From a virus (taxonomy: Duplodnaviria; Caudoviricetes): DNA of 64,000 bases. Below, piece after piece: positions 1 through 64,000 of the stretch (the stretch's first letter is position 1; each line of letters opens with the position of its first letter). The DNA is taken from the IMG/VR virus record IMGVR_UViG_3300029305_005387; one strand, 5' to 3'. The position numbers were made by a program, and so were the translations under genes. Below the pieces are notes generated by a model. It ran no database searches and was not told the DNA's origin. It saw only the letters and a list, made by a program, of their open reading frames with translations.

Positions 1-25
1 TATAGAAAATAAAATTGTTATATAG

Positions 26-56
26 AACCCAAGGGTGCATCATGCACCCTTGGGTT
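26..56. terminator. Intrinsic terminator hairpin downstream of the DUF2828 gene
   Basis: aacccaagggtgcat-c-atgcacccttgggtt inverted repeat. Confidence 0.7.
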
Positions 57-67
57 GTAAACAGGTA

Positions 68-1696
68 TTACATACCATGAATCAGCCTAAGCTGGTACAA
101 GGCGTTATTGTGGTCAAGAGCGTCAGAAACATGGTTGTATCGAGGATTCAACAGCTGTTCCACTAGGCAATCCCAAGGATCCATCTTGTTACTCATCACC
201 ATCTTTACAAGGTTCAGAGAGAAGCCAGATACTAAGGTAACTCCGAGTTCATTTTCAGTCATCGGAATTGCTCCGCTCCTAGAATTTACATTCCAGAAGA
301 TTACCTTAGGAAGCTTGTATCCGAGATTTGAGTAATGCTGCTTGATATTATCAAACAACGTTGTAGAATCACTACGATGACTGAGTCTCCATCCTTCATC
401 GTCACAAACACATCCATCAAATTCCATATCAGAAATAATGAGGATATTCGCAGGAAGAGATTCTTGCTTCATATGAAATCTTACAGCTGTATCCAAAACC
501 ATATTGAACACTGCTTCAATATTTGTGTTTGCAACTTCATGGAATCTACTCATGTAGTTCATTCTGTCAGCAACTGACTGACTACGAGCATTGTCAAGAT
601 CAATGAATACAGGATGTTCACTAAAGCTTACTAACTTATTATGGAATTCACCACTCAGTTTTTCAGCAAAGTAAAGAGACAGTGCATCTGCTACATCTGC
701 AGCGGACACTTTACTATCCTTTCCAACACCTGTTTCCATAGATCCAGAACCATCTCTAACTACAAGGGTACCACCGGTTCCTGCTGGAATAAGATTAGGT
801 AAACACTTCCACATTGCTTCAAGTGTACTGACGTCCTCTCGGTTATATCCAACTCTTCGGATTTTGGAAACGATCTCATGAGGAAACAGTGTGGCAGCAT
901 TCATCTTCTCTTTTCCAGAGTTGACATCCTCGATGAACTGTGTGTAGCGTTCCTCGTCATGCTTCATGAAAGCATTTCGATAGATCATACCAGCACGTCC
1001 AGGTACGTTAGGATATTTGATTTCACCCCATTGTCCATTAGACATCTTCACCTCTGTGACATCGATGTATCTGCGAAGCTGTGCAACTAGCTTGCGGTAT
1101 GGAGTCTCCAGTAAACCAAGTTTCTTCGCCATCTTACGAGCAGCTGCCTTCTGGTTTTTGTTGCTAAGAGAAGGTAACCACTTAGCCAGAAGAGAAACAC
1201 GATAACCTTTGTGCATATTTGCGAGGTCATCTTTAAACTGATCATTGATGGCTTTGTAAACCTTGTAGCTGAATTCAACTGAAGAATCTGTCAATTTCAT
1301 CAGATCATCCCACCGACCATAGAAAGGAATGAGTTCTTCAATAGTTTCTGTCTCGTTGTTTCTGATTCTAACTCTAACCAGTTTCGAAATCAGCTCAGGG
1401 TAGTACATAGCCATCCATTTAAGAATGACTCTAAACGCACGACGTTCTCCCATTCCTCCGCGGGGATCACGGAGGAAGAAAAGCCATCTCATGGCTAATT
1501 CCGGAGTCTCATCATAAGCAATGGACCACTTCTTGATGATCTCATCATCAGTCATTTTTCTCATCGCAGGAATAGAAAAATTGAGGTCCAGTAAGGACCT
1601 CCCAGTGGTCTTGTAAGCTGCTGCTCCGTTTTCAGTGAAAGCTCTGTTGTTAATGGAATCACTAACGGCTTTCAGGTTGTTTGCAAAGTTTGTCAT
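68..1696 (-). CDS. DUF2828-family protein (TROVE/Ro60-like helical domain + C-terminal vWA domain), 542 aa
   Basis: Motifs FTENGA, RDPRGGMGER, YGRWDDL, LAKWLPS, TLFPHEIV; vWA MIDAS DGSGS; ISDMEFD, IFWNV, VSGFS. Start set at ATG 1696, preceded by AGGAGGT (1704-1710), rather than the ORF-track start at 1855. Confidence 0.85.
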   Translation of the reverse strand: MTNFANNLKAVSDSINNRAFTENGAAAYKTTGRSLLDLNFSIPAMRKMTDDEIIKKWSIAYDETPELAMRWLFFLRDPRGGMGERRAFRVILKWMAMYYPELISKLVRVRIRNNETETIEELIPFYGRWDDLMKLTDSSVEFSYKVYKAINDQFKDDLANMHKGYRVSLLAKWLPSLSNKNQKAAARKMAKKLGLLETPYRKLVAQLRRYIDVTEVKMSNGQWGEIKYPNVPGRAGMIYRNAFMKHDEERYTQFIEDVNSGKEKMNAATLFPHEIVSKIRRVGYNREDVSTLEAMWKCLPNLIPAGTGGTLVVRDGSGSMETGVGKDSKVSAADVADALSLYFAEKLSGEFHNKLVSFSEHPVFIDLDNARSQSVADRMNYMSRFHEVANTNIEAVFNMVLDTAVRFHMKQESLPANILIISDMEFDGCVCDDEGWRLSHRSDSTTLFDNIKQHYSNLGYKLPKVIFWNVNSRSGAIPMTENELGVTLVSGFSLNLVKMVMSNKMDPWDCLVEQLLNPRYNHVSDALDHNNALYQLRLIHGM

Positions 1697-1730
1697 TTGA
1701 CGTACCTCCTTATTGTGTTGAATGTAGTTG

Positions 1731-2275
1731 ATTATTGACCATAAGTCACAATTTTCTTTTTCATATAATTCAAGAATAATGTTTGCTGTACATGACTTGT
1801 TGTCAATAATTGGAGTCATAGGACGCATTTTTTTGTATTCATATAATTTATACATAATGATTTGCTGTACGCGTCCAAAATATGATGATTATGAGGAAGA
1901 ATCATTTTTGTAAAGAAAGTAAACATAGGACTCTTTTAATTTTTGAAATTAATGTAAATTATAATTCTGAGAAGGAATTACATTTTACTCATCTCCCAAA
2001 CTCATATTCGCGGGGTGTCGAATTATGAATCATTATCTCACACACTTTTTATTTTTATATCTTTTACTGTTTTTATTTAGTAATTGATTGCTGTGTGAGT
2101 CCATTATTACTTTCTTTGAATAATTACCATAAATCACATTTTTGGATCTGGCAGATCCTTAATGTTGCCTTTTATGTAATAATTGCTGTGAGTGATTTCT
2201 GTAATTATTTTCATAAGACCCATATTCTTTTTCATATAATATAAGAATTTTAATTGCTGTAAGGGTCTTTAAAAA
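1731..2275 (-). ncRNA. Array of five structured RNA units (stem-N-YACAGCAA-variable hairpin-stem-UAUG)
   Basis: Five copies of TTGCTGT(A/G) on + (1783, 1862, 2088, 2183, 2254), each enclosed by a different but complementary 6-7 bp stem preceded by CATA. Three units have a further 9-11 bp outer stem. Confidence 0.75.
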
Positions 2276-2304
2276 TGATTCTTTGTTTCCTCATATTCAC
2301 ATTA

Positions 2305-2312
2305 ATAATATA
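2305..2312 (-). promoter_or_regulatory. Candidate early promoter (TATATTAT) upstream of the RNA array and DUF2828 gene
   Basis: Same TATATT(A/C)T motif recurs before many non-structural genes; resembles the phiKZ early consensus TATATTAC. Confidence 0.6.
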
Positions 2313-2422
2313 TAATCGAAAAATCATGCTTATACGATTTACATATTTTCTCAGATTAAAATATATAGTTAGGACATGAATATAATTTAATATTCAAGTA
2401 TACGTTGAAAGGAGATTTCATT

Positions 2423-2974
2423 ATGAAAATAGATAATGTTATCAAAAGTTTTTATGAAACTTATAACCGTGAAGCAATGGAATCCATAGATAGAATTTCT
2501 AAGGAAATTGGATTAGTTGAAAACGGTCATAGTATTAATGCGTTTAACATCATTGATGCATTTGATAAAATGGAAAGTTATATGAAAGGGTATGCTAATT
2601 ATAAAATTACCGAAAAGACTAATCCTAATGCATCATCTCAGTCAGATATTAAATCCTTGACTTATAAATTTATTGATAGTAATGTATTCAGTGAATGCAA
2701 GTTAGGATATAATGAGATTCCAGCTTTTATTGAATCATATATTAAGAGAACAGATTCTTTGATTAAAACATTAGATGAGATTAAAGAATCTATGTCTGTT
2801 GCTGATATTGATCAAGAGTCTATCGGTGATGTAAATGATATGGCAGATCATTTTGTTGAAAAATTACAGGAATCATTTAATCCTGTTATGGATAAAATTT
2901 TATGGGCTTCTGGATACAACGCACGTCAACGTTTGAGAAATGAAAAGGTACAACCAAAACCTGTATTCCTGTAA
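2423..2974 (+). CDS. Hypothetical protein
   Basis: ORF with GAAAGGAG RBS before ATG 2423. Confidence 0.7.
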   Translation: MKIDNVIKSFYETYNREAMESIDRISKEIGLVENGHSINAFNIIDAFDKMESYMKGYANYKITEKTNPNASSQSDIKSLTYKFIDSNVFSECKLGYNEIPAFIESYIKRTDSLIKTLDEIKESMSVADIDQESIGDVNDMADHFVEKLQESFNPVMDKILWASGYNARQRLRNEKVQPKPVFL

Positions 2975-2981
2975 TTAAAAA

Positions 2982-3017
2982 ATATAGAATGGGTGGAAAA
3001 TTCCACCCATTCTATAT
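2982..3017. terminator. Bidirectional terminator between convergent genes
   Basis: 17-bp inverted repeat atatagaatgggtggaa/ttccacccattctatat. Confidence 0.75.
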
Positions 3018-3730
3018 CATCCTCTTATTTCTGTATTTTTTACATATCCATACATCAGTCTTTTATATCTTTTTAGATCTTCTAAAGATGGTGTAGTGAG
3101 AGATTTGAATTTTACTTCAGGACTATCTTTGAATGGTTGTAGGTAATATTTATCAGCACCATTAATCATCTCTCTAATTCCTATAAATGATTCATCATCA
3201 TGAAGTTGCTCGACTACAGTAGTTCTGAATTCATAATCGCAATCACTATATTCGCCACCTAACATAATTGCATCAATAGAATCAGTAATATCTGTAATTG
3301 GTACAGCAAATTTACCTACAGTCTGAGGATATTTTCCAATGTTATTTTTTATATCCATAGCCACATAATCTACTAGTCGCTTATCAATTAAATATGATAA
3401 TGGACTTGATAAAATTCCATTTGTATCAAGTTTAATTTTGTAACCAAGACGTTTAATATCTCTGAATATTTCCTCAATATCATACATTAATGGCTCTCCT
3501 CCAGTAAATACAACACCTTCTAATTTATCAGACCTTTTCTTTAGGAAATCCATTAAGTAAGAGATATCGAATTTAGAAAACATACCAGGTTCCATTAAAC
3601 TAGAATTATGACAAAACGGACATCTTAAATTACATCCAGCAGTATAAACTACGCATGCAATATGTCCTGGATAATCCAATAATGTTGTAGGTAAAATATT
3701 TGCTATTTGTAAATCTTTATTGAACAACAT
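3017..3730 (-). CDS. nrdG: Anaerobic ribonucleotide reductase activating protein (radical SAM)
   Basis: LLDYPG, GCNLRCPFCHN (CxxxCxxC), TGGEP, KLDTNG, DYVAMDIK, YEFRTTV; start likely MLFNK at 3730. Confidence 0.85.
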   Translation of the reverse strand: MLFNKDLQIANILPTTLLDYPGHIACVVYTAGCNLRCPFCHNSSLMEPGMFSKFDISYLMDFLKKRSDKLEGVVFTGGEPLMYDIEEIFRDIKRLGYKIKLDTNGILSSPLSYLIDKRLVDYVAMDIKNNIGKYPQTVGKFAVPITDITDSIDAIMLGGEYSDCDYEFRTTVVEQLHDDESFIGIREMINGADKYYLQPFKDSPEVKFKSLTTPSLEDLKRYKRLMYGYVKNTEIRG

Positions 3731-3802
3731 AACACTTTTCCTTTCTTTTAAAATTATCAAACTGCTCATTAATTATATTTAGTATGAATTGGAGGTTTAA
3801 AT

Positions 3803-4546
3803 ATGAATTTATCTAAAGCAGTTACTCAGTTAAAAATGCAATTAGGTCTATATGGATTGACTTTACCCTTTAAAGATGAACAGACTGGAGATCCAATCCC
3901 AACAGAGAATGTTATCAGAGAAGTATTAGTAAATATGACAATTCCTATATTCTCTCAATTTGCTCCATGGATTAGAGAATGTGAATGTAATATAAGTAAA
4001 ATGAAATTAGTTGATGAAGATCAAGCTATTTATTTACTTCCACATTATTTAACATTAACTCCGGTAATGTACGTCGTTGACGTTAATCTACCTTTCCAGA
4101 ATAATAGAGGTACTTTTGGTGACATCGCTCCAGCTTATGGTATCAATAGATCTGTTCAAGGTGTATTAACAAGTCAAGCATATATGATGGTAGCTGGTCA
4201 AATGAGAGCTGAACCAACTTTTGAATATCTAGGTCATAATAAAATCCGCCTATATGGATGGCCTAAGACAAGACTTCATTTCAAAGTGGCATGTCAACAT
4301 GAACCCAATGGTGAATCTATACCGGAAGGATATTATGATTCATTCATGGAACTTGCTACCCTTGATATGAAGGTATTCTTATATAATAATCTAAAATTGT
4401 ACGATGGTATTCCAACAGCATTTGGACAAATTAATCTAAAATTGGATGATTATCAGTCTGCAGATGCTGATCGTAATACTCTTCTGGATAAATGGCGTGA
4501 TACTTTCCATTTAGATATGGATTATGGAATTGGAGAATGGATGTAA
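3803..4546 (+). CDS. Putative virion structural protein (possibly neck/head-completion, T4 gp13-like)
   Basis: GGAGG RBS; C-terminal LATLDMK...DGIPTAFGQINL...LLDKW loosely resembles neck protein C-termini. Confidence 0.4.
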   Translation: MNLSKAVTQLKMQLGLYGLTLPFKDEQTGDPIPTENVIREVLVNMTIPIFSQFAPWIRECECNISKMKLVDEDQAIYLLPHYLTLTPVMYVVDVNLPFQNNRGTFGDIAPAYGINRSVQGVLTSQAYMMVAGQMRAEPTFEYLGHNKIRLYGWPKTRLHFKVACQHEPNGESIPEGYYDSFMELATLDMKVFLYNNLKLYDGIPTAFGQINLKLDDYQSADADRNTLLDKWRDTFHLDMDYGIGEWM

Positions 4547-4556
4547 ATAATACAAA

Positions 4557-4586
4557 AAGATGAGGTGGACATGTCCACCTCATCTT
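4557..4586. terminator. Bidirectional terminator
   Basis: Perfect palindrome aagatgaggtggaca/tgtccacctcatctt between convergent genes. Confidence 0.75.
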
Positions 4587-4605
4587 CATTTCTTGTTTAT
4601 ATTAC

Positions 4606-5391
4606 TTATTTACCACGACTTGCATTTTCATCATTCTTCAATTTAAGTTTCATTGCAATGTTTGGTTGAAATTCAATGTGTTCCTGTCCCTCTTCCTCAT
4701 CATAGGAATAGAATACATCGAACAATCCAAGAACGTTCATCTGTACTTCAGAAACATCTGTACCGAGAGCTTCTTTGAACTTTACTTTCAGAACGTTTGT
4801 AATATTATCCATAAATATACAGAAAAGCGGAATTACTGCTTCTGATGTACGCAAGCTGGTTTTATATTCAGTCTGAAGACGTTCATATGCTTTCTCCTGA
4901 ATCTCTTTATAATATTCTACTTCTTTCTTAGAATTCAGCTGCTTCCAACGAATGAAATTTTCACGAGTCTTGTCTACACCAATACGAGGATCATCATCGA
5001 TGATATTTCTGTTGATAGAAATATATTCCATGATTGGCATAAAGTTACCAACTTTTTCATTCTCTTCATCATCATTATTGGTATAACCAATGTTGATAGA
5101 ATTGAAAATTTCCATAGTAAAGTTATTATAACTCTTCTGTTTAGATCTGATGAATTCAAGAATGGTAACGAATGTTGCATAGAATACAACTGCGTATACT
5201 TCAGTATTACCGGATTTCAGGTACATAGAAAACTGTTCTTCAGCTGATCTGGATGTTAGATCACAAACAAACTTTAGTTCTCTCGCATCATTTACTGCAT
5301 AATCTTTAAACCAACGAGTCGCAAAAGTCTGCTTCTTGACCTCTTTCTTTACATCAATTTCCTGTTCCACTTCTTTTGGCTTTCTAGGCAT
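4606..5391 (-). CDS. Hypothetical protein
   Basis: 261-aa ORF, AGGAGG RBS, TATATTCT motif at 5455-5462. Confidence 0.75.
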   Translation of the reverse strand: MPRKPKEVEQEIDVKKEVKKQTFATRWFKDYAVNDARELKFVCDLTSRSAEEQFSMYLKSGNTEVYAVVFYATFVTILEFIRSKQKSYNNFTMEIFNSINIGYTNNDDEENEKVGNFMPIMEYISINRNIIDDDPRIGVDKTRENFIRWKQLNSKKEVEYYKEIQEKAYERLQTEYKTSLRTSEAVIPLFCIFMDNITNVLKVKFKEALGTDVSEVQMNVLGLFDVFYSYDEEEGQEHIEFQPNIAMKLKLKNDENASRGK

Positions 5392-5469
5392 TTTTAATAT
5401 CCTCCTTGTGTTAAAATGAATTTATTGAGTTGATATTTCTGTTACTCTAATTAGAGAATATATAATTTA

Positions 5470-6606
5470 TTACGTATCGATTGTATCACGATCTACCACG
5501 AATTCTCTAATTAAGCTACGTCTTGCAAGAACGTCTGCAGGATTACCTCCACGTAGCATTTGGAAAATCTTCATGTCATTTTCAATATCACCTAAATTTA
5601 CACGTACTAAACTTCTGGTATTTGGATCCATAATAGTAGTACGAATATCAGCTTCATCATTTTCTCCAAGACCTTTAAAACGATGAAGAACGTTAGGTTG
5701 ATATTTCTTTAACATTTTTAATGTTCCAAGTACTGATAATTTATTTTCCATACCAGTCTTATTATTTCTCAGAATAAGATAACCATTTTCACCTGGCATC
5801 CATTCCGTAAGAATTTGAATTAATTCCTTAGATCTCTTGATGAAATCTACTGAAATTTCAAATACTTGTAATTTTGCATTGATTGAGCCTTTGATGAGTT
5901 TAGTGTTATCATCATAATAGAGTTCAGGGAATTCAATTCCAATTCGATCCATTAAATGTTGAATGTTAATAGATTTAATCTGTGATTCAATATCTTTATG
6001 GAATTCAAATTTCATCAATGCACATTCTTCCAGAATAATTTCAAGAAGTCTATCATTTGTCTTATAATGCTCTACAAGTAATCGGATATCATCAACATAG
6101 TTAGTTGTCTGACCTAAGAATTCTGTCAACTGACTCTTAGAAAGATATTCAATTGAATTTTCATCTTCAGTCATTTGATATCCTAACTTGTAGTCCTTAA
6201 GAGCTGCTTGGACATATCTCTCGATATATTCCTTTTTATTAATTACGAAAGGATCTTTTTTATCATCTACTCTGTAAAGAGGAGGTTCTGCTATAAACAG
6301 TCTTCCATCTTTGATAATATCTGGATAGAGTTTAAAGAAGAAAGCTAATAATAAGCTTCTAATAAAGTATCCGTCTACGTCAGCATCAGATGCAATAATA
6401 ATTTTGTCGTAATTCAATTTTGACATATCAAATTTTACACCTGCGTTACATCCCATGACAGTGATTAGATCTGTAAATTCCTTATTACCCTTCGGACCTA
6501 CAATCTGATCTAAAGTCATCTTGAAAACATTCGCACTGACGCCACGGATTGCAAAGAGTGCTTGAAATCTTGGATCTCTAGCCTGTTTTAGCGAACCCTT
6601 GGCGGA
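5470..6606 (-). CDS. gyrB: DNA gyrase B / type IIA topoisomerase subunit B, exon 2 (TOPRIM domain)
   Basis: Begins SAKGS, completing EGDSA; ASDADVDG, PPLY, RFKGLGE motifs. Confidence 0.9.
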   Translation of the reverse strand, partial: SAKGSLKQARDPRFQALFAIRGVSANVFKMTLDQIVGPKGNKEFTDLITVMGCNAGVKFDMSKLNYDKIIIASDADVDGYFIRSLLLAFFFKLYPDIIKDGRLFIAEPPLYRVDDKKDPFVINKKEYIERYVQAALKDYKLGYQMTEDENSIEYLSKSQLTEFLGQTTNYVDDIRLLVEHYKTNDRLLEIILEECALMKFEFHKDIESQIKSINIQHLMDRIGIEFPELYYDDNTKLIKGSINAKLQVFEISVDFIKRSKELIQILTEWMPGENGYLILRNNKTGMENKLSVLGTLKMLKKYQPNVLHRFKGLGENDEADIRTTIMDPNTRSLVRVNLGDIENDMKIFQMLRGGNPADVLARRSLIREFVVDRDTIDT

Positions 6607-7999
6607 CATTTATCTTCATACTGTATCGCAACTACAGTACCGAGCTTTTAACTCTGCTACTACTCTCGTAGTACGACATCTGTATCTCAACAGATGAAGT
6701 GACATAAATGTCAGATGAGACTATATCTTTTATACTAACCACTTCGCGTTACCTCAGTCCCTTGCAGGATTTAAACTGACCTCCATTAGCTTGAGGGCTA
6801 CTCTACTCACTTCTTCATATTAATATTTCTATTAATACTATGCTTTCGATAGTCGTTGAACTTTATTCATATCATATCACTTTTGTACATTTTCTACCTT
6901 TTAATATTGAAACAAGATAAGATCTAGATGTCTTATTATAAATTGAGAATATCTCATCAATACTTTTTCCTGATTTATACATTTCCCTCATTGTATTGAT
7001 ATCACTTACTCTATATTTTGAATCAGGTCGTATATTACCCGTATAATCATTAAAATTATATTGTGAAGTGATATCAATCCATGATCGTTGATGTGTTCTA
7101 AAATTATAAAGTTGATTTCTGAAATTTTTGTATACTCTTTTATCTTCAGGAAATATATTATAGTATGCAGCAATATCTTTAACACATATATCTTCTTCCA
7201 TCATTCTACATACATGATGAACAATTTCACTTGTCCATTCAAATGTTCTCTGATATAATCCTTCCTCAGCTGCATATCTACTATTGAGAAATGGTGTTGT
7301 TAATTGAAGATTATTTATATTATTATTCCATTTAACATTATCTTCATGATGAATTACATAACCTTTTGGAATTTTACCTTTCCAAGCTTTATATGTCAAT
7401 CTATGAATTGCCATATGCGTTAAATGTGAATATGGAAATGATATTCTATGATATCCATCATCATCTATTTCTTGTTTCAAAATTTTATTAGTAAATGTTG
7501 AAAATACTATTCCATTTTCTGAAATAAAATATCCATCCACTACTCCAGGAATCGATCTGAATTTTACATTATTACTTTCAATTTCATTTTCAGATATTTT
7601 TATATAAGACATAAATTCAAATCTATTTTCTGTTCCGTAAAATGTAATATTAACTAAATTAATTATATAAAATATTTTATCTTTATAAATAAATTTAGCA
7701 TTAATATATGGAATAATATCTTTGATTTCATCGTTTTCTATAATATAAATATTATACATTTTATCAATTCGAAAATTTGTATAATGTGGGATTTCTATCA
7801 AACTTTTGATATCCATAATTTATCACCACCTTTTTCAAATTGATATGATATGAATTTTAGCTGCGGATTTTCTCTACCTAACACCTTTTTACTATACCTT
7901 TGGAATTACCCATTGCCCCATAGTATATCACTATCTATGGTTAGTAGTGTTAGTCTAACAAGATGTTCCCGACAGTTCAATTAGTTACGAGACCACTCG
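6607..7999 (-). mobile_element. Group I intron (1393 nt) in gyrB
   Basis: Exon 1 ends GAGAU pairing with GUCUC (U.G at splice site). P AACUGUCGGGAA (~7966-7977), Q AAUCCGCAGC (~7860-7869), R GUUCAACGACUA (~6850-6861), S AAGAUAUAGUC (~6719-6729). Terminal G at 6607. Splicing restores EGD|SA in frame. Confidence 0.92.
6872..7816 (-). CDS. Intron-encoded HNH homing endonuclease
   Basis: DGYHRI...IHRLTYKAW...VIHHEDNVKWNNNINNLQ...N (HNH_3 type), lying between intron Q and R elements. Confidence 0.88.
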   Translation of the reverse strand: MDIKSLIEIPHYTNFRIDKMYNIYIIENDEIKDIIPYINAKFIYKDKIFYIINLVNITFYGTENRFEFMSYIKISENEIESNNVKFRSIPGVVDGYFISENGIVFSTFTNKILKQEIDDDGYHRISFPYSHLTHMAIHRLTYKAWKGKIPKGYVIHHEDNVKWNNNINNLQLTTPFLNSRYAAEEGLYQRTFEWTSEIVHHVCRMMEEDICVKDIAAYYNIFPEDKRVYKNFRNQLYNFRTHQRSWIDITSQYNFNDYTGNIRPDSKYRVSDINTMREMYKSGKSIDEIFSIYNKTSRSYLVSILKGRKCTKVI

Positions 8000-9334
8000 A
8001 TCTCCTTCGATGATGAATAGCTCTTTGTACTCTTTTCCTTTATTCGTACAAGGATCAAAATTCTTCATCTTATAAGATGACCAGTTTGTCAATGTATTTT
8101 TTACGACAGCAGAACGTACTTTATCCCCTTCACGTCTAGCTCTTGCATTCATCTTGACAATTGTAGTCAACTCTTTAAGTTGAGCTTGATTTTTTCCTGT
8201 GAAATATGTTCCAAGTGCATCTGATAATAGACTCACAATGATTCGTTTAATATCTTCAGATACAACTTTATGTTTAGTCTGCCCAGTATATAGTCTCTCG
8301 AAGTTTGTTCTAAGAGCTACACTGATAGATAGACCTGTACGTACATCATCCCACTTAATATCAAGCTTATCTTTTTCTTTTTCTCCTAAAGAATTCTTTG
8401 TAGCAGTCTGTAAGAATCTACAAATCGCTTCCATAGCTCCTTCTAAATGATGACCATTATCAACAGTATTATTTGAGTTACTGAAACTATCAATGTATGG
8501 ATTCAATGAAGAAGTAAACACAAACGCAACATCCATAGACAAGAAACGCTTAACATTTTCACCATCAAGTTCTTCAATAACATCATCAGCATCAATAGTC
8601 AAACAATACTTCTGACTGATCATTTTATCTTTTTCATTACGATCAAGAATGTCTTCAAATGGAGCAATCTTGTATTTTTCTCTTGTAACATTTCCCTTTG
8701 CATCGTAATAAACAGAATCCATCTTAATTTTCTTTTTATTAAGATATTGAAGATTCAATAAATTATGTCTTACATCTTTCCATATAATCTTGGTATTTTT
8801 ACCCATTACCTTGGAAGGTTTGTACATGATGGACATACCATGTTTATCTGGAACACATGGAGATTCATACTCATTAATCTTTACACCTTCTTCAAAGACT
8901 AATGTTTTCTGTTTATTTTCAGTACCACCACGATATGACGTAATTTCAACGTGTTCAGCAAGACCACAGATTGCCAAAGTGCCAGTACCATTTTGACCCA
9001 ATGTTTCTGCTTTAAGAGAAGCTTTATTACTAGTATTTATATTCGATCCCATGTTCAAACTAGTATAAATATCTTCTAATAGGTGAGTAGGAATACCTCT
9101 ACCGTTATCTTCGATCGTAATAAAACCAGTTCTTTCATCAAACTCAACATGAATTGTATTACCAGGAGAACGTGGAGTTCTACATTCATCCAATGCATTA
9201 TAGAGAATTTCATCTACTACTGATTTTGCACCAGCTTCATTAGAATATGAAATATATTGACGATGTCTTACTCTAATTTTTTGAATATCACTTTTCAAGT
9301 GATCAAACACGTCGTCTACATATTTAGCCGCCAT
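8000..9334 (-). CDS. gyrB: DNA gyrase B / type IIA topoisomerase subunit B, exon 1 (GHKL ATPase + transducer)
   Basis: EILYNALDE, EDNGRGIP, GQNGTG, GQTK, ELFIIEGD. Start ATG 9334 after GAGGTG. Spliced product about 823 aa. Confidence 0.9.
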
Positions 9335-9499
9335 AATATCCACCTCTGTTTCTATAAATTTTCATATTTTAAATGCTCCTTTCCATGAGTAGCTACTCAT
9401 TACTTTGATACAACTTCAGAATATATCATTTCTAAATTCGTTATATTATAGATAGATGCGTAAATAAGAATTTAAAAAGATTAATGAAAATGTTATAAA

Positions 9500-9530
9500 A
9501 AGAAAAGGAGTCATTACGACTCCTTTTCTT
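9500..9530. terminator. Terminator after DNA polymerase gene
   Basis: agaaaaggagtc/gactccttttct inverted repeat. Confidence 0.7.
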
Positions 9531-11380
9531 TAATTGTATTTATTTTGGATATATTTCTTTACCATTCCATACAATTGGGCAATATTCGGAAGTCCAAGGA
9601 AATTATAAGCAAATGTTAGAATATTCTTTGATGCAAATGTGTTCACTGCTTCTCCAGTAATATCTAACTTTCTTAACTTATTATTTTTATCCTTTTCTTC
9701 ATATTTCTGATTCAATGATCTATTAGAGAATTCTCCACTGATAAATTCATCATTATCAAATGATGCTTTGTATTTCAGTGTTATCGGATCCATATTAGAT
9801 GCAATCTTAATTGAAGGATAGAAAGCACCCATATCATAGTCCATTGAGTTTTCATAAATATTATTTGATGGAACTCCTAATACTGGTTTACCAACACGAT
9901 CATTCATCGTTGGTTCGGCATTAATAGCTCCTTTGAAACTAGAATTCTCTTCTTCATCTTCATCAGATCCAAAGAATCTTCTTTCCAATTCATTCTGATG
10001 TTCGTCAATAATGTTTAGATTGTTTCCTTGAACCCATCCATCTTTTTCGAAATACATTTCTCGTACGTTACGGAGTAGATGTGTTTCTCTAAAGATTTTA
10101 TTATACGGAGTTAAATTTGAATGACTTCGCATATAGTAAGTTGTTAAATCATTACATTTTCTTTCTATGCCGTACTGAATGAGTACGTCTTTGATGTTAT
10201 ATGCCCAGAACAGACCCCAGTCTGTATATGGAAATGTAATGATGTTTGCTGCGTCTGGATATTCAACTTTCTTATCTCTTAATTCACGATCACCGATATC
10301 ATTTAATTTTACTGATCGTAGTTTATGTTGGCTCTTTCTAATACTCGCATAAAGCCTCATTTGGCATATAAACTGGGTATAAGAACTGCAATAAAAGAAA
10401 TCAAATTGTTTTTCTAACTGATATGTTGATTTATCAGCTATGAATCTACAAACTGGATTTGGAATATCTTTATGACACATAATAGATGTAGGATCATATC
10501 CAAGGGTTTCTACTCTTGCACATAGGTACGCAATATCGAAACGCATATTCCATATCTCACAGAAGTTTGGTTTTCTTGTATTTATTAATCTAAACACGTC
10601 TGCAATCAGTTCTATTTCTCGTTCATATTCTCTGATATGATAATTCAAATGTCCATATATTTGATCGAAATCTTTATGGCATTTATCATAGAATTCATCC
10701 AAATGATTCATCATATATTCATGTTGTTTTACTTGATGTTCATACATCTGAATACGTTTATTCCATTCTTCATCAGATCGACCAGATCTTACAGGTTTAA
10801 ATGGCCTAAGAATAAATGTATACACATCTTTAGTAGCTTCTAACAATACAGTTACTAAGTTTACAGGTGCATATGCAGTATCCTTAACATTATCCATGTC
10901 AACGATGTAATCGATCTGATCGATCTCTATATCTAGGAATGCTCTAGTAAGTTTTGGTGTATTTAATGGATATCTTTCATACCAGTTCTTGTAATAATAA
11001 TATTCTGGTTGAAAATCACATCCATATGCATATGGCCATTTATACAACTGATTCAATATCTTTGCATCTCGATGCTCAACCGAAGCTTCTCTAATAGCTC
11101 TACCCCAGTTACCAGCTTCCTGAGAGATCTTCCATCGTATTTCTGAAATAGGGACACGGATTTTATCCATTTTCTCCATACGTTCCTCAGGCTTATTATA
11201 GGTATACGTACGATATTCAGGTTTCACTATATAGATATCAGCTTCTCCAGGTTCTTCAGCATAATGAACATTTTCATCATCATCCATATAAATAACTTGG
11301 AAACATTCTTTTATTTCTCTCTTTCTATCAGGTCTAACATATGTGACCTTTAAGAGTGTTGGATTTTTACCTTTAATCAC
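9530..11380 (-). CDS. Family B DNA polymerase, N-terminal subunit of a split enzyme (3'-5' exonuclease + palm motif A)
   Basis: ExoI FLDIE, ExoII WNMRFDI, ExoIII YNIKD, FKGA and DYDMGAFYPS; motifs B and C absent. Confidence 0.8.
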   Translation of the reverse strand: MIKGKNPTLLKVTYVRPDRKREIKECFQVIYMDDDENVHYAEEPGEADIYIVKPEYRTYTYNKPEERMEKMDKIRVPISEIRWKISQEAGNWGRAIREASVEHRDAKILNQLYKWPYAYGCDFQPEYYYYKNWYERYPLNTPKLTRAFLDIEIDQIDYIVDMDNVKDTAYAPVNLVTVLLEATKDVYTFILRPFKPVRSGRSDEEWNKRIQMYEHQVKQHEYMMNHLDEFYDKCHKDFDQIYGHLNYHIREYEREIELIADVFRLINTRKPNFCEIWNMRFDIAYLCARVETLGYDPTSIMCHKDIPNPVCRFIADKSTYQLEKQFDFFYCSSYTQFICQMRLYASIRKSQHKLRSVKLNDIGDRELRDKKVEYPDAANIITFPYTDWGLFWAYNIKDVLIQYGIERKCNDLTTYYMRSHSNLTPYNKIFRETHLLRNVREMYFEKDGWVQGNNLNIIDEHQNELERRFFGSDEDEEENSSFKGAINAEPTMNDRVGKPVLGVPSNNIYENSMDYDMGAFYPSIKIASNMDPITLKYKASFDNDEFISGEFSNRSLNQKYEEKDKNNKLRKLDITGEAVNTFASKNILTFAYNFLGLPNIAQLYGMVKKYIQNKYN

Positions 11381-11464
11381 TCTTCAAATCACCTCCAAAT
11401 ATAAAAATTTGAATGGGCTGTTTGTCGCCCATTCAAATTTATTTTATTCCGAATTACAAGAAGA

Positions 11465-11761
11465 TTAGATATGCCAATGCTTACCTTTCTTCTTGTTTTT
11501 CTTTTTCTTCTTACCTTTCTTTGATTCAATATAGAAAGAGTAAGTACTATTGGAATCTTTATGTTTCTTACCTTTCTTTTTATCCTTCTTTTTCTTCTTA
11601 GGTTGAGTATAATCTTTTACTACATCATACACTGCTCTCGGAGTACCGTTCTTCTTTGTACCAAGTAAATACTTCTGCATTCCATCCAATGTTACCAGCT
11701 GTGCTAAGTTCTGTACTAATACAGAATTACTATTAGCAATTTCATTCTTTTTGTCACTCAT
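11465..11761 (-). CDS. Small Lys-rich basic protein
   Basis: GGAGG RBS; poly-Lys C-terminus. Confidence 0.7.
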   Translation of the reverse strand: MSDKKNEIANSNSVLVQNLAQLVTLDGMQKYLLGTKKNGTPRAVYDVVKDYTQPKKKKKDKKKGKKHKDSNSTYSFYIESKKGKKKKKNKKKGKHWHI

Positions 11762-11781
11762 TTTATGTTTCCTCCTTAAAC

Positions 11782-12726
11782 TTATTTAGTTGGATCAGAC
11801 CATCTATCAACTGGAACTGTTAATAAACGTCTTGTGAGATCTAACACTCTGTCATCTGCTTTAGATTTCTTTTTACTAGATTTAGATCGTCTGTGTTCTT
11901 TTTCTAAATGTTTTAACTGTTTCTTGCTTACAGCATACATTTTAATCCAGCGTTTTGCCAAATCATTTCTAAATTCTTTCTTCCAATCAGCATTGCCAGG
12001 AATGAATTCCTTAAGGAAAGATTTAATAATCTTTTCGTCTTTCTTAATATCATCCTTTGAATCGGCAATAACTACACCATGACGGTTAATAGCTCTCTTA
12101 GGATTTTTAGCTTCTCTGAAAACTCTTGACTGTCCATATACATCATGAGATTTCTTCTTTGGACTTTCATCATCGTCATCGTAATCGTCTTCCATATATG
12201 GAGAAATGAAACGATCAAATACAGATGAAACATCATCATATGAATCATCATATTCCAGATCTTCCGGATCAAAACTTTCATCATCATCATTTTCAACATC
12301 CTGCATTTCTGATTTCCAATCTTCATATACAGAATATACATTTTCAGATCGTTCATACATAAATGTATTTATACGTGAACTTTCATAAATCTTTTTCATT
12401 ACATCATCCATATCAAGTACGGATTTAGCTACATCTGTATCAAACTCTTCATCTTCATAATGATAATTTAATGATGTATTAACAATTGTATCTGTACCCA
12501 ATTTATCACTGAATAATTTAATCAATGTTGTGAGAAATACTGACGGACTTAGTTCTTCAAATGTTTCTTCATTGTAGATAATCGAAAATCCGTATGCCGC
12601 TTTATTTACTTTAATATTACTCTCTGTTGAAAGTAATTTACCATCCCTGGCAGGATCGAATTCTTTAATGGTATTCATTACTTTATCGCCAGGAATAATA
12701 TGAATTGTTAGATTAACCTTGTTCAT
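11782..12726 (-). CDS. Hypothetical protein (acidic middle, basic C-terminus)
   Basis: ORF with AGGAGG RBS, operonic. Confidence 0.75.
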   Translation of the reverse strand: MNKVNLTIHIIPGDKVMNTIKEFDPARDGKLLSTESNIKVNKAAYGFSIIYNEETFEELSPSVFLTTLIKLFSDKLGTDTIVNTSLNYHYEDEEFDTDVAKSVLDMDDVMKKIYESSRINTFMYERSENVYSVYEDWKSEMQDVENDDDESFDPEDLEYDDSYDDVSSVFDRFISPYMEDDYDDDDESPKKKSHDVYGQSRVFREAKNPKRAINRHGVVIADSKDDIKKDEKIIKSFLKEFIPGNADWKKEFRNDLAKRWIKMYAVSKKQLKHLEKEHRRSKSSKKKSKADDRVLDLTRRLLTVPVDRWSDPTK

Positions 12727-12750
12727 ATCACACTATCCTCCTTATAATAA

Positions 12751-12999
12751 TTAAACCAAGTTGTTCCATTCATCTTCATCTTTAAAAACACTTTTATCTC
12801 CTTTCCTTAACTTTTTAATCAACTTTCGAACTCGTTTTATAGCTTCATCAATATTCTTCTTGCATTCGTCATAAATATCATCTGGAATAATCATGACTTT
12901 CTCAAGCATATTAATATACTCTTCGAAAATTTCAGCGAGTTGATTCATGTCATCTCTAGTAATATCAGCTGGATCAAAATTTTCTCTAAATGATCCCAT
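12751..12999 (-). CDS. Hypothetical protein
   Basis: AAGGTGG RBS; TATATTAT motif at 13050-13057. Confidence 0.7.
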   Translation of the reverse strand: MGSFRENFDPADITRDDMNQLAEIFEEYINMLEKVMIIPDDIYDECKKNIDEAIKRVRKLIKKLRKGDKSVFKDEDEWNNLV

Positions 13000-13095
13000 T
13001 AATTATCCCACCTTTCTTTTTAAAAACCATGATTCAGTTCGATATATTTATAATATATCATTTATAAATATAACATAAAATGGAGGTTGTTATTT

Positions 13096-14391
13096 ATGAT
13101 TATTTCTAACATTAAAGAATCAGGATCAAACAATATTTTGAAATGGGCTATTAATAATGGTGCTGATATAAAGAATGACATTCAGCTTCAATCAATCATT
13201 AATGATGAGACATTTTATATCGTTCAAATCGATGATGTTAATTTTTTTGAATTATTTCGACTATCTCAAATGTATCGTGAAAAACTTCGTATTGTCGATG
13301 AGAAGAAATATGATCTTCCACCTCGTAAAGAATTATTCCAACTCTTTAATGGTCATCACATTCCTGATCCAGAAAATAAACCAGATGAAAAAGTTCCTCT
13401 TCATGAATTAGTTGAATATTCCTGTCAGCAATTCATTAACTTAGCTTTACAAATGAATAGTGATTCTGATATTATCCGTCCTGAAACTGTTCGTTTATTC
13501 TTCCCTATGATTTGTAGAAGATTTGATGTCCAGATTCCTGTTTCTTTCATGGATATTGTTGGAACTATTCCAGATGAAGATCAAACAAGAAAATTATTTA
13601 ATTCAGAATATCCTGATAATCTGAATCAGTATGTAATTGAAAGTGAAAATAATGTTAAAAATCTTTTGTATATTGGATTGATGAAAAGTACATCAATCAT
13701 TAGATATGATGATCATTACGATCAATTATTAAAAGTTACTAAATATTCTCCTCTTAAGAAAGTTAATACAAACAAGTTATGGAAAGCTCGTATGAGCGGA
13801 TTCTTCAAATATGATAATATTTCTAGAGGAGAAGTTCGTTGTTCGTTGTTCCAACCTAATAAGATTACAGTAGCTGATAACTTGAAGAGAATGTCCAGAA
13901 TTAAAACTCCACTTAAAGTAGATTTCGTTGTACAAATGCCGTTACAATACATGCAGATTCTTCTAAACTCATTTTCTAGAGAAGAATTAAATATTACATA
14001 TGAATCTTCCATGTCTGCTATTATCGACTCCGGAATTCATTTTAATGATTTTATTTCTCATGAATGGGATGAAAATACAGAAAATGAAGAAGAAAAGAAT
14101 GCAATTCTGCAGTATAATAATGCAATTGAAACATATCAAAATCGCATCAATGAAGTAAACAATATTGTCTTAAATACGATTCCTATTATGCTTACAAATG
14201 ACGGAGATGTTGATGTTACTGCTACATTTGCAATGTTGCCTGCAATTTATTCAGCTAAAGCTGTTATCACAATTAATATGCAATATGCGGATAAATATAT
14301 GAGACATTTTGATCCTACTATTGTAGAAATGTTCCAAGAACTTCTTGAAGTTTGTGAATCTATTCAAGAAGATATTAATAAGTCAAAATAA
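13096..14391 (+). CDS. Hypothetical protein
   Basis: Long ORF; GGAGG RBS before ATG 13096. Confidence 0.75.
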   Translation: MIISNIKESGSNNILKWAINNGADIKNDIQLQSIINDETFYIVQIDDVNFFELFRLSQMYREKLRIVDEKKYDLPPRKELFQLFNGHHIPDPENKPDEKVPLHELVEYSCQQFINLALQMNSDSDIIRPETVRLFFPMICRRFDVQIPVSFMDIVGTIPDEDQTRKLFNSEYPDNLNQYVIESENNVKNLLYIGLMKSTSIIRYDDHYDQLLKVTKYSPLKKVNTNKLWKARMSGFFKYDNISRGEVRCSLFQPNKITVADNLKRMSRIKTPLKVDFVVQMPLQYMQILLNSFSREELNITYESSMSAIIDSGIHFNDFISHEWDENTENEEEKNAILQYNNAIETYQNRINEVNNIVLNTIPIMLTNDGDVDVTATFAMLPAIYSAKAVITINMQYADKYMRHFDPTIVEMFQELLEVCESIQEDINKSK

Positions 14392-14402
14392 AAATAAAAC
14401 TA

Positions 14403-14443
14403 ATACAATGAAATGCTCCTATTATAGGAGCATTTCATTGTAT
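14403..14443. terminator. Bidirectional terminator
   Basis: 20-bp inverted repeat between convergent genes. Confidence 0.75.
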
Positions 14444-14449
14444 AATCTC

Positions 14450-15076
14450 TCATGATAGAAACACTCCTGCCAATTTCTTTACTAAACCTCCAAAGATAGT
14501 AGGAATGATGATCAATGCCAGGTTATTAATTAATTCTGCATGCCTATTATAGAATTTCTTTATTTTCTTTATTCCTTTTTTCACTGCTCTCTGGAAATGT
14601 CCTACATATCTTCCGAATCTTGTTCCATGATCAAGCTCATTCATATTAACTCCACTTTGTTCCTGTAACATTTGGAGTTCTGCATCAATATCTTTAAGTT
14701 TAATATTAATAGATACAATTCGTTTAGAATCTTTTCTATCAGTTGGATCTAATTTACCAAGAGTATGACGAAGTCTATCTCTTTTTGCAAGTAATTGCAT
14801 CATTTCTACTTGGAAGTCTCTTTTATCTACTACTTTCTGTGCAATTACTTTCTTTCGTTGTTTAACATACCAATCTTCTGTAATTAATAATGGACCTTTA
14901 ACTCCTGGAACTCCTTTAATGAAAGGCATTGGAATTTTACGAGGTTCTCTAATCGTAGCTGGATCATTAGCATGAGCAGCTTTAAGTTGTGTATCTGCGT
15001 CAATAAAAATTTGTGGAACTGTTTTCAAATAATATTGTCCAGCATCCATATATGGAACGATATCATCAAATGTCAT
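14450..15076 (-). CDS. Hypothetical protein with coiled coil and C-terminal hydrophobic segment
   Basis: AAGGAG RBS; LALIIIPTIFGGLV near the C-terminus. Confidence 0.7.
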   Translation of the reverse strand: MTFDDIVPYMDAGQYYLKTVPQIFIDADTQLKAAHANDPATIREPRKIPMPFIKGVPGVKGPLLITEDWYVKQRKKVIAQKVVDKRDFQVEMMQLLAKRDRLRHTLGKLDPTDRKDSKRIVSINIKLKDIDAELQMLQEQSGVNMNELDHGTRFGRYVGHFQRAVKKGIKKIKKFYNRHAELINNLALIIIPTIFGGLVKKLAGVFLS

Positions 15077-15118
15077 TATCTTACATCTCCTTCTTTCTAA
15101 GTATTAGCTTTAATTTTA

Positions 15119-15204
15119 AATCATATAACAATCATATAGTAAACGTATAGCAATCGTATAATAAATCATAAAATAATCATATAGTAATCATAAAGTTAAT
15201 CAAA
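15119..15204. repeat. Eight tandem 11-12 bp repeats, consensus AATCRTATAGT
   Basis: Units start at 15119, 15130, 15141, 15152, 15164, 15175, 15186 and 15198. Confidence 0.75.
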
Positions 15205-15237
15205 TTAGTTATCATCTTATTATTAGAATAATATATA

Positions 15238-15273
15238 AATAAGAGAGGGAGCAAATTTGCTCCCTCTCTTATT
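15238..15273. terminator. Terminator after the tape measure/lysin gene
   Basis: Perfect 36-bp palindrome aataagagagggagcaaa/tttgctccctctcttatt. Confidence 0.75.
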
Positions 15274-15281
15274 TCACGTAT

Positions 15282-18200
15282 TTATGGTCTAGCCATTGCT
15301 GTTATTGATCGTGCACTTGAATAAGAACTTGATCCTTTGTTAAATGTTTTTGATTTAGATTTACCTAGTGCATTAATTGAATCACGTAAACCCTGATCAA
15401 CAAATTCTTTTTCATTCAAGCTTGATAATAATGTAGTGGAAGATCCTGTATTTGTACTGATCTTTACTAATTCAGAAACTACCTGTTTCATCAATCCAAT
15501 CACTCCACTTAAGTCAGTTCCTGGAATAATATCATGCTGATAAGAATTATCACTCGTTACAGGAGCACTAGCTTTAATGATAGGAGGATTACTTTGATTC
15601 AATGTATGAGTTACTGAATAATTATCAGAAGGAGTAACTTTAGGAATAGATTTTCTCTGTGTAGTTGCATAATTATTCATTGTACCAATACTACTATCTG
15701 TAGGTCCACCGATACCATCTTCAATATTACCAGGATCAGCTTGCACCTCTAAAGTCTTTCCGCTAGGATCTTTCAATACTTGAGCATTTTGTGATTCAAA
15801 ATCATAATTTTCATCTTCAATTGAACCACCAGTACCATATTTACCTTTAAGCTGATTATACAAAGATCTAGCAGTAGATTGTCTGGAAGAAGAGTCTCCG
15901 GAATATCCTTCAAAATACTTACAGAACAATCTTGCAGCTTCTTCAGGACTAGAAGCATTTTCAATCTTGGATCTTACACCAGAATAGCTTCCTTTCAATT
16001 CAGTATCAAGGAATGCTAACTGAGTTGCAGAATCACCCCAATCAAGATTATTAGATCTTGCAAAATCAAGTAATGCTTTACCTCTAGGACCTGTCCATTG
16101 AGCATAACCAATACCAGGATAATAGTGTCCATCAGATGCTTTATATGCAGCTCTATTAATAGATAGACCTTGGCTTGCATACTGATTAAATAGTGCTTGT
16201 GTATAATTATCCATCGCAGATCTATCATTCAGTACTTTATCATATCCTAGTAAAGTTTTGAAGGAATTAGAATAATCCCATTCAACTCGTTTGGATCTAT
16301 TACCAGATTCCTTCGTCCAGCAACCAAGAACACCAGCAATAGCATGATCACTATATCCAAGTCCTTTGAAATATTTCCAAAGTTCTTCTGCTCCTTCACC
16401 AACTGATGATATACTAGAGAGACTCGTTTGAAGATTACTAAAATCAACTGCTCTAATGTAAACAGTTACTTCACTCATCTTACGTTTCTTTCTAGCTACA
16501 CAACCACCGTTGCTTTGAGAGCCAGCGTCAGAAGCTGAAGTATTACCTTCAATTGTCTGAATGTATCCATTACCCAATACTTCTTCCACAATACCAGTAT
16601 GAGACATACTAGATGTAGATTTAGTCCAGATAATAATATCACCTGGTTTAGGATTAGATGTATGAACCTTATCAGACTGATTAGATTTATACCAGTTCAT
16701 CAATTGTGAACAAGATGCAGTTTTGTGAGGTAAAGTTAATCCTGCATTATTGAAACACCATTGTACAAATGCCATACACCAAGGATACGAATCACCACTA
16801 ACTTCTTTACCATAATACCATGTATTATATTTTACTTTATTGCTTCCAGGAGGATTTTCAGTTGTACCAATTTCAGCCGCACACATTGCAAGGAAGTCAG
16901 CTGCAGAACCAACGCCACCACTGTAAGCTCCAGAAGAACCACTAATAGAACTACTTGAACTAGAGGAATTATTACTGAATAGACCGCCAGTTATTAAGTT
17001 CAAGAATCCAGTACCAACTTCCTGAATCTTATCAATTAACTGATTGAAAATACCATCAGATGTTCCACCTGTACCAATTCTGCTATCATTATCAATCTCT
17101 TGATATCCACCATGAATTGGATTAATTGCAGACTTTCTACCAAGTTTAGCATCATTTTCAATCTGATAATGTAAGTGAGCTCCTGTTGACCAACCAGTTG
17201 AACCCATTCGACCAATCTTAGTACCAACCTCAACTCTTGCTCCAGGTTTAATGGAACTAGGAATAGATCCAGCGGCTAGATGCATGTTCTTAACTCGTTT
17301 GCCGTTATCAGTATCGATCCATACTTCATTACCACCTGATTTATTTCCACTATAAGACCATTTACCATTTGCGTCTTTATGAGCAGTATCATTATCTGCG
17401 ACAGTTCTTTCAACTTTAGAAATAGTACCACTGAAACGTGATTCTACATCAGCAGTTTTAGAACCATCCCTAGGTATTAAATCAACACCATAATGGTATC
17501 CTTCATAAGGATGACGTCTCTTACCAAATCCACTGCTTACAGAATAAGATTTGTTTAAAGGATTACCTCCTTCAATACTACCACCTATTCCAGCATAAGC
17601 AGGTTGCATAGAAGATCTGAAAGGAACAGCTCCGCCTATTCTAGGTCCACCTACTCCTTCACTATCGCCTCCGGAACCACCTAACCAATCCCAGAACTTC
17701 TCTAAACCACCGCTGAATTTTTCCTTGACAGAATCAATCGCATCTTCAATCCAATTTCCAATTGAACTAACGATTGCAACAGCAGAATTGAAAAGTTTAG
17801 AAATAGTAAATGAAACTTTCCATATAGCAGATAATGGGTCTCCATCTTCCAAAGTTAATTCTTTACTCCAAACCGCATTTACATCTCCATCTTTAGCTGA
17901 ATCTGCTAAATCAGAAAGAGCTGTATCAAGAGTACTCTTATTTGAACTAACCTTAGTTGAGATTCCTTCAAATCCTTCTTTGATTTTATTACCAATTACA
18001 TGTATTCCAGCTCTTGGATAGTTGATAAGTTTTGCAACTCCAAACATAGCTTTCATGATACCGCCAAGAGGATTTTCTGAATTATCTTCGTATTCTAAAG
18101 ATTTAATTCCTTCAAAATCACCAGCCTTAGCGTATTCTTCAATTGAATCCACATTTGTATCTAAAGTAGATTTAGCTTCACCAATTGTATCAAGCATTGC

Positions 18201-21200
18201 AGTGAATTTCTCTTTAACTTTAGCACCTACCCAATGTAATCCAGCACTTGGTACGTTCAAATATTTATCAACTGTAAAGATAGCTTTAGTGAAACCACCT
18301 ACTGGGTTTTCAGGATCATCTTCAAAATCTAAACCTAATAAACCTGTTACATCACCATCTTTTACGAACTGTGAGATACTTTCATGGTTCTGTGTCAACG
18401 CTCCAAAACTATTGGAAACCTTTTCTTTTACAGCATTAAACTTAGAACTTACGCTATTACCTACCCAGTGAAGACCTGTTGGTACATAGTGTAAAAATTT
18501 ATCCACATTAAAAATTCCCTGTGTAAAACCACCTACTGGGTTTTCAGGGTCCATTTCCATTGTGGCTGCTCCTAAAGCTGTAAAATCTCCAGTTTTGGAA
18601 ATTGCATTCAGAGTATCATGATTTGTTCCTAAAGTAGTAAAACTATTGGAAACCTTTTCTTTTACAGCATTAAACTTATCGGCGATTTTATGTCCTACCC
18701 AAGATAAACCTGCAGGAACAAATGAAACAAATCTAACACCGTTAAAGATTGATCTTGTTAATTTACCAACTGGATTCTCATCATTATCAACGAATTCAGC
18801 TGTTTTCAATCCTTCTAAATCACCAGCACTAATGTACTGAGTTAAGTTTCCAACACTTGTCGATAGTTGATTAAAATCATTCTTAACGACGGATACTATT
18901 TTAGAAATCTTATCCCCAATAATACCACCAACTCGTTTAACCAAAGCTGTTGGAATGATGCTTAGACGAGAAGCGATTTTTGTAACTTTCATAAAATCGC
19001 CGACTGGATTATCTGGATCTTCATCCTCAACCTTAAACAGATCTGAGAAGTTTGAAGACTTATCTGTCAAGAGTTTATTTGCATATTCTCTTTCAGCAGA
19101 AATAGTACTTCCAAAATCTTTAACCTTTTTAACTACTCCAGTTACTTTATCAGCGATTCCATGACCAGCTGCAGATATTAATGTAGGTACTGTAATAAAT
19201 GTTTTTCCTGCATTATAAACTGCACTGCCAAAACCACTTATAGGACTATCAGTATCAACTTCAGAACTTTTACTAGAAAGAAGACCTTTTATATCACCTT
19301 TCTTAACATAACTGAATAGTGTTGCTGCTGAAGATTTAAAATCACTAAAACCTTTTTTAGCTTTATCACCAATATTTTCAGTAAATTCCTTAATAGAATC
19401 TCCAGCATTGGATAAAGCAGCTCCAGTTCTTTCAATCAGATTACCTTTAGTTTCTTTAACTACATAATTTCCTTCAGCATCGACTTTAGCAACACCATTT
19501 TCATCGGTTTCATAAACATCTCCACCAGTAAAGAAACGTCCAACACTATTAGCCCATTTACCAATTTTAGCACCGAATTTTTCATCTTTATAAAGTTCAT
19601 TACCTTCGGCATCAACAGCTCTAATGGCTTTACCTTCAGCGTCTCGAACAACAACACCCTCTTCATTTTTGACGTATTGTTTTTCTCCGCCTATAACAGC
19701 ACCTTTCAGACCTCCATCTATTATACCACCAGCATCATCAAAGACAAAGTTTCCTTCTTCATCTTTTTTCATACCGCCTCTTAGAACTTTATCAACCCAA
19801 CTTCCATTGTTTACAAGATCATTGAAAGTTGAACTATTAAGATCTGTACCATATTGAGCATTATATTTATCTTTCTGAGCAGTCATTTCACCTTGCTTCT
19901 CAGCAAGTGTAGCTGCTCCTTCTTCACCAGCAATCAACTTATATAAGAATTCAGCAATGTATTGTTGTAATGTTTTACCAGTCAATCCTAAAATAATAAG
20001 TTGATCAATGATATCAAGAGCACTTACGATAAAACCTACAGCAGGAGTCCATTCAAGAGCTTCAAATACACCTTTTTGAACTGCAGCTATAGCTTTCATA
20101 GTAGCATCTGCTTCTCCAGGAGCGACATTGAACAAATGTTCTACTGAACATAGACCAGAAGCAATACCAGATATAGCACCTATTGCAATTGGAACTCCGA
20201 CTCCTAAAGCAGAAATAGCCTGTTTAGCTGTTCCAGCTCCTAATTTTGCAGTAAGTTTAGCAGTAATCTTCTCAGCAATAGTAGATGTAACTTTACCAGT
20301 AGTTTTTCTGCAAATATCATCGAAGAAAGAAGTAATTTTTCCTCCAAAAGATTTTAACGCATTTACTGCTTTAAATTTAGTAGCAAGGAAATTAAAGAAT
20401 TTCTTCAGAATTTCAATAATATTATCAACAAGACCTACACCTTTATCTATTACTGACTTCTTACCTTTAATTGCAGATACTCCCTGATTCACAATTAGAC
20501 CTGCAGTTGTACCAGCAGTAACATAATCACCAAGTCTTTCAGAATTTTCTTCACTTAATCCAAGTTGGTCGCCTACATAACTAGCAGCTTCTCCAGCAAT
20601 AGTAGAAACTCCTGTCATTACACCAACACGTTTAGCATTAAGAACAACTTCATCTAGAGCTCCTTTACCAGTTTGACTTCTAGCCTCAGCTGCATCAGCA
20701 TCTGCGTCTTGTGCTCTCTGATAATAATCACCAGATTGGTCAGCTAACTGATCTCTTTGTTGACGTAATGTAGCTGCTCCATCAACATCTCCATCCATTT
20801 CAGCAATTCTTGCTCTACGAGTAAGATCAGAAGCTTCCGCATATGCATCATCAGCCATATTCATATAGTTTACAGAATCTCTTGTATACTTATATGCCTG
20901 ATAAGCAGGTTTCGTGATGGACTGTTTCAAAGGAGTGTAAAGTAAGTAATCATTCTTCGCTTCTGTTGCTCCTTGATGAATAACTTGTTCACCACTAGCA
21001 TCGGTATCATTATGATATACATTAGTAAATGGATTGAATAAATCAGTTTTATCATTTACTTCAGCATCAAATGTATTCAGGACTGTATTCACACCAGAGG
21101 TTACTGGATCATCAGATTTATCAGATCCCCAGAACTCTTCCCAAGAATCTCTCAGCTGATCAGCTATATTGTCCATATTACCAAAAGCACCTAATATAGT

Positions 21201-24200
21201 ATGAATAGCTGTTAAAATACCGCCCCATTTAATGAGATTATTCAGTATACCATTATCGCCACCAAGAATTTCAGTAATCTTTTCAAAGAAACTAGATTTC
21301 TCCTCTTTCTCCTCAGAAACTATTTCTTCTTGACTTTGTAGCAATTCACGTGACTTTGCTGCTAATACAGATTTATTACTGTCATCCTTAGCTGCTTCTG
21401 CAATAATCTGATTCACAAGTCTCTGATCTGTAGTTGTTATATGTCCTTCAGAAGCAAGTGTTGCAGCCATTCCTAATGTAGAATTAGCAAATCCTTCATC
21501 TTCTTCATGACGAGCACTTTGTGCTACTGTATCCTTTAAATCATCAGAAGGAGCTGCTTCAGCAGATGTTCTAAAATCATCTCCCTTAAACATATCAGCG
21601 ATTCCATGAAGTTCTGGATTAACCTGTCCTATGGTGGAATTATTTTCAGAAGACTCAGATTCTGCAGTTTTCTTAATCGAACCAGGTAGCCAAGACTTAA
21701 TTGTATTGATGATCTCATCAATTCTGGTGTGAAGACCCTCATCATGTGTATATATTGAACCCTTTTCAGATCCTAGCTCAGCAAGTGTTGTTACTCCTTC
21801 TCGGATTTCAGAAGTATCTTGTGCTGTTTGTACAGCAGCTTCATTTGCTGCTACTTCTTCAGGTGTGAGGACTCTCTCATGTGTATATTCTTTTACTTTG
21901 GCAGCCCATCTGGAACGACGTTCGTTTTCAGCTGCTTTATAGGTCTTATAGTCAGCATACTTATCATCTTTTGCTCTTTCATCTTTAATAGATGCAGCTC
22001 TATCTTTTCTACGAGATCTAATAAAAGATTTAGTAGAAACTGTCTTTTCTTCACCAGTCTCTTCATCAACATATGTATGCTTATTTTTACCTGCAATAGA
22101 ATTTGCAATACTACTTAAACCAGCTCCAATTACACCAGTACCAGCAGAACTTGCTCCTCGTGTTGCTCCACCAATCATAGCTATAGGAGCTTTGGCGACA
22201 TTAAGAAGTCCTTTTAATGGAGATAACATCATGTTTCCAATAAACTTAAAAACTTTACCAAAGTGAGATTCAGCAGAATTTGCAATTCTATCTTTAATAG
22301 CAACTCCAATATCGGATAATGGTCCAAGAATATTTTTCTTTAAATTATCTCCGATATGTTGGGCAGTTTTACCAATCTGGAATTTAATAGGATCAACGAT
22401 TCCATCAGTTAAGCGAGTTAAAAGACCTTTGGCTCTTCCTTTTTCATCTCTACCTATAAACAGATCTTTTATCTTGCTACCAATATCCATTCCTGATAAT
22501 GCATTACCAGCGACGGCACCCATTATTAGACCAATTGGCCCTCCTAATATACCAGCACCAGCAAATGCACCTACAGATGCAGATATTAATTTCTTACGTT
22601 TATTAACAATGGAATTATCTTCATCCTTATCTCCATAATCAAAATATCCTGCTACTTCTTTAAACCATCCAGCAGCTTTATCTTTGGTACCTGCAAACAT
22701 GTCTTTGACATAATCTTTTACAAATCCAAAATAACCGCCTTTTTCATTTTCAGCCACATCTACTCTATTACCATCTTCATCAGTATAACTGTAAGCATGA
22801 CCGAAAATTTTATGTTTCAAATAACCAGTAACATTTCCAAATTGATCATTTATTCGAGCTGCTCCAGCTTTAACCTGTTCGCCTGTTACCTCTGTAACAT
22901 CTCTCATGATTAAACTAAAAGCTTCTCGTACTTGTTCAGGAGATCCAGAGAATAAAGCCCTTCTTAAATTTCCTCCTCTTTCTTTACCCCATCTTACAAA
23001 ACGTTGTCCCTTAGACAACTCTTCAGTTGTTCCATCTTCAAGTTCTTGATTTTGTAACAGATTAGGTTCATCAAATGTATTTTCACCAGAAAGAGTAGAA
23101 ACTGTATTTTGTGATTGACCTGTAGCAATATCATTAGTTGCTTTAGGTCTATAATCAACTGGTGGAGATAAATATTCATTACCTCTTTCCGGATAAGGAT
23201 CAGTTTGAATATTTGAACTTCCTACTTGGAAAACATTAATACCTCTATTCAAAACTCTAAATATTTCATATAAAGCTTTATTTGAATAAAAAGTACCAGT
23301 ATGTATATTTCCAGTTGATTTAATTTCACTCTCCGCATTGCTTTGAATTCTACCATGTGATCTAAGAATATTTTGTACTTCTTTATCAGCATTAGATTTC
23401 ACATCAGAAAGATCCATGTTATAAGCATTTGCAGTGCTCAGATAAGAAGACATTTTACGATTACGATTTACATTTATCATTGCAATCTGATTAGAGATAT
23501 CAGTACTAATATTTGTATCCAAGTGTTTGGAAATGTTAGAACCCATTTGATCAACTCTGGCTCTTTCATTATCGCTCATCGTCAGATTGTTATTTTTATA
23601 TAAATCTTCAATATACTGAGTAAATTTTGAAGGATCCATTGTAAATCCTTCAATTTGCCTTCTAGCTTCTCCTCCTGCAGTTTTATTACCAAGATCAGTA
23701 ACCATAAAGTCATAGATCATCGATCCGAAACTATCATATCCAAATGATTCTCTAACTTGTCTACTTGCACTACCAAGAGAACCACTTGCAGTAGAAGCAT
23801 CTAAATAATCTTTTTTAATAGTAGCTTTAGTTGAAAACTTTCTTCCCTGATAATCATATACTACATCTTCTCCACTAATAGCGTTAAGAATCTTTCTAAG
23901 ATAACCAGGTATTGCATTCGTTATAGATTCATGAGCAATAGAATCAAATGGAACTGCTTTTAATTCTAATGAAGATCTAGTGTTACTAATATCCTGACGT
24001 CTAGAATCAATGCCGAATAAACGAGAAAGTTTTCCACTTTCACTCCAACTATTATTTTCTCCTAACCTAATCAAAGAATTCAAAACAGTGTCACTAATAG
24101 CACTGTCAAGAGCTTCCATATTTTTACGAAGATTAGGAGCTTTTGCATCTAAAATACTTGACAATATACCACTTGTCAATGCCTCTGGAGTTGCCATCTG

Positions 24201-24947
24201 TTTTAACATCGTAGGATTTAACAACATAGGCATGAAAGCAGTTATCATTCCTAATTCTGGATGATTTTTAATATTACCTTGGAGAATTTTCTTATATTCA
24301 GATAAACTAAATTTTCCAGAAGATAACATACTCTGAGTTGGATTTTCTTTAGAAGCAGCCGCAACTGTAGCTTCAATTGCAGTAGATGTATTTTTTGTAA
24401 CTATCTCTAAAATATTATTCAGAATTTCATGAGTACGATCAAAACCAGTTGAGATAATATTACTCTGTTGATCAACACTTGTTACAATATTAGCAGTCAA
24501 TTGCATATGACCTTCCATCATATGATGACCGCTTTCTACAACTGCTTTAGAAATTTTATTACTACTTGCTTCAGTTTCACTAATTTCTATTTCAGTAAGT
24601 TTTGCTGAACTAGATTCTTCTAGGTCAATATCAAAATCTAATGAGGAATCGAAATCAATAGATCCAATATCTCCAAAATCATCTTCACTTTGCATAAACC
24701 ATCTGAATACATCTTTTAACCCAGTTTGAACTTTCATTTGTTTCAAACTAGGCATTATAGCTTGCATATTTTTACTCAATGCATTAGATGCTGAAGAAAT
24801 CGTACTAGTTGCTTCTGTAATAGTACTAGTGGTCACTGGCATTACATCTTTAATATAATCACCAGCAGCACCAGTAATCAAACCAGTCGTTCTTTTTAGA
24901 AAATCTCCGGCAATACTGCCTTTTTTTGTACTAATAGAAGCAGCCAT
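15282..24947 (-). CDS. Giant tape-measure-like tail protein with C-terminal M23 peptidase, CHAP and phage-tail lysozyme domains (3221 aa)
   Basis: HYGVDL...MHL...GWSTGAHLHY (M23); PWCMAFV...HTGIV...TIEGN (CHAP); IAGVLGCWTKES...GIGYAQWT (Phage_lysozyme2-like); Ala/Gly-rich amphipathic body. Confidence 0.8.
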   Translation of the reverse strand: MAASISTKKGSIAGDFLKRTTGLITGAAGDYIKDVMPVTTSTITEATSTISSASNALSKNMQAIMPSLKQMKVQTGLKDVFRWFMQSEDDFGDIGSIDFDSSLDFDIDLEESSSAKLTEIEISETEASSNKISKAVVESGHHMMEGHMQLTANIVTSVDQQSNIISTGFDRTHEILNNILEIVTKNTSTAIEATVAAASKENPTQSMLSSGKFSLSEYKKILQGNIKNHPELGMITAFMPMLLNPTMLKQMATPEALTSGILSSILDAKAPNLRKNMEALDSAISDTVLNSLIRLGENNSWSESGKLSRLFGIDSRRQDISNTRSSLELKAVPFDSIAHESITNAIPGYLRKILNAISGEDVVYDYQGRKFSTKATIKKDYLDASTASGSLGSASRQVRESFGYDSFGSMIYDFMVTDLGNKTAGGEARRQIEGFTMDPSKFTQYIEDLYKNNNLTMSDNERARVDQMGSNISKHLDTNISTDISNQIAMINVNRNRKMSSYLSTANAYNMDLSDVKSNADKEVQNILRSHGRIQSNAESEIKSTGNIHTGTFYSNKALYEIFRVLNRGINVFQVGSSNIQTDPYPERGNEYLSPPVDYRPKATNDIATGQSQNTVSTLSGENTFDEPNLLQNQELEDGTTEELSKGQRFVRWGKERGGNLRRALFSGSPEQVREAFSLIMRDVTEVTGEQVKAGAARINDQFGNVTGYLKHKIFGHAYSYTDEDGNRVDVAENEKGGYFGFVKDYVKDMFAGTKDKAAGWFKEVAGYFDYGDKDEDNSIVNKRKKLISASVGAFAGAGILGGPIGLIMGAVAGNALSGMDIGSKIKDLFIGRDEKGRAKGLLTRLTDGIVDPIKFQIGKTAQHIGDNLKKNILGPLSDIGVAIKDRIANSAESHFGKVFKFIGNMMLSPLKGLLNVAKAPIAMIGGATRGASSAGTGVIGAGLSSIANSIAGKNKHTYVDEETGEEKTVSTKSFIRSRRKDRAASIKDERAKDDKYADYKTYKAAENERRSRWAAKVKEYTHERVLTPEEVAANEAAVQTAQDTSEIREGVTTLAELGSEKGSIYTHDEGLHTRIDEIINTIKSWLPGSIKKTAESESSENNSTIGQVNPELHGIADMFKGDDFRTSAEAAPSDDLKDTVAQSARHEEDEGFANSTLGMAATLASEGHITTTDQRLVNQIIAEAAKDDSNKSVLAAKSRELLQSQEEIVSEEKEEKSSFFEKITEILGGDNGILNNLIKWGGILTAIHTILGAFGNMDNIADQLRDSWEEFWGSDKSDDPVTSGVNTVLNTFDAEVNDKTDLFNPFTNVYHNDTDASGEQVIHQGATEAKNDYLLYTPLKQSITKPAYQAYKYTRDSVNYMNMADDAYAEASDLTRRARIAEMDGDVDGAATLRQQRDQLADQSGDYYQRAQDADADAAEARSQTGKGALDEVVLNAKRVGVMTGVSTIAGEAASYVGDQLGLSEENSERLGDYVTAGTTAGLIVNQGVSAIKGKKSVIDKGVGLVDNIIEILKKFFNFLATKFKAVNALKSFGGKITSFFDDICRKTTGKVTSTIAEKITAKLTAKLGAGTAKQAISALGVGVPIAIGAISGIASGLCSVEHLFNVAPGEADATMKAIAAVQKGVFEALEWTPAVGFIVSALDIIDQLIILGLTGKTLQQYIAEFLYKLIAGEEGAATLAEKQGEMTAQKDKYNAQYGTDLNSSTFNDLVNNGSWVDKVLRGGMKKDEEGNFVFDDAGGIIDGGLKGAVIGGEKQYVKNEEGVVVRDAEGKAIRAVDAEGNELYKDEKFGAKIGKWANSVGRFFTGGDVYETDENGVAKVDAEGNYVVKETKGNLIERTGAALSNAGDSIKEFTENIGDKAKKGFSDFKSSAATLFSYVKKGDIKGLLSSKSSEVDTDSPISGFGSAVYNAGKTFITVPTLISAAGHGIADKVTGVVKKVKDFGSTISAEREYANKLLTDKSSNFSDLFKVEDEDPDNPVGDFMKVTKIASRLSIIPTALVKRVGGIIGDKISKIVSVVKNDFNQLSTSVGNLTQYISAGDLEGLKTAEFVDNDENPVGKLTRSIFNGVRFVSFVPAGLSWVGHKIADKFNAVKEKVSNSFTTLGTNHDTLNAISKTGDFTALGAATMEMDPENPVGGFTQGIFNVDKFLHYVPTGLHWVGNSVSSKFNAVKEKVSNSFGALTQNHESISQFVKDGDVTGLLGLDFEDDPENPVGGFTKAIFTVDKYLNVPSAGLHWVGAKVKEKFTAMLDTIGEAKSTLDTNVDSIEEYAKAGDFEGIKSLEYEDNSENPLGGIMKAMFGVAKLINYPRAGIHVIGNKIKEGFEGISTKVSSNKSTLDTALSDLADSAKDGDVNAVWSKELTLEDGDPLSAIWKVSFTISKLFNSAVAIVSSIGNWIEDAIDSVKEKFSGGLEKFWDWLGGSGGDSEGVGGPRIGGAVPFRSSMQPAYAGIGGSIEGGNPLNKSYSVSSGFGKRRHPYEGYHYGVDLIPRDGSKTADVESRFSGTISKVERTVADNDTAHKDANGKWSYSGNKSGGNEVWIDTDNGKRVKNMHLAAGSIPSSIKPGARVEVGTKIGRMGSTGWSTGAHLHYQIENDAKLGRKSAINPIHGGYQEIDNDSRIGTGGTSDGIFNQLIDKIQEVGTGFLNLITGGLFSNNSSSSSSSISGSSGAYSGGVGSAADFLAMCAAEIGTTENPPGSNKVKYNTWYYGKEVSGDSYPWCMAFVQWCFNNAGLTLPHKTASCSQLMNWYKSNQSDKVHTSNPKPGDIIIWTKSTSSMSHTGIVEEVLGNGYIQTIEGNTSASDAGSQSNGGCVARKKRKMSEVTVYIRAVDFSNLQTSLSSISSVGEGAEELWKYFKGLGYSDHAIAGVLGCWTKESGNRSKRVEWDYSNSFKTLLGYDKVLNDRSAMDNYTQALFNQYASQGLSINRAAYKASDGHYYPGIGYAQWTGPRGKALLDFARSNNLDWGDSATQLAFLDTELKGSYSGVRSKIENASSPEEAARLFCKYFEGYSGDSSSRQSTARSLYNQLKGKYGTGGSIEDENYDFESQNAQVLKDPSGKTLEVQADPGNIEDGIGGPTDSSIGTMNNYATTQRKSIPKVTPSDNYSVTHTLNQSNPPIIKASAPVTSDNSYQHDIIPGTDLSGVIGLMKQVVSELVKISTNTGSSTTLLSSLNEKEFVDQGLRDSINALGKSKSKTFNKGSSSYSSARSITAMARP
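17800..19300 (-). repeat. About seven 78-aa (234 bp) internal repeats in the tape measure protein
   Basis: D-x-ENPVGG-like motif at 17832, 18066, 18300, 18534, 18768, 19002 and 19239; an identical ~39-bp DNA stretch at ~18406 and ~18640. Confidence 0.85.
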
Positions 24948-25028
24948 TTCGCGTTCACCACCTTTATAAAATAATTACTTCTTACGTGTTTTAATAAGTG
25001 TGTGCAGAAATAACATCAAATGAAGAAA

Positions 25029-25062
25029 AAATAAAAGGGTGGAAATTTCCACCCTTTTATTT
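25029..25062. terminator. Terminator
   Basis: Perfect 34-bp palindrome aaataaaagggtggaaa/tttccacccttttattt. Confidence 0.7.
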
Positions 25063-25074
25063 CATAAACTATTT

Positions 25075-25389
25075 TTACTTGTTATCATCCTCGAAAGGAT
25101 CTTCTTCAGCAGACACTACATCATTTGTTTCCATACTATCTTCGGAATTCTCTTCGTTAATCTCAGTTTCTTCAGTGTCAGATTCAAATGCATATTCCAT
25201 GAGTTTAATACCAGCTAAGAGAAGAGGAATTTCTGTCATTACAGTTACAGCTGTTCTACCAAGCTCCCAGATGAACTTAGGAACTTTCTGACCCTTCTGT
25301 CTTGTTACTTCCGATACGACGATTCCTGCAGCTACTCCACTCAAACTTGTTGCGATACCAATTGCCAATTTTCCTTTATTAATCTTCAT
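25075..25389 (-). CDS. Small hypothetical membrane protein with acidic tail
   Basis: AAGGAG RBS; two hydrophobic stretches. Confidence 0.65.
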   Translation of the reverse strand: MKINKGKLAIGIATSLSGVAAGIVVSEVTRQKGQKVPKFIWELGRTAVTVMTEIPLLLAGIKLMEYAFESDTEETEINEENSEDSMETNDVVSAEEDPFEDDNK

Positions 25390-25407
25390 AATATTATCTC
25401 CTTTTCT

Positions 25408-25788
25408 TTATTTGTTGATATATGGTGTTAAAAGATCTCTCAGTACTTCTTTTACAGCTCCACCATGGTATGTTACTACCATCCATTCACCATTACAAAT
25501 GGAAGCATCAATGCTATGGTGTTCAGGAACTGAATAATCACAGATTCCAGGTCTTGTACATGGATAAATCTTAACGTTAGAATGTTCTGGATCAAATACA
25601 AAATTGCAAAATGAATCAAATGACTTAGTAATAGAATCACGATGAACTACGTTTACTTGAACTTTATTATCGTAAACATGAAGACCCCACTCACCAGCGA
25701 AACCAGCAGGAATATGAATACCAATATCATTGACTTTGCATTCCTGAATGTAATTGAATAAATCCCTAAATGTAACTTCTCTGTTCAT
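25408..25788 (-). CDS. Hypothetical protein
   Basis: AAGGAGG RBS; TATATTCT at 25849-25856. Confidence 0.7.
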   Translation of the reverse strand: MNREVTFRDLFNYIQECKVNDIGIHIPAGFAGEWGLHVYDNKVQVNVVHRDSITKSFDSFCNFVFDPEHSNVKIYPCTRPGICDYSVPEHHSIDASICNGEWMVVTYHGGAVKEVLRDLLTPYINK

Positions 25789-26039
25789 AATATGAACCTC
25801 CTTGTTGTGTATTATTTTATGTATATAATTTACCTTTGTTACATATTAAGAATATATTAGAAAATATTATAGATATACGATCGTCAATAATATAAGTATA
25901 ACTAAAGCATAAATTTTATAAAAATAAAATTACTAAATATTATATTATCATTAGCATTTTTACAGGAGATATGATCCTAAACACACAGACATTTCATTTA
26001 CCAAAAATGCGTACGATTTTTCAATAAAAATACCCAAAA

Positions 26040-26077
26040 AATGAATTATGAGAGGGAATTCCCTCTCATAATTCATT
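26040..26077. terminator. Terminator
   Basis: Perfect 38-bp palindrome centred on GAATTC. Confidence 0.7.
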
Positions 26078-27161
26078 ACTGTAATAGAGCTGATAAATTA
26101 ATAGGATTATCCAAGAATCGTTTGTTATTCAAACTTTCAACTGATTCTAGATCAATCTTATCAACCATCTGAGATTTAATTTCTTCGATATCAACTTCAC
26201 TTAACATTTCATACTGTGAATCTATTGAAGAACATAGAAAAGCTTGTTTCATATCGTCCCTATATTTTTCTGGAAATAAACCAATTATAGAATCAATTGA
26301 TGAGAAATCTTTCAAGACGTTTCCCTGTCTAATTCCCTCTTTGAGAATACTTGTTAACTTACCAATTCCAAATCCGAATGTACCTCGAATATTTCTAATT
26401 TTACTACCATTAATTGCAATTAATAAACGATAATACATTTCAGAATTAAATAATGATAAATCAAACGGAGATTCGTCTTTGATAATAGTTCTAACTGTAC
26501 TTTCAATATCGCTAGTAACATTAAAATGTTTAAATCTTCTTTTCACATATAATACAATAAATGAAGAATTAAACATATATAGTGTATCAAATATATCTGC
26601 AGTAATTATGATATTTTTACCAGTATTCATTCTTGATACAGCTAATGGGATTACACTACTATCGAATGATTTACTTTTGATAAAATAACATCCAGGTATA
26701 TATGACATAATTAATTCAATTTCTGGAATAATAATGTCTTCAAGTAATTCACCCATTGCTCTAAATGCAGGAACTTGTTTATATTTATTGAAATAAAAAT
26801 CTCTGTAATATTTATTATATACTTCCATTTGTTGTGGTGTATCTTTCGAGAGATCTGTATAATATAAATAAATATTTACTTTACAATCATCTTTTCTAAA
26901 ATAATAACGATAATGAGCAACTAAGTTCAATATTGCAGCTTCTAATTCGATAACCACTTTTTGTTTATGATACGCAATACTACTTGCCAAACTTTTATGA
27001 ACTGTCAAATTATTCATTATTGATTCAAAGTTAATAAATACATTTACTTCGTCTCCTTTTTGTATCTTCATAGGTTGTAAAGCTAAATGTCTATTTAATA
27101 AATCCCATTTTAACATTAATAAACCAGCCGAAATACCTATGCCTGGTGTGTAGTTCTCCAT
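26076..27161 (-). CDS. Divergent 5'-3' exonuclease/flap endonuclease (T4 RNase H-like)
   Basis: IIITADIFD and H3TH-like GSKIRNIRGTFGFGIGK; adjacent to primase. Confidence 0.5.
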   Translation of the reverse strand: MENYTPGIGISAGLLMLKWDLLNRHLALQPMKIQKGDEVNVFINFESIMNNLTVHKSLASSIAYHKQKVVIELEAAILNLVAHYRYYFRKDDCKVNIYLYYTDLSKDTPQQMEVYNKYYRDFYFNKYKQVPAFRAMGELLEDIIIPEIELIMSYIPGCYFIKSKSFDSSVIPLAVSRMNTGKNIIITADIFDTLYMFNSSFIVLYVKRRFKHFNVTSDIESTVRTIIKDESPFDLSLFNSEMYYRLLIAINGSKIRNIRGTFGFGIGKLTSILKEGIRQGNVLKDFSSIDSIIGLFPEKYRDDMKQAFLCSSIDSQYEMLSEVDIEEIKSQMVDKIDLESVESLNNKRFLDNPINLSALLQ

Positions 27162-27179
27162 AATTGCACACTTCCTTTC

Positions 27180-28154
27180 TTATATTCTCTTTTCAATTAA
27201 TTGTATCTTATCTAATCTTACTCCAACATCTTTAGATTTAATATTTTTATACATAAATATGTCTTTACACATCCATTTGTATTGTTTTAAATCTTTCTTT
27301 AGTAGTTTTTCATCTATACCATTATCAATATAAATCTTGAAAATTATGTTACTGCCTATAAATCCTTTAGAGATTGCATATTCAAGAGCACTAATATAAT
27401 TAGAACTTAAAGATGCAATATACACAGAATTTTCTCCGTCATTAAAATTCTTATATACTGATAAAATATCCATAATTCCTTCAGCAATGTTAACAACGAT
27501 TGGTTCGGTAGTAAACAAATTCAGTGTACTTTTAATTGTATAGACAGATTTATGATCTCCTGGAATTATTTTTATTTTTCTCCATTGATGATCATATTCA
27601 CTACTTAAGAATGTTCTCACCATAACCATTGTCTTATCATCAGATAAAAATGTTATTGAGTCTCTATTACTAGGTAAACTATTTTTTGTTTTGCTACTAG
27701 TAATATATTGAGATAGATCATTAATATTCCAGATGATTTTAAATCTATCATAATCTTCTTGTGTAAATCCTTTACCTAACCTTGATTCAATATATTTAAC
27801 CTGTGGAGAATCCATGATGGGAATTCCAGTAATTATGTCCAGATTAGCTAATTTAATAGAAGGAATTCGGTTATATTTTTGATTTTCTACTAGGCTTATA
27901 GTATCTTTTTTTACATTTAATTTTTCTAAAAATTTAGAAGTTACTCTACCAGAAGAATTACATAAAAAGCAATTATATAATAAAGGCTCACTAGGATCAT
28001 ATCCGCATTTAATATAGCAATGAGCATCTTTTGGATTCTTTTGACTATCTCCACATATAGGACATCTAATTACATATTGAATATTATTGATCTTCTTGAA
28101 CACTGGTACAGAAGCTTGTATATCATCAAGAATTTTTAATTTCGTTTCATTCAT
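27180..28154 (-). CDS. DNA primase (T4 gp61-like)
   Basis: Zn finger RCPICGDSQKN...YNCFLC; TOPRIM AEGIMD, YIDN, KDVG. Confidence 0.85.
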   Translation of the reverse strand: MNETKLKILDDIQASVPVFKKINNIQYVIRCPICGDSQKNPKDAHCYIKCGYDPSEPLLYNCFLCNSSGRVTSKFLEKLNVKKDTISLVENQKYNRIPSIKLANLDIITGIPIMDSPQVKYIESRLGKGFTQEDYDRFKIIWNINDLSQYITSSKTKNSLPSNRDSITFLSDDKTMVMVRTFLSSEYDHQWRKIKIIPGDHKSVYTIKSTLNLFTTEPIVVNIAEGIMDILSVYKNFNDGENSVYIASLSSNYISALEYAISKGFIGSNIIFKIYIDNGIDEKLLKKDLKQYKWMCKDIFMYKNIKSKDVGVRLDKIQLIEKRI

Positions 28155-28195
28155 GTCACACACTCCAATCTATATATTTCTCTCATATTTTTATA

Positions 28196-28224
28196 ATAAT
28201 ATATAACTTAGGATTATATATTAT
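28196..28224. promoter_or_regulatory. Divergent pair of candidate early promoters (primase / tubulin)
   Basis: TATATTAT on - at 28196-28203 and on + at 28217-28224. Confidence 0.55.
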
Positions 28225-28342
28225 TAACATAAGGATTGAGAGTAAGTTTAACTTTATGAGTAAACTCTTTAAAAGAAGTAACATATATTTTATATCAAAT
28301 CCTTAAACAACAATAAAACATTTCAAGGAGGTTCATTTAACA

Positions 28343-29524
28343 ATGGAAAAGAAAATTGTAATCGTAGGCGTAGGTAACTGTGGTTCCCAGATCGCAAATC
28401 TAGCAGAAAGAAAATATCCAGAGCTATTTGACTGTATTTATATCAATAGCTCAGAAGCAGATCTTGCTATGGTACAGTGTGAAAATCCTAAACTAAAATT
28501 CAAAATTGGTAACAAAGATGAAATTGAAGGTTCTGGTAAAAATCGTACAAAGATGAAAGAATATCTAATGAACGATATCAACGGAATTCTGGGTAATGAA
28601 GATCTTCAGGATTGTATTTGTGAAAAGAAATATGCATTCATTTGCACAAGTGCAGCTGGTGGTACAGGTTCTGGTGCAGCTCCAGTTCTTATGGAGTTAC
28701 TAAGACAGATGTTCCCTGATACTAACTTTATTCTTGTAGGTGTATTACCTCAGCTCAATGCTTCTCTTATGGAACAGGGCAATGCACTTGAATTCCTTAC
28801 AGAACTCTATGATGTGCTTGGTGAAGGAACTACTTATATGCTTTATGATAACGAGTCAACAGCTGATCTTCCTCCTACCAAGGCTCTTGAAGTAGTAAAT
28901 GAAAATATCGTTGAAGATATTCATGCCCTTACAGGTGTTGATAATTACCCAACACCATACGAAAGCATTGACGAAGCGGATATGGAATCTATCATCACTA
29001 CTCCTGGTCGTCTTTTGGTAGTACGTATTAACAGCGGCCTTACTGAAAAGACCATGGAAGACAATAATCTTGATGAAATGATCGTTAAGGCAATTAAGAA
29101 ATCTTCCCATACAGAAACTGACCGTAATAAGAGAGTTGTACGTTGGGGTATTATCACATATTTCACTGACGAAGTAAACAAATTGTATGTTCCTAACTTG
29201 CAGGGATTGATTAATTTCATCGGAACACCTGTTGAACGTTTTAATCATAATGCGATTAATCAGCAGGCAGAGAGTCTCAACTTCCTTTATATGATTGCAA
29301 GTGGCCTTTCTCCTATCAATGATCGTGTTAAGAGAATTACTAACAAAATCGACGAATTAAAGAAAGCTCTTGCTAAGGATGAAACTAGTAAGTACATTCT
29401 TTCTGGTGAAGGTGCTTCTTATAACACCATGGAAGAAAGAAAGAAAGCTGATAGACGCAATCGTCAGGCAGGAACAGTTGATCCTCAGGCTATTTTCAAG
29501 AAATTCATGAATAAGAATGAATAA
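28343..29524 (+). CDS. Tubulin/FtsZ-family GTPase (PhuZ/TubZ-like)
   Basis: VGVGNCG, EGSGKNR, tubulin signature AAGGTGSG, LYDNE, SIDEAD. Confidence 0.9.
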   Translation: MEKKIVIVGVGNCGSQIANLAERKYPELFDCIYINSSEADLAMVQCENPKLKFKIGNKDEIEGSGKNRTKMKEYLMNDINGILGNEDLQDCICEKKYAFICTSAAGGTGSGAAPVLMELLRQMFPDTNFILVGVLPQLNASLMEQGNALEFLTELYDVLGEGTTYMLYDNESTADLPPTKALEVVNENIVEDIHALTGVDNYPTPYESIDEADMESIITTPGRLLVVRINSGLTEKTMEDNNLDEMIVKAIKKSSHTETDRNKRVVRWGIITYFTDEVNKLYVPNLQGLINFIGTPVERFNHNAINQQAESLNFLYMIASGLSPINDRVKRITNKIDELKKALAKDETSKYILSGEGASYNTMEERKKADRRNRQAGTVDPQAIFKKFMNKNE

Positions 29525-29538
29525 TATCAAATGAATAG

Positions 29539-29576
29539 ATGTATGGATAGCCCTTTTAAAAGGGCTATCCATACAT
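29539..29576. terminator. Long palindromic hairpin between tubulin and AAA genes
   Basis: Perfect 38-bp palindrome atgtatggatagccctttt/aaaagggctatccatacat; poor U-tract. Confidence 0.55.
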
Positions 29577-29611
29577 ACTGTTTCTTTAATAAAATCAAAG
29601 GAGGACTGTTT

Positions 29612-30925
29612 ATGTCAGTAAAAAAGATTGGCGAATCAGCTTTAAATGGATTAAAGAATCGAGCTGTTCGTGGTATTTTAAATCCAATCACTGGAATGGT
29701 TGATGAACAACTTACAGATATTACTACAACTATTGGTGCTTTCATTATCAGATCTATCAGAGGAAAGTTTCAAAGAAGCATCACGTTCACAGTTGGAGTT
29801 AATTATTCTGATAACTGGATGGAAGAAGCACTATATGGCGTTCTTTATGAACACAACAAGATCAAGACAAAGAGTAAGTTAGAATTAAGTAATAAAAAAG
29901 GAATTAATGATGGTACTGGTATGTATTATCGACTAGATGACGGTACACATAGTTTGAAATATCGTGATTACGATATTCTTCTATTTATTCAAACTAGAAG
30001 TCCACAATCTCCTACAGGTAGAGTTTCAACTGTCAGATCTTATACGATCATTTGTTATGATCTTAATCCTGAATTTGTAACACTGTTTGAAAAAGATATG
30101 ATCAGACACCGTAATGCATTACTTGAGATCAGAAAAGATTCTCCTACTGTAAATGTATATCAAGATCTTCATGAATCAGACGGTTACACTTATTGGGAGA
30201 AAGTACAAGCTATTACGAAGAGAAAACTTGATACTATTTATCTCCCTTATGAACAAAAGAAGTTATTAGTTGATACAATCAATACATTCTTTGCTTCAAG
30301 AGAAATGTATCAACAACACGGTATTCCTTGGAATCTTAAGATTCTACTTTATGGACCTCCTGGTACAGGTAAAAGTAGTATTGTCAAGATGATTGCTTCT
30401 GAGTGGAACCGTAATCTATTTGAATGTACAGGTGGCAAGAATGGTAAATTCATTCCAAACGCAATTACAGATCATGGTGACCAAATTATTCATCCTTTAT
30501 TCAGTATTTCAGACATTGATAAATATCCATCTCTTATTAATGAACCTGATATTGACATGAATAAAGAAAATGCAAAAGATGAAATGCTTGCATATAAACA
30601 GACATTTTCATCCATGATTAATGCATTAGATGGTATTCTTTCCGGTGAAGGAAGAATTATTATCATGACTACTAATCATATCGAAAAGTTTAGTCCAACT
30701 ATTCTTCGTCCTGGCAGAGTTGATTTAAAGATGGAAATTGGATATGTGACAGTAGACGTATTCAGAAAGTATGTTCATGATTTCTATCAAATTGATCTTC
30801 CAAAAGATATTAAACTCAATAGAAAAGACATCACAATTGCAGACATGCAATCAGACGTTGTATTTATGAGATTAACAGCCGAAGAATTCATTAAGAAGTA
30901 TACAAAAGCATCTAAAGATAAATAA
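29612..30925 (+). CDS. BCS1-like AAA+ ATPase
   Basis: YQQHGIPW..ILLYGPPGTGKSS, SDID, INALDGI, MTTNH, LRPGRVD; start at MSVKK after AAGGAGG. Confidence 0.8.
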   Translation: MSVKKIGESALNGLKNRAVRGILNPITGMVDEQLTDITTTIGAFIIRSIRGKFQRSITFTVGVNYSDNWMEEALYGVLYEHNKIKTKSKLELSNKKGINDGTGMYYRLDDGTHSLKYRDYDILLFIQTRSPQSPTGRVSTVRSYTIICYDLNPEFVTLFEKDMIRHRNALLEIRKDSPTVNVYQDLHESDGYTYWEKVQAITKRKLDTIYLPYEQKKLLVDTINTFFASREMYQQHGIPWNLKILLYGPPGTGKSSIVKMIASEWNRNLFECTGGKNGKFIPNAITDHGDQIIHPLFSISDIDKYPSLINEPDIDMNKENAKDEMLAYKQTFSSMINALDGILSGEGRIIIMTTNHIEKFSPTILRPGRVDLKMEIGYVTVDVFRKYVHDFYQIDLPKDIKLNRKDITIADMQSDVVFMRLTAEEFIKKYTKASKDK

Positions 30926-30935
30926 TAAAATTATT

Positions 30936-30973
30936 AATAAAGATACGGAGGAAAATTCCTCCGTATCTTTATT
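30936..30973 (+). terminator. Intrinsic terminator
   Basis: 18-bp inverted repeat followed by a T run. Confidence 0.75.
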
Positions 30974-31028
30974 TTTTATCGAGAAATTCACGGTCAGAAA
31001 AAAGCTCATTTTTTCGATTATATATTAC

Positions 31029-31111
31029 ATGTATAGACATGTATGTCGTACATGTACGTACTTCGTACGTTGTACGACTGAGTATATGCAGTGTTTCAAC
31101 ATGCTATACAT
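31029..31111 (+). ncRNA. Candidate small structured RNA or cruciform element
   Basis: Nested inverted repeats directly after TATATTAC (31021-31028); no ORF. Confidence 0.4.
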
Positions 31112-31134
31112 ATAATAATTCTAGCCGGTATTTT

Positions 31135-32277
31135 TTAAACGATATACTTATTTTCTATAACAAATAATCTTCCTTTAATAGTAGAAATATCATCCATAAT
31201 CAGTTTAATCTGAGAATTAACTTCTGAACCAGGACCATTATTGATAGTTCTATTAATTAATTCTTTAATTTCAGATATTTCTTTTTTAACTTCTCTAAGA
31301 TCTTTAGAAGAAACTTTATCATCTAAAGAAGATCTTAATTCTGTAACATTACCTAATTTATTCAAACTTGATATAATAGTAGATACAGTTTTATTGATTT
31401 CATTAACTTCTGATCTATCAACAGTATCATTCAAGATCGATCTCAATGATTGAATATCATCAATGGTTAATTCAGGTAAATCAGATTTATCAAGCTTATC
31501 ACCTTTTACTACTAAACCCTTTTCATCAACAGTAAGTTTTGTAAAAGTACCAGATTTAATAGATTTATTCCTTTCAACCTTATTAGATAGAATCTGAATA
31601 ACTCCATCTAATGTTGACTGTAAAGCAGTTTTACCAATGATAGACTCAATTGTCTGAATTTTATTAATCAATTCAAGCGGTAAATCAGTTATTGATAAAT
31701 TTTCAGAATTAGTAACTCTACCATATTCATCAAATGAAATCTTACAACCTGTACCTGCTGTAATTATTTTTTCATCAACAGTAATCATCTCTGCTGAATT
31801 AGTTGAATTTTTCAAGTTTTCTAAAATGTTGGTTAAACCACTGATCTTGTTTATTGGTAATTCAGGGATATCTTCTACTGTCAAATCACTTACGGATGTA
31901 ACAATACCATTTTTATTAACATTGACTTTACATCCAGTAATATCAACTTCAGACCTAGTAAAATATGATTTAATTTCTTTTTTCAATTTTTCAATTTCAC
32001 TAGTTTTTACAGATGATTTTAGATGATCAGATAAACCATCAATTTTTTCAATAGGTAATTGAGGGATATCGACTGTTTCTAAAGAACTAGAACCAGTAAT
32101 TTGACCGTATTCATTATATGCCACTTTGATAGCAATTCCTGGTTTGATGCGTTCTGATTTAGGGATAAACATTTGCTTGTCAATTTTTAGAGCAGTTAGT
32201 TTCTTATCTGTAGCTTGTATTTTAGATTCAACATCTAATAATCTACGCTGAATTGATTGTAGAATTTCTGGATTCAT
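31135..32277 (-). CDS. Tail-fibre-like repeat protein
   Basis: Four repeats of G-x-K-(V/I/L)-x-V-(D/N)-x-x-G-x-V...D(I/L)PELxI. Confidence 0.6.
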   Translation of the reverse strand: MNPEILQSIQRRLLDVESKIQATDKKLTALKIDKQMFIPKSERIKPGIAIKVAYNEYGQITGSSSLETVDIPQLPIEKIDGLSDHLKSSVKTSEIEKLKKEIKSYFTRSEVDITGCKVNVNKNGIVTSVSDLTVEDIPELPINKISGLTNILENLKNSTNSAEMITVDEKIITAGTGCKISFDEYGRVTNSENLSITDLPLELINKIQTIESIIGKTALQSTLDGVIQILSNKVERNKSIKSGTFTKLTVDEKGLVVKGDKLDKSDLPELTIDDIQSLRSILNDTVDRSEVNEINKTVSTIISSLNKLGNVTELRSSLDDKVSSKDLREVKKEISEIKELINRTINNGPGSEVNSQIKLIMDDISTIKGRLFVIENKYIV

Positions 32278-32377
32278 AATGAAACCTCCTTTGACAATTT
32301 TTGTAATACTTTAGACGTTGGTCAAGTCAGTCAACGCTGTTATAACTATTTTAATAGAAATGGAGTTGAGAAAATAT

Positions 32378-35300
32378 ATGCGTAATGGAATGTATGAAAA
32401 TTTATGGAGTCCATTCGATCCGAAATGGTACCAAAAAGCTTTCGACAAATTTGTCAGTACAGCAGATCAATTATTCAATCAAAATGAAATAATTTCTCAA
32501 GGTTTTGTACTTCCAGATGCGGATGGTTCTAAATCATCTGTATTTCGACGTGATGCTATACTGAATAATTCTTTCAATGAAACAGCATTACGCGAAACAT
32601 TGAAAGATATCTACCTGAATAGTTCTCATAAATTAGTAGCATCTAATCATGATAACGTTCATTTCTTTCAATGGAATGGTACAATGAATGATGTTAGATT
32701 TATTCCAAATACTAACATGTGTGAGATAGTTATTCCTACAGAAGGTTTTATATTTGATAAAACTCGTGATAAATATAAAATATCTCAATTTTATCGTAAA
32801 TGGATTGATATCACTGATATTTACAATAATTGGGATATTTTCAAATGGAATTGTCTATTATTTATCAACCAGAGAATTTATTCAGAATACCAGTTGAGAA
32901 TTGATGATCATGAAACTACTATTAGATTTAGATATGAGGATTTCTGGGTTAAACAAAACTATCCTATTTATATTTATAAATTTGATAGTAAATATCAGTG
33001 TAGATCTAAGATAACTCGTCAGCTGATGAATAATCAGTGGAATTGGAAAGTTCCTATTGATTACATTGATAAAAGAAATCTGAATTCAGATCATATTATA
33101 GTTGCTTTTAATAGAATTAACGATCAGAGTATTCGGTCAGATGGATTATTCAATGTTGATATTCTAGGGGACAATTTAGAATTTCTAACTGTAAAAGATG
33201 GATTTATAGATCTTTCTGAAATCAGTGATTTCAATAAAAGATTGATTAATAGTGAATCTAAAGAATGGTTATGGATGTCAATATTTGTTCCAAAGTTCTT
33301 ACACGAATTCCCTATTCTTATACCTACTGATATTATTTATAGACCATATCAAGCCAATATGGTTCCTGTATTCATAACTGCGAATGGAGCTCATCAACAA
33401 GTTCTAATGAACGAGTCAGAGATTGGTGAAGATAAAAAGGTTTATATTAATTTGGATGATAAAGAAGTAGTGTGGGATGATGGATGGCAATATATGATCC
33501 GTCCAGTAGTACTAGCTGATGCTTTTAATGTCAGTGAAAAAGATCCATATGTGACGTTATCAACTGATATTAGTTATTTACGAGATCTTACAATTAAAGG
33601 TGCAGATTTGATCGAAACATTTAGACTATTCATGATGGATTATAAAGAAGAATCTTTTCTTTCATATTGTGATTCCTTGGAAGTAATCATTAAAGACATC
33701 AAAGAATGTCATGATAAGTTCTTAAACGATCGACGTATAGTTCCTAACACTGAATATGATGATATTTATAATCAATTCATTGATTTGATGATAACTATAC
33801 GTAACGAAAAGAATTCATCAATTTATTTTCATAGGGAACATGGAAAGAAGTTAGATTTTTGGTCTTTTATTTCTCCTCTGATTTATATTCCTAGAAATCT
33901 TGTTGATAAATATTATGTGACTACGATTATGTCGCATATTAATAAATCAACAGTATGGGAAGATTTTGATCAGAATATGAATAAACATCGTTTCCGTAGA
34001 CCTGTCGATGTATCTGATTTTTGGACATTTGAATATGATATGGATAATAATGTTTGGCGTCCTTGTATTTTAAACATTGAAAGACATTTTCCTGATGTAT
34101 ATTTAATGAATGATCCAAAAGAAGATAATCCTACTCCTAATAGAATTTTTAAATCATTTTTCTTTTATTCTGATACTCCTAATGTTGTAAAACAATCTGA
34201 AGATATTATCAGAGCTACTTATTCATGGGATAAGGATGTTGAAGAATATGAATTTGAAAATGGATCTGTTTATCGTGATATTTTCATGGAAAAATTTTAT
34301 TGGATGGGAATTAAAGCAATTTATAAAGGAATAATTGTTTCTAATTATAGGTGGGAAGTTCTTGAATATGTTAAGGATAATCCTTCATATGAAAGATTTA
34401 ATGAATTATTCTTAAATACAATGGATCCGTATTTTAAAATGGGTCTTGCTACATATTTAAAGAGTGATAATTTTGAATTTCCATTTGACGAAGCAGTTGA
34501 TAAGCTAAATGAACGAATTAATCAAGACTTCATTGGATATAAAAGAGTTAATAACTTTGAGATGTATCTAAATAAAACATGGATTCCATCTTATTTTGAT
34601 CACATTGTCAAAATAATGAAAGATATTGATTGGAGTAGTAAACTTATTAGACGTCCAAGAGATAGTTTTGATACTAAACGTTTATATCCTTTATTAATGA
34701 ACACACAAAAACAGATTCATGAATTAGTGTCTGAACTTCATACAGAAATTGATTGGATCTTGAATGAAATTGCAATGAGAGATTATGATATCGATAATAT
34801 TTATCTATTGCAATTGAAAGAATATACTACAAAATTAGATCTAATCAGTATTGATTCTTATGAGTATATCAATACATTAGATATGGATATTTATTCCATT
34901 GATGATGTTAATGATCTTGCAAATATTCTTGATAAATATTTTGATACTATCAATATGATTGAATATCAGTTTGCTTTATTACAACAGAGAACACCAGGTC
35001 CTACAAGTGCTAAAGATAAACTAAAAATTATTGAAGGTATTCATAATATTATTTTAAATGAATATAATGAAACTGTCACCATTATGGGTTCAATGATTCA
35101 ATCGTTTAATATTGAAGAATTCATGAGAGCTGTAAATGATCCAGCATTTTTTAATGAATTAAATCATAAAGACGATAGTTCATTAATAGGTATGATTAAT
35201 CAGTTTACGTATCAATGGCCATTATATGTTCAAGAAGCAAGAAACGAATTATATGTATCAACTACAAAGTTGTGGTCTAAATTTGATACGACTAAATCAT

Positions 35301-38300
35301 ACCAAAGACATGAAATAGAAGAATTTGTAGCTATTGCTTCAAAGGTATCTTTGGATATTTATAATCTAAATGAAACAATTACTCAGTATTGGTCAGAGAC
35401 TCAGACTAATGGTGATGAGAAAATTATTTCTCATATGGAATTTGCCACAGAACGTATTTCTGAACTTGTAAAAGATCTTGATATATTTACAATTCATCAG
35501 GATAATTTAATTCAGTTAATTGATTCTATTAGAATGATGATTATTAACACAGAACCTTGTGGAATTAGTGAAAGAGAAGATTCATTTATAGAGACAATTG
35601 ATTCTAAACTTGATGAAACTGTTACATCTTTATCATATTTAACTGGTGAAAACAAGGGAGAAGAAGCAAAATCTCTATATAATAATATACTTTCATTAAC
35701 GAATGAATGGGAAGAATATGTTAGACAAGAGATTATTGTTCTGGAAAGAATTGGTTCTTTAGCTGCAGATCCTGTATTATTCCTTGAATTGATTAATAAA
35801 CTCAGTAACTATAATAAATCAATGATCGAATATATGAGGACTGTAAATAATGAATTTATTCCTGATATCGATACTCCTTCATATTCAGATATCTATGAAA
35901 TTAATCAGATTGAGTTAGTAACTGGAGGATTCAATAATAAGGTTGGTGATGAAGTATTTATACCTAACTTAGGTTCTTATAGAATCACTTCAGTAAGTGG
36001 AGAAGTAGCTACAGCAGAATCCATTGATAAACTTAATTATAGGAATACTTCATTCAGAAATCCTTGCTGGCAGAGCAATCTCTATGATGGAATTACTAAT
36101 GGAGATGGAATCGGTATATCTGTAAAGGCTATTTCTGCAACCAAACAGGTGATCATTAACGATACTTTAGCTGAACGATTTGTTTCTCGTATAAAAAATG
36201 TAGTTTATATGATAACTCGTGACGTTGAATTCATTAATCCTCATAACAATTCATATGTAGAGAATACAATTTCTACAATTCAAGATATTCAATCTGAATG
36301 GGAAAACATTCAATCTTTTTATGTAGATTATATGTCAGAGGGGATAAAGACAAGTTGTGTTGATATGATAAACAGTGTTTCAACTATACTTGAAGATCTA
36401 AATAATTTTATAAATGTAAGATCTAAAAATGATTTAACAACATTACTTTCAGATTTTGAAAACTTTATTTTTACTACTTATTCATTATTTGAATCAAATA
36501 GAAAAAATTCTCCAACTTATATCTATTTTGATAACAGATTGAGAGTAGTTTATAATGAAGGACTTGAATATAGAGGTAATGGAACTTCTTGGAATGATAA
36601 AGATGAATTAATCAATGTATTGAATAATTTGGAATATGAATTAGAACTATTCAATCGAAAAATTATCAAAGAATCTTCGGAAATGAATGGCATTAATAAT
36701 ATTATCACTTTATATGATTCAATGATAATTATGATTAATAATTTCAAAACAAATTTAGATGATACTTCATCACAACAGGAAATTGTTAGAAATAAAATCT
36801 CCGAAATATCATCTGATATTGATAACATTCCTCAGGAGTTTCATAGAGATATTTGGTATAATTTGCAAAATGTCGTAGTTGGTAAATCCGGTGCAGGATA
36901 TGATGTTGGTGATATCGTAGAACTTATTCCACAATTACCAAATATTTATGAGGAAGATCAAATCTTTATGATCATGAATGATGTTATTCTAATTAGAATA
37001 ACTCAGGTAAATGATAATGGAGAAGTATTAAAAGCAGAACCATTAATGAATTATGCAATACCATATCTAGTTTGGGGAGTAAGAGAAACAAAAACTAGAG
37101 TTGGTAATGGATCCGGTCTAGTTGTAAATGTTTATGCAAATGAAGTAACGTTGTCTGATAGTAAATTATTCCTTGATAAATCTTCTGATATAATTTTACC
37201 TAAACAATTTGATCAGAATGATTTATTGACATTTAAGTTTGAAAATATTCACGATCTTCCAATCGACTATGAAGTTTTCTTTGCTGGTAAACAGATGAGG
37301 GACTTTATTATTAGACACGAAAGTGTTAATAATCATTTATATCCTCAAGAGATTGATGTGATTTATTTAAATGCTAATGAAGTACTTGCATTAGGAGATT
37401 CATCAATTTATACTGAAGGAGAACATTATTTCGTATATAAACTTGATAGTGTTGAAATTTTAGATCCTGGTGCCGGTTATACTGAAGGACAAGAAATTAT
37501 TATTAATACTGGACAGTTAGCTTTAAAACTGAAAGTATCCAAGTTGACTAATGATCCATTAAAAGGTATCGCTGGTATTGAAATGATTTCTAATAAAACT
37601 ACCTTTAATGGAACTGATCCGACTTCAGATGAAGCATTCGTTGTCAAAGATACATTAAATAATATTGATGATGAGTTTCATGTTAGTGAATATGATAAAC
37701 TAACAGCTGAAGGATCTACAAAGGGTGCAGCAATAACACTCGATCCGGAAGATTATCCATTTACTTCCAGACGTTTTGATGATTTGGAAGATGGAGATCG
37801 TAATAAAACGTTTATGTATCCTGATGTAGAAAATGTTACTGATATTCATGGAGATCCAGATAATGGAACATATTTAGGAAGTAGAATAGATAACTCTGAA
37901 CATCCTATGAGTGATTCACGAGAATGGAATGGTATTATGAATACTATTTCACCTGCTGATCCTATAATTCCTGTAGAAAATAGAGTTCCAACTAGTAAAC
38001 CGATTAAAGGTGAATATCAGGATATTAAACAATTAAGAATTCATAATTCTGAAATTCCTAAAATTGAATCATTAACGGAAGAGTATATAGCTGATCTAGT
38101 AGATGGTTCAATTGATGCATCTGAACCAGGACCTTTTGAGGTACATGGAAAATCAATAGAAGGAATACCTGATGAAGATGTAATTGGAATGATTGAAGGA
38201 ACATATGTACCAAAAGGTACTCCGACAGTTACAGTTGATGGTGAGATTATTAAAGCTATTGATTTTACAAAAGTTAGGGATCTCATTTATGGTAATATTG

Positions 38301-40837
38301 AAGGAGTAGAAAATCCTGGTGCATATATGGATACTTGCTTAGTGAGTTCAGATATTACTGATATTAATGATAAAATTATTAATAATTATGCTATGATTAG
38401 TGGAGATATAACTGTCCAAACTTATGCAAGTATTCCTAAACACATTGATGAATGGCCTGAAACTTCTGTGGGAAAAACTGTTATAGTTGAAAATGATGAA
38501 ACACATGAAGGACATCGAATGATATATCGAGTAAGAACATTTGTAGTTAGTGGTTATATAATATATGATGAACCAGAGATTGCTGATTATAAATGGAATT
38601 ATTTTGATATTGATTGGATGAAAGTTGATTTCTATCCAGATTTTCCTACATTAAAGGCTCAGTATCCATCTGATAAATGGAGGGAATCGACTCTGTATCG
38701 AATTGTACAAAGAGATATTAGAGATGAAAAGATTCAAAGAGTTGTAACTCCACGAGTTCATGAAGGTTCTTATATTCACGATTTAACAATTGATGATCTT
38801 TCAGTTTATAACTTCACCGAACAAAGATGGGAAGATCTTTATGATGAAAATCGTTGGAAATTGGAAGTTCGAAATGATTCTGAAAAGAATGATTATGGTT
38901 TTAGACTAACATTCTTAGAAGATGGATATTATGATTATAACATGAGATTGTATCTGAATAAGATACCTGAAACACAAATGAGAAATGCTGAACTTAAAAG
39001 ACCTGCTACATTTAAAATTGTTGCAAGTATTTGTGGTGAAGTAAATACTCATAATACGAATTATTCAATTAATACTGGTAGAGATTTGAGGATTCGTAAA
39101 CTATTCCCATATGAACAAAAAGAAACATTCACCATTGGTGGAAAAGATGAAAATGGCAATCTATTAGGTTATGAAATGAATTTTAAACTTGCAAATTATA
39201 TTCATTACAAAAATGAAATTCATCTGGAAGATATTAAAATTTATAACAAATCTGCAGATCGTTTTGAAAATGTAATGGATCCAAAAATGTTTGAAGTTCG
39301 TTTTAAAGATGATCGAGCTGTTAGTAGAGGATACGAAACTCAAACAGTCATTATTCAATCTTTGATTTCTAAAGTGGGAGAATCTTTTACTGACGGGAAT
39401 GTATGGGGTTGGAATGAAGAATATGGAATTCATATCTTTGGTACTATCACAGCTGATTTCTTAAATGAAGGACACATGTTGACATTTACGCCTCTTCATT
39501 GTCCTAATCCACCAAAGGAAGATATTTCCATTGAGTTTGATATTTATCAACATGATTGTCAGACAGAGTATCAGTGTGGTAAAGTTGTCATAGAATTCCA
39601 AACTCAGAAAGTAGAAGTATGGGGAGATGGATATCAACATAATGTTTCTAATCCAATGGCTCCAGTACCTAGAGAATTCAAAATTATTTGTCAATATGAT
39701 CTTGATGAACCTACTGAGTATGAAGTAATTGTTAATAAGACTTCTCAGAAATGGACATTTGTGGAAGATAGTTATAAAGTATTTCCAACATTCCATCTAC
39801 CGGATGTAAATATCCAACATGATAGACTTTATATCATGACTGATAAAGGTCGATTCCCTCTGGTTAATCCATCAACTTATAAACCATCAATGAATGTTGT
39901 ACAAGGTGAACACGGTACTGATGTAACTTTCTTGAATCTCTATAATAAAAATGAACACTTAGAGATACACGCAGTTCCATATTCAATGAAGTCAGTTTAT
40001 GTACAGAGAAGAGTTCCAAGTCATGGATTTATTGATCTTAAAGGTAAAATTAATAAACCTTTAAACAAAAAATATTTTGAATTCTGGATGAATGGTAGAC
40101 TTTTATTTGATGAAGTAACTATCATTAGTCCAACTAAGATATTCTTACATGGATTGAAATCTTTAAGAAACTTTGAAATTATTGAAATTGATAGAGATCC
40201 TAATGAATATTTTAGTGATAATTTCTTAACAGTAGAAAAGAATGAATATGGACGTCCATATAGAGTATGGGATTTTACAACTTATTTAGACGATGCTCTT
40301 GAAGGAAATCTGGAAGGAGATAATTATACTCCTGAAGAACAGGAATATTTATTAACACCTGTATGGAAACAAGTGGAACGTGAACATCCTGAATTCAAGA
40401 ACTTCCCACCTAATCAGGATTTAGAAGCTGATATTCTTTTAAGAATTGATGATTATACTGAATTTAAAGATGTCGATGTTCCTGGGTATCAGTTTACTGT
40501 AATTAATGTTCCTACTATTGAAGGAGTTCCAATTACTGGACGTACATTAAGATTTTCTCAATTCGGATTTCTACCAATTACTGAGAGTATGATTATTGAT
40601 ATGCTTAATCAAGAATGGGCTGCAGAAATTGCTGCTGGACAAATACCAGATCATAGCATTGTAAGTGAGGATGAATGGTATGGTATCTCAGTAAGAATGT
40701 ATAATGAATATGGAGATTTGGTTCATTCATTAGAAGAAGCAGCTTATTACATCTTTGACGATGACTTATTGAGAATCAATACAAATACTAACATCAGTAG
40801 AATTGTACAAAAAACAATTGAATATGACTTATCTTAA
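32378..40837 (+). CDS. Very large putative virion structural protein (baseplate/tail), about 2820 aa
   Basis: Long ORF with GxGYxxGD-type motifs (GGFNNKVGD, GAGYDVGD, GAGYTEG); start uncertain (32360/32378). Confidence 0.55.
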   Translation: MRNGMYENLWSPFDPKWYQKAFDKFVSTADQLFNQNEIISQGFVLPDADGSKSSVFRRDAILNNSFNETALRETLKDIYLNSSHKLVASNHDNVHFFQWNGTMNDVRFIPNTNMCEIVIPTEGFIFDKTRDKYKISQFYRKWIDITDIYNNWDIFKWNCLLFINQRIYSEYQLRIDDHETTIRFRYEDFWVKQNYPIYIYKFDSKYQCRSKITRQLMNNQWNWKVPIDYIDKRNLNSDHIIVAFNRINDQSIRSDGLFNVDILGDNLEFLTVKDGFIDLSEISDFNKRLINSESKEWLWMSIFVPKFLHEFPILIPTDIIYRPYQANMVPVFITANGAHQQVLMNESEIGEDKKVYINLDDKEVVWDDGWQYMIRPVVLADAFNVSEKDPYVTLSTDISYLRDLTIKGADLIETFRLFMMDYKEESFLSYCDSLEVIIKDIKECHDKFLNDRRIVPNTEYDDIYNQFIDLMITIRNEKNSSIYFHREHGKKLDFWSFISPLIYIPRNLVDKYYVTTIMSHINKSTVWEDFDQNMNKHRFRRPVDVSDFWTFEYDMDNNVWRPCILNIERHFPDVYLMNDPKEDNPTPNRIFKSFFFYSDTPNVVKQSEDIIRATYSWDKDVEEYEFENGSVYRDIFMEKFYWMGIKAIYKGIIVSNYRWEVLEYVKDNPSYERFNELFLNTMDPYFKMGLATYLKSDNFEFPFDEAVDKLNERINQDFIGYKRVNNFEMYLNKTWIPSYFDHIVKIMKDIDWSSKLIRRPRDSFDTKRLYPLLMNTQKQIHELVSELHTEIDWILNEIAMRDYDIDNIYLLQLKEYTTKLDLISIDSYEYINTLDMDIYSIDDVNDLANILDKYFDTINMIEYQFALLQQRTPGPTSAKDKLKIIEGIHNIILNEYNETVTIMGSMIQSFNIEEFMRAVNDPAFFNELNHKDDSSLIGMINQFTYQWPLYVQEARNELYVSTTKLWSKFDTTKSYQRHEIEEFVAIASKVSLDIYNLNETITQYWSETQTNGDEKIISHMEFATERISELVKDLDIFTIHQDNLIQLIDSIRMMIINTEPCGISEREDSFIETIDSKLDETVTSLSYLTGENKGEEAKSLYNNILSLTNEWEEYVRQEIIVLERIGSLAADPVLFLELINKLSNYNKSMIEYMRTVNNEFIPDIDTPSYSDIYEINQIELVTGGFNNKVGDEVFIPNLGSYRITSVSGEVATAESIDKLNYRNTSFRNPCWQSNLYDGITNGDGIGISVKAISATKQVIINDTLAERFVSRIKNVVYMITRDVEFINPHNNSYVENTISTIQDIQSEWENIQSFYVDYMSEGIKTSCVDMINSVSTILEDLNNFINVRSKNDLTTLLSDFENFIFTTYSLFESNRKNSPTYIYFDNRLRVVYNEGLEYRGNGTSWNDKDELINVLNNLEYELELFNRKIIKESSEMNGINNIITLYDSMIIMINNFKTNLDDTSSQQEIVRNKISEISSDIDNIPQEFHRDIWYNLQNVVVGKSGAGYDVGDIVELIPQLPNIYEEDQIFMIMNDVILIRITQVNDNGEVLKAEPLMNYAIPYLVWGVRETKTRVGNGSGLVVNVYANEVTLSDSKLFLDKSSDIILPKQFDQNDLLTFKFENIHDLPIDYEVFFAGKQMRDFIIRHESVNNHLYPQEIDVIYLNANEVLALGDSSIYTEGEHYFVYKLDSVEILDPGAGYTEGQEIIINTGQLALKLKVSKLTNDPLKGIAGIEMISNKTTFNGTDPTSDEAFVVKDTLNNIDDEFHVSEYDKLTAEGSTKGAAITLDPEDYPFTSRRFDDLEDGDRNKTFMYPDVENVTDIHGDPDNGTYLGSRIDNSEHPMSDSREWNGIMNTISPADPIIPVENRVPTSKPIKGEYQDIKQLRIHNSEIPKIESLTEEYIADLVDGSIDASEPGPFEVHGKSIEGIPDEDVIGMIEGTYVPKGTPTVTVDGEIIKAIDFTKVRDLIYGNIEGVENPGAYMDTCLVSSDITDINDKIINNYAMISGDITVQTYASIPKHIDEWPETSVGKTVIVENDETHEGHRMIYRVRTFVVSGYIIYDEPEIADYKWNYFDIDWMKVDFYPDFPTLKAQYPSDKWRESTLYRIVQRDIRDEKIQRVVTPRVHEGSYIHDLTIDDLSVYNFTEQRWEDLYDENRWKLEVRNDSEKNDYGFRLTFLEDGYYDYNMRLYLNKIPETQMRNAELKRPATFKIVASICGEVNTHNTNYSINTGRDLRIRKLFPYEQKETFTIGGKDENGNLLGYEMNFKLANYIHYKNEIHLEDIKIYNKSADRFENVMDPKMFEVRFKDDRAVSRGYETQTVIIQSLISKVGESFTDGNVWGWNEEYGIHIFGTITADFLNEGHMLTFTPLHCPNPPKEDISIEFDIYQHDCQTEYQCGKVVIEFQTQKVEVWGDGYQHNVSNPMAPVPREFKIICQYDLDEPTEYEVIVNKTSQKWTFVEDSYKVFPTFHLPDVNIQHDRLYIMTDKGRFPLVNPSTYKPSMNVVQGEHGTDVTFLNLYNKNEHLEIHAVPYSMKSVYVQRRVPSHGFIDLKGKINKPLNKKYFEFWMNGRLLFDEVTIISPTKIFLHGLKSLRNFEIIEIDRDPNEYFSDNFLTVEKNEYGRPYRVWDFTTYLDDALEGNLEGDNYTPEEQEYLLTPVWKQVEREHPEFKNFPPNQDLEADILLRIDDYTEFKDVDVPGYQFTVINVPTIEGVPITGRTLRFSQFGFLPITESMIIDMLNQEWAAEIAAGQIPDHSIVSEDEWYGISVRMYNEYGDLVHSLEEAAYYIFDDDLLRINTNTNISRIVQKTIEYDLS

Positions 40838-40839
40838 CA

Positions 40840-40876
40840 AAAAGAAAGGAGGTCCATAATGGACCTCCTTTCTTTT
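40840..40876. terminator. Bidirectional terminator
   Basis: aaaagaaaggaggtccat/atggacctcctttctttt. Confidence 0.75.
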
Positions 40877-40897
40877 GATGGTTTAATCATTTAGATA

Positions 40898-41476
40898 TTA
40901 ATCTTCATCATCCTCATCATTTACATTGTGATTGATGTGATGATTGTGAACGGTTTTTGTACTTTCATCTGTCTTGGTTTTACGCTTGTCATCTCTGCCG
41001 TATGTGTTGATTACTACATTAGGAACTGCTGGAGTCATTCTAATTTCTGTAATCTTATTGGAAATTTCATCAATATCATCTTCGATAAGATCGACGTCAT
41101 CGATAATAATGTCAAGTTTTTCAAGTTGTTCTACGATATGATCAAGCATGTATCCAATGTGATTAATCTTCTTATCCATCGCGATCATATGGTGTGCGAG
41201 TACGTCGAAAAATTCATCATCATCAGCTTCATCCTCATTATTAGCTTCACATTCACAGTCACATTTCTCACATCCGCAGATCTTTTCATTCTGTTCTACA
41301 TTCTTGCAATCTTCTTCTTCGCATTCTTCATCGGCTGTAATATTTGAGAATTTCTCACTTAGAAACTTCTGGAGACCCTCGCTGTCCATGATGAAAACCT
41401 TGTGATCAGAATTACCGATGATCTTTTCAAGCATTTCCTGGATATTGGTCTTTTCATTCTTGTTGTTCTTGCACAT
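40898..41476 (-). CDS. Acidic hypothetical protein with Cys cluster and coiled coil
   Basis: AAGGAGG RBS; CGCEKCDCEC; promoter motif at 41552-41559. Confidence 0.7.
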   Translation of the reverse strand: MCKNNKNEKTNIQEMLEKIIGNSDHKVFIMDSEGLQKFLSEKFSNITADEECEEEDCKNVEQNEKICGCEKCDCECEANNEDEADDDEFFDVLAHHMIAMDKKINHIGYMLDHIVEQLEKLDIIIDDVDLIEDDIDEISNKITEIRMTPAVPNVVINTYGRDDKRKTKTDESTKTVHNHHINHNVNDEDDED

Positions 41477-41666
41477 AATAATTTCCTCCTTAGGTGTTAT
41501 AAAGTTGATAAGGTATTTATGTAAAGATATATTTCAATCTTTATCACATTTATAATATATCATTAAAAATCGTATATCTACGCTATAATACTATATATTC
41601 TCTATGTAGATAATGATGAAAGTAATTATCAAATAAACTATAAAAATACACAAGGAGGGTTCTATT

Positions 41667-42452
41667 ATGAAGAACACAAATATTATTACAAACCAGGTTA
41701 TGGATTTCGAGATGGCTGTCAATGTTATCGATCTCATGGTTGCTGCAGGTAGAAAACAAGAATTAATTGATACAGAATTTGGTCGCATCTGCTTTGAAGT
41801 CCGTAATGATATTAACGCAACAACACTTTCTCACTTTTCTATGTTCGCAGATGTTGTTTCAACTACTAAATTCTGGGATTCATGTAGAAGTAAAAAATGT
41901 GATTACTACATTGGGATCATTAATACAAAAGATAAAACTTTGAGAAAAACAGCTATTGTTAGAGGTCTTTGTTACTGCTTGATTAATTATCTTACTGATA
42001 ATAATGCTAATGAATCTGATACTGACTTATTGACAGCTGCTTATATTGAATCTATGCGAGATTACAATTTCACTTATACTCTTGCAAAGAAGATCATTGA
42101 ACATAAGTATGGTGTATTAAATGTATTCGGTAAACGCAATGAACGTTACATGCTTATTGATACATTACAGAAGAACATCAATACAGAATGTCACAAAGCA
42201 GAGCGTGAAAATCATAAGACAATCGAAAATGTAATTAGTGCAGTTACTGAAGGTATCGGTATTTTCTCCAATAAATATAATCATGATTTCTGGACAACTG
42301 TCATGACTAGATCTGTTAAGATTATTTATCCTTACACAACTAAATTCTATGCAATCAACGATGATTTCAAGATTGAAGAAACAATGACAGTTATTAAGTA
42401 TATTAAACATTGTCTTGTAGTTATTAAAGAAGAGGAGGACAAGCGTGCATAA
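41667..42452 (+). CDS. Hypothetical protein (paralog of 42922..43542)
   Basis: AAGGAGG RBS; TATATTCT at 41594-41601. Confidence 0.75.
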   Translation: MKNTNIITNQVMDFEMAVNVIDLMVAAGRKQELIDTEFGRICFEVRNDINATTLSHFSMFADVVSTTKFWDSCRSKKCDYYIGIINTKDKTLRKTAIVRGLCYCLINYLTDNNANESDTDLLTAAYIESMRDYNFTYTLAKKIIEHKYGVLNVFGKRNERYMLIDTLQKNINTECHKAERENHKTIENVISAVTEGIGIFSNKYNHDFWTTVMTRSVKIIYPYTTKFYAINDDFKIEETMTVIKYIKHCLVVIKEEEDKRA

Positions 42453-42903
42453 TATAGAAGAATTCTGCAGATTATATCAAGTGCATGAAAGCAAAGATAA
42501 AAAGTTCTATTTCAAGTATACTGCTTTCCTTGCTGGAAAATATGCACAGAGTTTAAGTAATTATATCAATTCATTGATGTCATTATCAATGATTGATCAG
42601 GAAGTTCAAAGAGTTGTATCAGTGTTTCAGATGTCCATTAATAATGGAAAAGCCATAGCAATTAATGTGAAAGGTATCTCAGAATCATTTACATCAATAT
42701 CTTTTGATGAGAATCCTGAAAACATTATATTGGCTATGAAAGATTGTATTGTTAGAATGTTACCAGTGGCAGATGTATTTCTGCCACTCATCAATATCCT
42801 AATAAGTCAGGAATTTGATGTTGACGGAACAACTGATTTACTTAGTATTATGGATGATTTCCATAAAACTTATGACCAACTTACACAATTAGAAAAGAAT
42901 TGA
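42445..42903 (+). CDS. Hypothetical protein
   Basis: GAGGAG RBS with GTG start; overlaps upstream stop. Confidence 0.65.
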   Translation: MHNIEEFCRLYQVHESKDKKFYFKYTAFLAGKYAQSLSNYINSLMSLSMIDQEVQRVVSVFQMSINNGKAIAINVKGISESFTSISFDENPENIILAMKDCIVRMLPVADVFLPLINILISQEFDVDGTTDLLSIMDDFHKTYDQLTQLEKN

Positions 42904-42921
42904 AGAGAGGGAGATTTACTT

Positions 42922-43542
42922 ATGAAAACCGAAAATAGACCAGTTGATATTGAAACTGCAGTTGAAATGATTATGTTAGGAATGAACTCGATTAGTGATG
43001 GAATTGTTATTAATTCCGATTTTGGAATTTTAGCAATTGAATTTGTCACTTCAGTATTTGATCCAATGGATCCAGTTTACGTGGATTACTGGCATAGTGC
43101 ACCTAATAGTGATTGGTGTATTAGACATAGAAATATCCATGCTGATATTTATCTCCAGATCGGAGTAAACGATAAGAACTCCAGAAAATGGAATCATTTA
43201 GTTGCAGTATCAGCAATTCACAAAGCGATGTTCTTAAAGATGAAAAATATGGATGTACCTAGAGAACTTATTGATGCTGCTGTTATTTGTTATAACGAGT
43301 CATATCACAAGTATCATTACACAATGAATTGGCTTGAAGAGGAATTCATGAAAACAAACATGGGTTTCCTTAACTATTCAAACAATACAATCAGAGCTAT
43401 CATCAGAGATAATTTTGAGATGAGAATCAAGCTAGCAAAACAGCTTATCGATTCCAATCGAAAAGGAAAAGAAAATTTATTATTTTACCATCCAAATCTT
43501 ACGATCTATGGATGTGAAATTCTTGCACTAATCAACGGATAA
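42922..43542 (+). CDS. Hypothetical protein (paralog of 41667..42452)
   Basis: GAGGAG RBS; shared N-terminal pattern. Confidence 0.7.
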   Translation: MKTENRPVDIETAVEMIMLGMNSISDGIVINSDFGILAIEFVTSVFDPMDPVYVDYWHSAPNSDWCIRHRNIHADIYLQIGVNDKNSRKWNHLVAVSAIHKAMFLKMKNMDVPRELIDAAVICYNESYHKYHYTMNWLEEEFMKTNMGFLNYSNNTIRAIIRDNFEMRIKLAKQLIDSNRKGKENLLFYHPNLTIYGCEILALING

Positions 43543-43588
43543 AACAAAAAAGAAAGGTTGTCATCATCGACAACCTTTCTTTTTTGTT
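43543..43588. terminator. Bidirectional terminator
   Basis: 20-bp inverted repeat with A/T tails. Confidence 0.8.
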
Positions 43589-45005
43589 ACATATCAATAT
43601 TTATTGTCTGTTTAACTAGAGTTTCTATCTTTTTATATCTTCCTCTAAACCACCATGTTAGTGGAGGAATAGATCTATCTACAAGATCCCAATAGTACGT
43701 ATCTTTATCCTTTGCAAATTCTCTTAATCTACCCAGTGTTTGTTCAATTACTACTTTACTTACTACAGGTTCAACACATATAACAGAACGTAAACCTGGA
43801 ATATCCTTACCAGTTCCACAAGATTTAATAGTAGATACAATGATATCTTTTTTCTCTGCAGAAAGTTTTTCATCTTTTGAAATCTTTGAATGATAAGCTG
43901 CACAAGACTTTTCTGGGAAATCTTTTTTTAATTTTTTAACTACTTCCTCAGCTGCATCAATTAATGGAACGAATATTAAAGTTTTACCTTCCATATCTTT
44001 AGTCTTTTCTATTATAGACAAAATAGTCTTATATGCAGTATCATTCTGATCATCAAAGAAAGCATATCTACCATATTTATTAGCAGTAAAACCTGGATGA
44101 CCCATGAGCTTGGCTCTATCTTTAGGACTGATTCTGCTATTAATATTTACCACATGATATATGATATGTTTCCTACTAACTTCTTTAGATTGTATTTCTC
44201 CGTATGTAATTACGGATTGAAATGCTCTTTTGAAACATACAGATTCTGTTTTATCAGATCTATCAAATGTTGCTGTAAGATACCAAGTTCTATCAGTATT
44301 TGTATAAAAGTCTATTAAAAGTATATTGGCAAATTCCATATGAGATTCATCATAAACCTTTATACCAATTTTTAGTTTCTTAAAGAATTGATGGAATTTA
44401 TAACCACCATTCTGTACCATATAATTTCGTAATGTTTGATGGTTTACAAAATATACATCAGCTTCTTCTACCATATCTTCCATGATTGCATCCATAATAG
44501 CACTACCAGCAATATTCATAAGATTTTTATTTCTATATTCAAACATCTTACTATAGGTAGAAATCCATTGTTGTTTCAAAGATTCATTAGGAGTAATGAT
44601 TAAAGTTTTTAATCCTAATGATGTAGTTGCATAAGCAACACAGAATGTCTTACCTGCACCTGTTCTCAAGTTAAGACCTAATTGGTGTTCAGGTCCTTTT
44701 AAGAATTTTATACTTTCTTCTTGTATCTTATCCCTAGGATCATACAAACTGTAATGTTGTTTAGGCATTTTTTCAGATGGATCTGATTCAGTCATATATC
44801 TTATAGTAGCTCCAGTGATTGATTCAAGTTTACTTATGGAGGTACCTCTAGGTAGTAGAAGCTTACCATCTTCAATTGTATATCCACAAGCAAATTCTTT
44901 ACCTGAAAATTTGTCTGTAGCAGTATACATATCTTCAATGACTGGATAGTCATCTTTAGCATAAGGATATAATTCTATGTGAGTATTATAAACATCAATA
45001 TTCAT
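43587..45005 (-). CDS. Superfamily 2 helicase (UvsW-like)
   Basis: Q motif PRDKIQ, RTGAGKT, DESH, TAT, GKDIP, QTLGRLR. Confidence 0.85.
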   Translation of the reverse strand: MNIDVYNTHIELYPYAKDDYPVIEDMYTATDKFSGKEFACGYTIEDGKLLLPRGTSISKLESITGATIRYMTESDPSEKMPKQHYSLYDPRDKIQEESIKFLKGPEHQLGLNLRTGAGKTFCVAYATTSLGLKTLIITPNESLKQQWISTYSKMFEYRNKNLMNIAGSAIMDAIMEDMVEEADVYFVNHQTLRNYMVQNGGYKFHQFFKKLKIGIKVYDESHMEFANILLIDFYTNTDRTWYLTATFDRSDKTESVCFKRAFQSVITYGEIQSKEVSRKHIIYHVVNINSRISPKDRAKLMGHPGFTANKYGRYAFFDDQNDTAYKTILSIIEKTKDMEGKTLIFVPLIDAAEEVVKKLKKDFPEKSCAAYHSKISKDEKLSAEKKDIIVSTIKSCGTGKDIPGLRSVICVEPVVSKVVIEQTLGRLREFAKDKDTYYWDLVDRSIPPLTWWFRGRYKKIETLVKQTINIDM

Positions 45006-45102
45006 ATCGTTTTTGCCTCCTTTAGGTTTATATATTCTAATTATGTAAAGAATATATCAATGTTTATTTCTATATACAATAATTACAGAGGAGGTTCATA
45101 TT

Positions 45103-46762
45103 ATGAACAGACAAGAACGTAGGAGAGCGGCTAAGTTGGGGTACATTAACGATGTAAAGAAAGCTCCTAAAAATCTGAAAGCATTGATGTTTAACCAATT
45201 CATTGATGTTAAACAGTCCGGAATGTTTCATTATTTCACTTTCAAAGGTTTGGAAGAAAAAGTCGATGTTTATGAGCACTTATGCAAATTAATCGGCACA
45301 CAGGTTTACGATTGTTATCTGAATGATGGTGTTAGACATAGCAGAGTTCCGTCTACAGTATTTGATCCTGATTTATGTGATGATGTTTCCGTAGAAAAAG
45401 TGTTTACGAAATTCCGTAAATTCGTTCGTAAATGTGATGAGGATACATATTACAGAGTTAGACTTGTTGACGGAATCAATAGTGTTTACGCTATTATTAT
45501 GAAATCAACTACTGAAAATACCTATATTGCTACATTAGCTATTAATGATGCAGATGTTTCTGAGTTTTATGCAATCGAGTTCAATATCAGTAATAAAGAA
45601 ACATTCTCAAAGAAGATGCATTATGTTGGAAACACTGGTATCTATACAGCAAATAAAAGTTCTAAGGCTTCTAGAAGAGCCAGAGAATGTGCTGAGAAAA
45701 TTATGTTCGATGGATTGAAAGATTTTCATATGAATCTCATTGATCGTGTTTTGGATACATTGTTTGCTGAGAAGAAAAGTGAAATTCCTTATAACAAGAT
45801 GGAATTAAAATTGTTTAGTAAAATCTTGGATTTCTATTCTTTGGACGATAAAGTTGGCAACCTGATGATGATCCTGATTACTGGATTTTCTTCTGAGAAA
45901 GCTAGATATAGAGCTGCTAAAAGACAGAAATCTCAGGAAATTATCCGTGAAACTGTTGGCCTCATTTCTGATGACGATGCAAGATTATTTCCTATTATCG
46001 ACTTAAATGAATCCGAATGGAAATTCATTAATCGATATATGGAGAATAAAATTGAAGACACTTTTAACTTGAAGGATTATCTTATTGATCCGAGATATGG
46101 TAATAGTATTAAAATGAGTTTTCCTACTGAAGATGGTAATAGTAGAGAGCTAGTGATCTCGTATATATTGAGTGAAGATGATGACATGGTAGTATTTAGA
46201 ATTACTGATATTTTATCGGATAAGATGAATGCTTCTGTATATCTCACATTTAATAATATCGAGAACTTTAATACTGTTTCCAGCATTATGTACATTGATA
46301 AATATCATATCATTTCGGATAAAAGTTGGATGGTTCGTTCGGTTGAAGAGCTCGCAAGTTTGACCCCCCATAGTTTCAATAGAGCCGCATGAAGCTGTTA
46401 AGATGATCCACAAAGTTATTTCACTATATGTTGCTATTAAGGATCGTCCTAAACGTACAAGAGTTGTGAGGAAGACTATCAAAAAGGAAGTTCCGGTGTC
46501 AAATACACCTAATGCACCGAAAGAGGAAAAAGATTACACAGTGGCCAGAATTCTTAAACCTGCTAAAGAGGTAAAAGAATACGTTCAGAGAATGACAAAG
46601 CAATCCAGTGGATCTAGAAGACCTGCAGAATACACCGTTGAAGAATGGGAACGTACAGCTCATCAACGACATTATGCAGATGGACGCGTTGTTTGGGTAA
46701 GAGGTACAATTTGTCACAGACAGTTGCCTCTTACTCAAAAAGAAATTCACATCAAGCTGTAA
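45103..46762 (+). CDS. Hypothetical protein split by a +1 frameshift in a C6 run (46364-46369); about 552 aa when fused
   Basis: ORF 45103..46392 and +1-frame ORF ending 46762 overlap from the C run; downstream ORF lacks an RBS. Confidence 0.6.
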
Positions 46763-46769
46763 AAACAAA

Positions 46770-46806
46770 AAAAGAAAGGTGGTCGATCATGACCACCTTT
46801 CTTTTT
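46770..46806. terminator. Bidirectional terminator
   Basis: aaaagaaaggtggtc/gaccacctttctttt. Confidence 0.75.
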
Positions 46807-47332
46807 ATACAATTTGAAATGCTCTTGCCAAATAAAATCCAGACTCTGGAACTGGTCCTTCAAATTTCTTTTTTATTACTAAGGCTAATCTAGGAGATGA
46901 ATAAACCTTATATGCAAAATTATTCAACTCTGCTTTCTTAAATCTTAAAACGAACAGAGTTTTATTAATTGGGATTTCATGCGTAAAACCAGGAATTGAA
47001 ATATTAATTATATCGCCTTTTTGAAGAGATTCAGGATCCATTTCAATCCATCCTTCATTTGATCTTGATAATTCTTCACCATAATACATTTTTTCTCTAG
47101 CATCAGTATTCTCTGGTTTAGATATATCTAATTCTGTCAAATTTATTTCAGGATCATCAATTAATGCATTCCATAATGCATTTTCTGGAATAATTAATAC
47201 TGAAAAGTTTTTGGCTGTTTTAGATTGAATCACGTGATTCAAGTAAGTATATTCTTGTAAACCAATTCTACTCATTACATTTTTAAATCCGAGTACTGCG
47301 TCGGCAATACTAGGGACTTTCTTAGTTGCCAT
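46805..47332 (-). CDS. Hypothetical protein
   Basis: AGGAGG RBS within the upstream gene. Confidence 0.7.
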   Translation of the reverse strand: MATKKVPSIADAVLGFKNVMSRIGLQEYTYLNHVIQSKTAKNFSVLIIPENALWNALIDDPEINLTELDISKPENTDAREKMYYGEELSRSNEGWIEMDPESLQKGDIINISIPGFTHEIPINKTLFVLRFKKAELNNFAYKVYSSPRLALVIKKKFEGPVPESGFYLARAFQIV

Positions 47333-48078
47333 TTCTTACTACCTCCTAACTTATTAATTGTAGCTGTACGTGGTACAAAAGGATTCACTTCCTTTAATTT
47401 TTCATAATAATAATTTGTCATAAGCTTAGAATACTTTTCATTGCTTTTACCTTGAGAAATTAATCTTGCTAAAAGTAATCCTAGTGTATAATTGAACTCT
47501 TTACCTGATGGTCCGAAAACAGCTAAATCCAAATCAATTCTGACAGCTCTATCGAATTTATTTATCCTTAAATAATTCGATGAAAGTTTATCACTTAAGG
47601 TGATGATATCTACCATAGTTCTGATATTTTCTGGAAGTTCTAAGTACACTGGAAGAATCGGACATGAATGAAAGAATATTGGATATAATACTTCAATATC
47701 ATCTAATTCAAGTTCTTTATTCAGAAATATACCTGCAGCTAATGGATGTAATTGGATATCTGTATTGAAATAATCTCCAATATTAAACGTATCAAGAATA
47801 TCAAGATTTTTTCTGACATAGAAATTATTGTTTTGAGGAATTATAATTTCATTCCATTTCTTTTCGCCTGCAAGTGGATTAAGAGCTCTATCTTTAAATA
47901 AATCATGAGCCAAAGCTGCTAAAGCTAATTTTTCATCATCGCATGGTTTTCCCAACTTTTCATTCAGTACATATGCATATTCTCGTACAAGTTGGATATG
48001 ATTCATATGATATTCATATTTAAAATTATTACCATGAATAAACTCGTTGAGTTCTAATAGTGTTTCTTGTGTAATCAT
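47275..48078 (-). CDS. HD-domain phosphohydrolase (YqeK-like)
   Basis: H..LV..YA, LAHDLFK, LHPLAAG, IFFHS, LSDK pattern. Confidence 0.7.
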   Translation of the reverse strand: MITQETLLELNEFIHGNNFKYEYHMNHIQLVREYAYVLNEKLGKPCDDEKLALAALAHDLFKDRALNPLAGEKKWNEIIIPQNNNFYVRKNLDILDTFNIGDYFNTDIQLHPLAAGIFLNKELELDDIEVLYPIFFHSCPILPVYLELPENIRTMVDIITLSDKLSSNYLRINKFDRAVRIDLDLAVFGPSGKEFNYTLGLLLARLISQGKSNEKYSKLMTNYYYEKLKEVNPFVPRTATINKLGGSKKWQLRKSLVLPTQYSDLKM

Positions 48079-48204
48079 AATTATATACCTCCGTTGTATT
48101 AGTTATTACACTAATAGAATATATAATTTATTTGGGTATATATTATTATATTAGAAAGAATAAATAATTACTATCAATATTCAACATCCAAGGAGGAATT
48201 CATT

Positions 48205-49077
48205 ATGAATAACAACAAAAGAAATTTAAGAGTAAGAAGACGTTTAAATGCGAGAAGACGTCGTAGAATGACAATTAACACCATCAAATTTATACTATCT
48301 ACACTCATTGTCATTGCACTTATTTTCATCGCACATGGTTTTATTAGTAATGCTAAAAATGATGATCTAAAAATCGTTAATGTTACTACAGAGGAAATCA
48401 AAAATGCTAGTTATACTAATCCAACAGCAACAGAGATACCTCTGTCCAAAGATGCCTCGTACGTTAATATAGAGATACCTATTAGTACACAAGCACCTAT
48501 TACTACACGACCTAAAACAGATCTTGAAATTTTAGAAGAGGAGTTAGGCAATAAGAAAATTAAACTTGATCATGAAATATTAATTAACTATGATCTGCCA
48601 AGTAAATATTACAATGATAAAGACTTTTCAAGTTTTCAGCCTTATATGGATTATCATCACATTACTGATGAAACATCTTCAGCATACGCAGTAACTCGTA
48701 GTGATAATGCATATGTGGATGAGTATGGAATGCTCAGATATTCATTAAAAGAAGATCAATTCAGTATTGACGGAAAGGATGATTTTGTAATTGCTCTTGG
48801 AACATTCTATAAATCATCTGAAAAATGTGGTGAGAGGTTCTTAATTGTTACGAGTACTGGTATGTATACTGCAACCACTGGTGATACAAAAGATGATAAA
48901 CACACTGATCAATATCATATGTTTTCCAGTCATTGTAAAGGAACAAAAGCTGGGCTAATTGAGTGGTTAGTTGATGTAGATAAATTGGAAGATCTTCCAA
49001 AACGAGCAGGTTCTATTACCTACTCATCTCATGAAGAATTACAAGGAGAAATCCTTTACATATATAAAATTCAATAA
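48205..49077 (+). CDS. Membrane-anchored exported protein (possible cell-wall-related domain)
   Basis: Arg-rich N-terminus + TM helix; C-terminal IALG...GDTKDD motif. Confidence 0.6.
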   Translation: MNNNKRNLRVRRRLNARRRRRMTINTIKFILSTLIVIALIFIAHGFISNAKNDDLKIVNVTTEEIKNASYTNPTATEIPLSKDASYVNIEIPISTQAPITTRPKTDLEILEEELGNKKIKLDHEILINYDLPSKYYNDKDFSSFQPYMDYHHITDETSSAYAVTRSDNAYVDEYGMLRYSLKEDQFSIDGKDDFVIALGTFYKSSEKCGERFLIVTSTGMYTATTGDTKDDKHTDQYHMFSSHCKGTKAGLIEWLVDVDKLEDLPKRAGSITYSSHEELQGEILYIYKIQ

Positions 49078-49183
49078 AATATTCTTTCTGATATGGAGGC
49101 ACAATTTTGTGCCTCCATTATTTTTTTTCATTTTATGATATGATTTACTAATTAGATAATAAATATAAAGGAGGTGTATACAT

Positions 49184-49741
49184 ATGGATTGGTATACATT
49201 TGGTAGTGCTATTATGGAACATATTATGATTCCAATAATCATTGCTTTAGGAACAGCTCTTTTGCTTATTTTCAAAAATAGATTTGATAAAATCTCTAAG
49301 AGTATTGTTGCTAAGAATGAAATGGAAGAAATGGAAAAATCTACAAATATCAGAAAACAACTGATTGATACCATTGAAACACAGGTAAAGGCATCTGTTG
49401 CTACAATAATGCCTATTGCTAATAGAATGAAAGAAAGAGGAGAAGGACTTAGTGATGAAGAAGGATTGATGTTAAAAGAAAAAGCTAAGAATTTAACATT
49501 AAATACTTTTCCACCTAGTCTTACTCAAGAGGGTGGAGTTCTATTAGAGATTATAGGTGGTAGAGAACGTCTCGATTCTATTATTGATTCTTTGATAGAA
49601 AAACATGTTTTTGAGTATAAAGGATCACCAACACCACAGATAGTTCAAAGTTCTAACGTCGTAGAAAACAATAATACACGTCCAACTCGACAATATAAGA
49701 ACAATGTTATGGCTACTCATTCTGATAATTCCGTAGGTTAA
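49184..49741 (+). CDS. Putative holin (LL-H-like)
   Basis: Single N-terminal TM helix followed by helical domain ending IDSLIEKHVFEYK. Confidence 0.4.
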   Translation: MDWYTFGSAIMEHIMIPIIIALGTALLLIFKNRFDKISKSIVAKNEMEEMEKSTNIRKQLIDTIETQVKASVATIMPIANRMKERGEGLSDEEGLMLKEKAKNLTLNTFPPSLTQEGGVLLEIIGGRERLDSIIDSLIEKHVFEYKGSPTPQIVQSSNVVENNNTRPTRQYKNNVMATHSDNSVG

Positions 49742-49840
49742 TCAAATATGGAATGGGTGTAATAACACCCATTCCATATTTTTGTCATTATACGTAAAGT
49801 ACCAAGTTCATAATACAAACTTTAGAGAGGTGATTAAATA

Positions 49841-52654
49841 ATGAGATTAGAAATTCTGGATATTGACAGATTAATTGCTGTCAATAAACTCCAAGAGGTA
49901 ACATCTCCTCGTTTATTTTCAAATAAGATGATGTTTGATCCTCAAGGTATTTTATCAAATGAGATTTTTGGTATTTCTAAGAGTGATCGTAGATCTACTT
50001 TCGCTTATATCAATTTAAGACGACATTTCATTCATCCTCATATCTATAATAAAGTTCTTAAAGGAATTTTTAGAGGTATAATCTACATTGTATCAGGACA
50101 AAAATATTATTCTGTAAAGAACGGATTGTTAGTCGAGGATCCTGATAATGGATGGACAGGACTGGAAAATCTTTATAATCATTGGAATGAAATTGATTGG
50201 AGTAAATCTCAATCAGCAAATAAGACGAATAAAAAGGTTTTGATGAATATTACTCGTGATCAGGTATTCATTGATAAAATGCTGGTTTGTCCTCCAGCAT
50301 ATCGTGATGTAATGATTGCTGGCACAGTTGACTCATCTGACCACGTAAATGAATTAAATGATCTTTATGTAAGATTAATTCGTTCAGTAGCTCTATTAAG
50401 CGAGGGTGGACTATTTGCTCGTACTCAATATGCTACACAGACTAAGATTCAAGATACTCTTGTAGAAATTATGGAATATTTTAAGAAACAGATTTCTCGT
50501 AAACAAGGTCTTATCAGAAAGAATCTTATTGGTAAATCTGTAGACTATGGTGTACGTGCAGTTATTTCTGCTCCTTCGTATAATAATGAACGAATTGAAG
50601 ACAATATCATTGATATTGAACATACTGCAGTACCAATTTCAATGTGTTGTTCGATGTTTTATCCTTTTATCGAATCATATTTACGTAATTTCTTTACACG
50701 AGAAATTATTAATGATCCGAACTTGATCACATTCTATGATATTGAAAATAAAAGAAGTTTTACTGCTCAAATTAAAGATCCTGATATTCAATTTTCTGAA
50801 AAGAATATAAGAAAGATGATAAACGATTATTGTTTAAATCCGGATAATAGATTCAGGGTTCTTTCAGTAGATGTTATTATTCCACAAGCTAGTGGAAATA
50901 AAACTGTAAAAGCTTCTCTTGTAATGAAGGGTAAACAAATTCTTCCTAATGATAGTACAACAATGTTGAATAGAGCTATGACTATTACAGATGTTTTATA
51001 TTTAGCATGTGTTGATGCTTGTGAAAAACGTCATGTAATGGTGTCTCGATATCCAGTAGGTACTGACAAAGGTATTTACTTTAATAAGATTAGAGTTCAA
51101 TCAACAATCAATCATATTAAATTAGTATTCAATGGAAAAGAATATCCATATTACCCAGATATTGATTTCAAGATCGATCAGAATAAAGTTGGAGTTCAAT
51201 TTATCGATACCCTTGTACTGTCAAATTCACATTGTGATGGTATGGGTGCAGATTATGATGGTGACGTGTTATCAGCAAGAGGTATTTGGTCTGATGAAGC
51301 AAATATGGAAGCTGAAGAAATCATGAATCGTAAAATGTCTGCATTAAACATTACTGGTGCGAATAGTAAAGTAGTAGCTAAAGAAGTATTTAACTCATTA
51401 TATGAGTTAACAAAGATTGGTGAAAAACCTGTAGCAAAAGTTGTTAGACCTTTAGATGCTGAAATGTATCTAAAAATGAGTCCTTCTGATATTACACGTA
51501 CTTTCTTAGCAGATACATTTGCAGATATGGTAGATTGCACAGTTAAAAATGTAGCTGGTAAAAATGCACCAAGATATAGAACTTGGGATAAAATTACAAT
51601 TCCTGCTAAACATTTTTATGAAGGACAAAAAGAAATTGAAACTACTATAGGTAGATACATTGCTAACAAATTTATGTTTGAAGGATCAAATATTATTGAA
51701 CAAATTGGTTTCGTTAATGAAACTATGAATAAAAAAGTTGTTGGTAATATTGATACTAAAGTAGGTCAATTATATTTGGAAGATAATATTAATAGAACGC
51801 AATTCAATATGTATCTTGACAGAAGAGATACTCTCGGTTATTGGTTGAATGGTATGCTTGCACATACTATTTCTGAAAAGATGACTAAACCATTACCAGA
51901 AATTGAGAAAAAGAAAGCTGAACTTTGTAAGAAATATGAGAAAGAATTAGCTGAAGGTAATATCGATGTAATGACTCAGATTAGTGATGAATTAGTTGCT
52001 TATGCTAAAGAATTACTTAAAGGAGATCCCGGCATGGATCTATATGATTCTGGTGACCTTGATTTTGGTAATAACTATAAAAACAATTCTATTATCAAGG
52101 GTGCAGTAATGAATAAAATCACTGGTGAGTTTGACTTTATTGATACATCATTTATGGATGGTATTAATGTTAAAGATATTCCTGCTCATGCTAATTCAAT
52201 TCTTGCTTCTCAGTATCCTGCATCTATTGCTACAGCTGATGCTGGTTATATGGGTAAAAAGTTATTAGCATTACTTCAGATGATGGAAGTTGATGAACCT
52301 GGAACTGATTGTGGCACAAAGAATCTCATTCCTGTAAATATTACTAAACATAATATGAATGACATGCTTTATACTTATATCGAAGAAGGATCTCAACTGA
52401 AGATGTTAACACGTGAAAACATTGGATCCTATGTTGGTAAGAGTGTAATGATGAGATCTCCAATGTCTTGTAAGAATGAAAAGATTTGTTCAAAGTGTGC
52501 TGGACAATTATTCTATTTACTTGATGCTAAACATGCAGGATTGTTTGCAACTCAGATTTCACATGCTGCTCTTAACCTTGGATTGAAAGCTAAACACAAT
52601 AGCTTAGTAGAACTATTTACTTTAAACCCAGATGTGCTTATTGAAGATCTATAA
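49841..52654 (+). CDS. rpoC: Phage multisubunit RNA polymerase beta' subunit (probably virion RNAP)
   Basis: GILSNEIFG, LIGKSVDYGVRAVIS, SRYP, catalytic ADYDGD, bridge helix TADAGYMGKKL, DCGT, RSPMSC...ICSKC, trigger-loop LKAKH. Confidence 0.92.
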   Translation: MRLEILDIDRLIAVNKLQEVTSPRLFSNKMMFDPQGILSNEIFGISKSDRRSTFAYINLRRHFIHPHIYNKVLKGIFRGIIYIVSGQKYYSVKNGLLVEDPDNGWTGLENLYNHWNEIDWSKSQSANKTNKKVLMNITRDQVFIDKMLVCPPAYRDVMIAGTVDSSDHVNELNDLYVRLIRSVALLSEGGLFARTQYATQTKIQDTLVEIMEYFKKQISRKQGLIRKNLIGKSVDYGVRAVISAPSYNNERIEDNIIDIEHTAVPISMCCSMFYPFIESYLRNFFTREIINDPNLITFYDIENKRSFTAQIKDPDIQFSEKNIRKMINDYCLNPDNRFRVLSVDVIIPQASGNKTVKASLVMKGKQILPNDSTTMLNRAMTITDVLYLACVDACEKRHVMVSRYPVGTDKGIYFNKIRVQSTINHIKLVFNGKEYPYYPDIDFKIDQNKVGVQFIDTLVLSNSHCDGMGADYDGDVLSARGIWSDEANMEAEEIMNRKMSALNITGANSKVVAKEVFNSLYELTKIGEKPVAKVVRPLDAEMYLKMSPSDITRTFLADTFADMVDCTVKNVAGKNAPRYRTWDKITIPAKHFYEGQKEIETTIGRYIANKFMFEGSNIIEQIGFVNETMNKKVVGNIDTKVGQLYLEDNINRTQFNMYLDRRDTLGYWLNGMLAHTISEKMTKPLPEIEKKKAELCKKYEKELAEGNIDVMTQISDELVAYAKELLKGDPGMDLYDSGDLDFGNNYKNNSIIKGAVMNKITGEFDFIDTSFMDGINVKDIPAHANSILASQYPASIATADAGYMGKKLLALLQMMEVDEPGTDCGTKNLIPVNITKHNMNDMLYTYIEEGSQLKMLTRENIGSYVGKSVMMRSPMSCKNEKICSKCAGQLFYLLDAKHAGLFATQISHAALNLGLKAKHNSLVELFTLNPDVLIEDL

Positions 52655-52754
52655 AGATAATTATATATTCTAACATTAGAGAAGTGGATAGAATATTAAT
52701 TAATTCTGAACTTCACTAAGCAAATAACAATTTAACACAAGGAGGATTATTTAC

Positions 52755-53528
52755 ATGAGTACAATCAAACTTTCAACACAGTGCCCTAATTGTAAAAAAC
52801 AAATCAATCTGTCTGCAGAAGTACCTAATACAGGTACAGTAGTCCCTGCAACACGAAGCAATCTCCAGCCAATCGGTGATATCTTAGTATATAAGATCAC
52901 CTCTGAAGATCTTAAGAAATTTATTATGGAGAAGGCAAAATTCTATTGTAAAAACGTGAAAATGGAAATCGTTCCACGCTATTGTGAAAAGAAACGTAGA
53001 CGTGATAATGAACCTCATCGTTCTTATGCTTCACTTCGTATTGCATTCTCTGAAGATATTCTTGTTAAGAAAGAAGATCTTGGCTGGTACGGAAAAATTG
53101 GCGAATCTGCTGATAATCTGAGAATTGAAAATTCTATCTTTACTCATCTCATCAAGAAGTATGGGTATAACACTAAGGATCTTGAAGCATGGTTAAAGAG
53201 CTATCGTAATCTTGAGGAACTGGAAGAATGTCTTGGTATGACTGAGAGTTACATTTCCGATCTTAAGACTTATTCAACTCCTCAGCGTATTACAACTACA
53301 AATGGTGAAAAGTGGATTTTCTTTGCAGCTGCAGCAGAAAACGTAATCAAGGATATGTTAGAAGATCCTGAAACAGGTATGCTTCCTGGTCGTTTGCAGA
53401 TTCATGATGTTTATAAGATCTCTGATGATATTGTGGAATTCGTTGTTTATCTCCATCCTCAGGAATTGAAGATGAAAGAGAATCCTCATGTACGTCAGAT
53501 TCTTATGGGAAGCGACAAAAAGAAGTAA
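52755..53528 (+). CDS. Hypothetical protein with N-terminal CxxC
   Basis: AAGGAGG RBS; TATATTCT at 52664-52671. Confidence 0.75.
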   Translation: MSTIKLSTQCPNCKKQINLSAEVPNTGTVVPATRSNLQPIGDILVYKITSEDLKKFIMEKAKFYCKNVKMEIVPRYCEKKRRRDNEPHRSYASLRIAFSEDILVKKEDLGWYGKIGESADNLRIENSIFTHLIKKYGYNTKDLEAWLKSYRNLEELEECLGMTESYISDLKTYSTPQRITTTNGEKWIFFAAAAENVIKDMLEDPETGMLPGRLQIHDVYKISDDIVEFVVYLHPQELKMKENPHVRQILMGSDKKK

Positions 53529-53597
53529 TGTATAATGATCTCATAACGAGATCGTTTACATAATAAACATTAAAAACATCCAAGGAGGAAATTAACA

Positions 53598-53858
53598 ATG
53601 GCAACTATCAAAGGTAAGGTAAAGTGGTTTAATCCTAAGAAGCGTTACGGATACATTACAGACAGTGAAGGAAATGATCATTTCGTTCATGCTAGCGGAA
53701 TTAAGGAAGCTCGTATGGTTCCTAGCTTTGAAGACGGTGATGAAGTTGAGTTCGAACTCACCAATGGTAAGAAGGGACAGCAGGCTACTAATGTTGTTCT
53801 TGTAACTAAGGTTGAAGATATGAAAGATAACGAAGAACCTACTTGCAGCCCTGAATAA
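53598..53858 (+). CDS. Cold-shock domain protein
   Basis: KGKVKWFN, YGYI (RNP1), DHFVH (RNP2), GKKGQQATNV. Confidence 0.92.
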   Translation: MATIKGKVKWFNPKKRYGYITDSEGNDHFVHASGIKEARMVPSFEDGDEVEFELTNGKKGQQATNVVLVTKVEDMKDNEEPTCSPE

Positions 53859-53974
53859 TAAATCATATAACAGTGTAATATCGGTTGGGAGCAATGTCTC
53901 CCAACCGATATTTTTTTTATTTTTTTTATTTTATAAACAGGAGTGTAAAAATATGAAAAGGAGATGATTACACA

Positions 53975-54427
53975 ATGCCTAGTTTCAAAGTAAATGGAAG
54001 TAATACTACTATAAAAAGTACACCTACTCCACCACCAAAATCAAAAAATAATTTTAAAGTAACTGATAATTCAGCTACTAAGAAGTCTGTTGTTTCTAAA
54101 AAAGTAGAAGAAAAAATACAATCTGTGGAAATTCCTAAAAAAGAAATAACTCCATCTACAGATCATAGAAAAGAAGAAGTTTCTAAATCAATGTCATTAA
54201 ATGGTACATTTGCACCTATTCGTCGCAAAATGAGTAGAGATACTGAAAGAAAGATTAATGAAGTAATTGAAGAAACTACAAAGGATAAAATTATCGCTTT
54301 AGATAAAGAAGGATTGAATACGTTTATGAATTCTATTGTGGATATTCTGAGTGAAGAATTTGTTCATAGATCTGAAGTAGAATCAATTGTTCAGAAAACT
54401 TTACAAAAGATGGCGTTAGGGAAATAA
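53975..54427 (+). CDS. Hypothetical protein
   Basis: AAGGAG RBS; low-complexity N-terminus. Confidence 0.65.
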   Translation: MPSFKVNGSNTTIKSTPTPPPKSKNNFKVTDNSATKKSVVSKKVEEKIQSVEIPKKEITPSTDHRKEEVSKSMSLNGTFAPIRRKMSRDTERKINEVIEETTKDKIIALDKEGLNTFMNSIVDILSEEFVHRSEVESIVQKTLQKMALGK

Positions 54428-54520
54428 TATCGTATATGATGATAATAATATAATATATTCTAAATATGTAATCAAGGCAAGGATACATTATAATCATTAC
54501 ATATTTGGAGGTAATTTTAT

Positions 54521-54907
54521 ATGAAGACCGCATTTATGATCGCTTTTGAGAAGGCTGCACAGACTGATGCTAACGCTGCTAAGATGCTCGATGATGCTAA
54601 GAAACTTCATCGTCGTAACATTGAAGAAGAGCGTGCTCGCAAGGCTATGGAAGAGAAGAGGAAGGCTGAAGAGAAAGCTATTGCTGATAAGAAATTGGCA
54701 GAGGAAATCAAGAAACTCAATTTATATGGATACCAAGTATCTCCATATCAGTATTCTCTCGAAACTGGAATTATTTGGGCTCGTGATATGGATGACGCTC
54801 ATGATAAGTTAAGTCAGACATATGATGTGAAACATTCGTTCAGAGTTTCTATTTTCCCGATTGATCCAACTGTGGAACTCTATCGTATCGCAAAATACTA
54901 TGAATAA
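54521..54907 (+). CDS. Hypothetical protein
   Basis: GGAGG RBS; TATATTCT at 54454-54461. Confidence 0.7.
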   Translation: MKTAFMIAFEKAAQTDANAAKMLDDAKKLHRRNIEEERARKAMEEKRKAEEKAIADKKLAEEIKKLNLYGYQVSPYQYSLETGIIWARDMDDAHDKLSQTYDVKHSFRVSIFPIDPTVELYRIAKYYE

Positions 54908-54951
54908 AAAATAATGGGAGCCGTAAAAGCTCCCATTATTTTTTTTTATTT

Positions 54952-56265
54952 TTAATAATCCAATGCACGGTTATCGAAACCCGATTCATCAGGTTCTACA
55001 AATGATAGATGTTTTGTGAGTGTAGGAATAATAAATTTCTTAATTGATTCCCAGATAGGTTTCTCATCTTTCTCTTTATTCAAATTCTTAAATGTAAATG
55101 TGAATGAATCGTCACCCTTGAATTTTAATCTTGAACGATTGCCTTCAATTAAACCATTATCCCTGCCATACATGATCATCGTTCTTAATGCATCAAAACC
55201 ATATTTATGACTAAATACCATTTCAAATGATACACCCTTAGAGTTATTACCCGATTGATTAGAAGAACTCTTAATAGGTTCAACCATTACAACATGACCT
55301 GCAATACCATCTCCTTCTTCAGTGAAATCATCAGAAGGTTTAGCTGTTAATTTAATGATATTAAATGGATAATAAATCATGGTTTTTCCGCCAGGAATAC
55401 TTTCATCTTGTTTCAAATAATTCTGTTGTTTAGCAACTGGAATAAATGCGTTCATACTCATATTACTATTAATATGATTAATTCCATATATGATAATATT
55501 TGCTTCTTTACATAGAGGAATTATATCTTTGAAGAATCCTTTTAATGTTTTAGCATCTCTAGCTCCTTCTGTATTACCTCTCATTTTTTCAGCATCAGAA
55601 GCTTCTTTATTACTATCAGGATTAAATGTTTCATTAAGTACAGTGGTGATGGAGTCAATAATAATGATTGTTGGTTCAAAAATCATTACTTCATTTCCGA
55701 ATTCATCTTTAAATCCAGATGGCACAATCATCTGATTTTTCAATCTCATTTTTGTTACATATGTTTTTACAATCATTTCCTGAATGATATCAAGACCAAC
55801 AGCACCTGTACGAATAATGTATCTCTCATTAGTAAAGAATGATGCAGGTAATTGTGTAATAGTTTCACATCTAGAAATATCAAAACGGTTTTCACAATCG
55901 AAATGAATACAGTTTGCGAACTTGTACTGTCTAATAATATTAGCTGCAATCTGAGCAGCTAGGGTAGTTTTGCCACTCCCAGAATTGCCTATAATTAGGT
56001 TAAATGTACCAGCAGCTTGTCCTACTCTAGGTTCCTGTTTAATAATTTTTCCTAAATCATCGTGGATGTTAATTACAGACCCAAAATAATAATCAAACAG
56101 ATGAAAACCAGTCTTTAGGAACGCAGTAGTAACATTTGTTTGAAAAAGGTTTTTCTTATCATTTTCTCTTAGTGCTGAAATTAGAGGATTATATGTTTGA
56201 CGTTTATCCATCTGATCAGCAATTTTATCGAGAACATCTGTCTCGTTTTTCTTTTTAGTTGCCAT
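54952..56265 (-). CDS. recA: RecA/UvsX-like recombinase
   Basis: TGFHLFD, GNSGSGKTT, FDCE, IIIDSI, INHI, PGGK. Confidence 0.85.
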   Translation of the reverse strand: MATKKKNETDVLDKIADQMDKRQTYNPLISALRENDKKNLFQTNVTTAFLKTGFHLFDYYFGSVINIHDDLGKIIKQEPRVGQAAGTFNLIIGNSGSGKTTLAAQIAANIIRQYKFANCIHFDCENRFDISRCETITQLPASFFTNERYIIRTGAVGLDIIQEMIVKTYVTKMRLKNQMIVPSGFKDEFGNEVMIFEPTIIIIDSITTVLNETFNPDSNKEASDAEKMRGNTEGARDAKTLKGFFKDIIPLCKEANIIIYGINHINSNMSMNAFIPVAKQQNYLKQDESIPGGKTMIYYPFNIIKLTAKPSDDFTEEGDGIAGHVVMVEPIKSSSNQSGNNSKGVSFEMVFSHKYGFDALRTMIMYGRDNGLIEGNRSRLKFKGDDSFTFTFKNLNKEKDEKPIWESIKKFIIPTLTKHLSFVEPDESGFDNRALDY

Positions 56266-56369
56266 ATAAATAAGCTCCCTTCTTTTTATAAAGTGTTTAT
56301 CTCATCAGGTTCAGAATATATAAGTTAAGAATATTTATATGAGGATGGGAACTTCCCATCCTCATATTC

Positions 56370-57218
56370 TTATATACTAACTCTTGGAAGAAAATTTGTA
56401 GATGTATAAATCATATTTGGTTTTTCTAACACGATATGCGGAACTTGATTATGTGTAAAACAATTGTTATTTTCCAATGGAGTAACTTTTGTTACAACTA
56501 CTTGGAAATGTGGATCAAGTTTTAAAACAGTTCTATCAGTATCAATCATCTTTTCAATATAATCAATTTCATAAAAGAAACCAGGATAATATTTAAAATG
56601 ACTTTCCACTTGTAATTTCCACATATTTATTTTATTAGCACGATAGATATTAGATTTAATTCCCATTGAAGCTAACAATTTTTGAATCTGTTTAAATTTA
56701 TCAAATTTTACATCAAATAATGATACTTCATCTGGAGATAGATATGGTGAATAAGCTGTATCAAAAATTCCTCTAATGAATTGTCTTCTATCTTTATAAC
56801 TCTGATACATATAATCATCAAAGATAATATCTTGACCTTTATACCAATTTATACCAGCATCGTATGGATGTAAATTATTACTTCTTTTAAAATGTCTTGA
56901 ATCGAAAATAACTGGAAATAAATGTAATGGAAAATCTCCAGTAACTTTACATTCACAAGAAGGAAAATGTCTAGGAGATAAAATATCATCTAAATATAAA
57001 GCTTCATTAGAAGTTAAGAATTCTACTCTACCATCACTGTATGTTATTTCATACATATTTTCATAATTCATCATCCAGATGTCTTTAATTTCTAATAGTC
57101 GACTAGTTCTCCACTCATATACATAGTCACCGATATTTACTTCAGATATCTTTTTAATACCTTTATTTGTTAGAATTTGTCTGTTATAGATTTCTTTAGA
57201 AATATTCATATCACTCAC
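56370..57218 (-). CDS. Free-standing degenerate intein (Hint + LAGLIDADG remnant)
   Basis: ILTNKGIKKISEVNIGDYVY (block A/N2), YEITYSDGR (block B), FIRGIFDT (block E), LLASMGI (block H), HIVLEKPNMIYTSTNF (block F); own RBS; no exteins. Confidence 0.7.
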   Translation of the reverse strand: MSDMNISKEIYNRQILTNKGIKKISEVNIGDYVYEWRTSRLLEIKDIWMMNYENMYEITYSDGRVEFLTSNEALYLDDILSPRHFPSCECKVTGDFPLHLFPVIFDSRHFKRSNNLHPYDAGINWYKGQDIIFDDYMYQSYKDRRQFIRGIFDTAYSPYLSPDEVSLFDVKFDKFKQIQKLLASMGIKSNIYRANKINMWKLQVESHFKYYPGFFYEIDYIEKMIDTDRTVLKLDPHFQVVVTKVTPLENNNCFTHNQVPHIVLEKPNMIYTSTNFLPRVSI

Positions 57219-57313
57219 CTCTATTTTAATTCATAATATTAACCATCAGTTTTTAAACAGGCTTATTAATGGTTAGATATTCGTAATCTACTACTCGAAA
57301 GGAGATAATTAAC

Positions 57314-58435
57314 ATGGCTAAAGTTACAAACACAACCTCAGAAGACGTAAGAGCTTCGATAGGTTCTATTTATGCTGATCTTCTAAGTAAACGACGTATT
57401 GAAAAAGAAGCGAAAGCTGAACAGAAACGAATGGAAGAAGAATTACGCAAGGCTGAAAAAGAAGAAAAGAGTACCAAAGAAGATGGTACTAAAATGACTA
57501 AGAAAGAAAAAAGAGAAAAGGAACTAGATAATTGGAAGACTATTGTAGTTGGTCTTACTGGTGACGATCTCGAATATTCTGGTAAGAAGAATAAGAAAAA
57601 AAAGTATCGTAAATGGATTGATGAAGAAGATACTGGAACTGTTATCGATCGTAAACCTAAAAAACATAAAAAGAGAAACTATAATAAAGAATTTGAACCT
57701 GAGTTAAATATGTTGAAAACATTGGTCGCAGAACAAAATCGATTCACTGCTGATTTACAGAGAAGATTCCAACATGCAGCTGGACCTGCTACTAAAGATG
57801 CAGCTCCTCCTAATAAAACAATGGTTGAATTAGCTTCTGCTATCACTAGTGGTAGAACTAATTCTCTTGGTATGCTTCGAGAGATCGGTAGTTTGAAGAA
57901 AACTATTGCTGATCTTTATATGAAACAGAAGAAGTTAGATGCTGATTTGGCTGGTGGATCTACATTTACTGATACTGGAGATTTAGCTCTAATGGGATCT
58001 AATATTGCTGCAAGTATGTTTGGAAATAGTAGCGTCGGCTTTACACCATCAATCCAAAGTTCTGATGTATATGGATCTCAATCTCAGATGATGGCACCTA
58101 TTATGCAAAATAACGGACAGTCTGTACAATCAGTTCAGCAAGTTCCTGTGAATGATGTACCTGTTTATCAAGCAACTGCATTTGATCCAGAAACTTGGGA
58201 AGGACCTCAGTTATCTAACACATTTACAGAATATGAAAATGTCCCTCATACAATCGTTGTAAAACGTAGTAAGGATACCGGTGATATGCGTTTTGCAGCT
58301 ATCCGTAATGATAATGGTGAAGAAATTACAGGATGTAATATCCCTACCAGTGATCCTAATAAATTAAATATCAATGAAAAAGATATGACTGTAAAAGGTC
58401 AATTTGATGAGGTATACAGAATAGTTGAAGTATAA
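57314..58435 (+). CDS. Hypothetical protein (Lys/Glu-rich N-terminus)
   Basis: GAAAGGAG RBS. Confidence 0.75.
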   Translation: MAKVTNTTSEDVRASIGSIYADLLSKRRIEKEAKAEQKRMEEELRKAEKEEKSTKEDGTKMTKKEKREKELDNWKTIVVGLTGDDLEYSGKKNKKKKYRKWIDEEDTGTVIDRKPKKHKKRNYNKEFEPELNMLKTLVAEQNRFTADLQRRFQHAAGPATKDAAPPNKTMVELASAITSGRTNSLGMLREIGSLKKTIADLYMKQKKLDADLAGGSTFTDTGDLALMGSNIAASMFGNSSVGFTPSIQSSDVYGSQSQMMAPIMQNNGQSVQSVQQVPVNDVPVYQATAFDPETWEGPQLSNTFTEYENVPHTIVVKRSKDTGDMRFAAIRNDNGEEITGCNIPTSDPNKLNINEKDMTVKGQFDEVYRIVEV

Positions 58436-58453
58436 CCAAGGAGGTGATTCACT

Positions 58454-61400
58454 GTGAGTAAATCAACTAAACAAAATGGACCACTTCAAAACTTATTTGT
58501 AGATATAAAAAAGATTCTTGATTTTACTGAATTTAAAGATCTAGCAGCTGCAAAGGCTGCTGAAACTGAACTTAGTAAAGGTATGGCAGAAGTTTGGATG
58601 AATGCTATTGTTAAAAATGATAATTATATCACCTACAAAAAATGGTGGACAAAGGCAATGTTTCAAGAAATATCAAATAACATTAAGACTCTTGAATATA
58701 ATTATTTCATAAATAATCCATTCAATGTTCCATTAAAATATAGAGAGAATCTTCTAATTAAAGGCAGAGAAGCTTTCTTGAATCAATATGTAGAACAGAA
58801 CGATTATTATAGAAAGCTTAGTGGTTTACCACCTTTTGAAACTCCTGAATCTGATTATATTTACATGAGTGAAGAATTGCGAGAAAAACTTCATGTAGAA
58901 AATATTCCAGTTCATGAAATGAATGTTTATATTCAAAATAATTACATGAATACAGAAGAGTATCAGAATGTTTTAAAAAATAATCCAGAAAAAGAATACT
59001 TGAAGTATCTTGGCAGATATAAAATTGATATTTATACAGCAAGAAAAGCTAAAGATTTTGATATTATAAGATATCCTTCAAATAGAGCAGATATCAATCC
59101 AAACGTATTATCAGCATTTGCATCATTGTATACAGATTATCGTGAGTATGTAATGGTAGTATTATATAATTCCAAATTGGAAGAAACTCATGTAAACTAT
59201 CGTACCTTTATGGGTGTTTTAATTATTTCATTTGCTTTATTACAAATTGGAAACAAAGCTTTGGAATCTGTAAATAATCATAAATATCTTGATGATGCTG
59301 TTTTACACACAATTCTCTCAATGTATGGAATTCCAGAATCTTTATTGCTAACACAAGATGTTAGACGAGATCTTGCAGCTAATATCTTAAAACTCGTACG
59401 GAATAAAGGTACTGAAGATGTTTATTATGATCTAATGAGAATTCTTGGATATCAGGATGTGACAATTAGTAAGTTGATGCTTATGAAAGGACAAGAATTC
59501 GATTCTGAAAATAATAATGCTGCTTTATCAAGTGTAAATCCGTACTTTTTACAGCTTGATTTGAAAGATGATAATCCATATGAAACCATTGCTTCTGGTA
59601 AGGCACATATATTTGATTATCATTCAATTATCGATAAAGATCCTACATGGTGGGATTTACCAGATGTTCAGAAAATTCTTAAAGAAAGTGCATACACATT
59701 AACTGATTCTAAATATATAATGATTGAATCTGTAGTGCATCAGATGAAATATGTTTTTGAGTCAATTTATTTTACGAGAATGATTCTGGATAATAAAACA
59801 TTGACAGATGAATTCAATATTGAAGTTCCTGAATTATTTGGTAAAGAAATGATTTCAGTTTATGATCTGATTTTATTCGTGATATGTGCAACATGTATGA
59901 CGAATGGATTATCAGGATTAATTAATACAGAAACTGATAAATTGTTAGCTACAGCTGGTTTTAACTTTGATTTAGATATAGATTCATTTATTGAATTTCT
60001 AAATACTACTCGATATGTTGATAAAAATAGAATTATGAAATTTCTTGATAATTTATCAATGAATAATATCGATGATATTAATAGAATCTTTAATGATGTA
60101 ATGTATCCAATGAGAGAATGGCTACAAGAGAAAATATCTTCATCTACTATACGAGAAGAATATGTGGAATATGAAAGTATCTACAGAGCTTTATATACAT
60201 ATGATTTTTCTCGAAATAAATTTCTTGATGATTTTGAAATGCCAATTGAAACTATCAAAAAGAAATATAATTTAAGTGATGAAGATTTATTAGCTTTTAA
60301 ACATTTCTATCCTAGATCAATTGATGGAAAAGCTGTAAGTGTTACTGAATATAATGCATCTGTAAATAATAGCAGGTATCATTATCCATTTTTATCATTG
60401 ACGGAAAATATCGATTGGTATATTCATATAACACTTGATACTCCTGACGGTAAAGTTGATGATAGAGGATATTTATATTTTCATGATATCCTGAATTCTG
60501 ATAATCTCTTAACTTTAACTAATCCGGACGGCACTAGGGTCTTTATGGATTATGAAGATGCTGAAATTGGTTGGGAAGTGAATAAACAAGCTGTTGATAA
60601 AGCTATTTCATTGATAAGTCAATTAGATGATAAAGCTTTAAAAAACGGATATTTCCAAGTATATACACCTATATTGAATAGTCATGGTAAATATTATTCT
60701 GATAAAGAAAAATTACCAGCTACTATTAGAAATAGCGGTATCTATAAAGATATATTAATTGATAAAATTATTATGGATACAAATGGTCTAGCTACTCAAC
60801 CAAAAACATATTTTGAGGCTCTTTATAGAAAAAATGAAAATCTTTATAATCTTCTAATGAAAGATGATAGATTCAATAGAAATAAAGATGCTTGGATGAA
60901 TGATATCATGACTATTGTTATGGCTATCGAAACTGGATTGAATGTACATTTGAAGTATTTTGAACAGTCGGTATTAGGCGAAGAACTTTTCTTCAAACCA
61001 TTGATTACATTAATTAAACATTTTAAATCAAAATTAGTTCAAATTGCTAAGACTGGTCTAAAATATGTTTTTGATGATAAGATAGATGTCGGTGGTAATT
61101 CAAATATGTTCAAGATGTTTGATAATGTTCAATTCTTGGTACATTTCTCTACAATTGATCAGAAAGGTTATGATTCTCAGTTCGGATTTTATGATACAGA
61201 ACGAAGAATAACTCATCATATCATAATGAAAGATAGATCGGAAATTCTACGAATGGTTTCAGGAGAAGGATTCTTAGCTGAAACAAGAGAATCAAGAATG
61301 GGCTCAATGCGATTAGTAGATGAAGTGAAATTATCTAAGAATGGAACTCCGTTAGATCCTAATGGTCATTCCTCTGTATGGTTTAGTGGAGAACCTGGTA

Positions 61401-61525
61401 CTGGACGTTGGAGTGAAGAAGATGATATTCTTATGAGAAATAGAAAATCATTTGAACGAATTCAAACAAAAACTGCTGATCTCGAAGGATGGAAAGACTT
61501 TGTAGAATCATATGTTCCAAATTAA
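58454..61525 (+). CDS. Large putative virion (baseplate-like) protein
   Basis: AGGAGG RBS + GTG; KGTxxxxxxLxxILG motif seen in baseplate wedge proteins. Confidence 0.5.
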   Translation: MSKSTKQNGPLQNLFVDIKKILDFTEFKDLAAAKAAETELSKGMAEVWMNAIVKNDNYITYKKWWTKAMFQEISNNIKTLEYNYFINNPFNVPLKYRENLLIKGREAFLNQYVEQNDYYRKLSGLPPFETPESDYIYMSEELREKLHVENIPVHEMNVYIQNNYMNTEEYQNVLKNNPEKEYLKYLGRYKIDIYTARKAKDFDIIRYPSNRADINPNVLSAFASLYTDYREYVMVVLYNSKLEETHVNYRTFMGVLIISFALLQIGNKALESVNNHKYLDDAVLHTILSMYGIPESLLLTQDVRRDLAANILKLVRNKGTEDVYYDLMRILGYQDVTISKLMLMKGQEFDSENNNAALSSVNPYFLQLDLKDDNPYETIASGKAHIFDYHSIIDKDPTWWDLPDVQKILKESAYTLTDSKYIMIESVVHQMKYVFESIYFTRMILDNKTLTDEFNIEVPELFGKEMISVYDLILFVICATCMTNGLSGLINTETDKLLATAGFNFDLDIDSFIEFLNTTRYVDKNRIMKFLDNLSMNNIDDINRIFNDVMYPMREWLQEKISSSTIREEYVEYESIYRALYTYDFSRNKFLDDFEMPIETIKKKYNLSDEDLLAFKHFYPRSIDGKAVSVTEYNASVNNSRYHYPFLSLTENIDWYIHITLDTPDGKVDDRGYLYFHDILNSDNLLTLTNPDGTRVFMDYEDAEIGWEVNKQAVDKAISLISQLDDKALKNGYFQVYTPILNSHGKYYSDKEKLPATIRNSGIYKDILIDKIIMDTNGLATQPKTYFEALYRKNENLYNLLMKDDRFNRNKDAWMNDIMTIVMAIETGLNVHLKYFEQSVLGEELFFKPLITLIKHFKSKLVQIAKTGLKYVFDDKIDVGGNSNMFKMFDNVQFLVHFSTIDQKGYDSQFGFYDTERRITHHIIMKDRSEILRMVSGEGFLAETRESRMGSMRLVDEVKLSKNGTPLDPNGHSSVWFSGEPGTGRWSEEDDILMRNRKSFERIQTKTADLEGWKDFVESYVPN

Positions 61526-61565
61526 TAAAAAAATAAAAGATAAGGAGTGGTGTTAACACCACTCC

Positions 61566-62144
61566 TTATCTTTTATTATAAACCAATGAGTGGATTTTAT
61601 CACTTATAGTACCCCATATAACATATTGGAAATATTCAATACATCTTATTCTTCTACATTCATATGGAATTTTAATATTATCATTGATGAATTGTGTTAT
61701 TTTATTACTATAACATGGATTCTTTTTATCTGGATAATACCATTTTGGTTTCTTCGTACTGATATAAAAATTTGGAATATCTTTGTAAAAATGTTGGAAT
61801 TGACTAGATGTAGGATCTATATGAAAGTGATATCCGAGCATACTTAATTCAACCCATGTATGTTCATAGAACCATTTATTTGATTTTAATACAGGAGTGT
61901 GTTTTTGTTCACCATGTACAATTTTTATTTTTATTTTGAAACACTGATATTGCCAGTGTTCGTCTAATTGTTGATAAAATTCGTATTCAAATAATTTTGA
62001 AGCTCTATCACATAATCCAGTTAGTTTTAAATTATCAGGATTTTCAGCTAGTAATTTATTTCGTACCCTTATTACAGCAGGTAAAATTAAATCATTTATT
62101 ATTTTCTCTTTATTAGTTTTATGATTTAAATAATCATTATCCAT
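61566..62144 (-). CDS. Putative papain/transglutaminase-fold protein
   Basis: GLCDRAS...HTWVEL...IDPT, a Cys-His-Asp pattern. Confidence 0.5.
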   Translation of the reverse strand: MDNDYLNHKTNKEKIINDLILPAVIRVRNKLLAENPDNLKLTGLCDRASKLFEYEFYQQLDEHWQYQCFKIKIKIVHGEQKHTPVLKSNKWFYEHTWVELSMLGYHFHIDPTSSQFQHFYKDIPNFYISTKKPKWYYPDKKNPCYSNKITQFINDNIKIPYECRRIRCIEYFQYVIWGTISDKIHSLVYNKR

Positions 62145-62209
62145 AATTCTTCTCTCCTCATATAAAAGAAAGGATTGGGGTTTATATAAACCCCAATCCG
62201 TGTTAATGG

Positions 62210-62368
62210 TTACTCAGTGAAATATTCAAGTTCTGTCTGTTTATTATTTTTTGTTTCAGTGATTGAATTATCTTTGATCTTTTTCTTTTCTTCCTCTTCT
62301 TTCATTTCCATAGAAAGTCGATATTTTAGATCATTATCACTATTTGCTCTTACTGTCGTCTTTTCCAT
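62210..62368 (-). CDS. Small hypothetical protein, 52 aa (MEKTTVRANSDNDLKY...), not in ORF track
   Basis: AAGGAG RBS, ATG 62368, TAA 62210, followed by hairpin 62172-62199. Confidence 0.55.
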   Translation of the reverse strand: MEKTTVRANSDNDLKYRLSMEMKEEEEKKKIKDNSITETKNNKQTELEYFTE

Positions 62369-62522
62369 TTGTTAAAAACTCCTTTCCGCTCATTTTGACA
62401 TTCTTATCAATTTTTACTAAATGTGAATATCTACCACATTTAATTCTACCTGTTTTAATCTGAGATATAATTGAATCTAATGAAGTATCTTTATACTCCT
62501 CATATCTGTCTTGACAACGCAT
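62340..62522 (-). CDS. Small hypothetical protein
   Basis: AGGAGG RBS before ATG 62522; TATATTCT at 62547-62554. Confidence 0.6.
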   Translation of the reverse strand: MRCQDRYEEYKDTSLDSIISQIKTGRIKCGRYSHLVKIDKNVKMSGKEFLTNGKDDSKSK

Positions 62523-62597
62523 AAACTTCAACCTCCTTCTAACTATAGAATATATAAGTGAACTCGAAAATTAAATATTCAAATATTTTAAGAAAGG

Positions 62598-63656
62598 ATG
62601 TATAAAATGGATACAAATAATATTTTATCTCTCAATTTATGTGATAATATTATTGATGAGATATTCGGTAAAAAAGAATTTCTAGAATTCTCTTATGCAC
62701 TGAATTTTTTAGATGAATACGGATCTCCAAAAACTTTTTTAGAAAAAGTTGAAGATGAAGAGTTTGGAATGCGTAAAAAGATGTCTAGAATTGCGAAGAA
62801 TACTAAAGATACAGCTAGAGAAACTATAAAAGTATATGGACAATTAACTGACGCCGGCGGTGGGTTAGTTAAAACTGGCTGGGATTTAATGATGAAATGT
62901 ATTACCCTTGGTACAAAAACTATTTGGTTTATCATTAAAACAATTACAAAAATACCTAAAGCTCTCCTGGATATCATTAATAAGATTGAACAAATTCCAA
63001 GCGATATTGTTAATAAAATCAAGGGTAATATTAAATTATACATTACCGTTGATGATCTTGAAATGTTGTATAATAATTCTCTACTTAGACGCTTAGATGA
63101 TTATATCGAAGTAATCACTGCATTAACTAAAGGAGAAATGTGGGGAACATTTTTCAATAAAATACAGCGTAGAAACGATACCGGTAAACCTTTTTCATTT
63201 AGAATCAATCAGAATGACATGAAATTATGTCGTAAGGCTGAAGCATTATATAACACAATAGAAAATATTAAATTTAGTCAAAGTGTAATTGAAATGAATA
63301 ATCAAGAAGTTATTCAAACTTACTTTGGAAACGACAAACGAGTTATTTCATTTACAGATCTAAAAGGTAAACAACATCAAGGGACTTATTATGAAACATT
63401 AATTCAGTTAATGAAAGATATCGAAAGTCGTAAAAGTTCATTAGAACTTATACAAACTGATTTTGGTAAAAAATATGATGATAATCAACTTGCCCAGGAA
63501 TTTGCTAAGTTAGGAGTAATGGCTCAGAATAGAGTTGTAACTACTATGCAGCAGATATCCAAAGTTTTATCTATTATAGGGAACATAATAAAATATGTTA
63601 CTACTGATATCAATACTATGGATACCACTATTAAGAAACTTTTGAAATCTAAATAA
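62598..63656 (+). CDS. Hypothetical protein (possibly virion-associated)
   Basis: 352-aa ORF; start may be 62607. Confidence 0.7.
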   Translation: MYKMDTNNILSLNLCDNIIDEIFGKKEFLEFSYALNFLDEYGSPKTFLEKVEDEEFGMRKKMSRIAKNTKDTARETIKVYGQLTDAGGGLVKTGWDLMMKCITLGTKTIWFIIKTITKIPKALLDIINKIEQIPSDIVNKIKGNIKLYITVDDLEMLYNNSLLRRLDDYIEVITALTKGEMWGTFFNKIQRRNDTGKPFSFRINQNDMKLCRKAEALYNTIENIKFSQSVIEMNNQEVIQTYFGNDKRVISFTDLKGKQHQGTYYETLIQLMKDIESRKSSLELIQTDFGKKYDDNQLAQEFAKLGVMAQNRVVTTMQQISKVLSIIGNIIKYVTTDINTMDTTIKKLLKSK

Positions 63657-63660
63657 AAAA

Positions 63661-63696
63661 ATAATACAAGGGAAGCATAATGCTTCCCTTGTATTA
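63661..63696. terminator. Bidirectional terminator
   Basis: ataatacaagggaagcat/atgcttcccttgtattat. Confidence 0.75.
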
Positions 63697-63700
63697 TATA

Positions 63701-64000
63701 TTAAATATTTGGAATCTGCCAATCTATTGTATGAGGTTGTGTTTCATATAAATATTCATTCGCTTTGATAAAGTGATTACAACCAAAGAATGCTCCTCCT
63801 GCAAGTGGACTTGGATGAGCAGCTTCTAATATTAGGTGAGTATTTGGTTGAATTAAAGAAGCTTTTCTTCTTGCATAATTGCCCCATAACATAAATATTA
63901 GACTCTGATCTTTTTGTCCTAATGAATAGATAATGTAATCTGTTAATCGTTCCCAACCAATATTGTCATGTGAACGACTCTTACCTCTTTCAACTGACAA
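63701..64000 (-). CDS. ung: Uracil-DNA glycosylase family 1 (C-terminal part, truncated by window)
   Basis: SH..IGWE.LTD, FMLWG, AHPSPL, FFGCNHF..AN. Confidence 0.92.
   Translation of the reverse strand: MSVERGKSRSHDNIGWERLTDYIIYSLGQKDQSLIFMLWGNYARRKASLIQPNTHLILEAAHPSPLAGGAFFGCNHFIKANEYLYETQPHTIDWQIPNI

What the first reader, a model, noticed from the sequence alone, without database searches (positions are those of the whole stretch)
1731..2312. Array of five covarying structured RNAs in front of a TROVE/Ro60-like vWA (DUF2828) gene: candidate RNA-array RNP system
Seen directly, in minus-strand sense and transcription order: A (2269-2212) aagaccc-u-UACAGCAAU...gggucuu-AUG; B (2198-2128) aaaucac-u-CACAGCAAU...gugauuu-AUG; C (2102-1924) ggacuc-a-CACAGCAAU...(~150 nt)...gagucc-UAUG; D (1876-1817) ggacgc-g-UACAGCAAA...gcgucc-UAUG; E (1798-1740) aagucau-g-UACAGCAAA...gugacuu-AUG. 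The closing stem differs in every unit yet always pairs, while YACAGCAA and the 3' UAUG are invariant, the pattern expected of selection on an RNA fold. Units B, C and E have an extra 9-11 bp outer stem (2119-2127/2201-2209, 1912-1922/2107-2117, 1731-1739/1802-1810). The inner region is a variable hairpin; A, D and E share the loop AUUAUAUGA. A candidate early promoter (2305-2312) precedes the array, and the gene's RBS follows it with no terminator. Established: Ro60 (TROVE + vWA) binds the stem of Y RNAs. Inference: the protein binds these units as Y-RNA-like scaffolds whose variable loops act as decoys, guides or adaptors. Alternatives are a type III TA-like RNA antitoxin array or a multi-site autoregulatory leader. 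I do not recognise this motif from any described family.
Basis: partly seen in the sequence, partly recalled or inferred. Interest (0 to 1): 0.92.

Follow-up and report, generated by a model that had tools for sequence, protein, structure and literature searches.

The report
Phage Ro60-like protein's partner RNA array
A large gut phage encodes five small structured RNAs that share one "handle" (a short clamp helix plus the letters ACAGCAA) just ahead of a gene for a protein predicted to fold like the RNA-binding ring Ro60. The same RNA-protein pairing recurs in very different phages, so they probably form a Y-RNA-like particle for which I found no published description.

Summary
Five minus-strand units (2269-1740) each have a 6-7 bp closing stem, 1-2 nt, invariant ACAGCAA, a variable insert and a 3' (U)AUG. 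Units B, C and E carry perfect 9, 11 and 9 bp outer stems.

- **Protein:** the gene downstream (1696-68, DUF2828+DUF7788) is predicted to fold like full-length Ro60. All ten best structural matches are Ro60/TROVE (Z 12-16).
- **Recurrence:** the same handle lies on the gene's strand beside homologues in metagenomic phages and in Felix O1-type, Listeria, Enterococcus, Staphylococcus, Campylobacter and mycobacterial phages. In the jumbo phage Munch the units sit 180 kb from the gene, next to tRNA genes.
- **Structure:** all 7 stem pairs covary. About 80 model hits, several of them repeats, all lie on the gene's strand.
- **Reverse test:** 13 of 34 stem-closed handles found by pattern have the gene nearby, against 2 of 81 without a stem.
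- **Modularity:** in relatives the variable part is often a tRNA-like body, as in bacterial YrlA.

Best reading (0.72): these are Y-RNA-like partner RNAs of a Ro60-like protein. Binding and expression are not shown.

The handle scores below threshold against Dictyostelium Class I RNAs (RF01414), and only against that family. There is no Rfam family at threshold, and I found no paper describing it.

This scan has already reported the same system on other DNA (over 150 notes, at least 113 genomes).

The parts
2292..2316 (-). Conserved AT-rich element (ATTATATATTATTAATGTGAATA...) 23-47 nt before unit A. Candidate promoter of the array-plus-gene transcript.
   Evidence: blastn finds the same element at the same relative place in the syntenic relatives L033 and L034. 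It does not reach the sigma-70 consensus. The octamer alone is not enriched in the window. Promoter function is inferred.
2212..2269 (-). Unit A. Clamp stem 2269-2263/2221-2215, ACAGCAA 2260-2254, hairpin with loop AUUAUAUGA, 3' AUG 2214-2212.
   Evidence: R1 scores 59.8 bits. RF01414 scores 24 bits, with an exact CCUUACAGCAA.
2119..2209 (-). Unit B. Outer 9-bp stem 2209-2201/2127-2119, clamp stem 2198-2192/2137-2131, ACAGCAA 2189-2183, GC hairpin 2158-2144.
   Evidence: z -3.6. R1 scores 42 bits.
1912..2117 (-). Unit C. Outer 11-bp stem 2117-2107/1922-1912, clamp stem 2102-2097/1933-1928, ACAGCAA 2094-2088, and a multi-hairpin insert of about 150 nt.
   Evidence: z -5.0. R1 finds only the 5' part (17.9 bits) because of the long insert. 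L033 has similar long-insert units.
1817..1876 (-). Unit D. Clamp stem 1876-1870/1827-1821, ACAGCAA 1868-1862, hairpin with loop AUUAUAUGA, 3' UAUG.
   Evidence: z -3.8. R1 scores 57.2 bits.
1731..1810 (-). Unit E. Outer 9-bp stem 1810-1802/1739-1731, clamp stem 1798-1792/1749-1743, ACAGCAA 1789-1783, hairpin with loop AUUAUAUGA.
   Evidence: R1 scores 50.1 bits. The outer stem keeps pairing through double changes in the last units of L019 and L034 (read by eye).
1705..1711 (-). Ribosome-binding site AAGGAGG of the Ro60-like gene.
   Evidence: It lies 8 nt before the ATG at 1696.
68..1696 (-). Gene for the Ro60-like protein (542 aa). N-terminal helical DUF2828 part and C-terminal vWA (DUF7788) with the MIDAS motif DGSGS.
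   Evidence: The longer in-frame ORF that reaches 1855 runs through units D and E. Homologues start at the 1696 Met, so the extension is not supported.
26..56 (-). Perfect 15-bp hairpin directly after the stop codon. Candidate terminator of the operon.
   Evidence: Read. The scan did not call it because no T run follows. Function is inferred.

Best explanation
The five units are small structured RNAs of a widespread family. They are probably the RNA partners of the Ro60-like protein encoded just downstream, and together they would form a phage Y-RNA-like ribonucleoprotein.

Proposed working, step by step:
1. One transcript starts near 2316-2292 and runs through units A-E into the gene (inferred).
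2. Each unit folds so that its two ends form a 6-7 bp clamp helix, with ACAGCAA left single-stranded beside the 5' strand. In B, C and E an outer helix extends the clamp across an internal loop that holds the 3' AUG. The fold is shown by covariation. Processing into separate RNAs is inferred.
3. The ring-shaped protein docks on this handle. This is by analogy with Ro60, which reads conserved bases on the 5' strand of the Y RNA stem (inferred).
4. The variable insert of each RNA is displayed as an effector module. Here that is three hairpins with the loop AUUAUAUGA, one GC hairpin and one 150-nt multi-hairpin domain. In other phages it is a whole, permuted or anticodon-replaced tRNA-like body.
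5. The particle would then tether or decoy host or phage factors that act on RNA, in RNA surveillance or repair or in counter-defence.

The only functional datum for this protein type comes from a preprint on phage Bas63. It reports that gp130, a protein structurally similar to Ro60 and encoded directly upstream of tRNA genes, counters the Ppl defence.
For: **Protein**
- Foldseek E is 1e-10 to 5e-5 against 13 Ro60/TROVE chains aligned over the whole length.
- VIA-align gives Z 12.1-16.2 over residues 14-524. The vWA-only rows reach at most 10.4.
- The MIDAS residues D315, S317 and S319 are invariant in 26 homologues.

**RNA fold**
- On 16 units from 10 phages, 98% of cells pair and 7 of 7 pairs show double changes. 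Slid controls pair at 27-47%.
- A second alignment of 20 units of this clade behaves alike.

**Association**
- Model R1 gives 40, 20 and 20 hits at E<=1 in three overlapping searches of 197, 83 and 83 kb. All are on the gene's strand, and none lies elsewhere in the 64-kb window.
- Units flank the gene in the syntenic relatives L019, L033 and L034. They also flank it in Felixounavirus tootiki, Listeria List-36, Enterococcus iF6, Staphylococcus SEP9, Campylobacter F341 and Mycobacterium phage Lolly9.
- Reverse test: of 115 IMG/VR stretches holding the pattern, 34 are closed by a 7-bp stem. Of these, 13 carry a DUF2828-like ORF, always on the same strand. Only 2 of the 81 stretches without a stem do. 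Fisher P is 1.3e-6.

**Action in trans**
- In phage Munch the gene lies at 110 kb and the units at 289-298 kb, abutting tRNA genes.

**Modularity like YrlA**
- Units in relatives hold permuted tRNA-like bodies that score 29-40 bits against RF02553.
- In some, the handle is circularly permuted into the anticodon position of a tRNA-like body.

**Selection**
- In related strains only 1 of 22 SNPs falls in the 22% of positions that make up the handles (P 0.03).

**Published precedent**
- Canonical Ro60 with Y RNAs in bacteria and phages: PMC4201824 and PMC12135203.
- Bas63 gp130: 10.1101/2024.10.10.617714.
Against: - No experiment shows that this protein binds these RNAs, or that the units are made as discrete RNAs.
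- At sequence level the protein is not TROVE. Pfam TROVE gives no hit even at E<=10, and PDB sequence searches find nothing significant.
- The handle lacks the Ro60-binding motifs GNCGAAN0-1G and GGUCCGA.
- None of the window's five units has a tRNA-like module.
- One natural variant, at 1795, breaks a clamp pair of unit E without compensation.
- I found no convincing unit within 3 kb of the gene in Vibrio phage K571 or in the giant-virus-bin group L009-L017.
- 21 of 34 stem-closed handles had no gene in the stretch fetched.
- The covariation sets were chosen, or aligned by a model, for having a stem, so the percentage paired is partly built in.
Confidence: 0.72

Rival explanations
1. The array is a cis-acting leader of the mRNA. 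The units are sites where the protein, or another factor, binds its own transcript to control translation, stability or processing. They are not free small RNAs.
For: In the window and its close relatives the array sits between a conserved upstream element and the ribosome-binding site, with no terminator. The outer stem of unit E ends 20 nt before the Shine-Dalgarno sequence.
Against: In other phages the units lie downstream of the gene (Lolly9, SEP9, tootiki). They also lie inside tRNA operons, or 180 kb from the gene (Munch). Many units carry whole tRNA-like bodies, which a leader would not need. The two roles are not exclusive.
Confidence: 0.1
2. The units belong to phage tRNA operons. They would be processing punctuation, tRNA-derived decoys or small mobile inserts. 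They lie near the DUF2828 gene only because that gene also tends to sit beside tRNA genes, and the protein does not bind them.
For: In relatives the units are interleaved with, or abut, tRNA genes. Several units are tRNA chimeras.
Against: The window, L019, L033, L034, Lolly9 and SEP9 keep the units directly beside the gene, with no adjacent tRNA gene. In the reverse test the gene is strongly enriched next to stem-closed handles and is always on the same strand. I did not survey phages that have tRNA arrays but lack the gene.
Confidence: 0.08
3. The array is a type III toxin-antitoxin-like RNA antitoxin array, or the AUGs after the units start small peptides.
For: The units are repeated ahead of a protein gene. 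An AUG follows each unit, and short ORFs of 7-36 codons can be read.
Against: There are no tandem direct repeats, and the units differ in length from 55 to 206 nt. The protein is Ro60-like, not a ToxN-type endoribonuclease, and PADLOC gives no hit. No ribosome-binding site precedes the AUGs. The AUG is replaced by G in other clades.
Confidence: 0.02

Closest known systems
Ro60 (Rsr, TROVE+vWA) with Y RNAs: bacterial Yrn1 and YrlA/YrlB (Chen et al. 2014, PMC4201824; Rfam RF02553) and Thermus phage phiLo Ro60 with Yrl1/Yrl2 (PMC12135203; PDB 9KOP, 9L5Y)
   Same: The protein has the ring-plus-vWA fold. The RNAs are encoded beside the gene on the same strand, and their 5' and 3' ends pair into a stem with a conserved motif on the 5' strand. 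A variable module, which in relatives is a permuted tRNA-like domain, makes up the rest. There are several different RNAs per protein.
   Different: The protein falls in DUF2828/DUF7788, not Pfam TROVE. The conserved RNA motif is single-stranded ACAGCAA next to a 6-7 bp clamp, not GNCGAAN0-1G or GGUCCGA in a bulged helix. The window's units score nothing against RF02553. Here there are five RNAs in tandem, none of them tRNA-like.
Class I RNAs of dictyostelid social amoebae (Rfam RF01414; Kjellin et al. 2021, PMC7919456)
   Same: They are about 60 nt long. [quoted passage not shown] Unit A has that motif exactly, and all units share ACAGCAA. The conserved termini are similar (AAG...CUGU against AAG...CUUG). 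The rest of the RNA is variable and there are many copies per genome. RF01414's best hits in whole phage genomes are exactly these units.
   Different: Scores are 13-27 bits against a gathering score of 41.5. The hosts are eukaryotes and the genes have a DUSE promoter. The known direct binder is the RRM protein Rnp1A. The paper reports that the class is absent outside Dictyostelia. I could not test whether dictyostelids encode a DUF2828 protein.
Bas63 (Felixounavirus) gp130, a Ro60-like protein reported to counter the Ppl defence (PhageMaP preprint 10.1101/2024.10.10.617714)
   Same: It is a phage protein with Ro60-like structure sitting directly upstream of a tRNA array. The preprint's authors guessed that some of those tRNA genes are Y RNAs. 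The Felixounavirus tootiki has this layout, and its array holds four ACAGCAA units.
   Different: No RNA partner was identified or tested there. I did not confirm with a tool that gp130 is orthologous to the window's protein. The window's phage is a phiKZ-like jumbo phage with no tRNA gene in these 64 kb.

Membership tests
Ro60/TROVE proteins | Fold: a ring of helical repeats followed by a vWA domain | tested here: met
   The AlphaFold model has pLDDT 80. Its top 13 Foldseek matches and top 10 VIA-align matches are all Ro60/TROVE, over residues 14-524, with Z 12.1-16.2 and 393-422 residues aligned at rmsd 5.0-6.4 A.
Ro60/TROVE proteins | MIDAS motif (DxSxS) in the vWA domain | tested here: met
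   D315, S317 and S319 (DGSGS) are invariant in 26 homologues.
Ro60/TROVE proteins | Sequence membership in Pfam TROVE (PF05731) | tested here: not met
   Pfam lists only DUF7788, DUF2828 and weak VWA_2 and SNaCT11, even at E<=10. A profile search of PDB touches a TROVE chain only at the MIDAS motif, with E 0.55.
Y RNAs of the YrlA type (RF02553) | Covariance-model match at or above the gathering score (69 bits) | tested here: not met
   There is no hit in the window at the gathering score, and none at E<=10 in 1600-2500. Units in relatives that hold tRNA-like bodies reach 28-40 bits.
Y RNAs of the YrlA type (RF02553) | GNCGAAN0-1G motif near the 5' end (PMC4201824) | tested here: not met
   By eye, the conserved 5' motif of all five units is ACAGCAA. 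No unit has GNCGAA beside its 5' stem.
Y RNAs of the YrlA type (RF02553) | 5' and 3' ends paired into a stem, encoded near the Ro60-type gene on the same strand | tested here: met
Y RNAs of the YrlA type (RF02553) | Bound by the Ro60-type protein | not testable with these tools
   This needs EMSA or pull-down. The complex predictor takes no RNA.
Dictyostelium Class I RNAs (RF01414) | Covariance-model match at or above the gathering score (41.5 bits) | tested here: not met
   Unit A scores 24 bits and unit B 18.3 bits. The best score anywhere is 26.7 bits, in phage tootiki.
Dictyostelium Class I RNAs (RF01414) | Terminal 6-bp stem with the 11-nt motif next to its 5' strand, total length about 60 nt | tested here: met
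   Unit A has CCUUACAGCAA exactly. All five units share ACAGCAA 1-2 nt after the stem. A, D and E are 55-56 nt long and B is 68 nt. The family's features are taken from PMC7919456.
Dictyostelium Class I RNAs (RF01414) | DUSE promoter element about 60 nt upstream, in a dictyostelid genome | tested here: not met
   The window is a phage: it has a phage DNA polymerase, phiKZ-type RNA polymerase beta and virion proteins. The units are tandem, 10-50 nt apart.
Type III toxin-antitoxin RNA arrays (ToxI type) | Tandem near-identical short repeats next to a ToxN-type endoribonuclease | tested here: not met
   Tandem Repeats Finder finds nothing in 1600-2500. The protein is DUF2828/vWA and has no PADLOC hit.

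The most novel reading that the evidence does not exclude
The ACAGCAA handle would be the same recognition module as in the Class I RNAs of dictyostelid amoebae. On this reading Class I RNAs, thought unique to Dictyostelia and of unknown mechanism, are Y-like RNAs whose handle is read by a Ro60-like DUF2828 protein. The RNA-protein pair would be shared, or exchanged, between viruses and amoebae.

Two leads bear on this:
- One of the four proteins pulled down with Class I RNA DdR-21 is the uncharacterised DDB_G0281243 (preprint 10.1101/2020.04.05.026054). I could not determine its family.
- Handle units also occur in a contig binned as a giant virus (L046).
Probability: 0.18. Interest if true: 0.95.

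Novelty: new variant of a known kind. Interest (0 to 1): 0.8.

Why it matters
**A second Ro60-like protein line.** Ro60 with its Y RNAs is a conserved RNA-surveillance particle and a major human autoantigen. Its bacterial and phage versions are known only for TROVE-annotated proteins with GNCGAA-type Y RNAs. Here a second protein family with the Ro60 fold turns up, present in 710 of 50,697 cultured-phage records and in thousands of metagenomic clusters. It comes with its own RNA family that has no Rfam entry.

**A testable partner.** This gives a concrete binding partner for a widespread phage protein of unknown function. A relative of that protein is reported to defeat a bacterial defence.

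**Unannotated RNAs in known phages.** It would also account for unannotated gaps, and some odd tRNA-like sequences, in the tRNA regions of well-studied phages of the Felix O1, P100/A511 and SEP9 types.

**A lead on Class I RNAs.** It offers a direct experimental route into the unexplained Class I RNAs of Dictyostelium.

Tried and rejected
- **Rfam at gathering scores.** Nothing was found in the whole window.
- **Sequence searches of the PDB.** Neither the protein nor a profile gave a significant hit. Only the fold comparison showed the Ro60 likeness.
- **Whole-genome search.** No genome is held for this window, so I could not look for further units, tRNA genes or RtcB elsewhere in the phage.
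- **Expression.**
  - One metatranscriptome run holds a single 184-nt contig over 1896-2073, inside unit C, and nothing else.
  - That library may also contain DNA, so I draw no conclusion from it.
- **Dictyostelium protein side.**
  - Avesson et al. 2011 is not held.
  - DDB_G0281243 appears in only one held paper, with no description.
  - The proteome files in the supplements of PMC7919456 are cut, and they hold neither that gene nor DUF2828 motifs.
  - Protein searches list only the 120 best hits, all viral or metagenomic.
  - The question therefore stays open.
- **Literature.** Searches for DUF2828, ACAGCAA and Ro60 with phage found no description of this RNA family.
- **Sigma-70 promoter scan.** It found fewer sites than in shuffled sequence. 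The phage has its own RNA polymerase, so the scan says little.
- **Model R1.** It missed the Campylobacter units, whose stems differ in sequence, and the long-insert unit C, so its counts are lower bounds.
- **Giant-virus-bin contigs L009-L016.** They are not held as whole records and could not be searched.
Full report
**1. What is in the sequence**

I read the minus strand of 1-3000. Each unit has these parts:
- a 5' strand of 6-7 nt;
- 1-2 free nucleotides;
- the heptamer ACAGCAA;
- a variable insert;
- the complement of the 5' strand;
- then (U)AUG.

Units B, C and E are wrapped in a second, outer helix of 9, 11 and 9 perfect pairs. The AUG therefore sits in an internal loop between the two helices. 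Units A, D and E carry a hairpin whose loop contains AUUAUAUGA. B has a GC-rich hairpin, and C has an insert of about 150 nt that folds into several hairpins.

ACAGCAA occurs 12 times on the two strands of the window, and five of these lie within 530 nt of one strand. The Poisson P is about 2e-10. Energy folding recovers every clamp and outer helix, with z from -1.7 to -5.0. Tandem Repeats Finder sees no direct repeat. What repeats is therefore an architecture, not a sequence.

**2. The transcription unit**

The array lies in a 730-nt divergent intergenic region. On one side is a plus-strand gene (2423-2974, no family found). On the other is the minus-strand gene 1696-68.

- A 17-bp bidirectional terminator at 2981-3018 closes the upstream minus-strand gene, so the array needs its own promoter.
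It is conserved at the same place in the syntenic relatives L033 and L034 and is the best promoter candidate.
- The octamer alone is not enriched in the window.
- The sigma-70 scan is uninformative, because the phage encodes a phiKZ-type RNA polymerase.
- No terminator separates unit E from the AAGGAGG site at 1711-1705.
- A perfect 15-bp hairpin (56-26) follows the stop codon.

The long ORF that some gene callers extend to 1825 or 1855 runs through units D and E. Homologues begin at the Met of 1696, so the extension is not supported.

**3. The protein**

- Pfam gives DUF2828 plus DUF7788, a vWA domain.
- PHROGs gives phrog_850, annotated 'RNA-binding protein', at E 6e-121.
- Sequence searches of the PDB find nothing significant, and Pfam TROVE does not hit even at E<=10.
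- An AlphaFold model built on 26 homologues has pLDDT 80 and pTM 0.71.
- Its 13 best Foldseek matches are all Ro60/TROVE proteins, aligned over the whole chain.
- VIA-align gives Z 16.2 for 9KOP (Thermus phage phiLo Ro60 per PMC12135203), 14.6 for its 9L5Y dimer and 12.1-13.6 for Xenopus, human and Deinococcus Ro60. Each alignment covers about 400 residues. Rows that match only the vWA domain stop at 10.4.
- The MIDAS residues are invariant.

The protein is therefore a structural relative of Ro60 that sequence libraries file separately.

**4. The same RNA handle travels with this protein**

*Forward test.*
- A pattern script found the same unit type on the gene's strand beside homologues in eight IMG/VR contigs. 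It also found it in the closest relative with DNA, L019, and in a common gut phage, L020-23.
- Among cultured phages it found the units in Felixounavirus tootiki, Listeria phage List-36 and Mycobacterium phage Lolly9. The script also found two units in Campylobacter F341. The covariance model R1 then found units in Staphylococcus SEP9 and Enterococcus iF6.
- The syntenic relatives L033 and L034 keep the same divergent neighbour genes as the window. They carry at least 5 and 4 units ahead of the gene.
- On a 16-unit alignment, 98% of cells pair and all 7 pairs show double changes. Slid controls pair at 27-47%.
- I built model R1 from that alignment.
- R1 gave 40, 20 and 20 hits at E<=1 in three partly overlapping searches. 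Every hit was on the gene's strand, and none lay elsewhere in the window.

*Reverse test.*
- I scanned IMG/VR for AAGACNCNNACAGCAAT and got 115 stretches.
- Thirty-four were closed by a 7-bp stem. Thirteen of these held a DUF2828-like ORF, always on the same strand, and 10 of the 13 units lay within about 1 kb of the ORF.
- Only 2 of the 81 stretches without a stem held such an ORF. Fisher P is 1.3e-6.

*Action in trans.* In the 350-kb phage Munch the gene lies at 110 kb. The units lie at 289-298 kb, butted against tRNA-Ser, tRNA-Pro and tRNA-Leu genes. They must therefore act in trans, and tRNA processing could cut them out.

**5. The handle is a portable module**

- In relatives the variable part is often tRNA-like. 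Some units hold a T arm, then a hairpin, then a D arm, which is the permuted order of bacterial YrlA. These score 28-40 bits against RF02553, whose threshold is 69.
- Others enclose a whole tRNA-like body (L001 4556-4664, L006 680-776).
- In L020, L001 and L003 the handle is circularly permuted. The order is 3' strand, a loop of 3-4 nt, 5' strand, N, ACAGCAA, and it stands where the anticodon loop of a tRNA-shaped RNA would be.
- This modular design is the one described for Y RNAs: a protein-binding stem plus an effector module (PMC4201824).
- That paper also notes that Ro60 mainly reads the 5' strand of the stem. This handle keeps its invariant letters beside the 5' strand.
- The window's own units have no tRNA-like part. 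Their clade has its own features instead: the 3' AUG, the outer helices, and a recurrent loop motif AUAUGAA. The outer helices keep pairing through double changes between the window's unit E and the last units of L019 and L034.

**6. Population data**

Contigs of related strains from animal gut and faeces metagenomes carry 22 SNPs across the array. Only one of them falls in the 22% of positions that form the handles (P 0.03). It breaks a pair of unit E without compensation. This is weak support for constraint on the handles.

**7. Most likely mechanism and its rivals**

*Best reading (0.72).* The units are Y-RNA-like partners of the Ro60-like protein. The handle is the docking site and the inserts are displayed modules.
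- Shown: the fold of the handle, the predicted Ro60-like fold of the protein, and the conserved same-strand linkage in both directions of testing.
- Inferred: binding, processing into free RNAs, and function.

The function is probably RNA surveillance or repair, or counter-defence.
- RtcB-type ligase genes lie near the gene in List-36 and Munch.
- A preprint reports that the Ro60-like gp130 of the Felix O1-type phage Bas63 counters the Ppl defence. Its authors guessed that neighbouring 'tRNA genes' might be Y RNAs.

*Rivals.*
- A cis leader (0.10). It fits the window, but not the downstream or distant units of other phages.
- Elements of tRNA operons unrelated to the protein (0.08). It fits the interleaving with tRNAs, but not the loci that keep units beside the gene with no adjacent tRNA gene. 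It also does not explain the reverse test.
- A type III TA array or small peptides (0.02). These fail on repeat structure, protein family and conservation.

**8. Comparison with what is known**

The closest system by function is Ro60 with Y RNAs. The protein passes the fold and MIDAS tests and fails Pfam TROVE membership. The RNAs pass the architecture test and fail the YrlA model and its motif.

The closest described RNA by sequence is unexpected. In an E-value scan of all 4227 Rfam families over 1600-2500, the top hits to units A and B are the Class I RNAs of Dictyostelium (24 and 18 bits). Unit A contains their 11-nt motif CCUUACAGCAA exactly.

I also searched RF01414 over whole phage records. 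Its best hits are precisely the units next to the gene:
- tootiki: E 3e-4, 26.7 bits;
- List-36: E 0.004.

Kjellin et al. describe the following for Class I RNAs:
- a length of about 60 nt;
- a covarying 6-bp terminal stem;
- the motif next to the 5' strand;
- termini AAG and CUGU;
- a variable remainder.

The phage units read AAG-AC..., then ACAGCAA, then ...GUCUU-G. All scores stay below the gathering score of 41.5, and the paper reports the class as absent outside Dictyostelia. So this is a resemblance, not membership.

I could not test whether dictyostelids encode a DUF2828 protein. One of the four proteins pulled down with a Class I RNA is the uncharacterised DDB_G0281243, which I name as a lead.

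**9. Novelty and earlier work**

I found no Rfam family at threshold and no paper that describes this RNA family.

This scan has reported the same system before on other DNA: over 150 notes in at least 113 genomes. Several of them also name the Class I resemblance. I reached my reading, before looking at those notes, and they agree with it. A later check recorded on one note put its bold reading at 6 in 100, which made me keep my own bold reading low.

New here, as far as those notes show, are:
- the clade-specific outer-helix and AUG architecture of this jumbo-phage group;
- the conserved upstream element;
- the reverse association test;
- the DDB_G0281243 lead.

**10. Verdict**

- Observation: confirmed.
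- Interpretation: supported, with binding and expression unproven.
- Class: a new variant of the Ro60/Y-RNA kind.
- Interest: 0.8.

Noticed in passing
window 5470-9343 (-): A type II topoisomerase (GyrB-like) gene is in two pieces. The ATPase part is at 7985-9343 and the Toprim/C-terminal part at 5470-6609. A free-standing HNH/NUMOD4 homing-endonuclease ORF (6872-7816) lies between them.
   Followed up: no
window 3017-3769 (-): A radical SAM protein scores as QueE-like in PHROGs (5e-18). It also scores as prokaryotic viperin (pVip) in PADLOC (3e-9). It lies one gene from the array, behind a 17-bp bidirectional terminator at 2981-3018.
   Followed up: no
window 15282-24947 (-) and 32318-40837 (+): There are two giant ORFs. 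The 3221-aa one carries peptidase and lysozyme-like domains near its C-terminus. The 2839-aa one has no PHROG family. With the phiKZ-type RNA polymerase beta gene at 49841-52654, they mark the window as a jumbo phage with its own transcription machinery.
   Followed up: partly
window 2368-2393: A second conserved intergenic element (ATATTAAATTATATTCATGT...) is shared with L033 and L034 next to the divergent plus-strand gene 2423-2974. It may be that gene's promoter.
   Followed up: no
window 2236-2243, 1842-1850, 1763-1771; L034 1660-1804: The hairpin loops of units A, D and E, and of two L034 units, share (U)AUAUGAA. This may be a clade-specific effector motif. Read on the opposite strand it gives TATAAT.
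   Followed up: no
L046 120-717 (-), contig GVMAG-M-3300017963-53: A contig binned as a giant virus carries three 56-nt handle units (AAAGACAC-UA-ACAGCAAUU...GUGUCUU-G). Each is followed by a pair of tRNA genes, in a repeated cassette. No DUF2828-like ORF lies in the 11 kb fetched. The binning was not checked.
   Followed up: partly
L020 2240-2830; L001 2584-2703; L003 4475-4594: tRNA-shaped sequences of 120-130 nt score as tRNA in Rfam but are not called by ARAGORN. In them the anticodon loop is replaced by a circularly permuted ACAGCAA handle.
   Followed up: partly
L004 6179-6275: A skipping-rope RNA (RF02924, 62 bits) lies in the same phage tRNA array as the handle units.
   Followed up: no
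L025 6852-8063; L028 1434-2642: RtcB-type or other RNA ligase genes lie within 3 kb of the Ro60-like gene in Listeria phage List-36 and Salmonella phage Munch. This echoes the bacterial rsr-yrlBA-rtcBA operon.
   Followed up: no
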